Under the pieces are notes generated by a model that saw nothing but the letters and a program-made list of their open reading frames with translations, searched no databases and was not told the DNA's origin. Made by a program: the position numbers and the translations under genes. Source: Calditrichota bacterium (GTDB taxonomy: Bacteria > Calditrichota > Calditrichia > RBG-13-44-9). Taken from it: 37,109 nucleotides of DNA. Positions 1 through 37,109 of the stretch are shown here, piece after piece (position 1 is the stretch's first letter; the number at the start of each line of letters is the position of its first letter). The DNA lies in NCBI GenBank assembly GCA_016934605.1, contig JAFGSO010000158.1, forward strand, positions 1-37,109, in the 5' to 3' direction.

Positions 1-229
1 ATTCCAGGCCCTTTCTGAACCGTAAGCCGAATAGTGATTTTGCAGAGATCCGATTCGGATATATCGTTTGCTGTTTGCTGGAACCTGATTATATGCCTGT
101 GAAAAAAATATGATTAGGTGTATACAGCTAATAAATAAAAGGGTCCGTAAAATGCAATGTTTCGTTATCATTTTTCACATTCCTTGATTTAACAAAATGA
201 TTTTTTAAAAATTGTTGAGTCATATACTA

Positions 230-1624
230 CTATCGCATCAGTACCATCTTCCTGGTCTCAACATAGTCGCCTGCCTGCAACCTGTACATGTACACTCCAC
301 TGGCCATCCCGGCCGGCCGGGACCAATCGTATTCATAGGAAACGGAAAGCAGTTGACCAGAAAGCAGGGTGGCAACTTCCTCTCCGAGTATGTTGAAGAC
401 CTTCAGAGTCACCTCACTGGTCTTTGGCAGATCAAATTTTATGATGGTCGTCGGGTTGAAGGGATTTGGGAAATTCTGATGTAAGAAATATTCTAAGGAT
501 ATTACATCATTATTTTTTTCTAGAGTTGTTAGATCAGGAGAAATCTTGATCAACCAAACATCATCCATACCAGCACCATATGATCCTGTATAACCAGTTA
601 AGATATATCCTCTGTCTAAAGTTTGCTGAATAGATAAACCATAATCATTATAGCTTCCTCCAAGTAGTTTCGTCCACAACATATCACCTGATGAATCAGT
701 TTTGATCAGCCAAATATCACTTCCGCCTTGTCCATATGAGTCTGTAAATCCAGCTATTATAAAGCCTCCTTCCAGTGTCTGCTGGACGGATAGCCCAAAA
801 TCTGTAAAGACTCCTCCAAAAGTTTTCGTCCAGAGTGTATCACCAAAAGGATTAGTTTTAATCAGATAAACATCTTCATAAGCAGTTCCAAATATATCTA
901 CATCTCCGGCAATGATATACCCTCCGTCTGATGTCTCTTGGACTGACCAACCCTCTCCGGTAAAGGTTTTTGTCCAAAGTGAATCTCCGTATGAATCAGT
1001 TTTAATCAGCCAGATTTCACCATTTGTCGTTCCAGTTAGAATATATCCCCCATCTGAAGTCTGCTGTACTGACCGCCCTTCATCTTGACCATCTTTTCCA
1101 AATGTTTTTGTCCATAAAGTATCTCCATGTGAATCAGTTTTAATCAGCCAGATTTCACCATTTGTCGTTCCAGTTAGAATATATCCTCCATCTGAAGTCT
1201 GCTGAACTGACCGCGCTTCATCTTGGCCATCTTTTCCAAATGTTTTTGTCCATAAAGTATCTCCAAATGCATCAGTCTTTATCAGCCAGATATTTGACTG
1301 TTTATTGCCAGCAATTATATACCCTCCGTCAACAGTCTGCTGAACCGAGCTGCCCCATTCAGAATTTATTCCCCCATAAGTTTTTGTCCATATAGTGTCA
1401 CCAAAAAAATCAGTTTTGATCAACCAAACATCACTATTATGATTATTTACACTATATAATCCGACTATTATATACCCCCCATCTGAAGTCTGCTGTACTG
1501 AATTACCCCTATCCCAATAATTATTTCCAAATGTTTTAGTCCACAACGTGTCAGGTGCTTGGGCAGGTAAGAACTGAAAGGAAAATTCAAAACAAATCAA
1601 GGTACAAAACGTAACACATTTCAT
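230..1624 (-). CDS. Secreted tandem-repeat (probably beta-propeller-like) protein with T9SS type-A C-terminal sorting domain
   Basis: 464-aa ORF. N-terminal hydrophobic signal-like segment (MKCVTFCTLICFEFSFQFLPAQA). About nine 40-46-aa repeats of the form SVQQTSDGGYII.G...D.WLIKTD..GDTLWTKTFG. C-terminus NFPNPFNPTTIIKFDLPKTSEVTLKVFNILGEEVATL...ASGVYMYRLQAGDYVETRKMVLMR fits the Por/T9SS sorting-tail pattern. AGGGGA Shine-Dalgarno-like motif just upstream of the ATG. Confidence 0.9.
   Translation of the reverse strand: MKCVTFCTLICFEFSFQFLPAQAPDTLWTKTFGNNYWDRGNSVQQTSDGGYIIVGLYSVNNHNSDVWLIKTDFFGDTIWTKTYGGINSEWGSSVQQTVDGGYIIAGNKQSNIWLIKTDAFGDTLWTKTFGKDGQDEARSVQQTSDGGYILTGTTNGEIWLIKTDSHGDTLWTKTFGKDGQDEGRSVQQTSDGGYILTGTTNGEIWLIKTDSYGDSLWTKTFTGEGWSVQETSDGGYIIAGDVDIFGTAYEDVYLIKTNPFGDTLWTKTFGGVFTDFGLSVQQTLEGGFIIAGFTDSYGQGGSDIWLIKTDSSGDMLWTKLLGGSYNDYGLSIQQTLDRGYILTGYTGSYGAGMDDVWLIKISPDLTTLEKNNDVISLEYFLHQNFPNPFNPTTIIKFDLPKTSEVTLKVFNILGEEVATLLSGQLLSVSYEYDWSRPAGMASGVYMYRLQAGDYVETRKMVLMR
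1012..1287. repeat. Two near-identical 138-nt tandem units inside the repeat protein gene
   Basis: Units 1012-1149 and 1150-1287 both begin agatttcaccatttgtcgttccagttagaatatatcc and differ at only a handful of positions. They encode TFGKDGQDE(A/G)RSVQQTSDGGYILTGTTNGEIWLIKTDS(H/Y)GD(T/S)LWTK twice. The other repeats in the gene are much more diverged. Confidence 0.9.
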
Positions 1625-1691
1625 GACAATCCCCTGCTTTAGATTTTCTTAGCTATTTTATCGTAAGTTTAGTGCATATGACCACAAGAGA

Positions 1692-4607
1692 TTATCTCAT
1701 CAAAACCATCTTCCTCATTTGAACATATTTACCTGCCTGCAGCCTGTACAGGTACACGCCACTTGCGAGATTAGCTGCATCCCAGTTGTATGAGTATGAG
1801 CCAGCGGCGAGCCTATCAGAGACAAGTGTAGCTACTTCCTCTCCGACAATATTGAATATCTTCAGGCTAACTTTACTTGTCTTCGGCAGATCAAATTCAA
1901 TAGTCGTATTCGGGTTGAAGGGATTGGGATAGTTCTGCTTCAGCACAAAATATCTGACTGGCAATGTTTTGTATTCCAATGCTGAGGGAGAATATGTTAC
2001 TTGAATACGACTTGAATCTTTGTAAACTTTTACCCCATGGAGAGTCACCGGTCCGCTGTCGCAGGTGAATGACTCTTGTTGAACGATAAGATGATTTTTC
2101 AGATTTTGCCAGTGAACCGTATATCCCTCTGGAACGATAAAATTTTGTAATCTCCTCAATGTAACATCGGTCGTCGCAGAATCGGGAGCCGTAAGTGTCC
2201 CGGAGGTAGTAACAAGATCCTTCACGAATAGGGTTATTTCCCACCTCTCCGGCACATCAACAATATCATCCTTCCAGTCTAGATGACCATTAATGGAACC
2301 AATCGCATCGCCATTATACATACCACCGTTACCCGGATTATAATCGATAGAGCAATTGGAAAAAGCGGGATATGAAAGATCCGTTCTGTATCGTGTTAAG
2401 AAACTGAAGTTGGGAAAACTGGGAGACCAGGGTGAACTTAAATATGTCTGTCCATGGTCAGACCAGCTCCAGAAATGATATCCGCCGTGTTTTGAAACAC
2501 GAATTGAATCATAAAAAGCCGGTTTTTCTTCCCAACCTGCCTGACCATCATGTTTTCCGCAAAAAGTAAAAAGAAGCGGCAATGAGTTCAATTTGTTGGT
2601 GCTAAGTAAAAATTTAGCGTCAAGACGCTCACCCATTCTATAACCTTCATTGGTCATGAGATTCGTTTGATAGGTCCCCCAGAGACGAAACATATAATCA
2701 TTCCCAAATTTCGCCAGATCAAAAACAGGTGCGAAAATAAAAATCGCTGCTATTTTATCCCTGATCATTATCGAGTTGAATATGGAGCCGATTGCCCCCA
2801 TGGACCAACCCGTCATATATGTTCTGGTACTATCGACCGGAAGATTCTGGATCGCCCAATCGATAATGAATTCCACTTTCTTCGCAGTATAGTTATAAAG
2901 CATTCCCGATGTCGGTACCGGATTTGTTGCAGCAAATAAATCATAATTTTCGTGAAACCCATAAGAATAGGTAGTAAATATCATTCCCGGAATCCACTCA
3001 TCAATACTTAAAACCCATTCATTGGGATCTCCGGTCGTCTTGAAAAAAGTAGATGTTGGTAAAAAATGGTAACCTCCTGCATGCAGATAAATCGTCAGGG
3101 GATGAGGGGCAATATTTCCTGATTTAACAATGGCAAAGTTATAGGGAAATGTTCCGGCATTTGTCATTTGAGGATAAATCGAAGATGTCACTTTGGTGGC
3201 ATACAAAACATATATTTCAAAAAGTTTTCCGCTCACGGTTCTATTCTGTTGCCATACCGGTTTCGGCATCATAACGGTTTCACTGACTGGAGATATAAGC
3301 GAATTCGAACCTGCTATAATTGTCGTGTCTTCAAGATTGTTGAAACGGGCGGTGATGGCATAATAGAAGGATCCGGTTTCTGTGGCAGTGGCAACAAACA
3401 ATCCTTTACCGGCTGCAATAGGTGTTGAAGCGGAATCAATCTTCAGGGATATTGGCACACCAATTATTTCTGAGAGACGTTCATTAATACGTGAATTATC
3501 ACGAACATTCCCCAGGTTTTGTGCAGAAGAGAGTTGATAACCATATTCAATGGGATCCGGTGACTTGTATACGGTATAAACCACATCCGTCTGTTGCAGC
3601 TCATCCCAGGTTATAAAGACCTGGCCATTTTTAAATATAGCATTCATGTTACTTATCTGTGGCCGTACAACCTCTGTAATCGCACCGAGGGTGTCATTAG
3701 AATTATCCATATCCCCGGGAAGTGTTGTAAATACATTAATATTATAAGATCCCACCAAAGGTGTCCATTCATCGAAGGATAATTGTAAATCCTCACTCGC
3801 CGGTAATGAAGTGACTGCTTGTGTGGAAGTGTAACTGCCAGGCGTAATGTGCATTGTGACAGAAAAGGATTGTGATGTGGTTCCATGATTTCTTACTGTC
3901 GCTTTTGGAATCTGAGATATCTCCAATGTCGGATTAGCTATATCAATGGATTGGACTCCCACATCTGTAGTTAATTGTGAACCGATTCTGCAATTATCGA
4001 TGTAAAGATTATTTCCCCATCCGGAAACTGCTTTGAATCGGATTCTGTTGGTTCCGGGCGGCAGGGCATAACGTTTCGTGGCCCATTGTGAGGGAGTGGG
4101 CACAAAGACAGAATGTGTAGGAGGTGCTGTCCTTAACGGTCCATATGCACCCCCATTCAATGTAACAAGAGTGGAGTAAGTCACTCCTGCATCATCGGAT
4201 ATCTCGATAATCAGAAGATCGATTTCTGTGTCATATGTCGTATAAGCATGATCAAAACTTAATGAATCACCTGCTACAGTTGGACCGAGAGATGTCAGTA
4301 CAAGTGATTGTATGGTGCCTTGTGGTGCAATATTGAAAAAGAATTGTGCGCAACCTGTTCCTATTCCGTATCCGCTGGCTAAGGGGTAATGCTGCCAGTA
4401 CAATGTACCGGTATATTCAAGAATCCATCCCTGAGGTGGAAAAATATCAGTCTCAAAATTTTCTGATATGAATGACAGAATTTTACCGGGATATCCGTAG
4501 TTCATTTGAGGGGTTTGTCCAAAAGTAAATTGGGAAAAGTGGAAAAATAAAATGATGATAAGCAGTAAAGTTTTTTCTGAAAGGTAATACTTTTTCGCAT
4601 TGAACAT
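1692..4607 (-). CDS. Secreted multidomain protein: N-terminal choice-of-anchor-J-like domain, alpha/beta-hydrolase (esterase-like) core, T9SS C-terminal sorting domain
   Basis: 971-aa ORF with a strong AAAGGAGAT RBS before the ATG and a signal-like N-terminus (LLLIIILFFHFSQFTFGQ). NFETDIFPPQGWILEYTG resembles choice-of-anchor J. The nucleophile elbow GWSMG sits in TYMTGWSMGAIGS, with downstream HD and DHG candidates for the triad. The tail is NYPNPFNPNTTIEFDLPKTSKVSLKIFNIVGEEVATL...ASGVYLYRLQAGKYVQMRKMVLMR. Confidence 0.85.
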   Translation of the reverse strand: MFNAKKYYLSEKTLLLIIILFFHFSQFTFGQTPQMNYGYPGKILSFISENFETDIFPPQGWILEYTGTLYWQHYPLASGYGIGTGCAQFFFNIAPQGTIQSLVLTSLGPTVAGDSLSFDHAYTTYDTEIDLLIIEISDDAGVTYSTLVTLNGGAYGPLRTAPPTHSVFVPTPSQWATKRYALPPGTNRIRFKAVSGWGNNLYIDNCRIGSQLTTDVGVQSIDIANPTLEISQIPKATVRNHGTTSQSFSVTMHITPGSYTSTQAVTSLPASEDLQLSFDEWTPLVGSYNINVFTTLPGDMDNSNDTLGAITEVVRPQISNMNAIFKNGQVFITWDELQQTDVVYTVYKSPDPIEYGYQLSSAQNLGNVRDNSRINERLSEIIGVPISLKIDSASTPIAAGKGLFVATATETGSFYYAITARFNNLEDTTIIAGSNSLISPVSETVMMPKPVWQQNRTVSGKLFEIYVLYATKVTSSIYPQMTNAGTFPYNFAIVKSGNIAPHPLTIYLHAGGYHFLPTSTFFKTTGDPNEWVLSIDEWIPGMIFTTYSYGFHENYDLFAATNPVPTSGMLYNYTAKKVEFIIDWAIQNLPVDSTRTYMTGWSMGAIGSIFNSIMIRDKIAAIFIFAPVFDLAKFGNDYMFRLWGTYQTNLMTNEGYRMGERLDAKFLLSTNKLNSLPLLFTFCGKHDGQAGWEEKPAFYDSIRVSKHGGYHFWSWSDHGQTYLSSPWSPSFPNFSFLTRYRTDLSYPAFSNCSIDYNPGNGGMYNGDAIGSINGHLDWKDDIVDVPERWEITLFVKDLVTTSGTLTAPDSATTDVTLRRLQNFIVPEGYTVHWQNLKNHLIVQQESFTCDSGPVTLHGVKVYKDSSRIQVTYSPSALEYKTLPVRYFVLKQNYPNPFNPNTTIEFDLPKTSKVSLKIFNIVGEEVATLVSDRLAAGSYSYNWDAANLASGVYLYRLQAGKYVQMRKMVLMR

Positions 4608-4713
4608 AGTGATCTCCTTTCTGAAATTTGATTTTCAGACTATTTCTAAATTTTTGACTATAAGGCATTCGCCTCACCATAATATTCAGTTTATTCATAA
4701 AATTTCTATTGTC

Positions 4714-7350
4714 CTATCGCATAAGGATCATCTTCCTCGTCTCCACATAATCGCCTGCCTGCAACCTGTACAAATACACTCCACTGGCAAGATTCGACGC
4801 ATCCCATTCAACCGAATGCGAACCGGAAAGCAGAGAACCAGAAAGCAGGGTAGTGACTTCTTCTCCCAGAACATTGAATATTTTCAAAGTAACCTCACTG
4901 GTCTTCGGCAGATCAAACTGGATAGTTGTAGTCGGGTTGAAGGGATTGGGATAATTCTGGTATAGTTGATATCGCTTCACAATTTGAGATTCATCTGTAT
5001 TCCGTTTAATCCCGACAGTGATATTCTGCTGCCCGTGACCACCATACGCACCCATATCACAGGTGATTGTTCCCATGGCTGGCCACAGGGCAAAACCTGA
5101 ATTTTGAGGGTCTTCTGGATCAAAAGAAGATGGATCCGGATTACCGGCATCGATGCAGGGAGAGCTTGGCGATAAACAACAGTGCATGGTATCATTGGGT
5201 GCCATCAGACTGTCATGGAATAAAGGATCTGAGTTCATATTATGAAATCCTGTATATCCACCCCGGATATCCGAATATTGAACGGTGATTTGACCGCCAT
5301 TAAAATTATATATTTCATTCGCCTGACCCGCAGCACTATCTCCCCATAGAATCGTGTTAATGATTTTTGGGTGCGCCTGGGCACCATAGCTGCAAAGACC
5401 ACCGCCATGAATGAGTGCATTATTTTTAGTAATGGTATTATTTATGATTAACGGTCTAGTGGGTTGGGGCTGATGACCACTAAAATAGCATACAGCTATA
5501 CCCGCGGCATAACCCGCCTGGTTGTTGGTTATAATATTGTTTAAAATATCCGGATTACAATTTTCAATATAGACTCCACCACCTTCACCGTAAATATGTT
5601 GTGGACCACCATGGGACTCATTATGAGTAATTAGATTTCCACTGGCGATTACCTTCCCTTGACAGTAAGCAATGGCCAAACCCCCACCTCCTACAAATTG
5701 ACTGGAATTACAAATATTTTGCTGTACAATATTATCTGTAAAAATTATACTATCTGAATTGTCTGGAAGGTATAACAAGACTCCTCCGCCAGCTCCCCAA
5801 TTATGAATAATTGAATTATCACTGATAGTATTATTCCGAATCGTGATTGATTTTCCATAAGTATCTATTCCTGCACCACCTGCCCAATTGTTGGGTTCAT
5901 TAATACTATTATACCTAATTATGTTATTTTCAATAATACAGGTTGAAGCGTTAATTTCAATACCCGCACCCATGCAGTCGATTCCCCGAGAACTAAGGGA
6001 ATTATGTATTATTTTATTATGAGTGATAGAACAACTGGAGGAGTCCACAAAAATCCCTCCACCACCATTATATGGGGTTCCCTGGAAACTTGCGATAGTA
6101 CCGGTACCGTGAGTAATAGTGAATCCGGTTAACGTAGTAGTGCTATCCTCCTCGGAGACAATATATACCACCGACCCACTATCTGGATTCGTCGGCTGAC
6201 TCCCATCAATAATGGTATTGCTGATATGGCTGGTATCTCCATCCACCAGGAAATGGCTGGCCACGGTAATGGCTTTTCCTTTGAAATTGATGTTTTCGTA
6301 ATAGGTGCCTTCATCCACCAGTACGACATCGCCATTGCTGGCGGAATCAATCCCGGCCTGGATGGTGGGGACGTCTGTTGGGACATTAATTACTCTTGGT
6401 GAAGAGGCAAAGCCTATTCTGGCAGTAGAGCTGTTTGGATGTCCCTGGTACCACATTTCATATGCGGAACCTTTGAAAATAAGGCATGGAGACCAAACCC
6501 AGAATTGCTCCCAACTACCTGATGGACCAACATCCAAAACAGGATTAAAAGCATATTTATTCCAGTTAATACCATCTGTTGAAGTTGCGTAACCAATTCT
6601 TATTGTATTGTTATCATTACCGGAATACAACATTTCATAAAAACTGCCATTATGAATAACGCTGCAAACACATGTCCACAAGTCATCCCAACTCCCAGAG
6701 GGGCCTAAATTTAAAACAGGATTACCTGATTTTAACCAAGTGCTCCCATCCGTTGATGTCGCATATCCGATACGGGCTTGTGTACCGTCATTGCCGGTGT
6801 ACCACATATTGAATGTTGTTCCATCAAATATGACAGACGGAAATGATGCCCATGTATCATCCCATTCACCAGAGGTTCCGATGTTCAACACCGGATTATT
6901 AGGATCCCGTGTCCAAGAAATTCCATCCGCTGATGTAGCGTGGCCGGTTCGAAAATAAGTACCATCGAAGCCACCATACCACATATGAAAAATTGTATCA
7001 ACTTTCACTACTGAACAACCCCCAACACCCTGATCCCAGTTTCCTGTACCTCCACCAGGAAACACAGGATTGCCGGCATGTTTACTCCAAGTTACTCCAT
7101 CTGGTGAATTTGCATATCCTATCTGAGCGGTTAGATCATTAGGTGTGAACGATCCACTATACCACATATGGTAAATTCCACCCTCGTAGATGATAAAAGG
7201 TTGTCCCACGCCATTTTGATCCCAGGATCCTGAAGATCCAGGATTTAACACAGGATTCCCCGTATATTTGGTCCACATGGTTTGAGATCCTGCGAAAGAT
7301 AAAAGACCAAAGATCAAAGATAAAAGAATAACCAGTAATTTGTTAGACAT
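4714..7350 (-). CDS. Secreted fusion protein: 5-bladed GH43/GH130-like beta-propeller, right-handed parallel beta-helix, T9SS sorting domain
   Basis: 878-aa ORF with RBS AAGGGGGA and signal peptide MSNKLLVILLSLIFGLLSFAGSQ. Five blade-like repeats (IGYATSTDG..W.K...NPVL..GPSGSWD...MWY.G). Then VPTIQAGIDSASNGDVVLVDEGTYYENINFKGKAITVAS followed by glycine/asparagine-rich beta-helix coils (GGGI...N.I..N). The tail is NYPNPFNPTTTIQFDLPKTSEVTLKIFNVLGEEVTTL...KMILMR. Confidence 0.9.
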   Translation of the reverse strand: MSNKLLVILLSLIFGLLSFAGSQTMWTKYTGNPVLNPGSSGSWDQNGVGQPFIIYEGGIYHMWYSGSFTPNDLTAQIGYANSPDGVTWSKHAGNPVFPGGGTGNWDQGVGGCSVVKVDTIFHMWYGGFDGTYFRTGHATSADGISWTRDPNNPVLNIGTSGEWDDTWASFPSVIFDGTTFNMWYTGNDGTQARIGYATSTDGSTWLKSGNPVLNLGPSGSWDDLWTCVCSVIHNGSFYEMLYSGNDNNTIRIGYATSTDGINWNKYAFNPVLDVGPSGSWEQFWVWSPCLIFKGSAYEMWYQGHPNSSTARIGFASSPRVINVPTDVPTIQAGIDSASNGDVVLVDEGTYYENINFKGKAITVASHFLVDGDTSHISNTIIDGSQPTNPDSGSVVYIVSEEDSTTTLTGFTITHGTGTIASFQGTPYNGGGGIFVDSSSCSITHNKIIHNSLSSRGIDCMGAGIEINASTCIIENNIIRYNSINEPNNWAGGAGIDTYGKSITIRNNTISDNSIIHNWGAGGGVLLYLPDNSDSIIFTDNIVQQNICNSSQFVGGGGLAIAYCQGKVIASGNLITHNESHGGPQHIYGEGGGVYIENCNPDILNNIITNNQAGYAAGIAVCYFSGHQPQPTRPLIINNTITKNNALIHGGGLCSYGAQAHPKIINTILWGDSAAGQANEIYNFNGGQITVQYSDIRGGYTGFHNMNSDPLFHDSLMAPNDTMHCCLSPSSPCIDAGNPDPSSFDPEDPQNSGFALWPAMGTITCDMGAYGGHGQQNITVGIKRNTDESQIVKRYQLYQNYPNPFNPTTTIQFDLPKTSEVTLKIFNVLGEEVTTLLSGSLLSGSHSVEWDASNLASGVYLYRLQAGDYVETRKMILMR

Positions 7351-7416
7351 TTTAAATCCCCCTTCTTAATTTGGTTGACGCTTATATTTATTAAAATAAA
7401 GAGATCAAATGCTATC

Positions 7417-7449
7417 ACTCTGGGGTCAAAAGTTTGCAATTATGTTGCA
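7417..7449 (-). promoter_or_regulatory. Conserved 33-nt upstream motif, copy 1 (candidate promoter/operator of cargo gene 4714-7350)
   Basis: actctggggtcaaaagtttgcaattatgttgca. The first 14 nt are identical to 28841-28854. Both copies continue TTTGC-N7/8-TTGCA. The motif lies 67-99 nt upstream of the start codon at 7350. Confidence 0.45.
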
Positions 7450-7474
7450 AAAAGCGCCAGAAACATGGCGCCGG

Positions 7475-7530
7475 GATAAAGGACAAAGGAGAAAGGACAA
7501 AGAAAAGACAACAAGATAACGAGACACAAG
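7475..7530. repeat. Degenerate heptanucleotide tandem array (purine-rich strand)
   Basis: Reads gataaag gacaaag gagaaag gacaaag aaaagac aacaaga taacgag acacaag. The 7-nt period is incompatible with coding. The tract aagaaaagacaacaagataac is shared with 9375-9395. Confidence 0.75.
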
Positions 7531-7611
7531 AGTGCAATAATCGAAAAACCCCGACATATTTTCTCAAAAATCATATATTAGAATTGTTTCTTGAGCGTTG
7601 TTCCTTAAGCT

Positions 7612-7645
7612 CCGCCGGGCGGGCAGCCTGCCCGCCCACTGGCGG
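7612..7645. other. GC-rich hairpin downstream of the AraC remnant
   Basis: ccgcc gggcgggca gcc tgcccgccc act ggcgg. A 9-bp inner stem plus a 5-bp outer stem. No U-tract on either strand, so it is not called as an intrinsic terminator. Confidence 0.5.
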
Positions 7646-7685
7646 GGATTCGTATACTGACGGACTTGAAGGTTTATCTCATATT

Positions 7686-7754
7686 CTATTCATTTCGGGC
7701 ATAGTACGAAGGTGATGTGCCAAACTGTTCCTGGAGGTAGCGGGAATAATACAG
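7686..7754 (-). pseudogene. 3' remnant of an AraC-type HTH / hybrid sensor gene (last ~22 codons and the stop)
   Basis: The minus-strand translation LYYSRYLQEQFGTSPSYYARNE* aligns with the C-termini of the two intact sensors (YFSRCFQEQFGESPSHYARQD*, YFSHCFQKQFGELPSQYVRN...). Nucleotide similarity to 9920-9975 is obvious (gggcatagt.cgaaggtgat.....aactgttcctgga). Homology stops abruptly near 7755, and an in-frame stop lies upstream of that point. Confidence 0.8.
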
Positions 7755-7960
7755 AAGTATAAGAAGGGTACGGGTGTAAGGAGAAAGGTGGTGAGTTCCT
7801 TAACTGGAATTTTATGATATCAAATTCAGTAAATCTTAATTGAATGTTGGCAGGATTTTTTGATGGAGATTTTAATGTTAACCATTATACTGGTCATTTG
7901 TTATTGATTATAACCAGCAGAATGGTTATATTTAGCTTAACAAAATATATGGGAATGATA

Positions 7961-9265
7961 ATGGATAAAAATGCTCTGTTTGAAACCCTGGTCCGCTGGA
8001 ATTACTGGGGAGATAAATTATTGCCAGTGCTGGAGCAACGCAATCTGTTAACCACCATTCTCCGGAATAGTACCGGTCATTTACCGGTGGTTATCAGCGG
8101 TGCACGGCGAAGCGGTAAATCGAGTTTATTGTTATTGCTGATGAAAAATTTACTGGATTCCGGGGTGGACCGGTCACAGTTTCTCTACCTCAATTTTGAA
8201 GAGCCGCAATTTACCACCCATCTCTCACCGCTCTTCCTGGATCAACTTGTCACTATCTACCGGGAAAGAATAAATCCGGATAAAAATATATATTTTTTTC
8301 TGGATGAAATACAAAGCTTACCGGATTGGCAACGCTGGGTGCGACGGGAAGCGGATTTGAAAGAACATCGTATATTCCTCACCGGATCATCCGCCAAACT
8401 GTTGAGTGGGGAAATCGCCACCCTGCTCACCGGAAGGTATCTGGAATACCAGCTTTTTCCGCTGTCTTTTCAGGAAATTTTGAAATGGAACCGCATATCT
8501 TATCAAACAGAGGTTGACTGGACTGTCAATAAAGCCCTGATCCGCAATAAGCTGCTAGAATATCTGGAGTGGGGTGGTTTTCCGGAGACAGTTCTGACCG
8601 GCGATGAAGAAAAGCGAAAGAAATTGCTGCAGCAATACCTGAATGATATCCTGTATAGGGACATCGTCTACCGCTATCAGATTCGCGATGTACGATTACT
8701 GGAAGCAATTGCTTATTTCTATATTACCAATATTTCCGCTCCCCATTCCTATAACCGGATCAGAAATATCTTTGATACCTCCATCGACAATATCCGGCGC
8801 TATTCTGCTTATCTGGAAGAATCGTTTCTGCTGCTGATGCTGAATCGGTTTTCCTTCAAAGTCAGTATCCAGCAAAAAAGCAACCGAAAGGTATACGTTA
8901 TTGATCATGGATTACGAAACCAGTTCGGATTCAGATTTTCTCGGGATCTGGGAAAACTGGCCGAGAACATTGTAGCAGTTGCACTCTACCAGAAAGGAGA
9001 CAATTTATTTTACCATGTCAATGAGGGGGAATGCGATTTTATCGTTCAGAGAGAGCATGATTTTTCTCCCTTTCAGGTGTGCATGGGCAATCTCGAACAG
9101 GAAGATGTGCGCCGCCGTGAGCTGAAGGGATTGCTCGCTGCCATGCAGCACCTCGGTAAAACAGAGGGGACTATTTTAACTGATGATCTGGAAGAGATGT
9201 ATAAAGTTGACCATCGAACGATTCATTTCATCCCGCTCTGGAAATTTTTGATCCGGAATGAATAA
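7961..9265 (+). CDS. AAA-family ATPase of the AAA_14 + DUF4143 type
   Basis: Walker A is VISGARRSGKSS and Walker B-like is IYFFLDEIQ. The overall layout (N-terminal P-loop, middle helical region, C-terminal GECDFIVQRE block) is typical of DUF4143 ATPases. The ORF is open from 7844, but the first 39 codons are hydrophobic and low-complexity. The ATG at 7961 is preceded by GGGA, so I call that start. This is the only long plus-strand gene. Confidence 0.8.
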   Translation: MDKNALFETLVRWNYWGDKLLPVLEQRNLLTTILRNSTGHLPVVISGARRSGKSSLLLLLMKNLLDSGVDRSQFLYLNFEEPQFTTHLSPLFLDQLVTIYRERINPDKNIYFFLDEIQSLPDWQRWVRREADLKEHRIFLTGSSAKLLSGEIATLLTGRYLEYQLFPLSFQEILKWNRISYQTEVDWTVNKALIRNKLLEYLEWGGFPETVLTGDEEKRKKLLQQYLNDILYRDIVYRYQIRDVRLLEAIAYFYITNISAPHSYNRIRNIFDTSIDNIRRYSAYLEESFLLLMLNRFSFKVSIQQKSNRKVYVIDHGLRNQFGFRFSRDLGKLAENIVAVALYQKGDNLFYHVNEGECDFIVQREHDFSPFQVCMGNLEQEDVRRRELKGLLAAMQHLGKTEGTILTDDLEEMYKVDHRTIHFIPLWKFLIRNE

Positions 9266-9340
9266 CCATTTATTGAAAAAACAAGCTCCGTATGATGATC
9301 CCGGAATCATTTCTCACAGGGAAATCGTCTGATGCAGGAA

Positions 9341-9505
9341 GAAAGGCTCAAGGCACAGGGCTAAAGGACAACACAAGAAAAGACAACAAGATAACAAGCC
9401 CGTCTGGCCACCGGACAGGATACAAGATTGCAAGAGTTGCTAAATACTGCCAGATTTTCTTAAAAACCAGATTTTGGCCATTTGCCTTGATCCTTGCGCC
9501 TTGAG
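9341..9505. repeat. Intergenic inverted-arm element A: heptamer arrays flanking the 21-nt core
   Basis: Left arm: gaaaggc tcaaggc acagggc taaagga caacaca agaaaag acaacaa gataaca. Core: cccgtctggccaccggacagg at 9399-9419. Right arm: ccatttg ccttgat ccttgcg ccttgag (9478-9505). The right arm is the approximate reverse complement of ctcaaggcacagggctaaagg in the left arm. Confidence 0.7.
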
Positions 9506-9571
9506 AAATTTTGGATGATTTCATTCCGACAATTCAACATGATGTTGATATTTTTGCCGGAAAGCCTTTAT

Positions 9572-9691
9572 CATAAGAATCATCTTCCGGGTTTCGACAT
9601 ACCCTTCTGCCTCAAGACGATATAGATATACGCCGCTGGCGAGGTTGCTCGCATCCCAATCTACTGCATGTGAACCAGAAAGCAGAGAAGC
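9572..9691 (-). pseudogene. 3' remnant of a T9SS C-terminal sorting domain gene
   Basis: The minus-strand translation SLLSGSHAVDWDASNLASGVYLYRLEAEGYVETRKMILM matches the last ~40 residues of the intact cargo genes. Upstream homology is lost (in-frame stop at 9704-9706). The usual R-stop is disrupted: cttatgataaagg replaces cttatgagataa. Confidence 0.8.
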
Positions 9692-9880
9692 TGAAAGCGG
9701 TTTTTAAGTTAGCAGTTTGCACTAAAAAAGACGCCAAGATCACAAGCCCGTCTGGCCACCGGACAGGATACAAGAAGACAAGAAAATTTTTTTTATATAA
9801 ATTCTTGGTGTCTTGTAATCTTGTATCTTGTTTTCTTGTATTACCAACCGCTTTCTGCTTTCTCCTCTCTGCTTTCTCTG
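9675..9880. repeat. Intergenic inverted-arm element B: heptamer arrays flanking the 21-nt core
   Basis: Left arm: ccagaaagcagagaagctgaaagcgg (9675-9700). Core: cccgtctggccaccggacagg at 9747-9767. Inner arms: acaagaagacaagaa versus tcttggtg tcttgtaa tcttgta tcttgttt tcttgtat (9803-9841). Right arm: gctttct gctttct cctctct gctttct (9850-9877). The left arm overlaps the CTD remnant. Confidence 0.65.
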
Positions 9881-9910
9881 AGTTTAATTACCCAGAATAA
9901 TCAGAAAAGG

Positions 9911-12900
9911 CTAGTCCTGCCGGGCATAGTGCGAAGGTGATTCCCCGAACTGTTCCTGGAAGCAGCGGGAAAAGTAGGAGAGGCTGTTAAAACCCACGTC
10001 GTAAGCGATCTGGGTGACATTCCCGCTCTGTTTTCGGAGCAGGCGAGCGGCCTGTTTCAGGCGGTAAAGGCGGATAAAAGAACTGATAGAATGTCCGGTA
10101 AGAGCCTGCAGCTTGCGATAAATATTCGAGCGACTCATCCCCATCTCCCGGGCACAATCCTCTGCACTGAAATCCATATCAGAAATATTGGCGAGTAACA
10201 CTGATATTAATTTCTGCAAGAATTGGCGGTCCAGACTGGTAACGGCCAGGACATCTGCCAGGCTGTTGGGATCTGTACTGAAACGCTCCTTTAATTTGCA
10301 GCGCTGGTCAATCAAATTTTTTGTTCTTACCTTTAGCTCTTTCATATCAAAAGGCTTGGTGATGTAATCATCCGCCCCGGTTTCCAGGCCCTCCAGCTTG
10401 CTCTCGGCATCGGCCCGGGCGGTCAGCAGAATCACCGGTATATGAGAGGTTCGTTGATCCGTCTTTAATTTCTGACAAAGGGTGTATCCGTCCATCTCCG
10501 GCATCATCACATCACTGATTACGATATCTATCGGTTCTTCAATACTGCGTTCAAACCCGTCCTGGCCATTCACCGCGGTTATGATCCTATATTCATTTTC
10601 AAAATTACAGGCCATGTATTGCCGCATATCGGCATTATCTTCCACGATCAGTAATGTCGGGAGCTTTACTCCGATATCCTGAGTATTGTCTCTTAAATCA
10701 TCTGATATTTCCTGAATCTCATCAACCGGAACCACTTCTTCTGGTATCCGCTCTTCCGGTTCTGCCATTGCCTCAGGGACGATCTCTTCCGGGAGCAGGT
10801 GTTCTTTACCTAATGGTAAAAGAATTTTGAAAGTACTGCCTTTCCCGGGTTCACTCTCTACTTTGATTTCTCCGTGATGTAATTCTACCAGTTCTTTTGC
10901 CAGGGCCAGTCCGATACCGCTGCTTTGCGGATGATTACCGGCTGAGTCATCTGCCTGGTAGAAACGATCAAAGATACGGGGAAGCTGATCCGGGGAGATA
11001 CCGGGGCCGGTGTCTGAGATACTGATTTGAATATATTTTACTGACCCCCCTTTGATTCCCCCCTTATGCATACCTGTCCGGTGGCCAGACGGGAGGGGGG
11101 AAACAGGGGGGTTATATATCGTTACAACAACCTCCCCTCCTTCCGGGGTAAACTTCAGAGCATTGGAAAGCAGATTGTTGATCACCTTTTCCATCATCTC
11201 CGGATCAAGGTAAGCTTCGATATTATTATCAGGTGAAACGAATTGCAGCATTATATTCTTTCTTTCTGCCCAGGACATAAAAGCTAAAACCAGGGGTTTT
11301 AAAAAGGTGCTGATTTCAGTTGACCGGGCTTTCAGTTTCATTTTCCCGGCTTCGATTTTTGAGATGTCCAGCAATTGTTCGATAAGACCCTGCAACCGCT
11401 GGGCACTCCGCTGAATCAGACTTAACTGTTCCTGGGAGCCCCTGTCAGTTGTGTGTGATAACAGTTTATCCAGTGGCCCCTTGATCAAAGTGAGCGGTGT
11501 CCGGAACTCATGGGAGATATTGGCAAAAAATCTGGATTTGACCTGGTCAATTTCCTGTAACTTTTCCGCCCGCAGATGGTCGATTTCCGCCTGGTGTTTT
11601 AGCCGAAGGCGGTTCGTACGTACGCGCCATCCTGTGACAATTACCACGGCAAGAATACCAAAATACAGGATATAAGCCCACGGTGTATTCCACCAGGGGG
11701 TATAAACCACTATTTTCCCGGGCAAAAAATCCATTTTTGCCCCCCAGCCGGGGGAAATCTTTATCCATTTCAGGACCTGGGCCGAAAAATTGCTGGTCAG
11801 CATACGGGAATCGTACTCGCCATCGGCCAGGTATATAGTATGTTGGTGTAAGCTATCACCCTGTAATTTTGATAGTGCCAGGTGCAGGGATTTCAGGGGT
11901 TTCGATTTTTTTTGACCGGAGTTATTATCATCTCCCTCGCTACTCACATACAAATTGGCATGCACCTGTGAGAGTTGAAAATTATCTGAATTTAAAATAA
12001 ATTTGGATTTCGGGAAGGCATGTAAATCCGTAACGGTTTGAACGGTGAAAGTATCCAGCGATAAATTGATATTCGGACCTACAAATGCAAATAAATCATT
12101 ACCTATCTCAATAGAGCGATTTAAATAAATACTGCATTTTTCCTGATCCGAGAAATAAGTCTCGGTACAGTTTTCAAAATAAATGCCGCCGCCCCGCATC
12201 GCTTCATTGTGGTGAATACTTGAATTTGCACAATTTGCTGAAGCAAAATCAAAATAAATTCCACCGCCTGACTGATTTGCTGTGTTTCCTGTGATACGAT
12301 TATTCCTGAGGTCAAGTCGGGAATCCTGGCAATAAATTCCACCACCATTTTCCTCTGATATGTTGTCTAAGATAATTGAGTTAATAAGGGAGGCGTTACT
12401 CACCTCAGCGATAAAAATGCCACCCCCCATCTCCTTTGCTCTGTTTTCAGAGAAATCACAATATGAAATTTCAGTTTGGCATTCCTCCGAAACCGTTATT
12501 CCCCCGCCATATACACCAAAGTTGTTTTTAAAAGTGCTGTTGACTATCGAACCCTCACACTTTTCATTGAAATTTAATCCTCCGCCGATTTTGGCATAAT
12601 TTTCGGAAAAATAAGTATCATGAATCGTTATCTTTGATGAATAAAGAAGATTAATACCCCCACCGGCAAATGCTGAATTGCCGCTGAGCTGACAATTATT
12701 CAGATAACAAATGCTGTAATATTGGACATCAAGTGCACCCCCGGTAAATTTTGAGGCTGCATTATCTTTAAAGGTGCAATTTTCAAAGGTGACATTTGAG
12801 TACCAGATGGAAATACCTCCACCACCATATCGGAGTGCTTTGTTTTTTGTGAAGTCGCTATTCTGAATTATCGCCCGGGATTTTTCACAGATAAAAATGG

Positions 12901-13426
12901 CGCCGCCCGTATGGTGTGTCACATTATTCTGAAATGTACAATGATCAATAAGCAATTTTGTGTTGAAGCAAGCGATAGCGCCACCATATTCCCGAAAATT
13001 AACCAGGACAATTCCCCCCGGCAATGTTTCGACATATTTTATCATCTCTTTTTTGGTACTATCTATACGACCGTGAGCATACTTCATAACTGTGTGAATC
13101 ATTTTACAGTTTGAGTGCGCATTTTCGAAAATAATACCTCCCCAACCGCTTACTTGATCTTTTGCTGAAAAAACAACCGGTTCTGCAGCAGTTCCTTCTG
13201 TAATCAATAATCCTTTAACAAATATCCGGTGATGACCCAGAAATGTAATATTTACGCCAGCTTCAATCAGAAGAGCTGTTCCTTCAGGAATCTCGATATC
13301 GCCGTCAATAAGATAGGGACTACTTGTCTTTGTCCATGTACCACCCACCGTCCCTTCTTGAATAATCCCTGATTTCAGTTGCGAGGTGATACACAGAATG
13401 GAAATGAAAATTAAATAAAATTTCAC
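9911..13426 (-). CDS. Hybrid two-component sensor (HisKA, HATPase_c, REC, AraC HTH) with a parallel beta-helix periplasmic domain
   Basis: 1171-aa ORF. GTG start 10 nt after the LamG gene stop. Signal/TM segment MKFYLIFISILCITSQL. About 550 aa of GGAI/GGGI and FxxN coils. Juxtamembrane PWWNTPWAY plus a TM segment. H-box FANISHEFRTPLT, N-box NLLSNALKFTPEGG, G1 box SDTGPGI. REC domain LLIVEDNADMRQY...DIVISDVMMPEMDG. AraC HTH IAYDVGFNSLSYFSRCFQEQFGESPSHYARQD. Confidence 0.92.
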   Translation of the reverse strand: MKFYLIFISILCITSQLKSGIIQEGTVGGTWTKTSSPYLIDGDIEIPEGTALLIEAGVNITFLGHHRIFVKGLLITEGTAAEPVVFSAKDQVSGWGGIIFENAHSNCKMIHTVMKYAHGRIDSTKKEMIKYVETLPGGIVLVNFREYGGAIACFNTKLLIDHCTFQNNVTHHTGGAIFICEKSRAIIQNSDFTKNKALRYGGGGISIWYSNVTFENCTFKDNAASKFTGGALDVQYYSICYLNNCQLSGNSAFAGGGINLLYSSKITIHDTYFSENYAKIGGGLNFNEKCEGSIVNSTFKNNFGVYGGGITVSEECQTEISYCDFSENRAKEMGGGIFIAEVSNASLINSIILDNISEENGGGIYCQDSRLDLRNNRITGNTANQSGGGIYFDFASANCANSSIHHNEAMRGGGIYFENCTETYFSDQEKCSIYLNRSIEIGNDLFAFVGPNINLSLDTFTVQTVTDLHAFPKSKFILNSDNFQLSQVHANLYVSSEGDDNNSGQKKSKPLKSLHLALSKLQGDSLHQHTIYLADGEYDSRMLTSNFSAQVLKWIKISPGWGAKMDFLPGKIVVYTPWWNTPWAYILYFGILAVVIVTGWRVRTNRLRLKHQAEIDHLRAEKLQEIDQVKSRFFANISHEFRTPLTLIKGPLDKLLSHTTDRGSQEQLSLIQRSAQRLQGLIEQLLDISKIEAGKMKLKARSTEISTFLKPLVLAFMSWAERKNIMLQFVSPDNNIEAYLDPEMMEKVINNLLSNALKFTPEGGEVVVTIYNPPVSPLPSGHRTGMHKGGIKGGSVKYIQISISDTGPGISPDQLPRIFDRFYQADDSAGNHPQSSGIGLALAKELVELHHGEIKVESEPGKGSTFKILLPLGKEHLLPEEIVPEAMAEPEERIPEEVVPVDEIQEISDDLRDNTQDIGVKLPTLLIVEDNADMRQYMACNFENEYRIITAVNGQDGFERSIEEPIDIVISDVMMPEMDGYTLCQKLKTDQRTSHIPVILLTARADAESKLEGLETGADDYITKPFDMKELKVRTKNLIDQRCKLKERFSTDPNSLADVLAVTSLDRQFLQKLISVLLANISDMDFSAEDCAREMGMSRSNIYRKLQALTGHSISSFIRLYRLKQAARLLRKQSGNVTQIAYDVGFNSLSYFSRCFQEQFGESPSHYARQD
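11041..11114 (-). repeat. In-frame 74-nt palindromic element, copy in sensor 1
   Basis: ctgaccccccTTTGATTccccccttatgcataCCTGTCCGGTGGCCAGACGGGaggggggAAACAggggggtta. It encodes NPPVSPLPSGHRTGMHKGGIKGGS between the N-box and the G1 box. It matches 30169-30242 at 71 of 74 positions. Confidence 0.85.
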
Positions 13427-13436
13427 AAATATTCCG

Positions 13437-14150
13437 TTAATTATTGTTGTTATAAAGTCGTTTTATTTCCTCATCATTGAGAACTCTATTATAAATTCGT
13501 ATTTCATCCAGAATCCCATTTTGCAACTCACCGATGTCGATATTTTCCGCAGCCCCCCCTCCAATGAAGATGTCTGTCAGGCCGATTTTATTCCATCGTA
13601 CATTATATACCGCTCTTCGTTCAATCAGAGTGTCGTCTATCCAGAAGCTCAGAAAATGATCATCGGCTGTAAAAAAATATTGATGCCATTCACGAACATA
13701 TTGGGGTTTGTATAATATTCTGATCCAGTAGAATGACCCGGAGATTTCAGTGATTATCGGTTGACCACCGATACTAAATGAAAAATTAAAATCCTGATCG
13801 CTTTTTCCAAAACCGATCCCGATGGTATCTGACCAAAATCCGGCGGAAATCTGCTTTGTTTCCGAAAAATCAAAATCTGAGGAAAAAGGAACACGAATAA
13901 AATCGTCAATCCCATCGAAGTATGCCGCACTCCGAGGATTTTCGAACCGATCCGCTACCCAGCTCACCCCAATCACCATCCCATGATTTCCGTTTCCGCT
14001 GGCATCCCGGGCATTCCCATTAAAGGGATAATAGAGAACCAGCCCGGAGTCGAGGTTAACGCGACTATGATTTTCTAAAGTTCTATGATTTTGAGAAGGG
14101 AGTATATAGTGTAAAAGCAGAAGAAGTATTATTGGTTTGTATTTAGCCAT
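13437..14150 (-). CDS. Secreted LamG / concanavalin-A-like lectin domain protein
   Basis: 237-aa ORF with signal peptide MAKYKPIILLLLLHYILPSQ. LVLYYPFNGNARDASGNGNHG and LDEIRIYNRVLNDEEIKRLY are the characteristic start and end of Laminin_G_3-type domains. The stop is 10 nt before the sensor start, so the two genes are probably co-transcribed. Confidence 0.85.
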   Translation of the reverse strand: MAKYKPIILLLLLHYILPSQNHRTLENHSRVNLDSGLVLYYPFNGNARDASGNGNHGMVIGVSWVADRFENPRSAAYFDGIDDFIRVPFSSDFDFSETKQISAGFWSDTIGIGFGKSDQDFNFSFSIGGQPIITEISGSFYWIRILYKPQYVREWHQYFFTADDHFLSFWIDDTLIERRAVYNVRWNKIGLTDIFIGGGAAENIDIGELQNGILDEIRIYNRVLNDEEIKRLYNNNN

Positions 14151-14256
14151 GGGACCGGTATCCCAAAAATTTGTTCAAATCGATGAAGAACAAATGAATA
14201 AAGGCCAAATTAAAATTCGTATTAATCCCATTTCAAAATAATAAAAATTTCTAAAA

Positions 14257-14285
14257 TTGTCAATGATAAAGAGGTGTGGTATAAT
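14257..14285 (+). promoter_or_regulatory. Sigma-70-like promoter with extended -10
   Basis: TTGTCA (14257-14262), a 17-nt spacer, then TGgTATAAT (TATAAT at 14280-14285). It points into a 700-nt ORF-free spacer. Confidence 0.4.
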
Positions 14286-14597
14286 TTTTTCTCATATCGC
14301 TCTTCATTCTCATCTCAGCCCAATTTAATTTACCCAGGTATCTGCAAGTGGGCATATCCTATGCCTATTATTCAATTGTATCGCGTTGAGTGGAAGGCAG
14401 TAAGGTGACGTTAAATTACCTTCATGGAGTACTGGATTCAAATTGTCAGATGTTCAGGTATCTCTAAGCCGAAGCCAGATTTTTTTGGAAAGTTCCAGTT
14501 TGCTTCTATCACCAGATTTACCTAAACATCATCATTCAGCCGATCTCCCCTCATAAATCCACCTCATTTCAAATAGTTTAGCCGGCTGAATCCGAAT

Positions 14598-14625
14598 CCT
14601 GCCACCTTAGGCGGGGTTTTTGTTC
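14598..14625 (+). terminator. Candidate intrinsic terminator on the plus strand
   Basis: cctgcc acctta ggcggg followed by gtttttg. A short stem including one G-U pair, then a T5 run. Confidence 0.35.
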
Positions 14626-14810
14626 TATATGCTCTCAGAGCATCCTAAGCTGTGAATCCATTATTTTTAGTTGATTTTTTCATAAAATGCCACTAATCTT
14701 TTCTCAGCTATTTGATCTAATCATTAACTCTTTGCCCACATGCCTATAACCTTGCTGTATTCTGTAAGTGACGTGGCGGAGCTGTTGAGAGGAGACAGAA
14801 TGATTTGATT

Positions 14811-14841
14811 TGTATAAAGCCGGCCCTCATTCGAGCCGGCT
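14811..14841 (-). terminator. Candidate intrinsic terminator after cargo gene 14853-16697
   Basis: The minus strand reads agccggc tcgaatgagg gccggct followed by ttatacaaa. It starts 12 nt after the stop codon. Confidence 0.5.
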
Positions 14842-14852
14842 CTCCGGATGAG

Positions 14853-16697
14853 CTATTTTATCAATATTAACTTTTTCTGATACAGGATTCCGTTCACTTC
14901 CAGCTGGTAAAAATAAATACCGCTGGCTGCCTCAGATGCATTCCAGCTGTAGCTGTGCCGCCCGGAATTTAAATCTCCCGTCACCAGGCTGGCCACGACC
15001 TGTCCCAGAACACTATAGATTTTTAATTGGACACGTGCTTTTTCCGATAATTGAAAACTAATGGTAGTCTGATTATTGAATGGATTAGGAAACGCCGATG
15101 TCTGTACTGCAGTATTCTGATTTTTAGATAATAATACCGATTCTTCACCTTCCAGTGCTTTCATTATCGCGGCAAAGCCAGGGGTATTGGACCAGCAGGC
15201 TGCCTGTGGACCGCCAAAAGCACCGATATCATTCCTGACAGTCCCGTGGGCCGGCAGCTGAGTAGAGCCAGGATATACCGTACCCTCGGGATCATTATAC
15301 ATCGGATCCGGATTACCGGCGTCGATGCAGGGGGAGCGAAATCCCAGGAATAGCAGCGGCCCAAACAGCCGTGGATTGACATTCAGGTTGCCGGTTCCGG
15401 TCCAGCCACCCCTGACATCCGAATAGGTAATATCGATAGCCCCGCTTTCTATGTATACTTCCGCCGCGTCCGGAGCATAATTATTCCACAGAATTGAATT
15501 CATGACCGAAGCGGCAGAGTTTTTAGTATAAATTCCTCCGCCCTTAATCTCAGCATAATTTTTGGCTATGGTATTATTATTAATCTGGGCAAAACTGAAT
15601 GCATCGCCAATCCAGCCGCCACCGCCATAGGTAGCATGATTTTTTTCAAACAGGTTGTTTTCAATAACCGGACTGCCATCCCAGATGGCAAACCCACCGC
15701 CATAACAGGGACCTGTTCCGCTGAATAAGTTATGAGAAACAATATTGTTTCGGAAATAAAGATCGTCTGGAGGATAATCAAATACCACTCCCGCGCCGTA
15801 ACTGCTATTGACCGCATTCACTTCATTATGTTGTATGATATTATTAACATAGACACCTTTGCTGCCCAGTATCGACAATCCACCGGCATGCCCCCCTAAC
15901 CAGAATGTGGCAGTTTCACTTTGCAAGGCCTTATTATGAGTGATAATATTTCCGGACATATATACTTCATTGGGAGGCGTTGGAGCCGACCAGGATTGAA
16001 CAATTAATCCTCCACCTCCGGCACTTCCTTCTTCGGCAAATACCGTATTCCTTACAAAACTATTATTCACAATTCTTCCCGAGCTGCAAAATGACACCCC
16101 GCCTCCGCCGCTTAAAAATGAACCGTTTACCCTGTTTCCCTCGAAAACATTATTCTCCAGGATGACATAGGTCGGAATGAAAGGTGGACTGCTGGCGAAT
16201 CCACCGCCCCAGCCCAGACCCAGGAGTCCATTTTCCGATTTATTACCGGTGATGATATTGTGGATTATTTTGGCACCGGAAGCCAGGCAGATGATACCAC
16301 CCCCTTCTCTGAGGATATAAGGGGGTGTGTTTTCAAATGTTCCGGTACCACCGGTGATGGTAAAACCGCACAGGACCGAATTGGTATCCTCCCCGGAAAC
16401 AAAACTAACCACTGAACCGAGATCCGGATCAACAGGTCGGCTACCATCAATAATGGTTTTGCTGATATGCTTCTCCTGTCCATCCAGATAAAATTTACTG
16501 GCCACGGTAATGGCTTTCCCCATATAATTGATATTTTCGTAATAGGTGCCCTCGGACACCAAAACTACATCGCCCGTTGTTGCGGCATTAATGCCATTCT
16601 GGATGGTGGGTTGGTCTGCCGGTACATTGATAATACTGCCAAAAGCCATGGATGCCATACCAATAATGAAAATGAAAAGGGATAGAATAGGACGCAT
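14853..16697 (-). CDS. Secreted right-handed parallel beta-helix protein with T9SS sorting domain
   Basis: 614-aa ORF with signal peptide MRPILSLFIFIIGMASMAFG. Cap module PTIQNGINAATTGDVVLVSEGTYYENINYMGKAITVAS. GGGG/NN.I coils. SPCIDAGNPDP...DIGAFGG block. Tail FPNPFNNQTTISFQLSEKARVQLKIYSVLGQVVASL...ASGIYFYQLEVNGILYQKKLILIK. Confidence 0.9.
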   Translation of the reverse strand: MRPILSLFIFIIGMASMAFGSIINVPADQPTIQNGINAATTGDVVLVSEGTYYENINYMGKAITVASKFYLDGQEKHISKTIIDGSRPVDPDLGSVVSFVSGEDTNSVLCGFTITGGTGTFENTPPYILREGGGIICLASGAKIIHNIITGNKSENGLLGLGWGGGFASSPPFIPTYVILENNVFEGNRVNGSFLSGGGGVSFCSSGRIVNNSFVRNTVFAEEGSAGGGGLIVQSWSAPTPPNEVYMSGNIITHNKALQSETATFWLGGHAGGLSILGSKGVYVNNIIQHNEVNAVNSSYGAGVVFDYPPDDLYFRNNIVSHNLFSGTGPCYGGGFAIWDGSPVIENNLFEKNHATYGGGGWIGDAFSFAQINNNTIAKNYAEIKGGGIYTKNSAASVMNSILWNNYAPDAAEVYIESGAIDITYSDVRGGWTGTGNLNVNPRLFGPLLFLGFRSPCIDAGNPDPMYNDPEGTVYPGSTQLPAHGTVRNDIGAFGGPQAACWSNTPGFAAIMKALEGEESVLLSKNQNTAVQTSAFPNPFNNQTTISFQLSEKARVQLKIYSVLGQVVASLVTGDLNSGRHSYSWNASEAASGIYFYQLEVNGILYQKKLILIK

Positions 16698-16781
16698 AAT
16701 GACCTCGATTTGTTAAGCATTAGAATAGCCAGTCTTCCCTGAAAATTTGTTCTCCTGCATTGATTTTTATAGACACCTCTT

Positions 16782-19568
16782 TTATTTTAATAAAACAAGT
16801 TTTTTGGTTTGTTTGAAGGATCCTGATTCCAGGCAGTACAGGTACACCCCGCTGGCTAATCCATGGGCATCCCAATCGTATTTATACTTCCCGGCAGCTA
16901 ATTTTTCTGAAACCAGTGTGGTTACTTCCTCTCCCAGAATATTATAAATCCTTAGGGTGACATATCCGCTTTTTGGCAAGGTAAACTCGATAGCCGTGCT
17001 CGGATTGAAGGGGTTGGGGTAGTTTTGGAATAATTGAATCGTGGAGGGAATCAATTCACCATCAGGCGTTTTCTTTTCCAATCCGGTAATTATGGGATCC
17101 CAATCGCAGGCATAGGGTCCGCCAAAAGCCCCCATATCACTCACAATAGTGCCGCGGGCTGGCCAGAGAGCGTAACCTATGTTGAAAGGATCCTCCGGAT
17201 CAAGAATATTTATATCACCGCTGTCAACACAGGGAGATTGTTCATCCAGGCAAAACCAGTGGTTGGAAGGATCTAAAAACATGGGGTCGTCATCGATATT
17301 TCCGGTCCCGAGACCAGACCACCCCTCCTGCACATCAGAATATTCGACCGTATCCACCCCACCAACCGAATGTATTCCGGTTCCATTATTCCAAATTATT
17401 GAGTTTTTTATCAGACTGTTCGAACTATTTAAGTAGACTCCGCCACCCGTGATGGCTGAATTTTGGGTAATCGTATTATTGAACAGGCGTGGTTTATTGA
17501 GAAGTAAACCACCAATATAAATGCCCCCTCCATTTATTGCACCGGTATTGTTTACAATAATATTATTGTTCAGTAAAGGACTACAGGGTATGGCATAACT
17601 CCAGAGAGTAATCCCTGCTCCCCAGCAGATCGAGTTTGCTAATGCTTTATTATCAGACACATAATTATTCGCAAATACCGTTTCTGAATTTTGATTTTGC
17701 AGGACTACACCGGCACCATAACATCTGGCGCCCACTCCTGCATTACCCTGTACTTCATTATGAGTAATAGTATTATATTTGATGACTGCTTTGGGACTGG
17801 TGAAAACAGCTAATCCCCCACCTACTCCTTGGCCTGTCCCATTCGTTAAGGCCTTGTTGAAGCGGATTACATTGCCGATAACAAACCTGTCATAAGGAAT
17901 AGTGATGCCAGGATCCCCCGATCCCATTCCAATACCCCCACCCCACACACTGGGCTCTGAACATGTTCCGGTATTATGTTCAATGGTATTATTGTAGACT
18001 TTGGCATTACTGGTGAGAGATACACCGCCACCGCTGCCCATTTGACCGGTGATAGTGTTCCAGGAAATAAGGTTATTTTCAAGTATTACCCATGAAGTGT
18101 TTCCTGGTGGGCCGGCATCGATGCCACCCCCACTGACGACACCGGTAGCAAAGGCAAGTGTGTTGTACTGAATCTTGTTGTGACAAATCCTGGCTCCGGA
18201 ATATTCACAGTTTATGCCACCACCACTTCTGAATCCGGGCGAGGGTGGCTGAGGAGGAGTAAAAGTCCCGCTTCCTCCTGTAATAGTAAACCCGCATAGA
18301 ACAGAAGTGGTATCCTCGCCTGAAACAAATGATACTACCGAACCGCTGTCCGGATGGCCGGGTTGGCTACCGTCGATAATGGTATTATTGATATGGTTGG
18401 TGTCCCCATCCATGATGAACAGGCTGGCGACGGTAATGGCTTTGCCCTTAAAATTGAGGTTCTCATAGTAAGTGCTTTCGGCGACCAGCACCGTGTCACC
18501 GTCTAGTGCAGCGTTAATGCCGGCCTGGATGGTGGGATAGTCAGCAGGAATCCTAAGAATAGCGGGTTTCCGTTTTGCTGTCGACATACCAATTTCACCA
18601 ACGTTAAACCCATAATCATAATACATATAATAGACCGAGTCCTTTAAAACCATGGTTGGCGCTTCGACTATGCCCCCGGTGTTAAATGCATAAGGATCGT
18701 CATGAGGAACGTAGATGGGATTGTTGAGAATGTCTTTTATCCAATGTATACCATCAATGCTTACGGCGTAACCAAATCCCGCCGGAACGCCGCCCAAATA
18801 GAACATTTCGTAATGGTTGGCGATTTTTAAAACCGATGGTTGCCAGGCAAAATCATCGTCCCAGCTTCCAGCCAGACCCGGTTGCAGCACCGGATCGCTT
18901 TCCGCATAGGGCGGATTGACAGTAACAGGATTATCATACTTGGACCAGTTAATCCCATCGGTAGATGTTGCCATGCCAATTTCGTATCTTGCCGTACCCG
19001 GAGGTGGCGTAAGCCCACCGGAGTAATACATCATATATCCGGTGTCCGTTTTTACTACGCTTTGAACATCAATAAATCCGGAATCCCATTCCCCGGGACT
19101 GCCTTTTTCTATTACCGGGTTATCTTTACGAACCCAATTGTCAAATGGATAAACGGATGCAGCTCGCCCGACAGCAATTCCATTGTAGTAAAGGATCAAG
19201 CTGTCTCCTTCCGTCAGCAGGGCACCCATCGATACATCAGAGGAATCAAACCCGCTACCATCTCCTTCCAAAACCGGGTTGGATGTGGATTTGTTGAAAT
19301 GATAACCGTCACTTGAAGTTGCATACCCAATGGCATAGGGTGTAACCTGAAACTGGATTGTCCCTGTATAAAATAAATAAAATAAACTGTCCAGGAAAAT
19401 CGTCTCAGGCAAGAACACAACACCCGAATCCCATCCCGGGCCTTTTTGAAGCACCGGGTTACTGGGATAGGCTGTGAATGGCCACTGCGGTTGTGCATAA
19501 AGTATATTTGCAACGATTAGAAAAATCAGAACTGATGTAAATATACCGCTCTTGAAATTTGATTTCAT
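16782..19568 (-). CDS. Secreted fusion protein: GH43/GH130-like beta-propeller, parallel beta-helix, T9SS sorting domain (paralogue of 4714-7350)
   Basis: 928-aa ORF with signal peptide IFTSVLIFLIVANILYAQ. Blade repeats (IGYATSSDGYHF, IGMATSTDGINWSKYDNPV, GYAVSIDGIHWIK). Then PTIQAGINAALDGDTVLVAESTYYENLNFKGKAITVAS followed by helix coils. Tail NYPNPFNPSTAIEFTLPKSGYVTLRIYNILGEEVTTL...ASGVYLYCLESGSFKQTKKLVLLK. Confidence 0.9.
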   Translation of the reverse strand: MKSNFKSGIFTSVLIFLIVANILYAQPQWPFTAYPSNPVLQKGPGWDSGVVFLPETIFLDSLFYLFYTGTIQFQVTPYAIGYATSSDGYHFNKSTSNPVLEGDGSGFDSSDVSMGALLTEGDSLILYYNGIAVGRAASVYPFDNWVRKDNPVIEKGSPGEWDSGFIDVQSVVKTDTGYMMYYSGGLTPPPGTARYEIGMATSTDGINWSKYDNPVTVNPPYAESDPVLQPGLAGSWDDDFAWQPSVLKIANHYEMFYLGGVPAGFGYAVSIDGIHWIKDILNNPIYVPHDDPYAFNTGGIVEAPTMVLKDSVYYMYYDYGFNVGEIGMSTAKRKPAILRIPADYPTIQAGINAALDGDTVLVAESTYYENLNFKGKAITVASLFIMDGDTNHINNTIIDGSQPGHPDSGSVVSFVSGEDTTSVLCGFTITGGSGTFTPPQPPSPGFRSGGGINCEYSGARICHNKIQYNTLAFATGVVSGGGIDAGPPGNTSWVILENNLISWNTITGQMGSGGGVSLTSNAKVYNNTIEHNTGTCSEPSVWGGGIGMGSGDPGITIPYDRFVIGNVIRFNKALTNGTGQGVGGGLAVFTSPKAVIKYNTITHNEVQGNAGVGARCYGAGVVLQNQNSETVFANNYVSDNKALANSICWGAGITLWSYAIPCSPLLNNNIIVNNTGAINGGGIYIGGLLLNKPRLFNNTITQNSAITGGGVYLNSSNSLIKNSIIWNNGTGIHSVGGVDTVEYSDVQEGWSGLGTGNIDDDPMFLDPSNHWFCLDEQSPCVDSGDINILDPEDPFNIGYALWPARGTIVSDMGAFGGPYACDWDPIITGLEKKTPDGELIPSTIQLFQNYPNPFNPSTAIEFTLPKSGYVTLRIYNILGEEVTTLVSEKLAAGKYKYDWDAHGLASGVYLYCLESGSFKQTKKLVLLK

Positions 19569-19644
19569 AATATACCCCTTTTTAAAATTTTTTATCTGAT
19601 TTCTGATTTTGATTAAAATTTACAGGAACGGATTTATTTTGTAA

Positions 19645-19662
19645 ATACCGGGATCACGGTAT
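19645..19662. promoter_or_regulatory. 18-bp palindrome ATACCGggATCACGGTAT, copy 1 (candidate response-regulator operator)
   Basis: Inverted hexamers ATACCG/CGGTAT separated by 6 nt, 77-94 nt upstream of the start codon at 19568. Identical at 16 of 18 positions to 20527-20544. Confidence 0.5.
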
Positions 19663-19806
19663 TTTTGGATCAAAAAGCCGGAAATGTCAATAATTTTGGG
19701 GAGAATTGATTTTGAGAGGTGTTAATGAAAAAGAGTGATGGAGTAATGGAATGTTGGAGGAACGGATTCTTTGTTCAAGTAATCCACTGCTCCGATATTC
19801 CCTGTT

Positions 19807-20466
19807 TTACAACAGATGTTCTTTCAGCGCTTTGGCAATCACATCGATCTGGGAATGCACATGCAGTTTGGCATATATATTTTTCAAATGGGTATCTACA
19901 GTATAGAGACTGATACAGAGACGATCCGCCAGGTGTTTTTTACTGTGGCCATCCACCAGCAGCTGCAGGATTTCCTTCTCCCGGGTAGTGAGATCATATT
20001 CTCCTTTGGGTTCAGCATACTGTGTGAACATTTTCAGCACCTTTCCGGCAATGGTCGGGGTCATGGCCGCCCCACCGCACAGCACATTTTGAATCGACTC
20101 ATAAATTTGCCGGGGCGTGGCAGATTTCAGAAGATACCCTTCTGCCCCGCGGCACAGGGCATTGAATATCAGATCGTCATCGTCGAATACAGTGAGCATA
20201 ATAATGTGGGTGGAAGGCGAAAAAGCTTTGAATTTGGGAATACCTTCGATGCCGCTTATGCCGGGGAGTTTGATATCCAGTAAAAGAACCTCCGGGGCAA
20301 AATCTTTTTCCAGAATCTCCAGCGCCTCCTCACAGGATTCGCAGGCATAGGGACAGGCCAGATTTTCGCCGGCACTAATAGCAGCCTGCAGGGACTGCCG
20401 GTAAGTGACATCATCTTCAATAATCATTACGTTGATAGTGGAAAGTTTTGGTGGATTCTTTTCCAT
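19807..20466 (-). CDS. Response regulator, NarL/LuxR family (REC + LuxR-type HTH)
   Basis: 219-aa ORF. REC domain INVMIIEDD...EVLLLDIKLPGISG...IIMLTVFDD. LuxR HTH LTTREKEILQLLVDGHSKKHLADRLCISLYTVDTHLKNIYAKLHV. Confidence 0.92.
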   Translation of the reverse strand: MEKNPPKLSTINVMIIEDDVTYRQSLQAAISAGENLACPYACESCEEALEILEKDFAPEVLLLDIKLPGISGIEGIPKFKAFSPSTHIIMLTVFDDDDLIFNALCRGAEGYLLKSATPRQIYESIQNVLCGGAAMTPTIAGKVLKMFTQYAEPKGEYDLTTREKEILQLLVDGHSKKHLADRLCISLYTVDTHLKNIYAKLHVHSQIDVIAKALKEHLL

Positions 20467-20526
20467 CTTTTCTTTTCCCGGGTATCAAATTACAGATCAA
20501 TATATAAATAGAATCCGGAATAATCC

Positions 20527-20544
20527 ATACCGTAATCACGGTAT
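20527..20544. promoter_or_regulatory. 18-bp palindrome ATACCGtaATCACGGTAT, copy 2 (candidate autoregulatory operator)
   Basis: Lies 61-78 nt upstream of the response-regulator start at 20466, within the 199-nt gap between kinase and regulator. On the minus strand it is followed by AT-rich -10-like sequence (tatttatatat). Confidence 0.5.
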
Positions 20545-20665
20545 CTTTCTAAAAATTTCTGACGGGATGAATAGTATAAACCAGATAAGTACTGACTTAC
20601 GGGAACCTCATTCGGGGTATCATGTTTATCGGATCTCATGCCTCCCGCATAAAATAAAGGTGCAT

Positions 20666-23600
20666 TCACACCGTAAGGGTAACCGTTGTGCCTTTTCCTG
20701 CCTCTGAAAAAATCTTCAGTTTTCCGCCGATATCAGTTGCTCGTCGGCGAATATTCTTTAATCCATCACCGCTGTACTCCCTGTCGGAATCAAAACCTAC
20801 TCCATCGTCGGCCACCCGCAATATTAAACCACTATTCTCCTGCCGTAATTCTATCTGGACCGTCTGAGCCCGGGAATGCTTTATAACATTCTGCAAACAT
20901 TCTTTATAGATCAAAAAAAGGTTGCGCCGAAAATTCAGGTCAACTTCCAGCGTTATGCCCTCTTCAGGAATATTAAAATTGAAATCATACATCTCCAGCA
21001 TCATATTGACGGTCTCCCGCATCTTGACCAATAATTTCTCCCAATCATCATTCTCAGGATTGATAAACCAGACAATATCGCGCATGGATTCAGCAGTTAG
21101 CCGGGCAATCTGTGGAATTTCCTGCAGTCGCTCTCTTATTTGTCGGGGAAATTTCACCTTTTCCTGTAGCACCTGACCAATCAGGGCAATGCTGCTTAGA
21201 TTACTGCCAATTTCATCGTGCAAATCGCTGGCAATCCGGCTGCGTATGTGCTCTTTCTCCGCTTCTCTTCGGGCCTCAGCCGTTTTTCTTTTCAGCTCCG
21301 CCACCACCGCCCGGTGCTCTGCCTGCTGTAACTGGCGAAGCTCATGCTCCCGCTGCAGCTGGAGCTCTAATTTGCGCTGACGCCGCTGTAATTCAAACCT
21401 CACTGTTCCGAATAGCAAGGTGCCAATAAGCACCGTGTACCCAATATAGGCCCAGATCGTTCGCCACCAGGGAGGAAGAATAACCACTCGAATCGATGTG
21501 CCTTCTTCATTCCACAGGCCATGATTGTTGGAACCCTTTACCCGGAAAAAATATTTTCCCGGATCAAGATTGGTGAAGCCGACACGTCGCTCATTTCCAG
21601 TATCTATCCACTCATCGATGAAACCTTCCATTTTATAGGCATACTGGTTTTTTTCCGGGTTGGTAAAATTGAGGGCGGCAAATTCAAAGGAAAATACATT
21701 GTCAGCAAAAGTCACCCTTATCTGCTTTTTAAACTGGATGGCGGTGTCCAGTTTAACACTTTTGCCAAACATTTTAAAATCAGTTAGAATAACGGGCGGA
21801 ATGTTTGGATTATCCCGCATCTCTTCCGGATTAAATCCCAAAGTCCCGGAGATACCCGAGAAGTATAATTTCCCATCCGGGCCTTTGGCCGCATTTCTGC
21901 CGAGGTTGCTGTAATCCGTGAACGGCATTCCATCCCCTTGGCTATAACTTTTGATTTTACCGGTTCGAATATCATACACCGAGAGCCCTCCAAAAACCGC
22001 ACACCACAGATTACCCTTCTTATCTTCCAGAATTCGCATTACCAAATCGGAGGCCAATCCATCTTTCTGAAAAAAATGAGTAAATTTCCTGGTTTTCAGG
22101 TCAAAACGGTTCAGTCCGATCATGGTTGCCAGCCACAGACCAGTGGTATCAACCACCTGAGGTTGTAAAATATCCTGCACTTCAATATTGCTTACACTAT
22201 TCCGGTCTTGCGGATCGTGCCGGTAATGCTCAACGGAAACCATTTTATAATCCTCTACTCGCAGGCTGTACATCCCATTACTCGCTGTACCGATCCACAA
22301 GACGCCATCTTTATCTTCACACAGTGCCAGTACCCATAGAAACGTCTGGTTTTCAGAGTCCAGGTTATAATTATAAAATTTTCCGGTTTCTTTCTGATAG
22401 AGCTGAATGGTGGACTGGGCGGTGGCAATCCAGAAATCCCCGTTGGGCCTTTTGAGAAGATAGCGGATTGCATTATCGAGGAGTCCTACGGTTTCATCCG
22501 CCCGGTGCTTTAGATATTTAACCGCATCCGTTCTGGGATTGAGAATGATAATACCGCTATTTCTGGTGGCGATCCACAAATCTCCTCTATCGTCTTCTGC
22601 AATGGCAACGATACTGTCCCAATCGTATCCTGCCTTAGTTTCCGGAAGCGGGTGATAGTGGCGATACTGCCCTGTATGGGGATCATAACAATCCACTCCT
22701 CTGGTCCCCCCAAACCAGATTCGTCCCAGGTGGTCCACACAGAGAGCAGTAACGCCCGAATGGGACAGTGAGGCAGGATATTCGTCGGTTCGGCTGTAGA
22801 AATCGAAATGATTTTTCTGATAATCGATTTTATATAATTCCAAACCAAATACCCCGATCCAGATATTGTAAAATCTGTCTTCATAAAGAGAAATCACCAT
22901 GTCCTGGGATAAATGGGTATAGTGTTTAAACCGGGGATTCTCATTTGTTATCAAATCCCGCACCGGAACCGAATTCAGATAATTATCCCAGGTGCCGATC
23001 CACATTATTCCGTTATGATCTATCAGCAAGGAAGAGATGGTATTGGAACAGAGGCTGTTTTCATTTTTCGGATCGTGTTTGAAATGTTTAAATGCTCCGG
23101 TCTTCCGATCAAACATATTCAGACCTTCCCCGTGACCGGGGGGAAATTCGGTGTGCCCTGTCCCCAGCCACAGATTACCGGAGTCATCTTCACAGATACA
23201 ACTGACCACATTACTGCTGATACTTTTAGGATTCTCCGGATCATATTTGAATTTGATCATTTCTCCGGTTTCCGGATTAAATCTTATCAAACCTTCCATT
23301 GCTGTTGCAATCCAGATAAGACCCTCTTTATCCTTATGAAGGTCCAAAATGGTATTATTTGAGGTAAATTTATTGTCGATAAGTTTGTCTGTAACCGGGT
23401 AACTGGTGAATCGGGCATTGCCGGCAGGTTCTATGTTAAATTTTATTAAACCATGAGTTCCGGTTCCCAACCAGAGTGAGCCATCCTCGTTCACTATTAT
23501 TTTACCAATCGAATTACTCATTCCCTCCAGGGTAGTGCTATTATATGGAGTGAATGTCTCGCTCCTGCGGTCAAAATAATTAAGACCGCCACCCATTGTG

Positions 23601-23893
23601 CCAACCCATAAATTTCCTTTTTTATCCTCCACAATTGAAAAAACCCAGTTATAGGAAAGTGAAGTCGAATCGAAGGGAATATTGGAATATTTTTTAAGAG
23701 TATAGCCGTCATAACGGAACAGTCCCTCAAAGCTGCTAACCCACAGGAAACCAAAAGAATCCTGGTACATACCCCGAGGGGTAACCACTGGCAGGACGTC
23801 AAATTGCGGTTCGCTGGTTTGCGATAGAGACGGGAACCCCGCCAGTTGAATGCAGAGAAGAATTACGGGGAGAAATCTGGAATCGCTCCGCAA
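20666..23893 (-). CDS. Sensor histidine kinase: periplasmic two-component-regulator propeller repeats + Y_Y_Y, TM, HisKA_3, HATPase_c
   Basis: 1075-aa ORF with an apparent TTG start and signal-like segment FLPVILLCIQLAGFPSLSQ. Repeated G.LW(I/V/L)GT..GL..(F/Y)(D/N) propeller motifs. YAYKMEGFIDEWIDTG...GKYFFRVKGSNN (Y_Y_Y). PPWWRTIWAY plus a TM segment. Coiled-coil linker. H-box IASDLHDEIGSNL, typical of the NarX/DegS class that pairs with LuxR-type regulators. Confidence 0.9.
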   Translation of the reverse strand: MRSDSRFLPVILLCIQLAGFPSLSQTSEPQFDVLPVVTPRGMYQDSFGFLWVSSFEGLFRYDGYTLKKYSNIPFDSTSLSYNWVFSIVEDKKGNLWVGTMGGGLNYFDRRSETFTPYNSTTLEGMSNSIGKIIVNEDGSLWLGTGTHGLIKFNIEPAGNARFTSYPVTDKLIDNKFTSNNTILDLHKDKEGLIWIATAMEGLIRFNPETGEMIKFKYDPENPKSISSNVVSCICEDDSGNLWLGTGHTEFPPGHGEGLNMFDRKTGAFKHFKHDPKNENSLCSNTISSLLIDHNGIMWIGTWDNYLNSVPVRDLITNENPRFKHYTHLSQDMVISLYEDRFYNIWIGVFGLELYKIDYQKNHFDFYSRTDEYPASLSHSGVTALCVDHLGRIWFGGTRGVDCYDPHTGQYRHYHPLPETKAGYDWDSIVAIAEDDRGDLWIATRNSGIIILNPRTDAVKYLKHRADETVGLLDNAIRYLLKRPNGDFWIATAQSTIQLYQKETGKFYNYNLDSENQTFLWVLALCEDKDGVLWIGTASNGMYSLRVEDYKMVSVEHYRHDPQDRNSVSNIEVQDILQPQVVDTTGLWLATMIGLNRFDLKTRKFTHFFQKDGLASDLVMRILEDKKGNLWCAVFGGLSVYDIRTGKIKSYSQGDGMPFTDYSNLGRNAAKGPDGKLYFSGISGTLGFNPEEMRDNPNIPPVILTDFKMFGKSVKLDTAIQFKKQIRVTFADNVFSFEFAALNFTNPEKNQYAYKMEGFIDEWIDTGNERRVGFTNLDPGKYFFRVKGSNNHGLWNEEGTSIRVVILPPWWRTIWAYIGYTVLIGTLLFGTVRFELQRRQRKLELQLQREHELRQLQQAEHRAVVAELKRKTAEARREAEKEHIRSRIASDLHDEIGSNLSSIALIGQVLQEKVKFPRQIRERLQEIPQIARLTAESMRDIVWFINPENDDWEKLLVKMRETVNMMLEMYDFNFNIPEEGITLEVDLNFRRNLFLIYKECLQNVIKHSRAQTVQIELRQENSGLILRVADDGVGFDSDREYSGDGLKNIRRRATDIGGKLKIFSEAGKGTTVTLTV

Positions 23894-24215
23894 TGGCTCG
23901 AACTCCTGTATGTTGAGTCAAACCAATCTTGTGCAAGTAACTGTGTTATTCTGAATCAATTTAAATGATAAAGAAATTTCAGTATGAAATTAGTCAATTT
24001 TTGATTAATGAACAAGTGTTTATGTCTGATATTACAAATTGAATATTACAATGGAGAAATTATATGTCTTACAAATTTGAAGCAGGAAACAAAACATTCA
24101 CTGTTAATGAATTCTGTGATATGAATGTTAAAATGAATACCGGGATAAGCGGAAGGATGATGTACTAGTGAGATTTTCAGGCGGACCGGTTGTTATCAGT
24201 GACAATTTAAGATCA

Positions 24216-24360
24216 GAATCAGGCTCCTGATTCCTGATTCCTGCATCCTGACGAAACTATGGATGGTTGAGTCCTGACGGGTCAGCCGGAGGTTGACAGG
24301 GAGTCGGGAGCCTTTGAGCCTTTGCACTTTCTCTTTGCGCTTTGCTCTATGCTCTATGCT
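24216..24360. repeat. Palindrome plus degenerate heptanucleotide arrays immediately downstream of a cargo gene
   Basis: gaatcagg ct cctgattc (24216-24233). Then cctgatt cctgatt cctgcat cctgacg (24226-24253). Then gcctttg agcctttg cactttc tctttg cgctttg ctctatg ctctatg (24310-24358), ending 3 nt before the stop codon at 24362. Confidence 0.75.
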
Positions 24361-24361
24361 A

Positions 24362-26095
24362 CTATCTAATCAAAATCATCTTGTGCGTCTGCACAAATCC
24401 TTCTGCCTCCAGCCGATACAGGTAGACTCCGGAAGCCAAGTGACCGGCATCCCAGTCGTATGAGTATGAGCCGGCAGATAGTTTGTCTGCGACAAGCGTG
24501 GTCACTTCCTTTCCGATAATATTGAATATCTTCAGGCTAACTTTACTCTTCTTCTGCAGATCAAATATTATGGTTGTACTTGGATTGAAGGGGTTAGGGT
24601 AGTTTTGGTACAGCTGAAACGTCCGTGAAATATTATCAGATCTGCGCTCTAATCCCGAAACAGCAAGAGATGACTCACAGGCTCCGATATCAGGGTTACT
24701 CCCTGGAGGTGAGGGACGGGGATGACCTAAATAGCATGTTGTTGGAACTGTATACCAAATACCGCCAATTTCGATGGAGTCGATTCCTGCACCAATACAT
24801 GGACTGCTATCAGATAATTCATAGTTGATAGTATCAGCAAATAGTGGATCTGCATTGAAAATACCCTTAGTGCTATCTACCCACGCAGTATCCCGAATAT
24901 CTGAGTGGTACATTTCAATATCACCATAGAGATTGTTCCATACAGTACCACCTCCTGAAAAATTACCCAGGAAAATCTCACCTCCACCAGCAGATAAAGG
25001 AGTATTCCACATAATATTATTCATAAAAAATGGAACCGAATTCATAATAAATATTCCATATCCATGTTGAGCGCTATTGTTAACAACAGTGTTGTTAATG
25101 ATGGAAGGTTGAGCAGTAATTCCGGCTCCCGGTGAAGGAAGGATTGTGTTTGGATTAAATCTCCATACGGTTAATCCACCCCCCAAATAAGAAGAATAAT
25201 TATCAGTAATAATATTATTAAATATGATTGGATTGGGCTGCTGATCTACAACAGGTGAATATTCCCAGTAAAAAACATGAATACCTCCGCCAAAACTACG
25301 GACACCATGAAGCTCATTTCCTTTTATGATATTGTTTCTAATAATCATGTCACCGTTACTTGGCAAAACATGTTCACTTAAAATTCCACCTCCCCGAGCC
25401 ATCCAACTTGAAAGAGCTGTGACGATATTATAGTTAATTTTATTGTTTTCTATAATATATTGAGTATTGATCCAAGAAACATAGATACCCCCACCTTCAG
25501 CATACGGGCCTGTAATTGAATTTGAGTTGATAATATTATTTCCAATATAGACATATTCATTTTGAGGTTCCGCTGTTCCTGCTGAAATTCCGCCCCCGCA
25601 CACGGAATACTGGTTGCTATAAATAATATTATTCGAAATTTTATTATTTATAATTTTACCACTTGATTCAAACAAATTTATGCCACCTCCCTGAATTATA
25701 TATTGGCCCAGAGCAGGGACATGTATTTTATCGCCAGTACCTCCTATAATCGTAAAACCACATAATACTGATGTGGTATCTTCCCCCGACACAAACCGAA
25801 CTACCGACCCACTGTCAGGATGACTCGGCTGACTCCCGTCAATAATGGTATTGTTAATGTGATTGGTATCTCCATCCATGATAAACAGGCTGGCAACCGT
25901 AATGGCTTTTCCTTTGAAGTTGATATTCTCGTAATAGGTGCCATCAGAAACAAGTACCGTATCACCGTTACCGGAAAGATGGATTCCGCCCTGAATGGAG
26001 GTGGTGTCATTAGGTACATAGAAGATACCAGAGAACGAAGAAGAGGATGTTACAAACATGATTATTGTCAGGCAGAGTAGTAGATTTCTTAACAT
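24362..26095 (-). CDS. Secreted right-handed parallel beta-helix protein with T9SS sorting domain
   Basis: 577-aa ORF with signal peptide MLRNLLLCLTIIMFVTSSSSFSG. Cap module SIQGGIHLSGNGDTVLVSDGTYYENINFKGKAITVASLFIMDGDTNHINNTIIDGSQP. N-rich helix coils (GGGI...NN.I..N). Tail NYPNPFNPSTTIIFDLQKKSKVSLKIFNIIGKEVTTL...ASGVYLYRLEAEGFVQTHKMILIR. Confidence 0.9.
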   Translation of the reverse strand: MLRNLLLCLTIIMFVTSSSSFSGIFYVPNDTTSIQGGIHLSGNGDTVLVSDGTYYENINFKGKAITVASLFIMDGDTNHINNTIIDGSQPSHPDSGSVVRFVSGEDTTSVLCGFTIIGGTGDKIHVPALGQYIIQGGGINLFESSGKIINNKISNNIIYSNQYSVCGGGISAGTAEPQNEYVYIGNNIINSNSITGPYAEGGGIYVSWINTQYIIENNKINYNIVTALSSWMARGGGILSEHVLPSNGDMIIRNNIIKGNELHGVRSFGGGIHVFYWEYSPVVDQQPNPIIFNNIITDNYSSYLGGGLTVWRFNPNTILPSPGAGITAQPSIINNTVVNNSAQHGYGIFIMNSVPFFMNNIMWNTPLSAGGGEIFLGNFSGGGTVWNNLYGDIEMYHSDIRDTAWVDSTKGIFNADPLFADTINYELSDSSPCIGAGIDSIEIGGIWYTVPTTCYLGHPRPSPPGSNPDIGACESSLAVSGLERRSDNISRTFQLYQNYPNPFNPSTTIIFDLQKKSKVSLKIFNIIGKEVTTLVADKLSAGSYSYDWDAGHLASGVYLYRLEAEGFVQTHKMILIR

Positions 26096-26130
26096 GATAA
26101 ATCCCCCTATTTTTTAATCTATTGGCTACC

Positions 26131-28779
26131 TTATCTCATAAGAATCATCTTCCTCGTCTCCACATAGTCACCTGCCTGCAGCCTGTACAGATAGACTCCA
26201 CTTGCAAGGTTGCTCGCATCCCAATCATATGAGTATGAACCAGCAGACAGTCTATCTGATACCAAGGTTGTCACTTCTTCTCCGAGGATGTTGAAAACTT
26301 TCATAATCACCTGAGTGGTCTTAGGCAGATCAAACTTAATGGTTGTACTCGGATTGAAGGGATTGGGGTAGTTTTGGAAGAGATTGTATTGATCCACAAT
26401 TGACCTATTCTCCAAGGTTATACCAGAAGCCGTGCCAATAAATTTCCCCCATATCCTCAACTGGTTATATAATTTTCCATCGACAGAATCTGTCCAGCCA
26501 GAGTAAACAATAAATACCTGATTACCGGATCCTCTTGCCAGAGCTGGGGAGAGCTGATCTCTTGATTGATTTGAAACTGGTGTGGATTGTGCTACTGTTC
26601 CGGTAACGGTGATTGTTGTGTAATAAATGTCTGAGTCCATGCCGTTACGATAGTCTTCCCAGACAACAATGTAATTCGTACCATCAAATATTAATGTTGG
26701 GTGTTTTTGATTTTGGGGCTCATTGCAGATGATAATATTGTCGCTGTCAATAGGACGACCTAATTGATCTACTCTTATTCCATGAATGTCCCATGAATTA
26801 CCGGAATATTCCTGCCAAACCACTAAATAGTTTGAATCGTCAAAACATACCTCTGGACATTCTTTGCTGTCACTTCCTGAGGAAATAACAAATCCATTTG
26901 TATCAAGTATATTTCCCTGCTGGTCAATCAGTGTCCCATAGATTTCAAATAATCCATTTCTGTGATCCTGCCAGACAGCGAGATAGTTTGGCCCGCCATA
27001 AGCAATTGATGGGGATGATTGAACGCTGTCTTTTACAGAAATCCTGATACAGGTTGAGTCAAGTAAATTTCCAGTTGCATCAAGCCTACGTCCATAAATT
27101 CCTTGATCTGACTGATTATAAATATTGGAATTTTCCCAGACATAAAAATATTGTGAGCCATTAAAGCAAACACTTGTATTACTGAAAAATTGCCAGAAAG
27201 AATTATTTGTAATGTTTATCGTATCAAGTATGATTCCATTGGTAGTTAACCTGTTCAATATAATTTCAGAACCACCAGAAGGCCAGCCCCAACCACCTTT
27301 GGAGAGCCAGTTTTGTTCCATTGCAATCAAAAAATCATTTTCAATTGAAATACAATTGGGATTATGATATCTAAGATAACCATATCTACCCTGTTCTTCA
27401 CCTGACGCCAAAGTATAGCCATTGGGTTCAACTATATTGCCAAAGTTATCTACAAAAGTGCCCCTAATATCATCAGGCATTCCACCGGCATCATTATCTA
27501 ATCCAATACGGCACTGATCCTCCCAACTGACTAAATAATTTGTTCCGTTATACGCAACAGAGGGATTTTGTTGGGGGTTAGTGTTAATCTTTAACAAAGG
27601 TTGTGGTGGAGTTGTTACAGTAAAATTGGTATCCAATGTGCAGTAGATCATATTATTAATCCCATACCAAATTTGGTGTGTTGTTAATAAAAACTGATCT
27701 CCTGTGTAGACGAGAGGTCCTATGTATTGATGGTAGGAATACATTGAATACGGTTGGAAGGTGGAATCAATTAATACACCCGCCCGATCAATAACAAATA
27801 TTCCAATACTGCTGACTGCATCAACTATTATGACATAATTTTCACCATCAAAACATGCGGTTGTTTCTGTACCTCCACCCCCAATAGACGCATCTTGAAC
27901 ATTTCCAGCATTGTCAATAATTTTAATATGTAGATTCCGGTAAGACCAATAGACCATAAAATTATTACCATCAGTAGTTACATGGGGATACTTATTGAAT
28001 ATATCTCCACTAAGAAATATATGGCCAAGAACAGTACCACTTGTAGTTACTCGGGAACACCTGACCTCTCTTTGAGGGCTTTTACAAAGCTTATAGGTTA
28101 TAAGATAGTGAGTCCCGTTGAATGCAATATGCGGATTTCTTGTTAGCCATCCGGGTGATGTATACACCAGTATTCCTTGTGGATCAAGGACTTGACCTAA
28201 AGGAGTAATACGGCTCGCCAAGACTTTTCCAGCAGTTGAATGATAATTTCCAAGATCAGTCCATGTTACCATATAGTTTGTTCCATCAAAAGCAAGTGCA
28301 GTATTTGCAGCTCCATAATCACTGATTGCTTTGGTGGAGATCAAAAAGGGATTCAGGTCAAGAGTAGTACCTAAAGAATCTAAACGAATTCCATACAGAT
28401 TGATGTCATCGACCCAAACGACCAAATAATTTGTTCCATCAAATTTTACCGACGGGTTGATTTCACTACCAGGACTTTCTGAAACAGAAAAAATACCAGG
28501 ATGGAGAATATTTTGATTCCTATCAAAAAAAGCACCAAAAATATCACTATCATGGATAATGTTTGGATCGGGATCCACCTCAGTACTTGACCAAACCACT
28601 AAATATTTATTATTAGCAAACACCACATCTGAATTGTGGCTACAGCAACCATGGTCATGATAAAGATCCCCGAGATTGACTGGTAAAGTATCGAGAAGAA
28701 ATTCGGTGTTAATCTGGCTAAAAGAATTTTGGAAGATTAAAAAGGTAATAAATGAGGTTATTAATATTTGTCTCATCAT
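26131..28779 (-). CDS. Secreted repeat protein (FDGTNYLVVW-type repeats) with T9SS sorting domain
   Basis: 882-aa ORF with signal peptide MMRQILITSFITFLIFQNSFSQ. At least ten ~55-65-aa repeats centred on (F/Y)(D/N)GTNY(L/M/I)V(V/T/S)W.D and followed by G..LD/G.I(L/V)D (NPSVKFDGTNYLVVWVDD, ALAFDGTNYMVTWTD, NPSVAYNGTNYLVSWEDQ, SPSIAYGGPNYLAVWQDHRNG, HPTLIFDGTNYIVVWEDYRNG ...). Tail NYPNPFNPSTTIKFDLPKTTQVIMKVFNILGEEVTTL...KMILMR. Confidence 0.88.
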   Translation of the reverse strand: MMRQILITSFITFLIFQNSFSQINTEFLLDTLPVNLGDLYHDHGCCSHNSDVVFANNKYLVVWSSTEVDPDPNIIHDSDIFGAFFDRNQNILHPGIFSVSESPGSEINPSVKFDGTNYLVVWVDDINLYGIRLDSLGTTLDLNPFLISTKAISDYGAANTALAFDGTNYMVTWTDLGNYHSTAGKVLASRITPLGQVLDPQGILVYTSPGWLTRNPHIAFNGTHYLITYKLCKSPQREVRCSRVTTSGTVLGHIFLSGDIFNKYPHVTTDGNNFMVYWSYRNLHIKIIDNAGNVQDASIGGGGTETTACFDGENYVIIVDAVSSIGIFVIDRAGVLIDSTFQPYSMYSYHQYIGPLVYTGDQFLLTTHQIWYGINNMIYCTLDTNFTVTTPPQPLLKINTNPQQNPSVAYNGTNYLVSWEDQCRIGLDNDAGGMPDDIRGTFVDNFGNIVEPNGYTLASGEEQGRYGYLRYHNPNCISIENDFLIAMEQNWLSKGGWGWPSGGSEIILNRLTTNGIILDTINITNNSFWQFFSNTSVCFNGSQYFYVWENSNIYNQSDQGIYGRRLDATGNLLDSTCIRISVKDSVQSSPSIAYGGPNYLAVWQDHRNGLFEIYGTLIDQQGNILDTNGFVISSGSDSKECPEVCFDDSNYLVVWQEYSGNSWDIHGIRVDQLGRPIDSDNIIICNEPQNQKHPTLIFDGTNYIVVWEDYRNGMDSDIYYTTITVTGTVAQSTPVSNQSRDQLSPALARGSGNQVFIVYSGWTDSVDGKLYNQLRIWGKFIGTASGITLENRSIVDQYNLFQNYPNPFNPSTTIKFDLPKTTQVIMKVFNILGEEVTTLVSDRLSAGSYSYDWDASNLASGVYLYRLQAGDYVETRKMILMR

Positions 28780-28840
28780 AAATCCCCCTGCTTTTGATTT
28801 TCATCAATAATCTATAAAAACAGACCGCTATCTGTCTAAT

Positions 28841-28873
28841 ACTCTGGGGTCAAATTTTGCCACAGTGGTTGCA
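28841..28873 (-). promoter_or_regulatory. Conserved 33-nt upstream motif, copy 2 (candidate promoter/operator of cargo gene 26131-28779)
   Basis: actctggggtcaaattttgccacagtggttgca. Lies 62-94 nt upstream of the start at 28779 and 109-141 nt downstream of the hybrid-sensor stop at 28982. Confidence 0.45.
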
Positions 28874-28981
28874 TGTCGAGGTAAATATCAGGGAAAGATG
28901 ATAAAAATTATTGAATATGTAGAGGAAAGAAAAGAAGTATATTCCAGAAATATAAATTATATTTTATTAAACCTTAAAGTT

Positions 28982-31900
28982 TTATATTTCTTTTTTAAAC
29001 ATCGCATTGCGGACATATTGAGAAGGCAACTCTCCGAATTGTTTTTGAAAACAGTGTGAAAAATACGAAAGGTTATTAAACCCGACCTCGTAAGCAATTT
29101 GAGAAATATTGCCGGAATGTTTTCTCAAAAGCCGCGCAGCCTGCTTCAGCCGGTATAACCGAACAAAAGAACTGACTGAATGTCCGGTAAGTGCATGAAG
29201 TTTCCGGTAAAATTGTGACCGGCTCATTCCTACACTTTTTGAGAATTCTTCAGCACTGAATGCAGGATCGTCCAGGTGCTCCTGCAAACAATTGACGACT
29301 TTCTTCAGGAATTGTCGATCCAGGCTGGAAATAGCCAGGACACCAGGCAAACTTTCCGGATCCCTGTCGAATTTATCTTTCAGCTTTCTGCGGTGCATTA
29401 TAAGGTTTTTAACCCGAACCTGCAGCTCTTTTACCTCAAAAGGTTTGGAAATGTAATCATCTGCTCCCAGTTCCAGCCCCTCCAGCTTGCTCTCCATATC
29501 TGCTTTGGCTGTTAAAAGGATTACCGGAATGTGTGAGGTCCTCTGGTCGGATTTCAACTTTTTGCAGAAGTCAAAACCGTCCATCACCGGCATCATGACA
29601 TCGCTGATAATTAAATCCATGTTGCCTTTAATGGCTTTCTCAAAACCCTCTTTGCCATCTAATGCGGTAATAATCCGGTAGTCCTCCTCCAGATAGTCTT
29701 TGATATATTTCTGCATGTCGGTATTGTCTTCTACGATCAGCACACCCGGTAGCTTTTTATCTTCATCTTGCTCTGAATTTCCTGAACGAGCAGTGTCAAC
29801 CGATACACGATCTCTCTCTTCTGAACGAACGGCAGACACAGTTTCTTCTGCTTTTACATCCACCGTCTGTTTTCCAGGGATCTTCTTTTCCCGTATTTCT
29901 TGATCTGCTATCTCTTCTCCCTTCAAATGCTCTTTTCCCAACGGTAATTGTATAGTGAACACAGATCCCTGTCCAACCTCACTCTGTACATCAATGGTCC
30001 CATGATGCAGCTCCACCAGCTCCTTGGTGAGAGCCAATCCGATGCCGGTACCTTCATGAATCCGGGAAATTGAGTCATCTGTCTGATAAAAGCGATCGAA
30101 GATGCGGTTTAGCTTATCAGGTGAGATGCCTGGCCCGGTGTCGGAGACGCGGATCACAATTTTTTTACCTGACCCCCCTTTATTTCCCCCCTTATGCATA
30201 CCTGTCCGGTGGCCAGACGGGAGGGGGGACACAGGGGGGTTAAAAACTGACACTTCAATCCGTCCTCCGGAAGGCGTAAATTTCAGCGCATTGGAAAGCA
30301 GATTGTTTACCACTTTTTCCATCATTTCAGGATCCACATAGACCCTTACAGGATCTGATGGGGGGATGAATTTCAGCTCAATCTTCTTACTTTCCGCCCA
30401 TGAAGTAAAGTTGTAAACCAGAGGTTTCAGAAATTCACTCAATTCTAATTCCTGTGCCTGAAGCTTCATTTTCCCGGCTTCCAGTTTTGACAGATCGAGG
30501 AGCTGGTCGATCAGTCGATGCAATCGATAGGCACTCCGCTGCATGACATTCAGGTTTTCCCTGGACTTTTCGTCGGTTGTCCAGGACAGCATTTTTTCCA
30601 ATGGTCCCAGCAGCAGGGTCAGTGGTGTCCTGAATTCATGGGAAATATTGGCAAAGAAGCGGGATTTGGCCCGGTCAATTTCCTGCAGCTTTTCTGCCTG
30701 CAGATGCTTAATCTCAAGCTGATGTTTCATACGCAGACGCCTGAGCTGTGCACGCCAGGTGACCGCAATCGTCAGGCCAATTAATAAAATATAAACTGTA
30801 TAAGCCCAGCTTGTCTGCCACCAGGGTGGCAGAATTATCACTTTGATGGAAGTCCCTTCCTCGTTCCAGACACCATCATTATTGGAGCCTTTCACTTTGA
30901 ATACATATTCACCCGGATCCAGATTGGTATAGGTTGCCTGACGGTTAAAAGCATCTGTATATACCCAGTTGGGATCAATGCCCTCCATTTTGTACATATA
31001 TATGTTTTTGTTTGGTTTTATATAATTCAAAGCTGAAAATTCCAATGAAAATATATTTTGATTATGATGCAGAGTGATTTCATCTGCGAAGGTGATTGAT
31101 TTTTTCAATGGGGAATTTTCACCGGGTTGTACTGATTTATGAAATAATTGAAAATCGGTCAGATATACCGGTGGTTTGATTTTATTATACCTGAAACTGT
31201 CCGGGTGAAAAATACAGAAACCATTATATGATCCAAAAATTAATTCTCCAGAATGGGTTTTGCATGAAGATGTCCATACAAATTCATTACTGGGTAAACC
31301 ATCTTCAGTGGTTAGAGTCAAAAAGGTTTCCCCTTTTGGATCAAACCTGCAAATTCCTCTGGTTGTCCCCAGCCACAAATTACCGTCATTATCCTCCTGA
31401 ATACTGACAATTATTTCATCAGGCAAACCGTCCTGTTTGTGATATCTTACAAAACTATTATCTTTTTCCAGATATTTGTTCAACCCTACTCTGGTACCGA
31501 TCCATAGAGTTCCTGAGTTATCCCGATATATAATTTTTATTGCATTATTGCTGATACTCTTTGGATTATTTTGCTGATGTTGAAAGTATTTTATTTTTTT
31601 TGAAGAGAGATTAATTTGGTTTAATCCGCCATATTCCGTCCCAACCCAGATCATTGGAATGGAATCTTTGACCTCGGAAAAGACGTAAGTTATGTAATTA
31701 TCACTAATTGAATGAGGACTATTGGGTGAATTTAAATAGGGCGTAGCTTTTCCAGTATTAAGGTTATATTCATACAATCCTGACCCTGCAGATCCCAACC
31801 ATAGAATCTTATCTTTATTTATTGGATCATTTGCCATCCATTGCAGCATTGACAGGGGGTATTTTCTTGAAAACCTTTCTTCACCTGTTTCAAAATAATC

Positions 31901-33235
31901 TAGCCCCGAGGTAGTACAGACAAATAAATTATTTAATGAATCTTCACAGACAGTTGCTACCTCATTTGTCAGTATTGTTTCAGGGTCACCGGGGTCATGG
32001 GTATAATGGGAAAATTTCTGTGTACTTCTATCAAATTTATTCAGACCTCCCGTAAAAGTTGATATCCATAATGTCCCTTTTGAGTCTTCATAAATAGTTG
32101 TTACACTGTTATTATTAAGACTATTACTGTTCTGCTCATTTTGATGCACCTTTATCTTTTTTCTCGGTTCATAGGCTTTTACCAGGCCCTCACCGGTACC
32201 TCCAATCCATATAATTTCATAAGTATCGTCAAAAATAAGGCTTATTACATTTTTTTGTATTTCATTTTCATATCTGTAGAATTCTTCTGATTCTCTGTCA
32301 AATATGTTGATTCCATGTCCATATAACCCGATGATCCAGTTTCCATTATTATCGATCTTAATATCCGATACCCAATTCCCGCCAATTGATTTAGTATCAT
32401 TATCATGATGATAATATCTTTTTAATTCGACAATATTCTCTCTTTCGCGGTCCAGTACAACCTTGGTGAGTCCTTCCGCAGTTGCCAGCCATAAATGACT
32501 ATCATCATCTTCTGTTATAGCTGATATAAAACTAAATCCAAGACTATTCTCATCTTTTTTGTTAATATGAAATGACTTGAAATCATTTTTCTTATAATCA
32601 AACCTGGTAAGAGAAGAACTCCAACCCATCCAAAGTAAGCCGGATTTATCTTCATATATGGAATATACCTGACCATTTCTTATGGCTGAATTTTTTGATG
32701 AGTTTTTATTTTTACTGTATTTTAGAAATGTGGATGAATCTTCTTTTAGTAAATTTAAACCATTATCAAATGTCCCAATCCAAAGATTATCTGGCCTATC
32801 TCTATAGACAAATGTTATAAAATTGTCGCTGATACTCTTGGTATCCTGAGGATCGTGCTTATATTGAGTGAAACTCTCTGTTTCCATATCAAATTTATTT
32901 AACCCATTACAAGTGCTTATCCATAAAATCTTACCGGGATATTTCGGGTCTTCATAAATTCTTTGTATTAATGCATCACTAATACTGTTGGGATTATCAG
33001 GATCCGGATGATACACTTTATAAGTGTAACCATCATATCGCATAAGCCCGTAGGGTCCACCAATCCAGATAAATCCATTACTGTCTTTTAGGGTACACAA
33101 GACATGATTAGGAGAATATTCCCCCACATTTTGGATTTTTTCAAAAATCAAATCGTAGGGTTGACTGAATAAAAATTTTGAAATGGATAAAATGAGAAAG
33201 AATACGCAAATACTTATTTGATTCTTCCGAATCAT
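28982..33235 (-). CDS. Hybrid two-component sensor of the classical HTCS layout (propeller repeats, Y_Y_Y, TM, HisKA, HATPase_c, REC, AraC HTH)
   Basis: The ORF is open to 33250 (TTG). I prefer the ATG at 33235 (MIRKNQISICVFFLILSISKFLFSQ). Many LW(I/L)GT..GL..(F/Y)D propeller motifs. YMYKMEGIDPNWVYT...GEYVFKVKGSNNDGVWN (Y_Y_Y). PPWWQTSWAY plus a TM segment. FANISHEFRTPLT, NLLSNALKFTPSGG, SDTGPGI. REC domain VLIVEDNTDMQKY...DLIISDVMMPVMDG. AraC HTH IAYEVGFNNLSYFSHCFQKQFGELPSQY. Confidence 0.92.
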   Translation of the reverse strand: MIRKNQISICVFFLILSISKFLFSQPYDLIFEKIQNVGEYSPNHVLCTLKDSNGFIWIGGPYGLMRYDGYTYKVYHPDPDNPNSISDALIQRIYEDPKYPGKILWISTCNGLNKFDMETESFTQYKHDPQDTKSISDNFITFVYRDRPDNLWIGTFDNGLNLLKEDSSTFLKYSKNKNSSKNSAIRNGQVYSIYEDKSGLLWMGWSSSLTRFDYKKNDFKSFHINKKDENSLGFSFISAITEDDDSHLWLATAEGLTKVVLDRERENIVELKRYYHHDNDTKSIGGNWVSDIKIDNNGNWIIGLYGHGINIFDRESEEFYRYENEIQKNVISLIFDDTYEIIWIGGTGEGLVKAYEPRKKIKVHQNEQNSNSLNNNSVTTIYEDSKGTLWISTFTGGLNKFDRSTQKFSHYTHDPGDPETILTNEVATVCEDSLNNLFVCTTSGLDYFETGEERFSRKYPLSMLQWMANDPINKDKILWLGSAGSGLYEYNLNTGKATPYLNSPNSPHSISDNYITYVFSEVKDSIPMIWVGTEYGGLNQINLSSKKIKYFQHQQNNPKSISNNAIKIIYRDNSGTLWIGTRVGLNKYLEKDNSFVRYHKQDGLPDEIIVSIQEDNDGNLWLGTTRGICRFDPKGETFLTLTTEDGLPSNEFVWTSSCKTHSGELIFGSYNGFCIFHPDSFRYNKIKPPVYLTDFQLFHKSVQPGENSPLKKSITFADEITLHHNQNIFSLEFSALNYIKPNKNIYMYKMEGIDPNWVYTDAFNRQATYTNLDPGEYVFKVKGSNNDGVWNEEGTSIKVIILPPWWQTSWAYTVYILLIGLTIAVTWRAQLRRLRMKHQLEIKHLQAEKLQEIDRAKSRFFANISHEFRTPLTLLLGPLEKMLSWTTDEKSRENLNVMQRSAYRLHRLIDQLLDLSKLEAGKMKLQAQELELSEFLKPLVYNFTSWAESKKIELKFIPPSDPVRVYVDPEMMEKVVNNLLSNALKFTPSGGRIEVSVFNPPVSPLPSGHRTGMHKGGNKGGSGKKIVIRVSDTGPGISPDKLNRIFDRFYQTDDSISRIHEGTGIGLALTKELVELHHGTIDVQSEVGQGSVFTIQLPLGKEHLKGEEIADQEIREKKIPGKQTVDVKAEETVSAVRSEERDRVSVDTARSGNSEQDEDKKLPGVLIVEDNTDMQKYIKDYLEEDYRIITALDGKEGFEKAIKGNMDLIISDVMMPVMDGFDFCKKLKSDQRTSHIPVILLTAKADMESKLEGLELGADDYISKPFEVKELQVRVKNLIMHRRKLKDKFDRDPESLPGVLAISSLDRQFLKKVVNCLQEHLDDPAFSAEEFSKSVGMSRSQFYRKLHALTGHSVSSFVRLYRLKQAARLLRKHSGNISQIAYEVGFNNLSYFSHCFQKQFGELPSQYVRNAMFKKEI
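30169..30242 (-). repeat. In-frame 74-nt palindromic element, copy in sensor 2
   Basis: ctgaccccccTTTATTTccccccttatgcataCCTGTCCGGTGGCCAGACGGGaggggggACACAggggggtta. It encodes NPPVSPLPSGHRTGMHKGGNKGGS at the same domain position as the copy at 11041-11114. Confidence 0.85.
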
Positions 33236-33570
33236 TGTTCGTTCAGACAATATTTGTTTTAGATGAATTTACAAATTTAACAGAGAATTTACAAGAAAAT
33301 GTAGTGCATAAATGAAAAAAATCATCATATAAATTTCACTTTTATGATGATGATCATAGAAGAAAGAATTTATAAACACAGACATTATCTTTAAAGAAAT
33401 CCGAAACGCCTGCTAAAATACATATCAGGATAATTTCACCGAAATTTTGTAAACGGAGGGCAATTTACCGCAGTAGATGATAAATTTTACGAAATTATGT
33501 GATTTTTTTAAGAAAGAGTAGGCTCTTATCAGAGTCAGCTTTCTGTTTGAAACCCCATCAACACCCTCTA

Positions 33571-33612
33571 TAAAACCACCAGGCCAGATCCAATTGACCT
33601 GGCCTATGGTGG
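33571..33612 (-). terminator. Intrinsic terminator after cargo gene 33618-35627
   Basis: The minus strand reads ccacc at aggccag gtcaattggat ctggcct ggtgg followed by tttta. A 12-bp interrupted stem begins 6 nt after the stop codon. Confidence 0.65.
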
Positions 33613-33617
33613 CAGGG

Positions 33618-35627
33618 CTATCTCATCAGCACCATCTTCTTCGTCTCCACATAGTCCCCTGCCTGCAGCCTGTAATAATAAACACCGCTGGCATATTTGC
33701 CCGCATCCCATTGAAATTCATAGGAACCGGAAAGCAGAAAATCAGAAAGCAGGGTGGCGACTTCCTCTCCCAGGATGTTGTAAATTTTTAGAGTGACTTC
33801 CGTATTCATCGGCAGTTCGAACTCGATGGTTGTACGCGGATTGAATGGATTTGGGTAATTCTGGTATAGTGTCAGGTTAGCGGGAATAGCTTTCACTTCA
33901 GATGCTATGGCAGTTGTGGTGTCATCCAGATAATATACTGTCAGGCGCGGATGATTCATGAACCATTCATCATCATTGTCTGCAAAATAGAAATATCGGT
34001 CATTGGGATAAGTATCCGCTTTTTCAAACAGGATTCCGCAGTTGCTGTCCGGGTGATCGATCCACGTCTGTATCAATTCAGCAGGCAGATTCACCGTGCC
34101 GTCAAAAGAAATACCTGTACCGTCACCTTTTATCATGAAGGCAGCTACCGGATCTGCTGCACGGTCGCTGTTTCCCTTGCAACCCGGCACTTCCCAGGTT
34201 TCAATATTATGCCTGGCTGAATTCCAGGTAACTTCTCCTGTCTGGGCATCGGCATGATTTCGTCCCTGCCCTTCGTTCCAGTTTTTCAATATTTTGTATA
34301 TCCCGATATTCGCCACATGAGAGCTGTTGGTGGTATTCTCCACACCTCCGGCAAATATAAAGGTTAACTTGCCGCCGATAATCCTCTTCCCGGCTAAATG
34401 CTGTTCCAAATCTCTGAATTGTACCAGACCGGAATCCCACCAGTACAGGGTATCAACTGCAGTTGAGCCACGAAGCCCGTAATTGCTGTTGGGATAATTA
34501 TGATAAATAACAGTTGCCTCACATCCGTCATAACCCTCCAGACCATTCTGGAAAACGATTTCATGATGTCCATCCGGTTTAAAAGGGAATATTGCTTCAT
34601 TACTATCCTCAAAAGCTGATGACAGGGCTCGAACTGCGAAATAATGTACTGAATCAGGCTCCAGGCCTGTTATCTCATATTCCAGTTCATAGGTTTCATA
34701 ATCTGGGAAATCAAAGTTTAACGCACCTTCTTCAGTGGAATGAAATATCTGATAGAGGACAGAATCAACTGACTTTGCTTTCCACCAGGTTATTTTTACC
34801 TTGCCTGGTTCATCCGGAAATCCCGATACCTCGGAAACACCATGGAATTTACGCTGCATGACTTTATTTCTGAAATTTCCTAAAATAACAGGACCGGCAG
34901 TACTGGGATGGTAGGTACTTTCGATATGCAGTTGTGTGCCATAAAGGGGCATGGTTATATGTTTAACAAAAGTGTTATAACAGGTCCGGGTAGTAGCATA
35001 ATTCTGATAACAGTCTGGAATATCCACGATGCTGAAACTATGTGCAGCCCAGGCAGTGTAGGGATTGGGACTGCCGTTAAAAATTTCATCATTCATGTGA
35101 ATATCAGCTGTCTGATAGCCCTGCTCACCGCTCCTACGGGCACAGATACTTCCCTGTGCCATTTGTAAAAATTGGTGCCCGGCGCAGAAACCAAATGCAG
35201 GCCGGCCGGGATTTTTCAGGAGTTCGATATAGGAATTCAGGCTGCCGTCATAGAATGGAACATCCGAAGTAGATCCACCTTTTATCAGGAAAGCATCGGC
35301 GTCAACCGAATCTGCCCGTTCAGGCGAGGCATAATACCAGTTGTCGGTAACAACATATACATTTTCAAAACTTAAGTAGTTGTTCATAAATACAGGTATT
35401 AAGCTGGGAGGAGAGGCGGGTTTGTCGCCATATTCCACTGTATAGATAATTGTGGAATCCTGATATGCATTTTCTGAACTAAAGAGTATTTGAGGAGAAG
35501 TGTTTTCTTCAATATGCCGATCAGCAGGGGCAAGATCACTGCTGTATATCGGGTCTATCTGAGCAATAATGACGGATGTCAGTGAAAAAAACAAGGTAAC
35601 AGCTAAAAATGAAGAAAAGTATTTCAT
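33618..35627 (-). CDS. Secreted class I glutamine-amidotransferase-like domain protein with FN3-like and DNRLRE/CBM-like regions and T9SS sorting domain
   Basis: 669-aa ORF with signal peptide MKYFSSFLAVTLFFSLTSVIIAQ. PAFGFCAGHQFLQMAQG (nucleophile elbow, Cys148, codon 35184-35186) and LYGTQLHIES (His234/Glu236) align with the GATase1 motifs G.C.GHQ and GVQFHPE. KVKITWWKAKSVDSVLYQIFHS...YEITGLEPDSVHYFAVRA looks like FN3. YHNYPNSNYG...LVQFRDLEQHLAGKRIIGGKLTF resembles a DNRLRE domain. Tail NYPNPFNPRTTIEFELPMNTEVTLKIYNILGEEVATL...KMVLMR. Confidence 0.88.
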   Translation of the reverse strand: MKYFSSFLAVTLFFSLTSVIIAQIDPIYSSDLAPADRHIEENTSPQILFSSENAYQDSTIIYTVEYGDKPASPPSLIPVFMNNYLSFENVYVVTDNWYYASPERADSVDADAFLIKGGSTSDVPFYDGSLNSYIELLKNPGRPAFGFCAGHQFLQMAQGSICARRSGEQGYQTADIHMNDEIFNGSPNPYTAWAAHSFSIVDIPDCYQNYATTRTCYNTFVKHITMPLYGTQLHIESTYHPSTAGPVILGNFRNKVMQRKFHGVSEVSGFPDEPGKVKITWWKAKSVDSVLYQIFHSTEEGALNFDFPDYETYELEYEITGLEPDSVHYFAVRALSSAFEDSNEAIFPFKPDGHHEIVFQNGLEGYDGCEATVIYHNYPNSNYGLRGSTAVDTLYWWDSGLVQFRDLEQHLAGKRIIGGKLTFIFAGGVENTTNSSHVANIGIYKILKNWNEGQGRNHADAQTGEVTWNSARHNIETWEVPGCKGNSDRAADPVAAFMIKGDGTGISFDGTVNLPAELIQTWIDHPDSNCGILFEKADTYPNDRYFYFADNDDEWFMNHPRLTVYYLDDTTTAIASEVKAIPANLTLYQNYPNPFNPRTTIEFELPMNTEVTLKIYNILGEEVATLLSDFLLSGSYEFQWDAGKYASGVYYYRLQAGDYVETKKMVLMR

Positions 35628-35874
35628 AACAGACGTCCTTTTTTTCTGTTAAATATAAATCAATATACAAAACAATAATTTGTTAACAATACCGATCATT
35701 TTTTTTGAGAAAGGAGTAATTTCGAGGGGATTGTAAGATTTTTCTGTATAATTGCGAGAAGCTGCCCATTGAAATGTTCAAACAACAAGACTGTGTATTT
35801 CAAAAAACCTTTTCTATAAGAATGATACGATGCCACTTTAATAGCACAGGACCAGGTAATTTTTTCTGATGTTA

Positions 35875-36059
35875 GGGGTTGTATCAAAAGTCAAAATATG
35901 TGTATAAATATGAATATCGCCTTTCAGAATGCACTTATTAACTCACCCCCAACCCCCTCTCTTGACAAGAGAGGGGGCGAAGGGGGTGAGTTCATTTAAA
36001 TCACGATTATAAATAATAATGTATATATTTCCATTAAATTGGACTTTTGATACAGCCCC
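35875..36059. repeat. MITE-like 185-nt element: 18-nt terminal inverted repeats enclosing a 53-nt C-run/G-run palindrome
   Basis: The terminal repeats are ggggttgtatcaaaagtc (35875-35892) and gacttttgatacagcccc (36042-36059), complementary at 17 of 18 positions. The central palindrome is aactcaccccc aa ccccctctctt gac aagagaggggg cgaa gggggtgagtt (35940-35992). AT-rich segments lie between the palindrome and the terminal repeats. Confidence 0.7.
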
Positions 36060-36466
36060 ATACCAGACCATGTTTTTTGTGAGGAGAATCCCTGGTTATC
36101 AGCCGTCCCGATGGGACGGATAGGATGGCGGGAAGATGCGCTTCCCCGGCGATGAATTTCCGGGGTAAAGTCAAAGGAGATATATAAAAATTCATTGACG
36201 CCCGGAACAGTGATAGAAAAAACCTTATTTTGGACAGGAATGGTAAAGAAAAAGAGATTATTATAGATATTTCTGGGAATTCACAGTTTGTTTGTTATAT
36301 GAATTCCGATAGCACTATTGCAATCGCTTTTGAGCTTGAAGATGCATCCGGGAATAAAGCTTCATTTGTAATACATATTTCTGATAATGCGGAATCTTAA
36401 GATTAAGTTTTTTAGCCAGTGACACAATCTTTCATATATGTTATCTCATATATGAAGTCACCCGTT

Positions 36467-37109
36467 TTAATTTTTCACCGCCAGTATACCGTTATATTCC
36501 TCCATGGATTTTAGTACGCCCAGAGCCTTATCCACTGTTTCGTCATACTTGAGAAGAGTGGCAATTCGCCCCGAGGTTCCGCCCAGCTTTTCAGCAAATT
36601 CGGATTCAAGCGCTTTCTTGACCTCTTCCACATTCCGGTCGAATTCTGCCTCTTTTTCATTTTCCAATTTCTGCAGGGCAACCTTCACCAGATCCATCAG
36701 ATCCGCATCATAATTCTCTTCCTGGGCAATTCCGATAAATGATTTCAGTTCTTCTTCACCCTCAATCTCAAAAGTCATCTTCTTCTCGGCCAGATAACTG
36801 CGAAAATCATTCAGAATTTCCGGAGTAACAGTAAATCCATTGGTAAGATCTATCTCCGGATGGTCAGCCAGATAATCCACGGTAAACTGAAAAAAATGTC
36901 CTTCTGCCCAGATAGCAGCCACGTATTGATCCACCTTCTCGGGAGTTACTTCGATATCAGGTTTAATTCCGCCGCCGCCATGAACGACTCGTCCATTTTT
37001 GGTGAAGTAATTTTTATGGTTATCATAATCTGTGCTGTCACTCAGATCCAGAAACACGTTTTTATTCTTTTTATAATCCTCTTTTTGAATACAGCGTCCG
37101 GAAGGTATA
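36467..37109 (-). CDS. C-terminal processing peptidase (S41 family), 5'-truncated by the window edge
   Basis: The frame is open to the window end (…IPSGRCIQKEDYKKNKNVFLDLSDS…). YTPSGR.IQ-like and GRVVHGGGGIKPDIEV are characteristic S41/Ctp motifs. An acidic helical C-terminal extension follows. The ORF-track start at 37057 is an internal GTG. Confidence 0.8.
   Translation of the reverse strand, partial: IPSGRCIQKEDYKKNKNVFLDLSDSTDYDNHKNYFTKNGRVVHGGGGIKPDIEVTPEKVDQYVAAIWAEGHFFQFTVDYLADHPEIDLTNGFTVTPEILNDFRSYLAEKKMTFEIEGEEELKSFIGIAQEENYDADLMDLVKVALQKLENEKEAEFDRNVEEVKKALESEFAEKLGGTSGRIATLLKYDETVDKALGVLKSMEEYNGILAVKN

Follow-up and report, generated by a model that had tools for sequence, protein, structure and literature searches.

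The window, by which is meant the whole stretch of 37,109 nucleotides analyzed here, carries two hybrid kinase genes in the same orientation and 19 kb apart, each of which holds a composite palindromic insert of 74 nt. In the public record kinase 2 is a protein of 1215 aa (P0121). The HATPase_c domains of both kinases are matched by the Pfam profile PF02518 (E = 8e-27 and 1.5e-27), in each case over 133 residues for a profile of 111 positions, and Foldseek relates the kinase fold to the DHp-CA structures HK853, WalK and similar. Their N and G1 boxes and Bergerat fold, together with this match to DHp-CA structures, identify the domains as members of HATPase_c. Despite the insert, the open reading frames (ORFs) and every kinase motif are intact in both genes. 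The features discussed are collected in the table.

Features of the window discussed in the text (positions are those of the window)
Feature	Position	Strand	Remarks
Hybrid kinase 1 (insert host)	9911..13426	-	ORF; PMP-repeat N-terminus, HisKA, HATPase_c, Response_reg receiver, AraC HTH
Hybrid kinase 2 (insert host)	28982..33250	-	ORF; Reg_prop/Y_Y_Y sensor, HisKA, HATPase_c, Response_reg receiver, AraC HTH
Composite 74-nt palindromic insert, kinase 1	11041..11114	-	Residues 772-795, NPPVSPLPSGHRTGMHKGGIKGGS
Composite 74-nt palindromic insert, kinase 2	30169..30242	-	Residues 1004-1027, NPPVSPLPSGHRTGMHKGGNKGGS
Host palindrome 5' half (coding orientation), kinase 1	11094..11114	-	TAACCCCCCTGTTTCCCCCCT; left arm common to at least 119 public loci
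Host palindrome 3' half, kinase 1	11041..11072	-	TATGCATAAGGGGGGAATCAAAGGGGGGTCAG
Host palindrome halves, kinase 2	30222-30242 and 30169-30200	-	Parts of the composite insert
Nested 21-nt hairpin element, kinase 1	11073..11093	-	CCCGTCTGGCCACCGGACAGG; encodes PSGHRTG; exactly absent in L169 and L291
Nested 21-nt hairpin element, kinase 2	30201..30221	-	21-mer match
Non-coding 21-mer copy	9399..9419	+	In CAAGA-rich repeat, between two convergent genes
Second non-coding 21-mer copy	9747..9767	+	Same kind of CAAGA-rich repeat
Approximate empty match to joined flanks of the 9399 copy	7508..7539	+	CAAGA-rich host repeat without 21-mer
Approximate empty match, inverted, same CAAGA-rich host repeat	9811..9842	-	Inverted repeat with 9415-9435

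The two copies of the tract differ at 3 of 74 positions (11054, 11055 and 11102 of the + strand), whereas nucleotide identity between the two genes is 64.4% over their alignable C-terminal 600 codons, and windows of 20 bases flanking the tract on either side show 55-80% identity. At a difference of 0.356 per site, the probability of three or fewer mismatches in 74 positions is 8.5e-11. Where the encoded residues are identical, third codon positions agree at a level of 0.95-1.0 in the windows of the insert compared to 0.535 overall, and the boundaries of the high-identity tract are the ends of the palindrome. An apparent second island of synonymous identity, at residues 561-600 of kinase 1, is accounted for by tryptophan codons and small counts. 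On the + strand the tract is arranged as C6-N7-C6 ... G6-N5-G6 around the 21-nt core CCTGTCCGGTGGCCAGACGGG, and it is translated as NPPVSPLPSGHRTGMHKGG(I/N)KGGS, preceded by the N box (NLLSNALKFTP.GG) and followed by the G1 box (SDTGPGI). As RNA the tract folds at -43.5 kcal/mol in kinase 1 (z = -4.2 to -4.5) and at -42.5 kcal/mol in kinase 2 (z = -3.2).

The palindrome lies in codons for the turn of the beta-hairpin that separates the N box from the G1 box. In an AlphaFold2 model with an overall pLDDT of 90, the insert is modelled as coil (pLDDT about 51) between two beta strands at residues 195-201 and 228-235, and the 24 encoded residues are accordingly predicted to extend a surface hairpin of the catalytic domain by a loop of low confidence. 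Most of these features had been anticipated in the original prediction, made from the letters of the DNA: the three differences between the segments, the far more diverged paralogous flanks, the imperfect palindrome with its C6-N7-C6 and G6-N5-G6 arms around the core, the reading frame and position between the two boxes, and the placement in a loop were all recovered as described, while the synonymous divergence and the folding it had proposed to inspect gave a fall inside the tract only and a strong fold in both kinases. An ordinary protein loop conserved for a function at the peptide level would likewise be in frame, rich in glycine and proline and present in both paralogues, but the synonymous sites of this segment are conserved as well, its DNA is palindromic, it is unstructured in the model and it is missing from most homologues. 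Such a loop is therefore hardly credible, and the same holds for an assembly artefact, as different projects have yielded independent assemblies with identical sequences (L020 = L029 = L055, L004 = L068 and L010 = L054).

Two nested elements make up the 74-mer: a 53-nt palindrome and, at a precise position within it, a 21-nt hairpin. Each is a member of its own dispersed family. The palindrome reads TAA-C6-TGTKT-C6-TTATGCATAA-G6-spacer-G6-TCAG, and with the 21-mer removed its C6/G6 centre CCCCCCTTATGCATAAGGGGGG is perfectly symmetric. The 21-mer, an imperfect hairpin of the form CCCGTCTGG-CCA-CCGGACAGG with a G/C-rich stem of 9 pairs, of which one is a wobble pair and one a C-A mismatch, sits exactly between CCCCCCT and TATGCATA, where it interrupts an otherwise perfect 22-nt palindrome; the boundaries of the insertion are unambiguous and there is no target-site duplication. 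The corresponding empty site is found in a hybrid kinase of 1395 aa from an uncultured Caldithrix (L169), in which the palindrome lies at the same codon (NPPVSPLMHKGGNEGRS) and AACCCCCCTGTGTCCCCCCT is joined directly to TATGCATAAGGGGGG..., and a kinase from another assembly (L291) likewise has the same palindrome at the same codon with the 21-mer absent. Neither of these junctions shows a target duplication at the 21-mer. The claim of a palindromic element inserted in frame thus stands with respect to the in-frame insertion of repeat DNA, but the single element that had been envisaged is replaced by two nested ones, as seen from the empty sites in L169 and L291.

In homologous kinases the distance from the N box to the G1 box has a mode of 38 residues, versus 60 here, and most of them are without the segment. 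Other inserts occupy the same turn in more than half of the 118 protein matches measured, and many of these are palindromic at the DNA level at the loci where the DNA is visible. In five kinases with only 47-64% protein identity, the palindrome itself occupies the same codon, with no conserved flanking target sequence. Since these kinases are deeply diverged, one ancestral insertion that was subsequently inherited, rather than two insertions, is the most likely origin of the palindrome. Recent site-specific insertions of one composite element into each kinase separately would be in keeping with the dispersal of both families, with the many different repeat families found in this loop of homologues and with the near-identity of the composite copies. 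They are nevertheless quite improbable, given the shared codon in five kinases with no conserved target beside it, and given that the TTATGCATAA-centred subtype of the palindrome is found nowhere else in representative genomes. This subtype was found in kinases only, at one codon position, with 1 occurrence among 185,579 representative genomes, and so shows no indication of dispersing at present.

Presence of the 21-mer is discordant with the kinase tree and not monophyletic, so that more than one event, or conversion, is needed to explain its distribution. Gene conversion of a short tract from one paralogous kinase to the other, producing the identity island with no repeat-element biology, would account for this discordance; both genes also lie on one genome and strand, the 21-mer is identical in sequence and position in the two, and an island of high identity within DNA that is 64% identical would confine conversion to itself. 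As an explanation of the whole tract it is still improbable. The tract ends exactly where the palindrome ends, many copies of both components exist elsewhere, and the palindrome of kinase 2 matches that of kinase 1 at 49/52 positions, no better than it matches the copies in other assemblies (50/52 for L169 and 49/52 for L291). Nor does conversion predict that differences should cluster in the unpaired spacers, where substitutions are concentrated in 12 bases (P = 0.011 and 0.019).

Among four genes from at least three assemblies, the palindrome copies are 90-96% identical versus 53-68% for their flanks. This conservation, the preference of substitutions for the unpaired spacer bases, the stable fold and an arm sequence conserved across phyla would all suit a nucleic-acid element under purifying selection, comprising the palindrome with or without the 21-mer, for example an mRNA hairpin that paces translation or stabilizes the message, or a DNA site bound by a protein. 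We regard such a function, an alternative already raised in the original prediction, as unlikely though not negligible. Two copies have decayed with the reading frame kept (L289, and L290, which has both the palindrome and the 21-mer in decayed form), the insert is absent or unrelated in most homologous kinases, the 21-mer may be missing from an otherwise identical palindrome, and the same families occur in unrelated genes and in intergenic DNA. Rfam gave no match for the whole window at gathering thresholds, and for the region 9200-11300 at E up to 1 it gave chance matches to miRNA and snoRNA families only.

Both component families are widely dispersed. The left arm of the palindrome occurs at its public loci in many phyla and in several copies per assembled genome, the family consensus being AACCCCCCTGTNTCCCCCCTT-loop-AAGGGGGGA... 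with both intergenic and intragenic copies. Of 124 copies among the matches listed, 38 fall within ORFs of 200 aa or longer, and some are found repeatedly where T9SS C-terminal domains form a beta-hairpin turn. The 21-mer is present in four copies in the window (0 expected from shuffles), two of which are located in the intergenic region 9266-9910 in the orientation opposite to the kinase copies. Elsewhere it was found at 88 public loci in several phyla (26 on genome contigs and 62 on metagenome contigs), where about 0.03-3 chance matches, depending on G+C, are expected in the genome collection. Its hosts include assemblies of Calditrichota, Saprospiraceae and Sedimentisphaerales, as labelled for binned metagenome assemblies, among which mis-binned contigs may occur. 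The non-coding occurrence of the core and the further coding and non-coding copies envisaged in the original prediction are thereby established; the segment is also not universal among homologous kinases, and the high-identity tract, of which other copies exist, does not run beyond the palindrome.

The contexts of the 21-mer comprise many unrelated host repeats, tandem arrays (L071) and ORFs, in several frames and in both orientations. Exact pairs of filled and empty sites differing by 21 nt are found within L010, where the junctions show no duplication at the 21-mer, and between L051/L052 and L041/L048. An approximate set is formed in the window by the 9399 copy and its two empty matches, obtained in low-complexity sequence with a 32-mer allowing up to 4 mismatches, and the 9747 copy lies in the same repeat. 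All-against-all clustering of the 621 ORFs at the 88 loci revealed no linked mobilizing gene, only common families such as kinases, and no recurrent transposase-like or RAYT-like ORF near the copies. Viral contigs held no copy, heptamer periodicity around the 21-mer was a feature of a few contexts with no general signal, and a literature search for the strings of the 21-mer and the arms found no paper that mentions them. Variants of the 21-mer amount to 16 sequences in 1.6 Mb, with changes mostly in the loop, and because variant copies are few the covariation support for the hairpin is weak; alone, the 21-mer folds at -8.8 kcal/mol (z = -1.4). That the 21-mer can be read in six frames free of stops carries no signal, as 60% of shuffles are stop-free as well.

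Rickettsia palindromic elements (RPEs), which had been named as the closest precedent, are described as palindromic repeats inserted in frame in functional-looking genes, where they add a surface peptide, and as having intergenic copies too (Ogata et al. 2000, as cited in PMC3733652 and PMC3184786). They measure about 105-146 bp in Rickettsia (PMC3184786, Table 1). The precedent holds as an analogy, in that a palindromic repeat lies in frame, leaves the gene intact and is here predicted to lie in a surface loop, but it does not extend to membership of the family: the elements of the window are 53 nt and 21 nt long, are nested and belong to Calditrichota-type and other environmental bacteria, a distinction drawn from length and host. 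Tagged REPs are short imperfect dispersed palindromes that are sometimes intragenic, encoding 20-30 residues, and for some of them small palindromes are the regular site of insertion (Di Nocera et al. 2013, PMC3733652). The CGTC-tagged REPs, to which RPE-4 and RPE-6 correspond, are without a dedicated transposase and have an unpaired terminal CGTC, a stem of 8-9 bp that begins with A/T pairs, a loop of 4-5 nt and a CCA tail (PMC3733652). The 21-mer resembles them in having CGTC at positions 3-6 and in apparently lacking a dedicated transposase, but its CGTC lies within the stem, which is rich in G/C, its loop is the 3-nt CCA and the tail is absent. The tract falls outside the definitions of both RPEs and tagged REPs.

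In the REPIN/RAYT system, in which the RAYT gene is flanked by the repeats, a tyrosine transposase specific for single strands is believed to act in trans on hairpin repeat units, moving them without target duplication (Bertels and Rainey 2011, PMC3116915). The 21-mer is also a hairpin unit with no target duplication; unlike REPINs it has no GTAG, is a single unit rather than an inverted doublet and has no RAYT-like gene near its copies at the 88 loci. It differs from MITEs, which combine terminal inverted repeats with a target-site duplication, in that its junctions in L169, L291 and L010 are without target duplication, a comparison that covers the 21-mer.

The SDR1-8 repeats of the Nostocaceae, heterocyst-forming cyanobacteria, are reportedly dispersed hairpin-forming units of 21-27 nt, said to occur within other repeats, nested and in association with tandem short repeats, and to have been proposed as the smallest mobile elements. 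The 21-mer shares with SDRs its dispersal, its nesting in other repeats, its exact unit-length presence or absence and the lack of an associated gene. In host and context it departs from them in that it occurs in Calditrichota, Saprospiraceae and Sedimentisphaerales and also in frame in proteins, and in that an association with heptamer repeats is limited to few of its contexts. None of the SDRs has been found outside the Nostocaceae (PMC5861425). The elements of the window are selfish palindromic DNA of a known kind, not previously described in these phyla.

Taken together, the 74-nt tract is very probably non-kinase DNA, one small palindromic repeat nested in another and both carried in frame. 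A Calditrichota-type subfamily of hybrid kinases would have acquired the palindrome once, in an ancestral kinase whose descendants inherited it. The 21-mer may be a later addition, or may in some copies have been lost precisely or transferred by conversion. The kinase loop would tolerate the insert because a peptide rich in glycine and proline in a hairpin turn is presumably harmless. Probably the 21-mer is moved in trans by machinery that recognizes an imperfect hairpin in single-stranded nucleic acid; with no mobilizing enzyme or recurrent neighbour gene near the 21-mers, it is the presence and absence patterns that point to mobility. Precise excision of the 21-mer would yield an identical pattern. 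Constraint on paired positions, homogenization among copies, or both, may keep the palindrome near its consensus. The strong conservation of a supposedly neutral palindrome among kinases whose flanks are 53-68% identical, and whose genes have diverged to about 55-60% nucleotide identity, is a puzzle in itself, as a purely neutral passenger should have diverged likewise.

In-frame palindromic repeats, such as RPEs and intragenic REPs, and mobile repeats of 21-27 nt, such as SDRs, have so far each been known from few lineages. The window offers a clean case in poorly studied phyla, with two nested elements of exact boundaries and with filled and empty sites in repeats between genes as well as in related kinase genes. 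It also identifies the turn of the HATPase_c beta-hairpin between the N and G1 boxes as a permissive site, which tolerates 15-60 extra residues and has received many repeat families in Ignavibacteria, Calditrichota and Bacteroidota; in annotation, such loop insertions should be taken as repeat DNA rather than as domain features. A more speculative and, at present, doubtful extension is that the 21-mer, identical across at least three phyla, is a minimal mobile element that spreads or is precisely removed in exact units, leaves its target unduplicated and has no gene linked to it, and that the 21-mer and its palindromic hosts are recognized by widely conserved single-strand- or hairpin-specific machinery, which would also hold the kinase copies at 90-96% identity as the surrounding genes diverge to saturation. 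If so, the ‘smallest mobile elements’ of cyanobacteria would have counterparts across a large part of the bacterial domain, and the filled and empty sites would provide defined substrates for finding the enzyme. Among the proteins that contain the 21-mer, an esterase-like ORF of Sedimentisphaerales (L011) has PDB matches, which fall outside the 21-mer region.

Kinase 1 and kinase 2, two hybrid sensor kinases encoded in the window, carry between the N box and the G1 box of their HATPase_c domains an insert that differs at only 3 of 74 bases, as the original prediction stated. Homology between the two proteins is confined to their C-terminal 600 residues (62.5% amino-acid identity), and the adjacent coding DNA is indeed far more diverged, with 64.4% nucleotide identity in the C-terminal codon alignment. 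Third-position identity, counted at identical residues only, is 0.535 overall versus 0.95-1.0 in windows over the insert; the probability of three or fewer differences in 74 bases at the flanking rate is 8.5e-11, and both edges of the high-identity island coincide with the palindrome ends. The window is coextensive with the entire 37,109-nt contig of the public record containing kinase 2. The part common to both kinases is a transmembrane-to-C-terminal module (from residue 571 in kinase 1 and 803 in kinase 2); at the N-terminus a Chlamydia-PMP-repeat in kinase 1 stands where kinase 2 has a Reg_prop/Y_Y_Y sensor, an arrangement suggestive of sensor-domain swapping within the kinase family.

Features of the window and repeats hosting the 21-mer (X)
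Feature	Position	Strand	Details
Kinase 1	ORF 9911-13426	minus	1171 aa
Kinase 2	ORF 28982-33250	minus	1422 aa; 1215 aa in public record (P0121)
Insert, kinase 1	11041-11114
Insert, kinase 2	30169-30242
Non-coding 21-mer copies	9399-9419, 9747-9767		between convergent genes
Approximate empty CAAGA-rich matches	7508-7539, 9811-9842
Fragment between non-coding copies	9565-9698		134 nt, repeat family D4
Period-7 arrays CAGAAAG and GCTTTCT	9676-9698, 9850-9877		short
Intergenic C5/G5 palindrome	35937-35995		ctcacccccaaccccctctct...agagggggcgaagggggtgag
37-nt inverted repeat	35875-35911 / 36023-36059
Tandem coding repeat	594-1552 (ORF 230-1624)		families D5-D9
Host repeat			gtcattctgagc..gcg-X-aagaatc
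Host repeat			gagattgct-X-tcgtc...ctcgcaatgac
Host repeat			tip or left arm of accctaaccc...ccttcccctgccggcaggggaaggg; both positions filled in L052

The insert had been described as an imperfect palindrome with a 21-nt core; palindromic it is, but it resolves into two nested elements. In coding orientation it reads TAA-CCCCCC-TGT(T/G)T-CCCCCC-T-CCCGTCTGGCCACCGGACAGG-TATGCATAA-GGGGGG-AA(TC/AT)AAA-GGGGGG-TCAG, and excision of the 21-nt hairpin CCCGTCTGGCCACCGGACAGG (the 21-mer) restores the perfect 22-nt palindrome CCCCCCTTATGCATAAGGGGGG. Among 185,579 representative genomes, a single locus matched CCCCCCT-N(0-30)-TATGCATAAGGGGGG: L169, in an uncultured Caldithrix assembly, where a 1395-aa hybrid kinase has AACCCCCCTGTGTCCCCCCT joined to TATGCATAAGGGGGGAAATGAAGGGAGGTCAGG at the same codon as the window kinases, that is, the palindrome without the 21-mer (translated ...IVIH-NPPVSPLMHKGGNEGRS-GEYIEISVSDTGQGI). 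The boundaries of this junction are fixed, no shift being possible, and the target is not duplicated. When the N-box-to-G1 stretch of kinase 2 was compared, without a profile, against 1.84 billion representative proteins, the palindrome insert turned up in only three kinases: kinase 2 itself (P0121), P0122 (locus L290, CP070707.1), with palindrome and 21-mer both decayed, and P0124 (locus L291), with the palindrome alone.

Both elements are dispersed, in keeping with the selfish-DNA-like character first proposed. The 21-mer is present in four copies in the window, two of them in the kinases (none expected by chance), and at 26 loci in the genome collection, where about 0.03-3 chance matches are expected depending on G+C, and 62 in the metagenome collection; viral contigs scanned for it gave no copy. 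Copies lie on at least two contigs in each of the assemblies labelled Calditrichota, Saprospiraceae and Sedimentisphaerales. Its flanks vary from genome to genome, the unit being placed precisely within recognisable host repeats. Two copies of a ~110-nt repeat on one Caldithrix contig (L010) differ by exactly the 21 nt, L051 and L052 carry the 21-mer and L041 and L048 are the empty counterparts, and the CAAGA-rich repeat hosting the 9399 copy, of the same kind as that hosting the 9747 copy, has approximate empty matches in the window. The unit is also present in tandem arrays (L071, L004/L068) and, in either orientation and in several frames, inside long ORFs; among the genes compared beside its copies none was recurrent, and variants are scarce, the most frequent being A to G in the loop. 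The L071 array (809-871) comprises five head-to-tail units, including variants TCCGTCTGGCCGCCGGACAGG and ..CCGGCCAGG, and L004/L068 are likewise head-to-tail. The fragment between the two non-coding copies shares 73% identity with the 3' ends of T9SS-tailed genes, is flanked by short period-7 arrays and probably represents the pseudogene relic of a C-terminal sorting domain.

The left arm of the palindrome, AACCCCCCTGTNTCCCCCC, occurs at no fewer than 119 loci, which among the matches listed span Ignavibacteria, Nitrospirota, Nitrospinota, Planctomycetota, Binatia, candidate phyla and a Scytonema genome, and one assembly contains at least 15 copies of the family, usually in the form ...CCCCCCTT-loop-AAGGGGGGA-nnn-AAGGGGGGTT. 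Among the matches listed, 38 of 124 copies fall, in either orientation, within ORFs of 200 aa or more, although on G+C-rich contigs some of these frames could be spurious. In T9SS C-terminal sorting domains the beta-hairpin turn holds several copies, and others are at a turn of a second domain. In Ignavibacteria (L171, L179, L193, L199, L201, L242) the C6/G6 palindrome lies in frame at the first beta-hairpin turn of these sorting domains (..NPFNPSTTIKYSI[..NPPSSPLSERGETGGL]VSLKVYD..), a second recurrent permissive site. A separate C5/G5 family is represented by an intergenic palindrome of the window, nested in a larger inverted repeat; homologues P0002 and L131 also have this family, translated (..GEG.GVR..), in their kinase loop.

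The N-to-G1 kinase loop is a permissive site for inserts. Most homologues lack this particular one: the N-box-to-G1 distance is 60 residues in the window kinases versus a mode of 38 (26 proteins, and 9 more at 39) in 118 homologous kinases. Full-length relatives are under-represented among protein matches, the best 120 to a 330-aa query all being shorter than 580 aa, with the L169 kinase, P0122 and even kinase 2, itself in the collection, missing. More than half of the 118 have additional residues at the same turn, many resembling translated repeats (PPLxKGG.., AELVSAS..KIPKQVRDDN, IASLHSFARNDN, SQQFAVGSQQ, NPKSKIQNPKS), and in the DNA of 80 further homologues long inserts are often palindromic. 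Two MLKQ...VQHD-type hairpins in this loop carry different 21-nt units at their tips (CCAGCCTGTCGGCAAGGCAGG in L092, CCCGCCTGCCGGTCGGGCAGG in L103), suggestive of a broader family of 21-nt units that end in CAGG. In a rough kinase tree, insert types are interspersed among insert-free kinases. The surface hairpin expected at this position agrees with an AF2 model of kinase-1 residues 571-900 (pLDDT 90), which fits HK853-type structures and in which strands 195-201 and 228-235 (model numbering) bracket the insert, modelled as coil (pLDDT about 51).

The main question raised is what holds such tiny elements constant and, more broadly, by what means they move. Kinase 1, kinase 2, L169 and L291 share 90-96% identity across the 52-nt palindrome (77-83% versus L290), whereas 300 nt of flank on each side are 53-68% identical and the proteins 47-64% over the C-terminal region. 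Conversion between the two window kinases does not alone explain this, since the kinase 2 palindrome matches that of kinase 1 at 49/52 positions and those of L169 and L291 equally well, at 50/52 and 49/52. Substitutions are concentrated in the 12 unpaired spacer bases (4/5, P = 0.011; 5/8, P = 0.019), a pattern suggestive of constraint at the paired positions. Decay of the L290 copy and of a related L289 copy, in genes that remain open across the insert, speaks against a host-level function. The 21-mer is found in both window kinases and P0122, and neither in the L169 kinase, the sister of P0122, nor in P0124, a distribution on the kinase tree that requires repeated gain at one spot, precise loss, or conversion. 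Elsewhere in L289 (~2890-2900), the conserved PPWW motif (cccccctagtgg) contains an in-frame TAG that splits the hybrid kinase encoding P0007, so that the record has two genes (813 and 548 aa); the stop reflects either a pseudogene or an error in sequencing.

The 21-mer matches the phenomenon of small dispersed repeats in Nostocaceae, reportedly described by Elhai in 2008. None of those was found outside Nostocaceae (PMC5861425; Elhai 2008 is also cited in PMC3116915), and the window host lies outside cyanobacteria. The Rickettsia palindromic elements (RPEs), proposed as the nearest precedent, and intragenic REPs do match the window inserts as a phenomenon (PMC3733652, PMC3184786). However, the window elements are too short for RPEs and lack the unpaired GTAG or CGTC tag, loop size and tail of tagged REPs; by definition they are neither of these nor Nostocaceae small dispersed repeats. 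No paper with these sequences was found in the literature searched, and Rfam gave no match. The original interpretation is supported and sharpened by these results. Apart from the inserts, a 138-156-nt coding repeat is present in the window six to seven times in tandem, two adjacent copies being 92-95% identical.

What the first reader, a model, noticed from the sequence alone, without database searches (positions are those of the whole stretch)
11700..13426. Hybrid sensor whose periplasmic domain is a Pmp-like parallel beta-helix instead of the propeller/Y_Y_Y module
From the juxtamembrane motif (PWWNTPWAY) onward, 9911-13426 is a clear paralogue of the classical sensor 28982-33235. Its ~550-aa extracytoplasmic region has none of the LWIGT..GL..FD propeller repeats and no Y_Y_Y domain.

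Instead it is a run of coils carrying FxxN followed by GGA(I/L)/GGGI:
- CTFQNNVTHHTGGAIFI
- SDFTKNKALRYGGGGISI
- CTFKDNAASKFTGGALDV
- TYFSENYAKIGGGLNF
- STFKNNFGVYGGGITV
- CDFSENRAKEMGGGIFI
- ITGNTANQSGGGIYF

GGA(I/L/V) plus FxxN repeats are the defining signature of chlamydial polymorphic membrane proteins, which form parallel beta-helices.

The same general fold is what the neighbouring secreted cargo proteins carry. The sensor input domain therefore appears to have been swapped for an enzyme-like or adhesin-like helix, possibly to sense the same glycan that the cargo acts on.

I do not know of a characterised hybrid two-component sensor with this input domain.
Basis: partly seen in the sequence, partly recalled or inferred. 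Interest (0 to 1): 0.7.

Follow-up and report, generated by a model that had tools for sequence, protein, structure and literature searches.

The report
Hybrid sensor kinase with beta-helix input
This is a one-protein membrane sensor and gene regulator whose outward-facing sensing part has been replaced by a beta-helix copied from a secreted surface protein, and it belongs to a small, undescribed family that probably switches on the secreted-protein genes lying next to it.

Summary
ORF 9911..13426(-) encodes a 1171-aa hybrid two-component system (HTCS): signal anchor, ~550-aa periplasmic domain, one TM helix, then HisKA, HATPase_c, REC and AraC-HTH.

From aa 571 onward it is 63% identical to the window's classical Reg_prop/Y_Y_Y sensor. 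The periplasmic part has no propeller or Y_Y_Y. It carries 11 PMP-type coils spaced 25-28 aa apart, above the Pfam and TIGRFAM cut-offs. AlphaFold2 (pLDDT 85) models a right-handed beta-helix.

Its closest relatives are the N-terminal ~560 aa, signal peptide included, of T9SS-secreted PMP/DUF1565 beta-helix proteins, mostly named Cloacimonetes. The fusion point is exactly the PWW juxtamembrane motif.

It is not a one-off. At least 20 sequences share the same indel-free junction, forming 6 clusters at 50% identity among 1.84 billion representatives. The input domain is under purifying selection (dN/dS ~0.15). The gene nearly always sits upstream of T9SS cargo genes.

Other HTCSs of this clade carry different cargo-derived inputs: a second beta-helix type and a GH130-like domain.

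The ligand and the regulon are inferred, not shown. I found no published description. Verdict: real, a new variant of a known kind, moderately high interest.

The parts
9911..13426 (-). Whole gene: 1171-aa beta-helix-input hybrid two-component system (HTCS)
   Evidence: ORF. Pfam domains. Same-architecture homologs P0122-P0127, P0009, P0014, P0347, P0349-P0351.
13361..13426 (-). aa 1-22: N-terminal signal peptide or signal anchor (MKFYLIFISILCITSQLKSGII)
   Evidence: Kyte-Doolittle peak at aa 4-22. AF2 helix 2-15. Collinear with the signal peptides of T9SS cargo relatives.
13007..13360 (-). aa 23-140: N-terminal cap and first turns of the beta-helix, with a low-confidence loop at aa 123-139
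   Evidence: AF2 pLDDT >90 for aa 21-120. Family-invariant residues W31, S36, P37, Y38, E55, D90, W95, F100.
12137..13006 (-). aa 141-430: 11 PMP-type coils ([F/I/L]xxN ... GGG[I/L]), the body of the right-handed parallel beta-helix
   Evidence: Periodicity of 25-28 aa, 11 motifs against a shuffle mean of 0.15. Chlam_PMP and POMP_repeat above cut-off. AF2 pLDDT 90-98. Foldseek hits are PL6 lyases, AlgG, tailspikes, Ag43 and pertactin.
11702..12136 (-). aa 431-575: membrane-proximal subdomain. It comprises the end of helix 1, the conserved LDTFTV hairpin, and a DUF1565-like cap plus first turns of a second, truncated beta-helix.
   Evidence: Best-conserved part of the input domain, 39.9% identity among distant members. 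Indel-free alignment in 10 sensors. A profile of the alignment hits the N-terminus of pectinesterase 3uw0.
11621..11701 (-). aa 576-602: PWWNTPWAY juxtamembrane motif plus the TM helix. This is the fusion and recombination joint.
   Evidence: The BLASTP match to the Reg_prop paralogue starts at aa 571. The hydropathy peak is at aa 581-602. Synonymous divergence from ortholog P0122 jumps here from ~0.4 to 0.7-0.94.
11345..11539 (-). aa 630-694: HisKA domain (H-box SHEFRTP, His639)
   Evidence: Pfam 64.7 bits. Motif position.
10808..11206 (-). aa 741-873: HATPase_c domain with N, G1, F and G2 boxes present. A ~24-aa Pro/Gly-rich insert lies between the N and G1 boxes.
   Evidence: Pfam 94.3 bits. 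Motifs. The insert is 96% identical at DNA level to the paralogue's insert.
10325..10651 (-). aa 926-1034: receiver domain (E929/D930, D972, T1002, K1024)
   Evidence: Pfam 89 bits. Motifs.
9917..10153 (-). aa 1092-1170: AraC-type HTH output domain
   Evidence: Pfam HTH_18 81.1 bits and HTH_AraC 46.5 bits.
13437..14150 (-). 237-aa secreted Laminin_G_3 (ConA-like lectin fold) protein, whose stop lies 10 nt upstream of the sensor start. Candidate co-receptor.
   Evidence: Pfam 35.7 bits. The same gene lies directly upstream of the sensor in L001 (82% identity) and L006 (61%). Its synonymous divergence matches that of the beta-helix part (pS 0.45).
7380..7620 (-). Conserved sensor-to-cargo intergenic region, the candidate operator and promoter. 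It contains TCTTGT-like direct repeats and TTGCAACATAATTGCAAACTTTTG.
   Evidence: ~80% identical to L001 4373-4626, which lies between the orthologous sensor and a different cargo gene. The distal motif is also present in L006.
9300..9520 (-). Duplicate of the sensor-proximal half of that intergenic region, left next to the sensor stop by the insertion carrying gene 7844..9265
4714..7350 (-). First downstream T9SS cargo gene (878 aa): GH130-like N-domain, beta-helix module and Por_Secre_tail. Probable regulated target.
   Evidence: Pfam and NCBIfam. The module is ~40% identical to the first gene downstream of beta-helix sensors in L002, L007 and L104.
230..4607 (-). Two further same-strand T9SS cargo genes (971 aa and 464 aa)
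   Evidence: Por_Secre_tail hits. The 464-aa protein is 45% identical to a cargo protein downstream of sensor P0351 in L105.

Best explanation
The gene encodes an inner-membrane hybrid two-component system, a sensor kinase, receiver and AraC DNA-binding domain in one chain. Its classical double-propeller/Y_Y_Y input has been replaced by a ~550-aa right-handed beta-helix.

**Origin.** The helix was captured, signal peptide included, from the N-terminal part of a T9SS-secreted PMP/DUF1565-type surface protein. It was spliced to the HTCS chassis exactly at the conserved PWW juxtamembrane motif.

**Proposed mechanism.**
- The helix sits in the periplasm as a dimeric, membrane-tethered receptor.
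- It binds a periplasmic ligand. The most likely ligand is a fragment of the polymer (glycan or other) that related secreted beta-helix proteins bind outside the cell.
- Binding changes the geometry of the membrane-proximal subdomain and the TM helices.
- The kinase autophosphorylates at His639 and passes the phosphoryl group to Asp972 in the same chain.
- The freed AraC domain binds the conserved intergenic region immediately downstream and activates the adjacent T9SS cargo genes.

**Shown:** architecture, fold, topology, intact catalytic motifs, origin and junction of the input domain, a conserved family, purifying selection, and conserved position upstream of T9SS cargo with a conserved intergenic region.

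**Inferred:** the ligand, dimeric signalling, the regulon and the direction of regulation.
For: - **Domains and motifs:**
- **Paralogy:** 63% identity from aa 571 onward.
- **Beta-helix fold:** AF2 pLDDT 85.3; all top Foldseek hits are beta-helices.
- **Topology:** two hydrophobic segments only.
- **Origin:** closest relatives are T9SS-sorted PMP/Beta_helix/DUF1565 proteins, with collinear N-termini.
- **Family:** same architecture at 37-72% identity in independent JGI, ENA, Logan and NCBI assemblies. The junction is indel-free in 10 sensors.
- **Selection:** the input domain has pN 0.093, pS 0.43 and dN/dS ~0.15 against ortholog P0122.
- **Context:** Por_Secre_tail cargo genes lie directly downstream on the same strand in L001, L002, L007, L091, L098, L104, L105 and the P0009 contig. 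They are drawn from a small recurring set of cargo families.
- **Intergenic region:** the sensor-cargo region is conserved between the window and L001 although the downstream cargo gene differs.
- **HTCS precedent:** in Bacteroides, HTCS periplasmic domains bind sugars, a swapped periplasmic domain (BT1754/BT0366 chimera) signals, and the intact protein binds DNA next to the genes it regulates (PMC3404733).
- **Co-opted-sensor precedent:** the RsgI6 GH10 module is 57% identical to the regulated xylanase Xyn10D and retains binding (PMC4711584).
- **Parallel cases:** P0282 (beta-helix of the window's cargo-module family) and P0318/P0334 (GH130-like, matching the N-domain of window cargo).
Against: - No ligand, binding site or catalytic residue could be identified. 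The family-invariant residues are mostly structural Gly/Asn ladders that cargo relatives share.
- The function of the PMP-like cargo family is itself unknown, so 'polymer fragment' is a guess. Neighbouring cargo includes peptidases (M14, S41) as well as GH130-like domains.
- Downstream cargo genes differ between close orthologs. In the window an unrelated gene on the opposite strand now separates sensor and cargo.
- A rigid beta-helix has no known way of signalling across a membrane.
- Topology rests on hydropathy and AF2 only, not on a dedicated predictor.
Confidence: 0.55

Rival explanations
1. Two-part receptor. The small secreted LamG (ConA-like lectin) protein encoded 10 nt upstream is the true ligand binder. 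The beta-helix is a docking platform that reads its liganded state, as TorS reads TorT and LuxQ reads LuxP. The rest of the pathway is as in the best explanation.
For: - The LamG gene is tightly coupled to the sensor in the window, L001 and L006.
- It is 82% and 61% identical in those two loci.
- Its synonymous divergence matches that of the beta-helix part (pS 0.45 vs 0.43), while the cytoplasmic half is saturated. LamG and beta-helix therefore travel together as one cassette.
- It has a signal peptide and no T9SS sorting domain.
Against: More distant family members have no such gene upstream. L003 has 460 nt of non-coding DNA and a divergent gene there. L104 has 400 nt and an opposite-strand gene. 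The partner therefore cannot be a general requirement of the family. No interaction was tested.
Confidence: 0.2
2. Secretion or cargo surveillance. Because the input domain is a copy of a T9SS cargo domain, it could interact with cargo in transit through the periplasm (beta-helix self-association of the Ag43 type) or with T9SS or chaperone components. It would then tune cargo gene expression to secretion capacity rather than to an external nutrient.
For: - The input domain is homologous to cargo.
- The sensor is consistently adjacent to T9SS cargo genes.
- Ag43 and pertactin are among the structural matches.
- This HTCS clade captured cargo-type domains at least three times.
Against: - The sensor lacks the C-terminal sorting domain that T9SS machinery recognises.
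- The GH130-like variants are hard to explain by homotypic stacking.
- Adjacent cargo proteins are only remotely similar to the sensor helix (best E 1.7e-4 within the window).
- There is no precedent.
Confidence: 0.1
3. Non-sensing input. The beta-helix is a structural spacer or dimerisation scaffold, or a retained surface or adhesin function. The kinase is constitutive or controlled from the cytoplasm.
For: No ligand site was identified. Conserved residues are mainly structural. PMP-type helices are generally adhesins rather than receptors (established knowledge of chlamydial Pmps).
Against: - The whole 550-aa domain is under purifying selection (dN/dS ~0.15).
- Between the window and P0122 the input domain is more conserved than the transmitter (80% vs 67% identity).
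- The domain is retained in 6 clusters at 50% identity.
- A membrane-tethered periplasmic domain cannot act as a surface adhesin.
Confidence: 0.08
4. Artefact: a metagenome assembly chimera joining the 5' part of a cargo gene to the 3' part of an HTCS gene, or a decaying pseudogene.
For: The window is a single metagenomic contig (the self hit P0121 has a longest contig of 37109). GC3 differs between the halves, 0.377 vs 0.528.
Against: - The identical, indel-free junction occurs in at least 20 sequences from independent samples and assemblers, including NCBI MAG GCA_028284905.1.
- The ORF is intact and all catalytic motifs are present.
- Selection is purifying.
Confidence: 0.01

Closest known systems
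Bacteroides hybrid two-component systems (HTCS), e.g. BT4663 (Reg_prop/Y_Y_Y input, PDB 4A2L/4A2M), BT0366, BT1754 (fructose-binding input)
   Same: - One polypeptide with a periplasmic input between a signal anchor and a TM helix, then HisKA, HATPase_c, REC and AraC-HTH.
- 63% identical to a classical HTCS in the same window from the PWW motif onward.
- Encoded next to the secreted or degradative genes it presumably controls.
- Input-domain swaps are known to be tolerated (BT1754/BT0366 chimera, PMC3404733).
   Different: - The input is a PMP-type right-handed beta-helix, not a propeller/Y_Y_Y or sugar-binding-protein fold.
- The neighbours are T9SS cargo genes, not SusC/D-type PULs.
- A membrane-proximal truncated second helix replaces Y_Y_Y, so the scissor-blade model built on BT4663 cannot simply be transferred.
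- A 2021 review's table of HK sensor structures lists PAS-like/PDC, all-alpha, double VFT, Y_Y_Y and PAS+TPR, and no beta-helix (PMC8534201).
Clostridium thermocellum RsgI anti-sigma-I biomass sensors, especially RsgI6 with a GH10 sensing module
   Same: An extracytoplasmic sensing module is a co-opted copy of a domain found in the secreted proteins under control. RsgI6-GH10 is 57% identical to Xyn10D, has low activity and retains binding (PMC4711584). The same logic applies here and in the sister variants P0282 and P0318/P0334.
   Different: - The signalling chassis is entirely different: an anti-sigma factor with regulated proteolysis versus a His-Asp phosphorelay with a tethered AraC domain.
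- RsgI belongs to Gram-positive organisms.
- RsgI sensing modules are CBM3, PA14, GH10 or GH5, not beta-helices.
- No RsgI_N domain is present here.
Chlamydial polymorphic membrane proteins (Pmp) and other beta-helical autotransporter passengers (Ag43, pertactin)
   Same: GGA(I/L/V)-type and [F]xxN repeats score above the Pfam and TIGRFAM repeat cut-offs. The fold is a right-handed parallel beta-helix, and Ag43b and pertactin are among the Foldseek hits.
   Different: No Pmp middle domain and no autotransporter beta-barrel. The protein is tethered to the inner membrane and faces the periplasm, not displayed on the surface. The source organism is not chlamydial. It shares the repeat type only.
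T9SS-sorted PMP/DUF1565 'right-handed parallel beta-helix repeat-containing' proteins of Cloacimonadota and related MAGs (e.g. P0020, P0033, P0041)
   Same: These are the true closest sequence relatives of the input domain: 28-40% identity, collinear from the signal peptide to the start of the second helix. They carry the same Chlam_PMP/NosD/Beta_helix signatures.
   Different: They continue into further beta-helix units and end in a Por_Secre_tail sorting domain. The sensor breaks off after ~3 turns of helix 2 and continues into a TM helix and kinase.
Sensor kinases that read a periplasmic partner protein (TorS/TorT, LuxQ/LuxP)
   Same: A small secreted putative ligand-binding protein (LamG) is co-encoded with the sensor and co-inherited with the sensor's input domain.
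   Different: The partner fold (ConA-like, not a periplasmic binding protein) and the sensor fold both differ. The partner is present in only one subclade of the family. No interaction was shown.

Membership tests
Hybrid two-component system (HTCS) | HisKA, HATPase_c, receiver and AraC-type HTH in a single polypeptide | tested here: met
   Pfam: HisKA 64.7, HATPase_c 94.3, Response_reg 89, HTH_18 81.1 and HTH_AraC 46.5 bits, all above cut-off.
Hybrid two-component system (HTCS) | Phospho-acceptor His in the H-box, N/G1/F/G2 boxes, and receiver Asp/Thr/Lys | tested here: met
   SHEFRTP at 638-644, NLLSNALKF at 751, DTGPGI at 805, FDRFYQ at 819, GIGLA at 837, ED at 929-930, D972, T1002, K1024.
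Hybrid two-component system (HTCS) | Large extracytoplasmic input domain bracketed by an N-terminal signal or TM segment and one TM helix | tested here: met
   Only two hydrophobic segments, aa 4-22 and 581-602. AF2 helices at 2-15 and 582-628. A basic stretch (WRVRTNRLRLK) follows TM2. No dedicated topology predictor was available.
Hybrid two-component system (HTCS) | Classical input: Reg_prop beta-propellers plus Y_Y_Y domain | tested here: not met
   No Reg_prop or Y_Y_Y hit in this protein. Both are found in the paralogue 28982..33250 in the same scan. It is therefore a variant, not a classical member.
Hybrid two-component system (HTCS) | Encoded next to the genes it regulates | tested here: inconclusive
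   Same-strand T9SS cargo genes follow the sensor in nearly all loci, and the intergenic region is conserved. Regulation itself was not measured.
Hybrid two-component system (HTCS) | Periplasmic domain binds a specific oligo- or monosaccharide signal | not testable with these tools
   Needs binding assays. No ligand site could be inferred.
Chlamydial polymorphic membrane protein (Pmp) family | Multiple GGA(I/L/V) and FxxN repeats | tested here: met
   Chlam_PMP 33 bits (cut-off 20.6). POMP_repeat 37 bits (cut-off 15). 11 GG[GA][ILV] motifs.
Chlamydial polymorphic membrane protein (Pmp) family | Pmp middle domain and C-terminal autotransporter beta-barrel | tested here: not met
   No such Pfam hits. 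The C-terminal 600 aa are kinase, receiver and AraC.
Right-handed parallel beta-helix (pectin-lyase-like) fold | Stacked three-strand coils forming a right-handed helix | tested here: met
   AF2 pLDDT 90-98 over aa 150-430 with three strands per 25-28 aa. The 17 Foldseek hits with E<=1e-3 are all beta-helix proteins.
T9SS cargo (type A sorting domain proteins) | C-terminal Por_Secre_tail sorting domain | tested here: not met
   Absent from the sensor. Present in its closest input-domain relatives and in eight window neighbours.
RsgI-type anti-sigma biomass sensors | N-terminal RsgI_N anti-sigma domain with a C-terminal extracytoplasmic sensing module | tested here: not met
   No anti-sigma domain. 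The resemblance is functional only: a co-opted cargo-like sensing module.

The most novel reading that the evidence does not exclude
In these uncultured FCB-group lineages, HTCS sensors acquire new specificities by 'cargo-domain capture'. The 5' part of a T9SS cargo gene, with its signal peptide and first folded domain, is recombined onto a standard kinase-receiver-AraC transmitter at a fixed joint, the PWW juxtamembrane motif.

This has happened at least three times: with the PMP/DUF1565 beta-helix, with the cargo-module beta-helix, and with a GH130-like propeller. The joint is still active. The LamG plus beta-helix cassette and the transmitter have different synonymous divergences in two close orthologs.

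The beta-helix version would be a new structural class of histidine-kinase input domain. It would need a transmembrane signalling mechanism different from the PDC, four-helix-bundle, VFT and propeller/Y_Y_Y types.
Probability: 0.45. Interest if true: 0.75.

Novelty: new variant of a known kind. Interest (0 to 1): 0.6.

Why it matters
- **New input fold.** Histidine-kinase input domains fall into a short list of folds. A long, rigid beta-helix is not on it, and it raises the question of how binding along such a rod reaches the TM helices.
- **A natural splice site.** The family shows a precise, reusable natural joint (PWW) for exchanging HTCS inputs. That is directly useful for building chimeric sensors.
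- **A route to the cargo's function.** PMP-like beta-helix proteins with T9SS signals are greatly expanded in Cloacimonadota-like genomes (3733 hits at E<=1e-3 among the 8000 candidates scored), and their function is unknown. A sensor built from the same domain and wired to a transcriptional output offers a reporter-based way to find what these helices bind.
- **A shared strategy.** It extends the idea of sensors borrowed from the regulated enzymes, known from clostridial RsgI factors, to two-component systems of the FCB group.

Tried and rejected
- **GTDB scan.** The scan of GTDB species representatives with the junction alignment A2 was saturated by classical HTCSs through the SHEFRTPLT pattern. 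None of the 80 kept loci matched the periplasmic part. The best partial match, L012, is a frameshifted Reg_prop/Y_Y_Y HTCS. Absence from cultured or representative genomes is therefore not established.
- **Homolog search with the cytoplasmic half.** This search listed only proteins up to 1051 aa. It missed the known orthologs, so it could not be used to count input types among the nearest transmitters.
- **NJ tree of transmitter halves.** The tree places the window's Reg_prop paralogue inside the beta-helix sensor clade. I do not read this as reversion. Sampling is sparse, all transmitter pairs are saturated at synonymous sites, and the indel-free junction argues for one founding fusion followed by transmitter exchange.
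- **Recent gene conversion between the window's two HTCS paralogues.** Rejected for the halves as a whole (pS 0.73). It holds only for a 72-nt insert.
- **AF2 of the neighbouring cargo module.** With only 4 sequences, the model reached pLDDT 64.6 and Foldseek E-values above 0.01. AlgE4, Ag43 and polygalacturonase appear among Ig-like CTD hits. This is consistent with a beta-helix but not decisive. The Pfam Beta_helix hit in a paralogous copy is the better evidence.
- **Promoter and terminator scan.** The sigma-70 scan was uninformative: 20 sites against 16.6 expected.
- **PDB sequence search.** The input-domain profile gave one marginal hit, pectinesterase.
- **Literature.** Searches pairing beta-helix terms with sensor kinases found nothing relevant.
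- **Adjacent-cargo test.** I checked whether the GH130-like HTCSs sit beside GH130-like cargo. They do not. 'Sensor domain equals adjacent cargo domain' is therefore not a rule.

Full report
**1. The observation**

ORF 9911..13426 on the minus strand is intact. It has a GTG start and encodes 1171 aa.

The repeat is stronger than described. Eleven GG[GA][ILV] motifs lie 25-28 residues apart between aa 148 and 415. In 2000 shuffles of that segment the mean count was 0.15 and the maximum 3. FxxN on its own is not significant: 6 observed against a mean of 2.3 and a maximum of 7. What recurs in register is [F/I/L]xxN, an asparagine ladder.

Pfam scores the Chlam_PMP repeat at 33.0 bits (gathering score 20.6). 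NCBIfam TIGR01376 POMP_repeat scores 37 bits (cut-off 15).

The same Pfam scan finds HisKA (aa 630-694), HATPase_c (741-873), Response_reg (926-1034) and HTH_18/HTH_AraC (1092-1170). It finds no Reg_prop or Y_Y_Y. The protein from 28982..33250 has Reg_prop, Y_Y_Y and the same four cytoplasmic domains.

BLASTP between the two proteins gives 63% identity over aa 571-1169 vs 803-1414, starting at KIVVYTPWW / KVIILPPWW. Nothing N-terminal to that aligns. The finding's coordinates correspond to aa 1-575.

**2. Fold and topology**

An AlphaFold2 model of aa 1-629, built from an 18-sequence alignment, has mean pLDDT 85.3 and pTM 0.73. Over aa 150-430, pLDDT is 90-98 and the pattern is three short strands per coil. 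The model also has a helix at aa 2-15 and a long helix at aa 582-628.

Foldseek against the PDB returns 17 matches at E<=1e-3. All are right-handed parallel beta-helices: PL6 alginate lyases, the epimerase AlgG, HK620 and CBA120 tailspikes, and Ag43b. Pertactin and P22 tailspike follow just below. TM-scores are low, 0.2-0.43, so no particular family is indicated.

Hydropathy shows only two hydrophobic segments, aa 4-22 and 581-602. The second is followed by WRVRTNRLRLK. The ~550 residues between them are therefore periplasmic, which is the standard HTCS topology. This inference rests on hydropathy and AF2, because no dedicated predictor was available. The kinase and receiver catalytic motifs are all present.

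**3. Where the input domain came from**

A search with aa 1-629 finds thousands of proteins carrying Chlam_PMP, Beta_helix, NosD or DUF1565 signatures and a C-terminal Por_Secre_tail (T9SS) sorting domain. Most named examples come from Cloacimonetes MAGs.

Several of them (P0020, P0033, P0039, P0041) align with 85-89% of the query at 28-33% identity, starting at their own signal peptides. In these cargo proteins the matching region has three parts: the first beta-helix unit, a conserved NRCNI..GNDL..LDTFTV hairpin, and the DLYVxPxGxDxNSG..PL..I..AL cap that opens a second helix unit.

The sensor follows the cargo pattern up to about three turns into helix 2. It then switches at TPWW into the HTCS juxtamembrane motif. 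The input is therefore a 5' fragment of a T9SS cargo gene joined to an HTCS transmitter at the PWW joint.

The cargo proteins encoded in the window itself are only remotely similar to the sensor helix (best E 1.7e-4).

**4. A family, not an accident**

The same architecture occurs in the following sequences:
- P0122 (72% identity), P0123 (59%), and P0124, P0125, P0126, P0127, P0014, P0009 and the partial P0001 (37-45%), from JGI, ENA and Logan assemblies.
- Eleven further JGI metagenome loci, L090-L100, with full-length ORFs of 1101-1154 aa in L091, L096, L098 and L099.
- P0347 and P0350, from NCBI assemblies. P0350 lies on a 224-kb contig of GCA_028284905.1.

An exhaustive HMMER search of 1.84 billion cluster representatives finds only six clusters at 50% identity that match across both halves: P0122, P0347, P0014, P0349, P0350 and P0351. 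By comparison, about 200,000 proteins match at E<=1e-30 to either half.

From the end of helix 1 to HisKA, ten sensors align essentially without indels: the alignment has only two single-residue gap columns in the periplasmic part and none from the helix-2 cap to the PWW motif. This points to one founding fusion and rules out an assembly chimera.

Against its closest ortholog (L001), the input domain has pN 0.093 and pS 0.43, giving dN/dS of about 0.15. No source gives these proteins more than an automatic name.

**5. Context**

The window consists of three tandem 'sensor then T9SS cargo' units, all on the minus strand:
- **Unit A:** Reg_prop HTCS 28982..33250, then cargo 26131..28779 and 24362..26095.
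- **Unit B:** Reg_prop/HisKA_3 kinase 20666..23893 with LuxR regulator 19807..20466, then cargo 16782..19568 and 14853..16697.
- **Unit C:** LamG gene 13437..14150 with the beta-helix HTCS, then cargo 4714..7350, 1692..4607 and 230..1624.

A ~450-aa cargo module recurs four times in the window. One copy hits Pfam Beta_helix at 37.2 bits. The module is about 40% identical to the first gene downstream of beta-helix sensors in L002, L007 and L104.

Other downstream cargo families also recur between loci:
- The ASH/LamG giant cargo in L001, L006 and L104.
- The Peptidase_S41 cargo in L001 and L105.
- The window's 464-aa cargo in L105.
- The 882-aa cargo downstream of the window's classical HTCS, which recurs downstream of the beta-helix sensors in L002 and L007.

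In nearly every locus the sensor is followed on the same strand by Por_Secre_tail genes.

The ~250-nt region between sensor and first cargo gene in L001 is about 80% identical to window 7380-7620, just upstream of cargo 4714..7350. This holds even though the two cargo genes are different. The region's proximal half is repeated at 9300-9520, next to the sensor stop. The gene 7844..9265 on the opposite strand therefore lies in an insertion that split this region.

The conserved block contains TCTTGT-like direct repeats and TTGCAACATAATTGCAAACTTTTG. The end of the latter resembles the Bacteroidetes TAnnTTTG promoter element (my own knowledge). The motif is also present in L006.

This is the best available, though indirect, evidence that the sensor acts on the gene immediately downstream. 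Characterised HTCSs do the same (PMC3404733).

**6. Ongoing exchange at the joint**

Between the window and L001, synonymous divergence is 0.28-0.47 across aa 1-540, and 0.45 in the LamG gene. It rises to 0.7-0.94 from aa ~560-600 to the end. GC3 is 0.377 in the periplasmic part of the window gene and 0.528 in the cytoplasmic part.

All transmitter halves, including that of the window's classical paralogue, are mutually saturated at synonymous sites. The LamG plus beta-helix cassette and the transmitter therefore have different histories in these two lineages. This implies a second recombination at the same joint.

It may also explain why the window's classical paralogue falls inside the beta-helix sensors in a transmitter-only NJ tree. 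I treat that tree as weak evidence.

**7. Other inputs on the same chassis**

The cytoplasmic-half search shows this HTCS clade with several input types: Reg_prop/Y_Y_Y (the majority), 7TMR-DISM, TPR, Beta_helix (P0282) and GH130/GH32-like (P0318, P0334).
- The P0282 input is 36-49% identical to the window's cargo beta-helix module.
- The P0318 and P0334 inputs are 31-37% identical to the GH130-like N-domain of window cargo 4714..7350 and 16782..19568. For P0318 the match begins at the cargo's first residue.
- The GH130-like variants also precede T9SS cargo genes, but the adjacent cargo does not carry the matching domain.

Capture of cargo-type domains as HTCS inputs is therefore recurrent.

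**8. How it most likely works**

*Shown:* architecture, fold, topology, intact catalytic motifs, origin and junction, family, purifying selection, synteny and a conserved downstream intergenic region.

*Inferred:* the periplasmic helix binds a ligand. That changes the membrane-proximal subdomain and TM geometry, drives His639-to-Asp972 phosphotransfer within the chain, and releases the AraC domain to activate the downstream cargo genes.

The ligand is unknown. The most economical guess is a fragment of whatever the related secreted helices bind. This follows the analogy with Bacteroides HTCSs and with RsgI6, whose GH10 sensing module is 57% identical to a xylanase it regulates.

In the window's subclade the co-inherited LamG protein may be a co-receptor. 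A cargo or secretion surveillance role is possible but less likely. The artefact and pseudogene readings are excluded.

**9. Comparison with what is known, and novelty**

The protein meets every defining feature of an HTCS except the classical input. It shares only the repeat type and fold with chlamydial Pmps. It is not a T9SS cargo protein, because it has no sorting domain.

A 2021 review's table of histidine-kinase sensor structures has no beta-helix class. Three full-text searches pairing beta-helix terms with sensor kinases found nothing relevant. These searches cover open-access literature only.

I rate it a new variant of a known kind, with moderately high interest because of three points:
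- the new input fold;
- the fixed natural splice joint;
- the recurrent capture of cargo domains.

Noticed in passing
window 7844-9265 (+), with flanks 7380-7620 and 9300-9520: The only plus-strand gene in the window (AAA_14 + DUF4143 ATPase) matches the PADLOC candidate defence family PDC-S01 (383 bits, E 3e-115). It sits in an insertion that split and partly duplicated the conserved sensor-to-cargo intergenic region.
   Followed up: partly
window 9399-9419 (+), 9747-9767 (+), 11073-11093 (-), 30201-30221 (-): There are four exact copies of the quasi-palindromic 21-mer CCCGTCTGGCCACCGGACAGG, against 0 expected and none in 107 other loci. Two copies lie in the intergenic DNA downstream of the sensor. 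Two lie inside coding sequence, within a ~72-nt C-run/G-run element. That element forms an in-frame Pro/Gly-rich insert (NPPVSPLPSGHRTGMHKGG.KGGS) between the N and G1 boxes of HATPase_c in both HTCS paralogues. There it is 96% identical at DNA level while the flanks are ~55-60% identical. It looks like a small genome-specific repeat element tolerated in the ATP-lid region, or a local gene conversion.
   Followed up: partly
window 230-35627 (-): The contig is three tandem 'sensor then T9SS cargo' units. A ~450-aa beta-helix cargo module is present four times: as the whole proteins 14853..16697 and 24362..26095, and fused behind a GH130-like N-domain in 4714..7350 and 16782..19568. The classical Reg_prop sensor and the beta-helix sensors of other loci sit in front of the same cargo families.
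   Followed up: partly
P0282, P0318 (L106 5154-7922), P0334 (L107 1386-4541): Other HTCSs on the same chassis have inputs homologous to this window's cargo domains. The P0282 input is 36-49% identical to the cargo beta-helix module. The P0318 and P0334 inputs are 31-37% identical to the GH130-like cargo N-domain. HTCSs with 7TMR-DISM and TPR inputs also occur in the clade.
   Followed up: partly
window 11600-11750 (sensor aa ~560-600) vs L001: Synonymous divergence from the closest ortholog jumps from ~0.4 (LamG gene and periplasmic part) to 0.7-0.94 (cytoplasmic part) exactly at the juxtamembrane/TM joint. GC3 also differs, 0.377 vs 0.528. This indicates recombination at the domain boundary.
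   Followed up: yes
L095 6906-9107 and 12182-13432: A family member identical to P0127 over the 729 aa of its N-terminal fragment is split into two ORFs by a ~3-kb insertion that carries a 321-aa ORF. The P0127 loci L003 and L004 also carry an IS110-family transposase and a toxin-antitoxin pair nearby.
   Followed up: no
window 33618-35627 (-): A T9SS cargo protein with a class-I glutamine amidotransferase-like domain (GATase, 49.9 bits) followed by Por_Secre_tail. This is an unusual domain for a secreted protein.
   Followed up: no
window 4714-7350 and 16782-19568 (-): Both cargo proteins begin with a GH130-like domain (best NCBIfam match beta-1,2-mannobiose phosphorylase, 79 and 48 bits, far below the equivalog cut-offs). 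GH130 enzymes are normally cytoplasmic or periplasmic phosphorylases or hydrolases, and here the domain is fused to a beta-helix and a T9SS signal.
   Followed up: no
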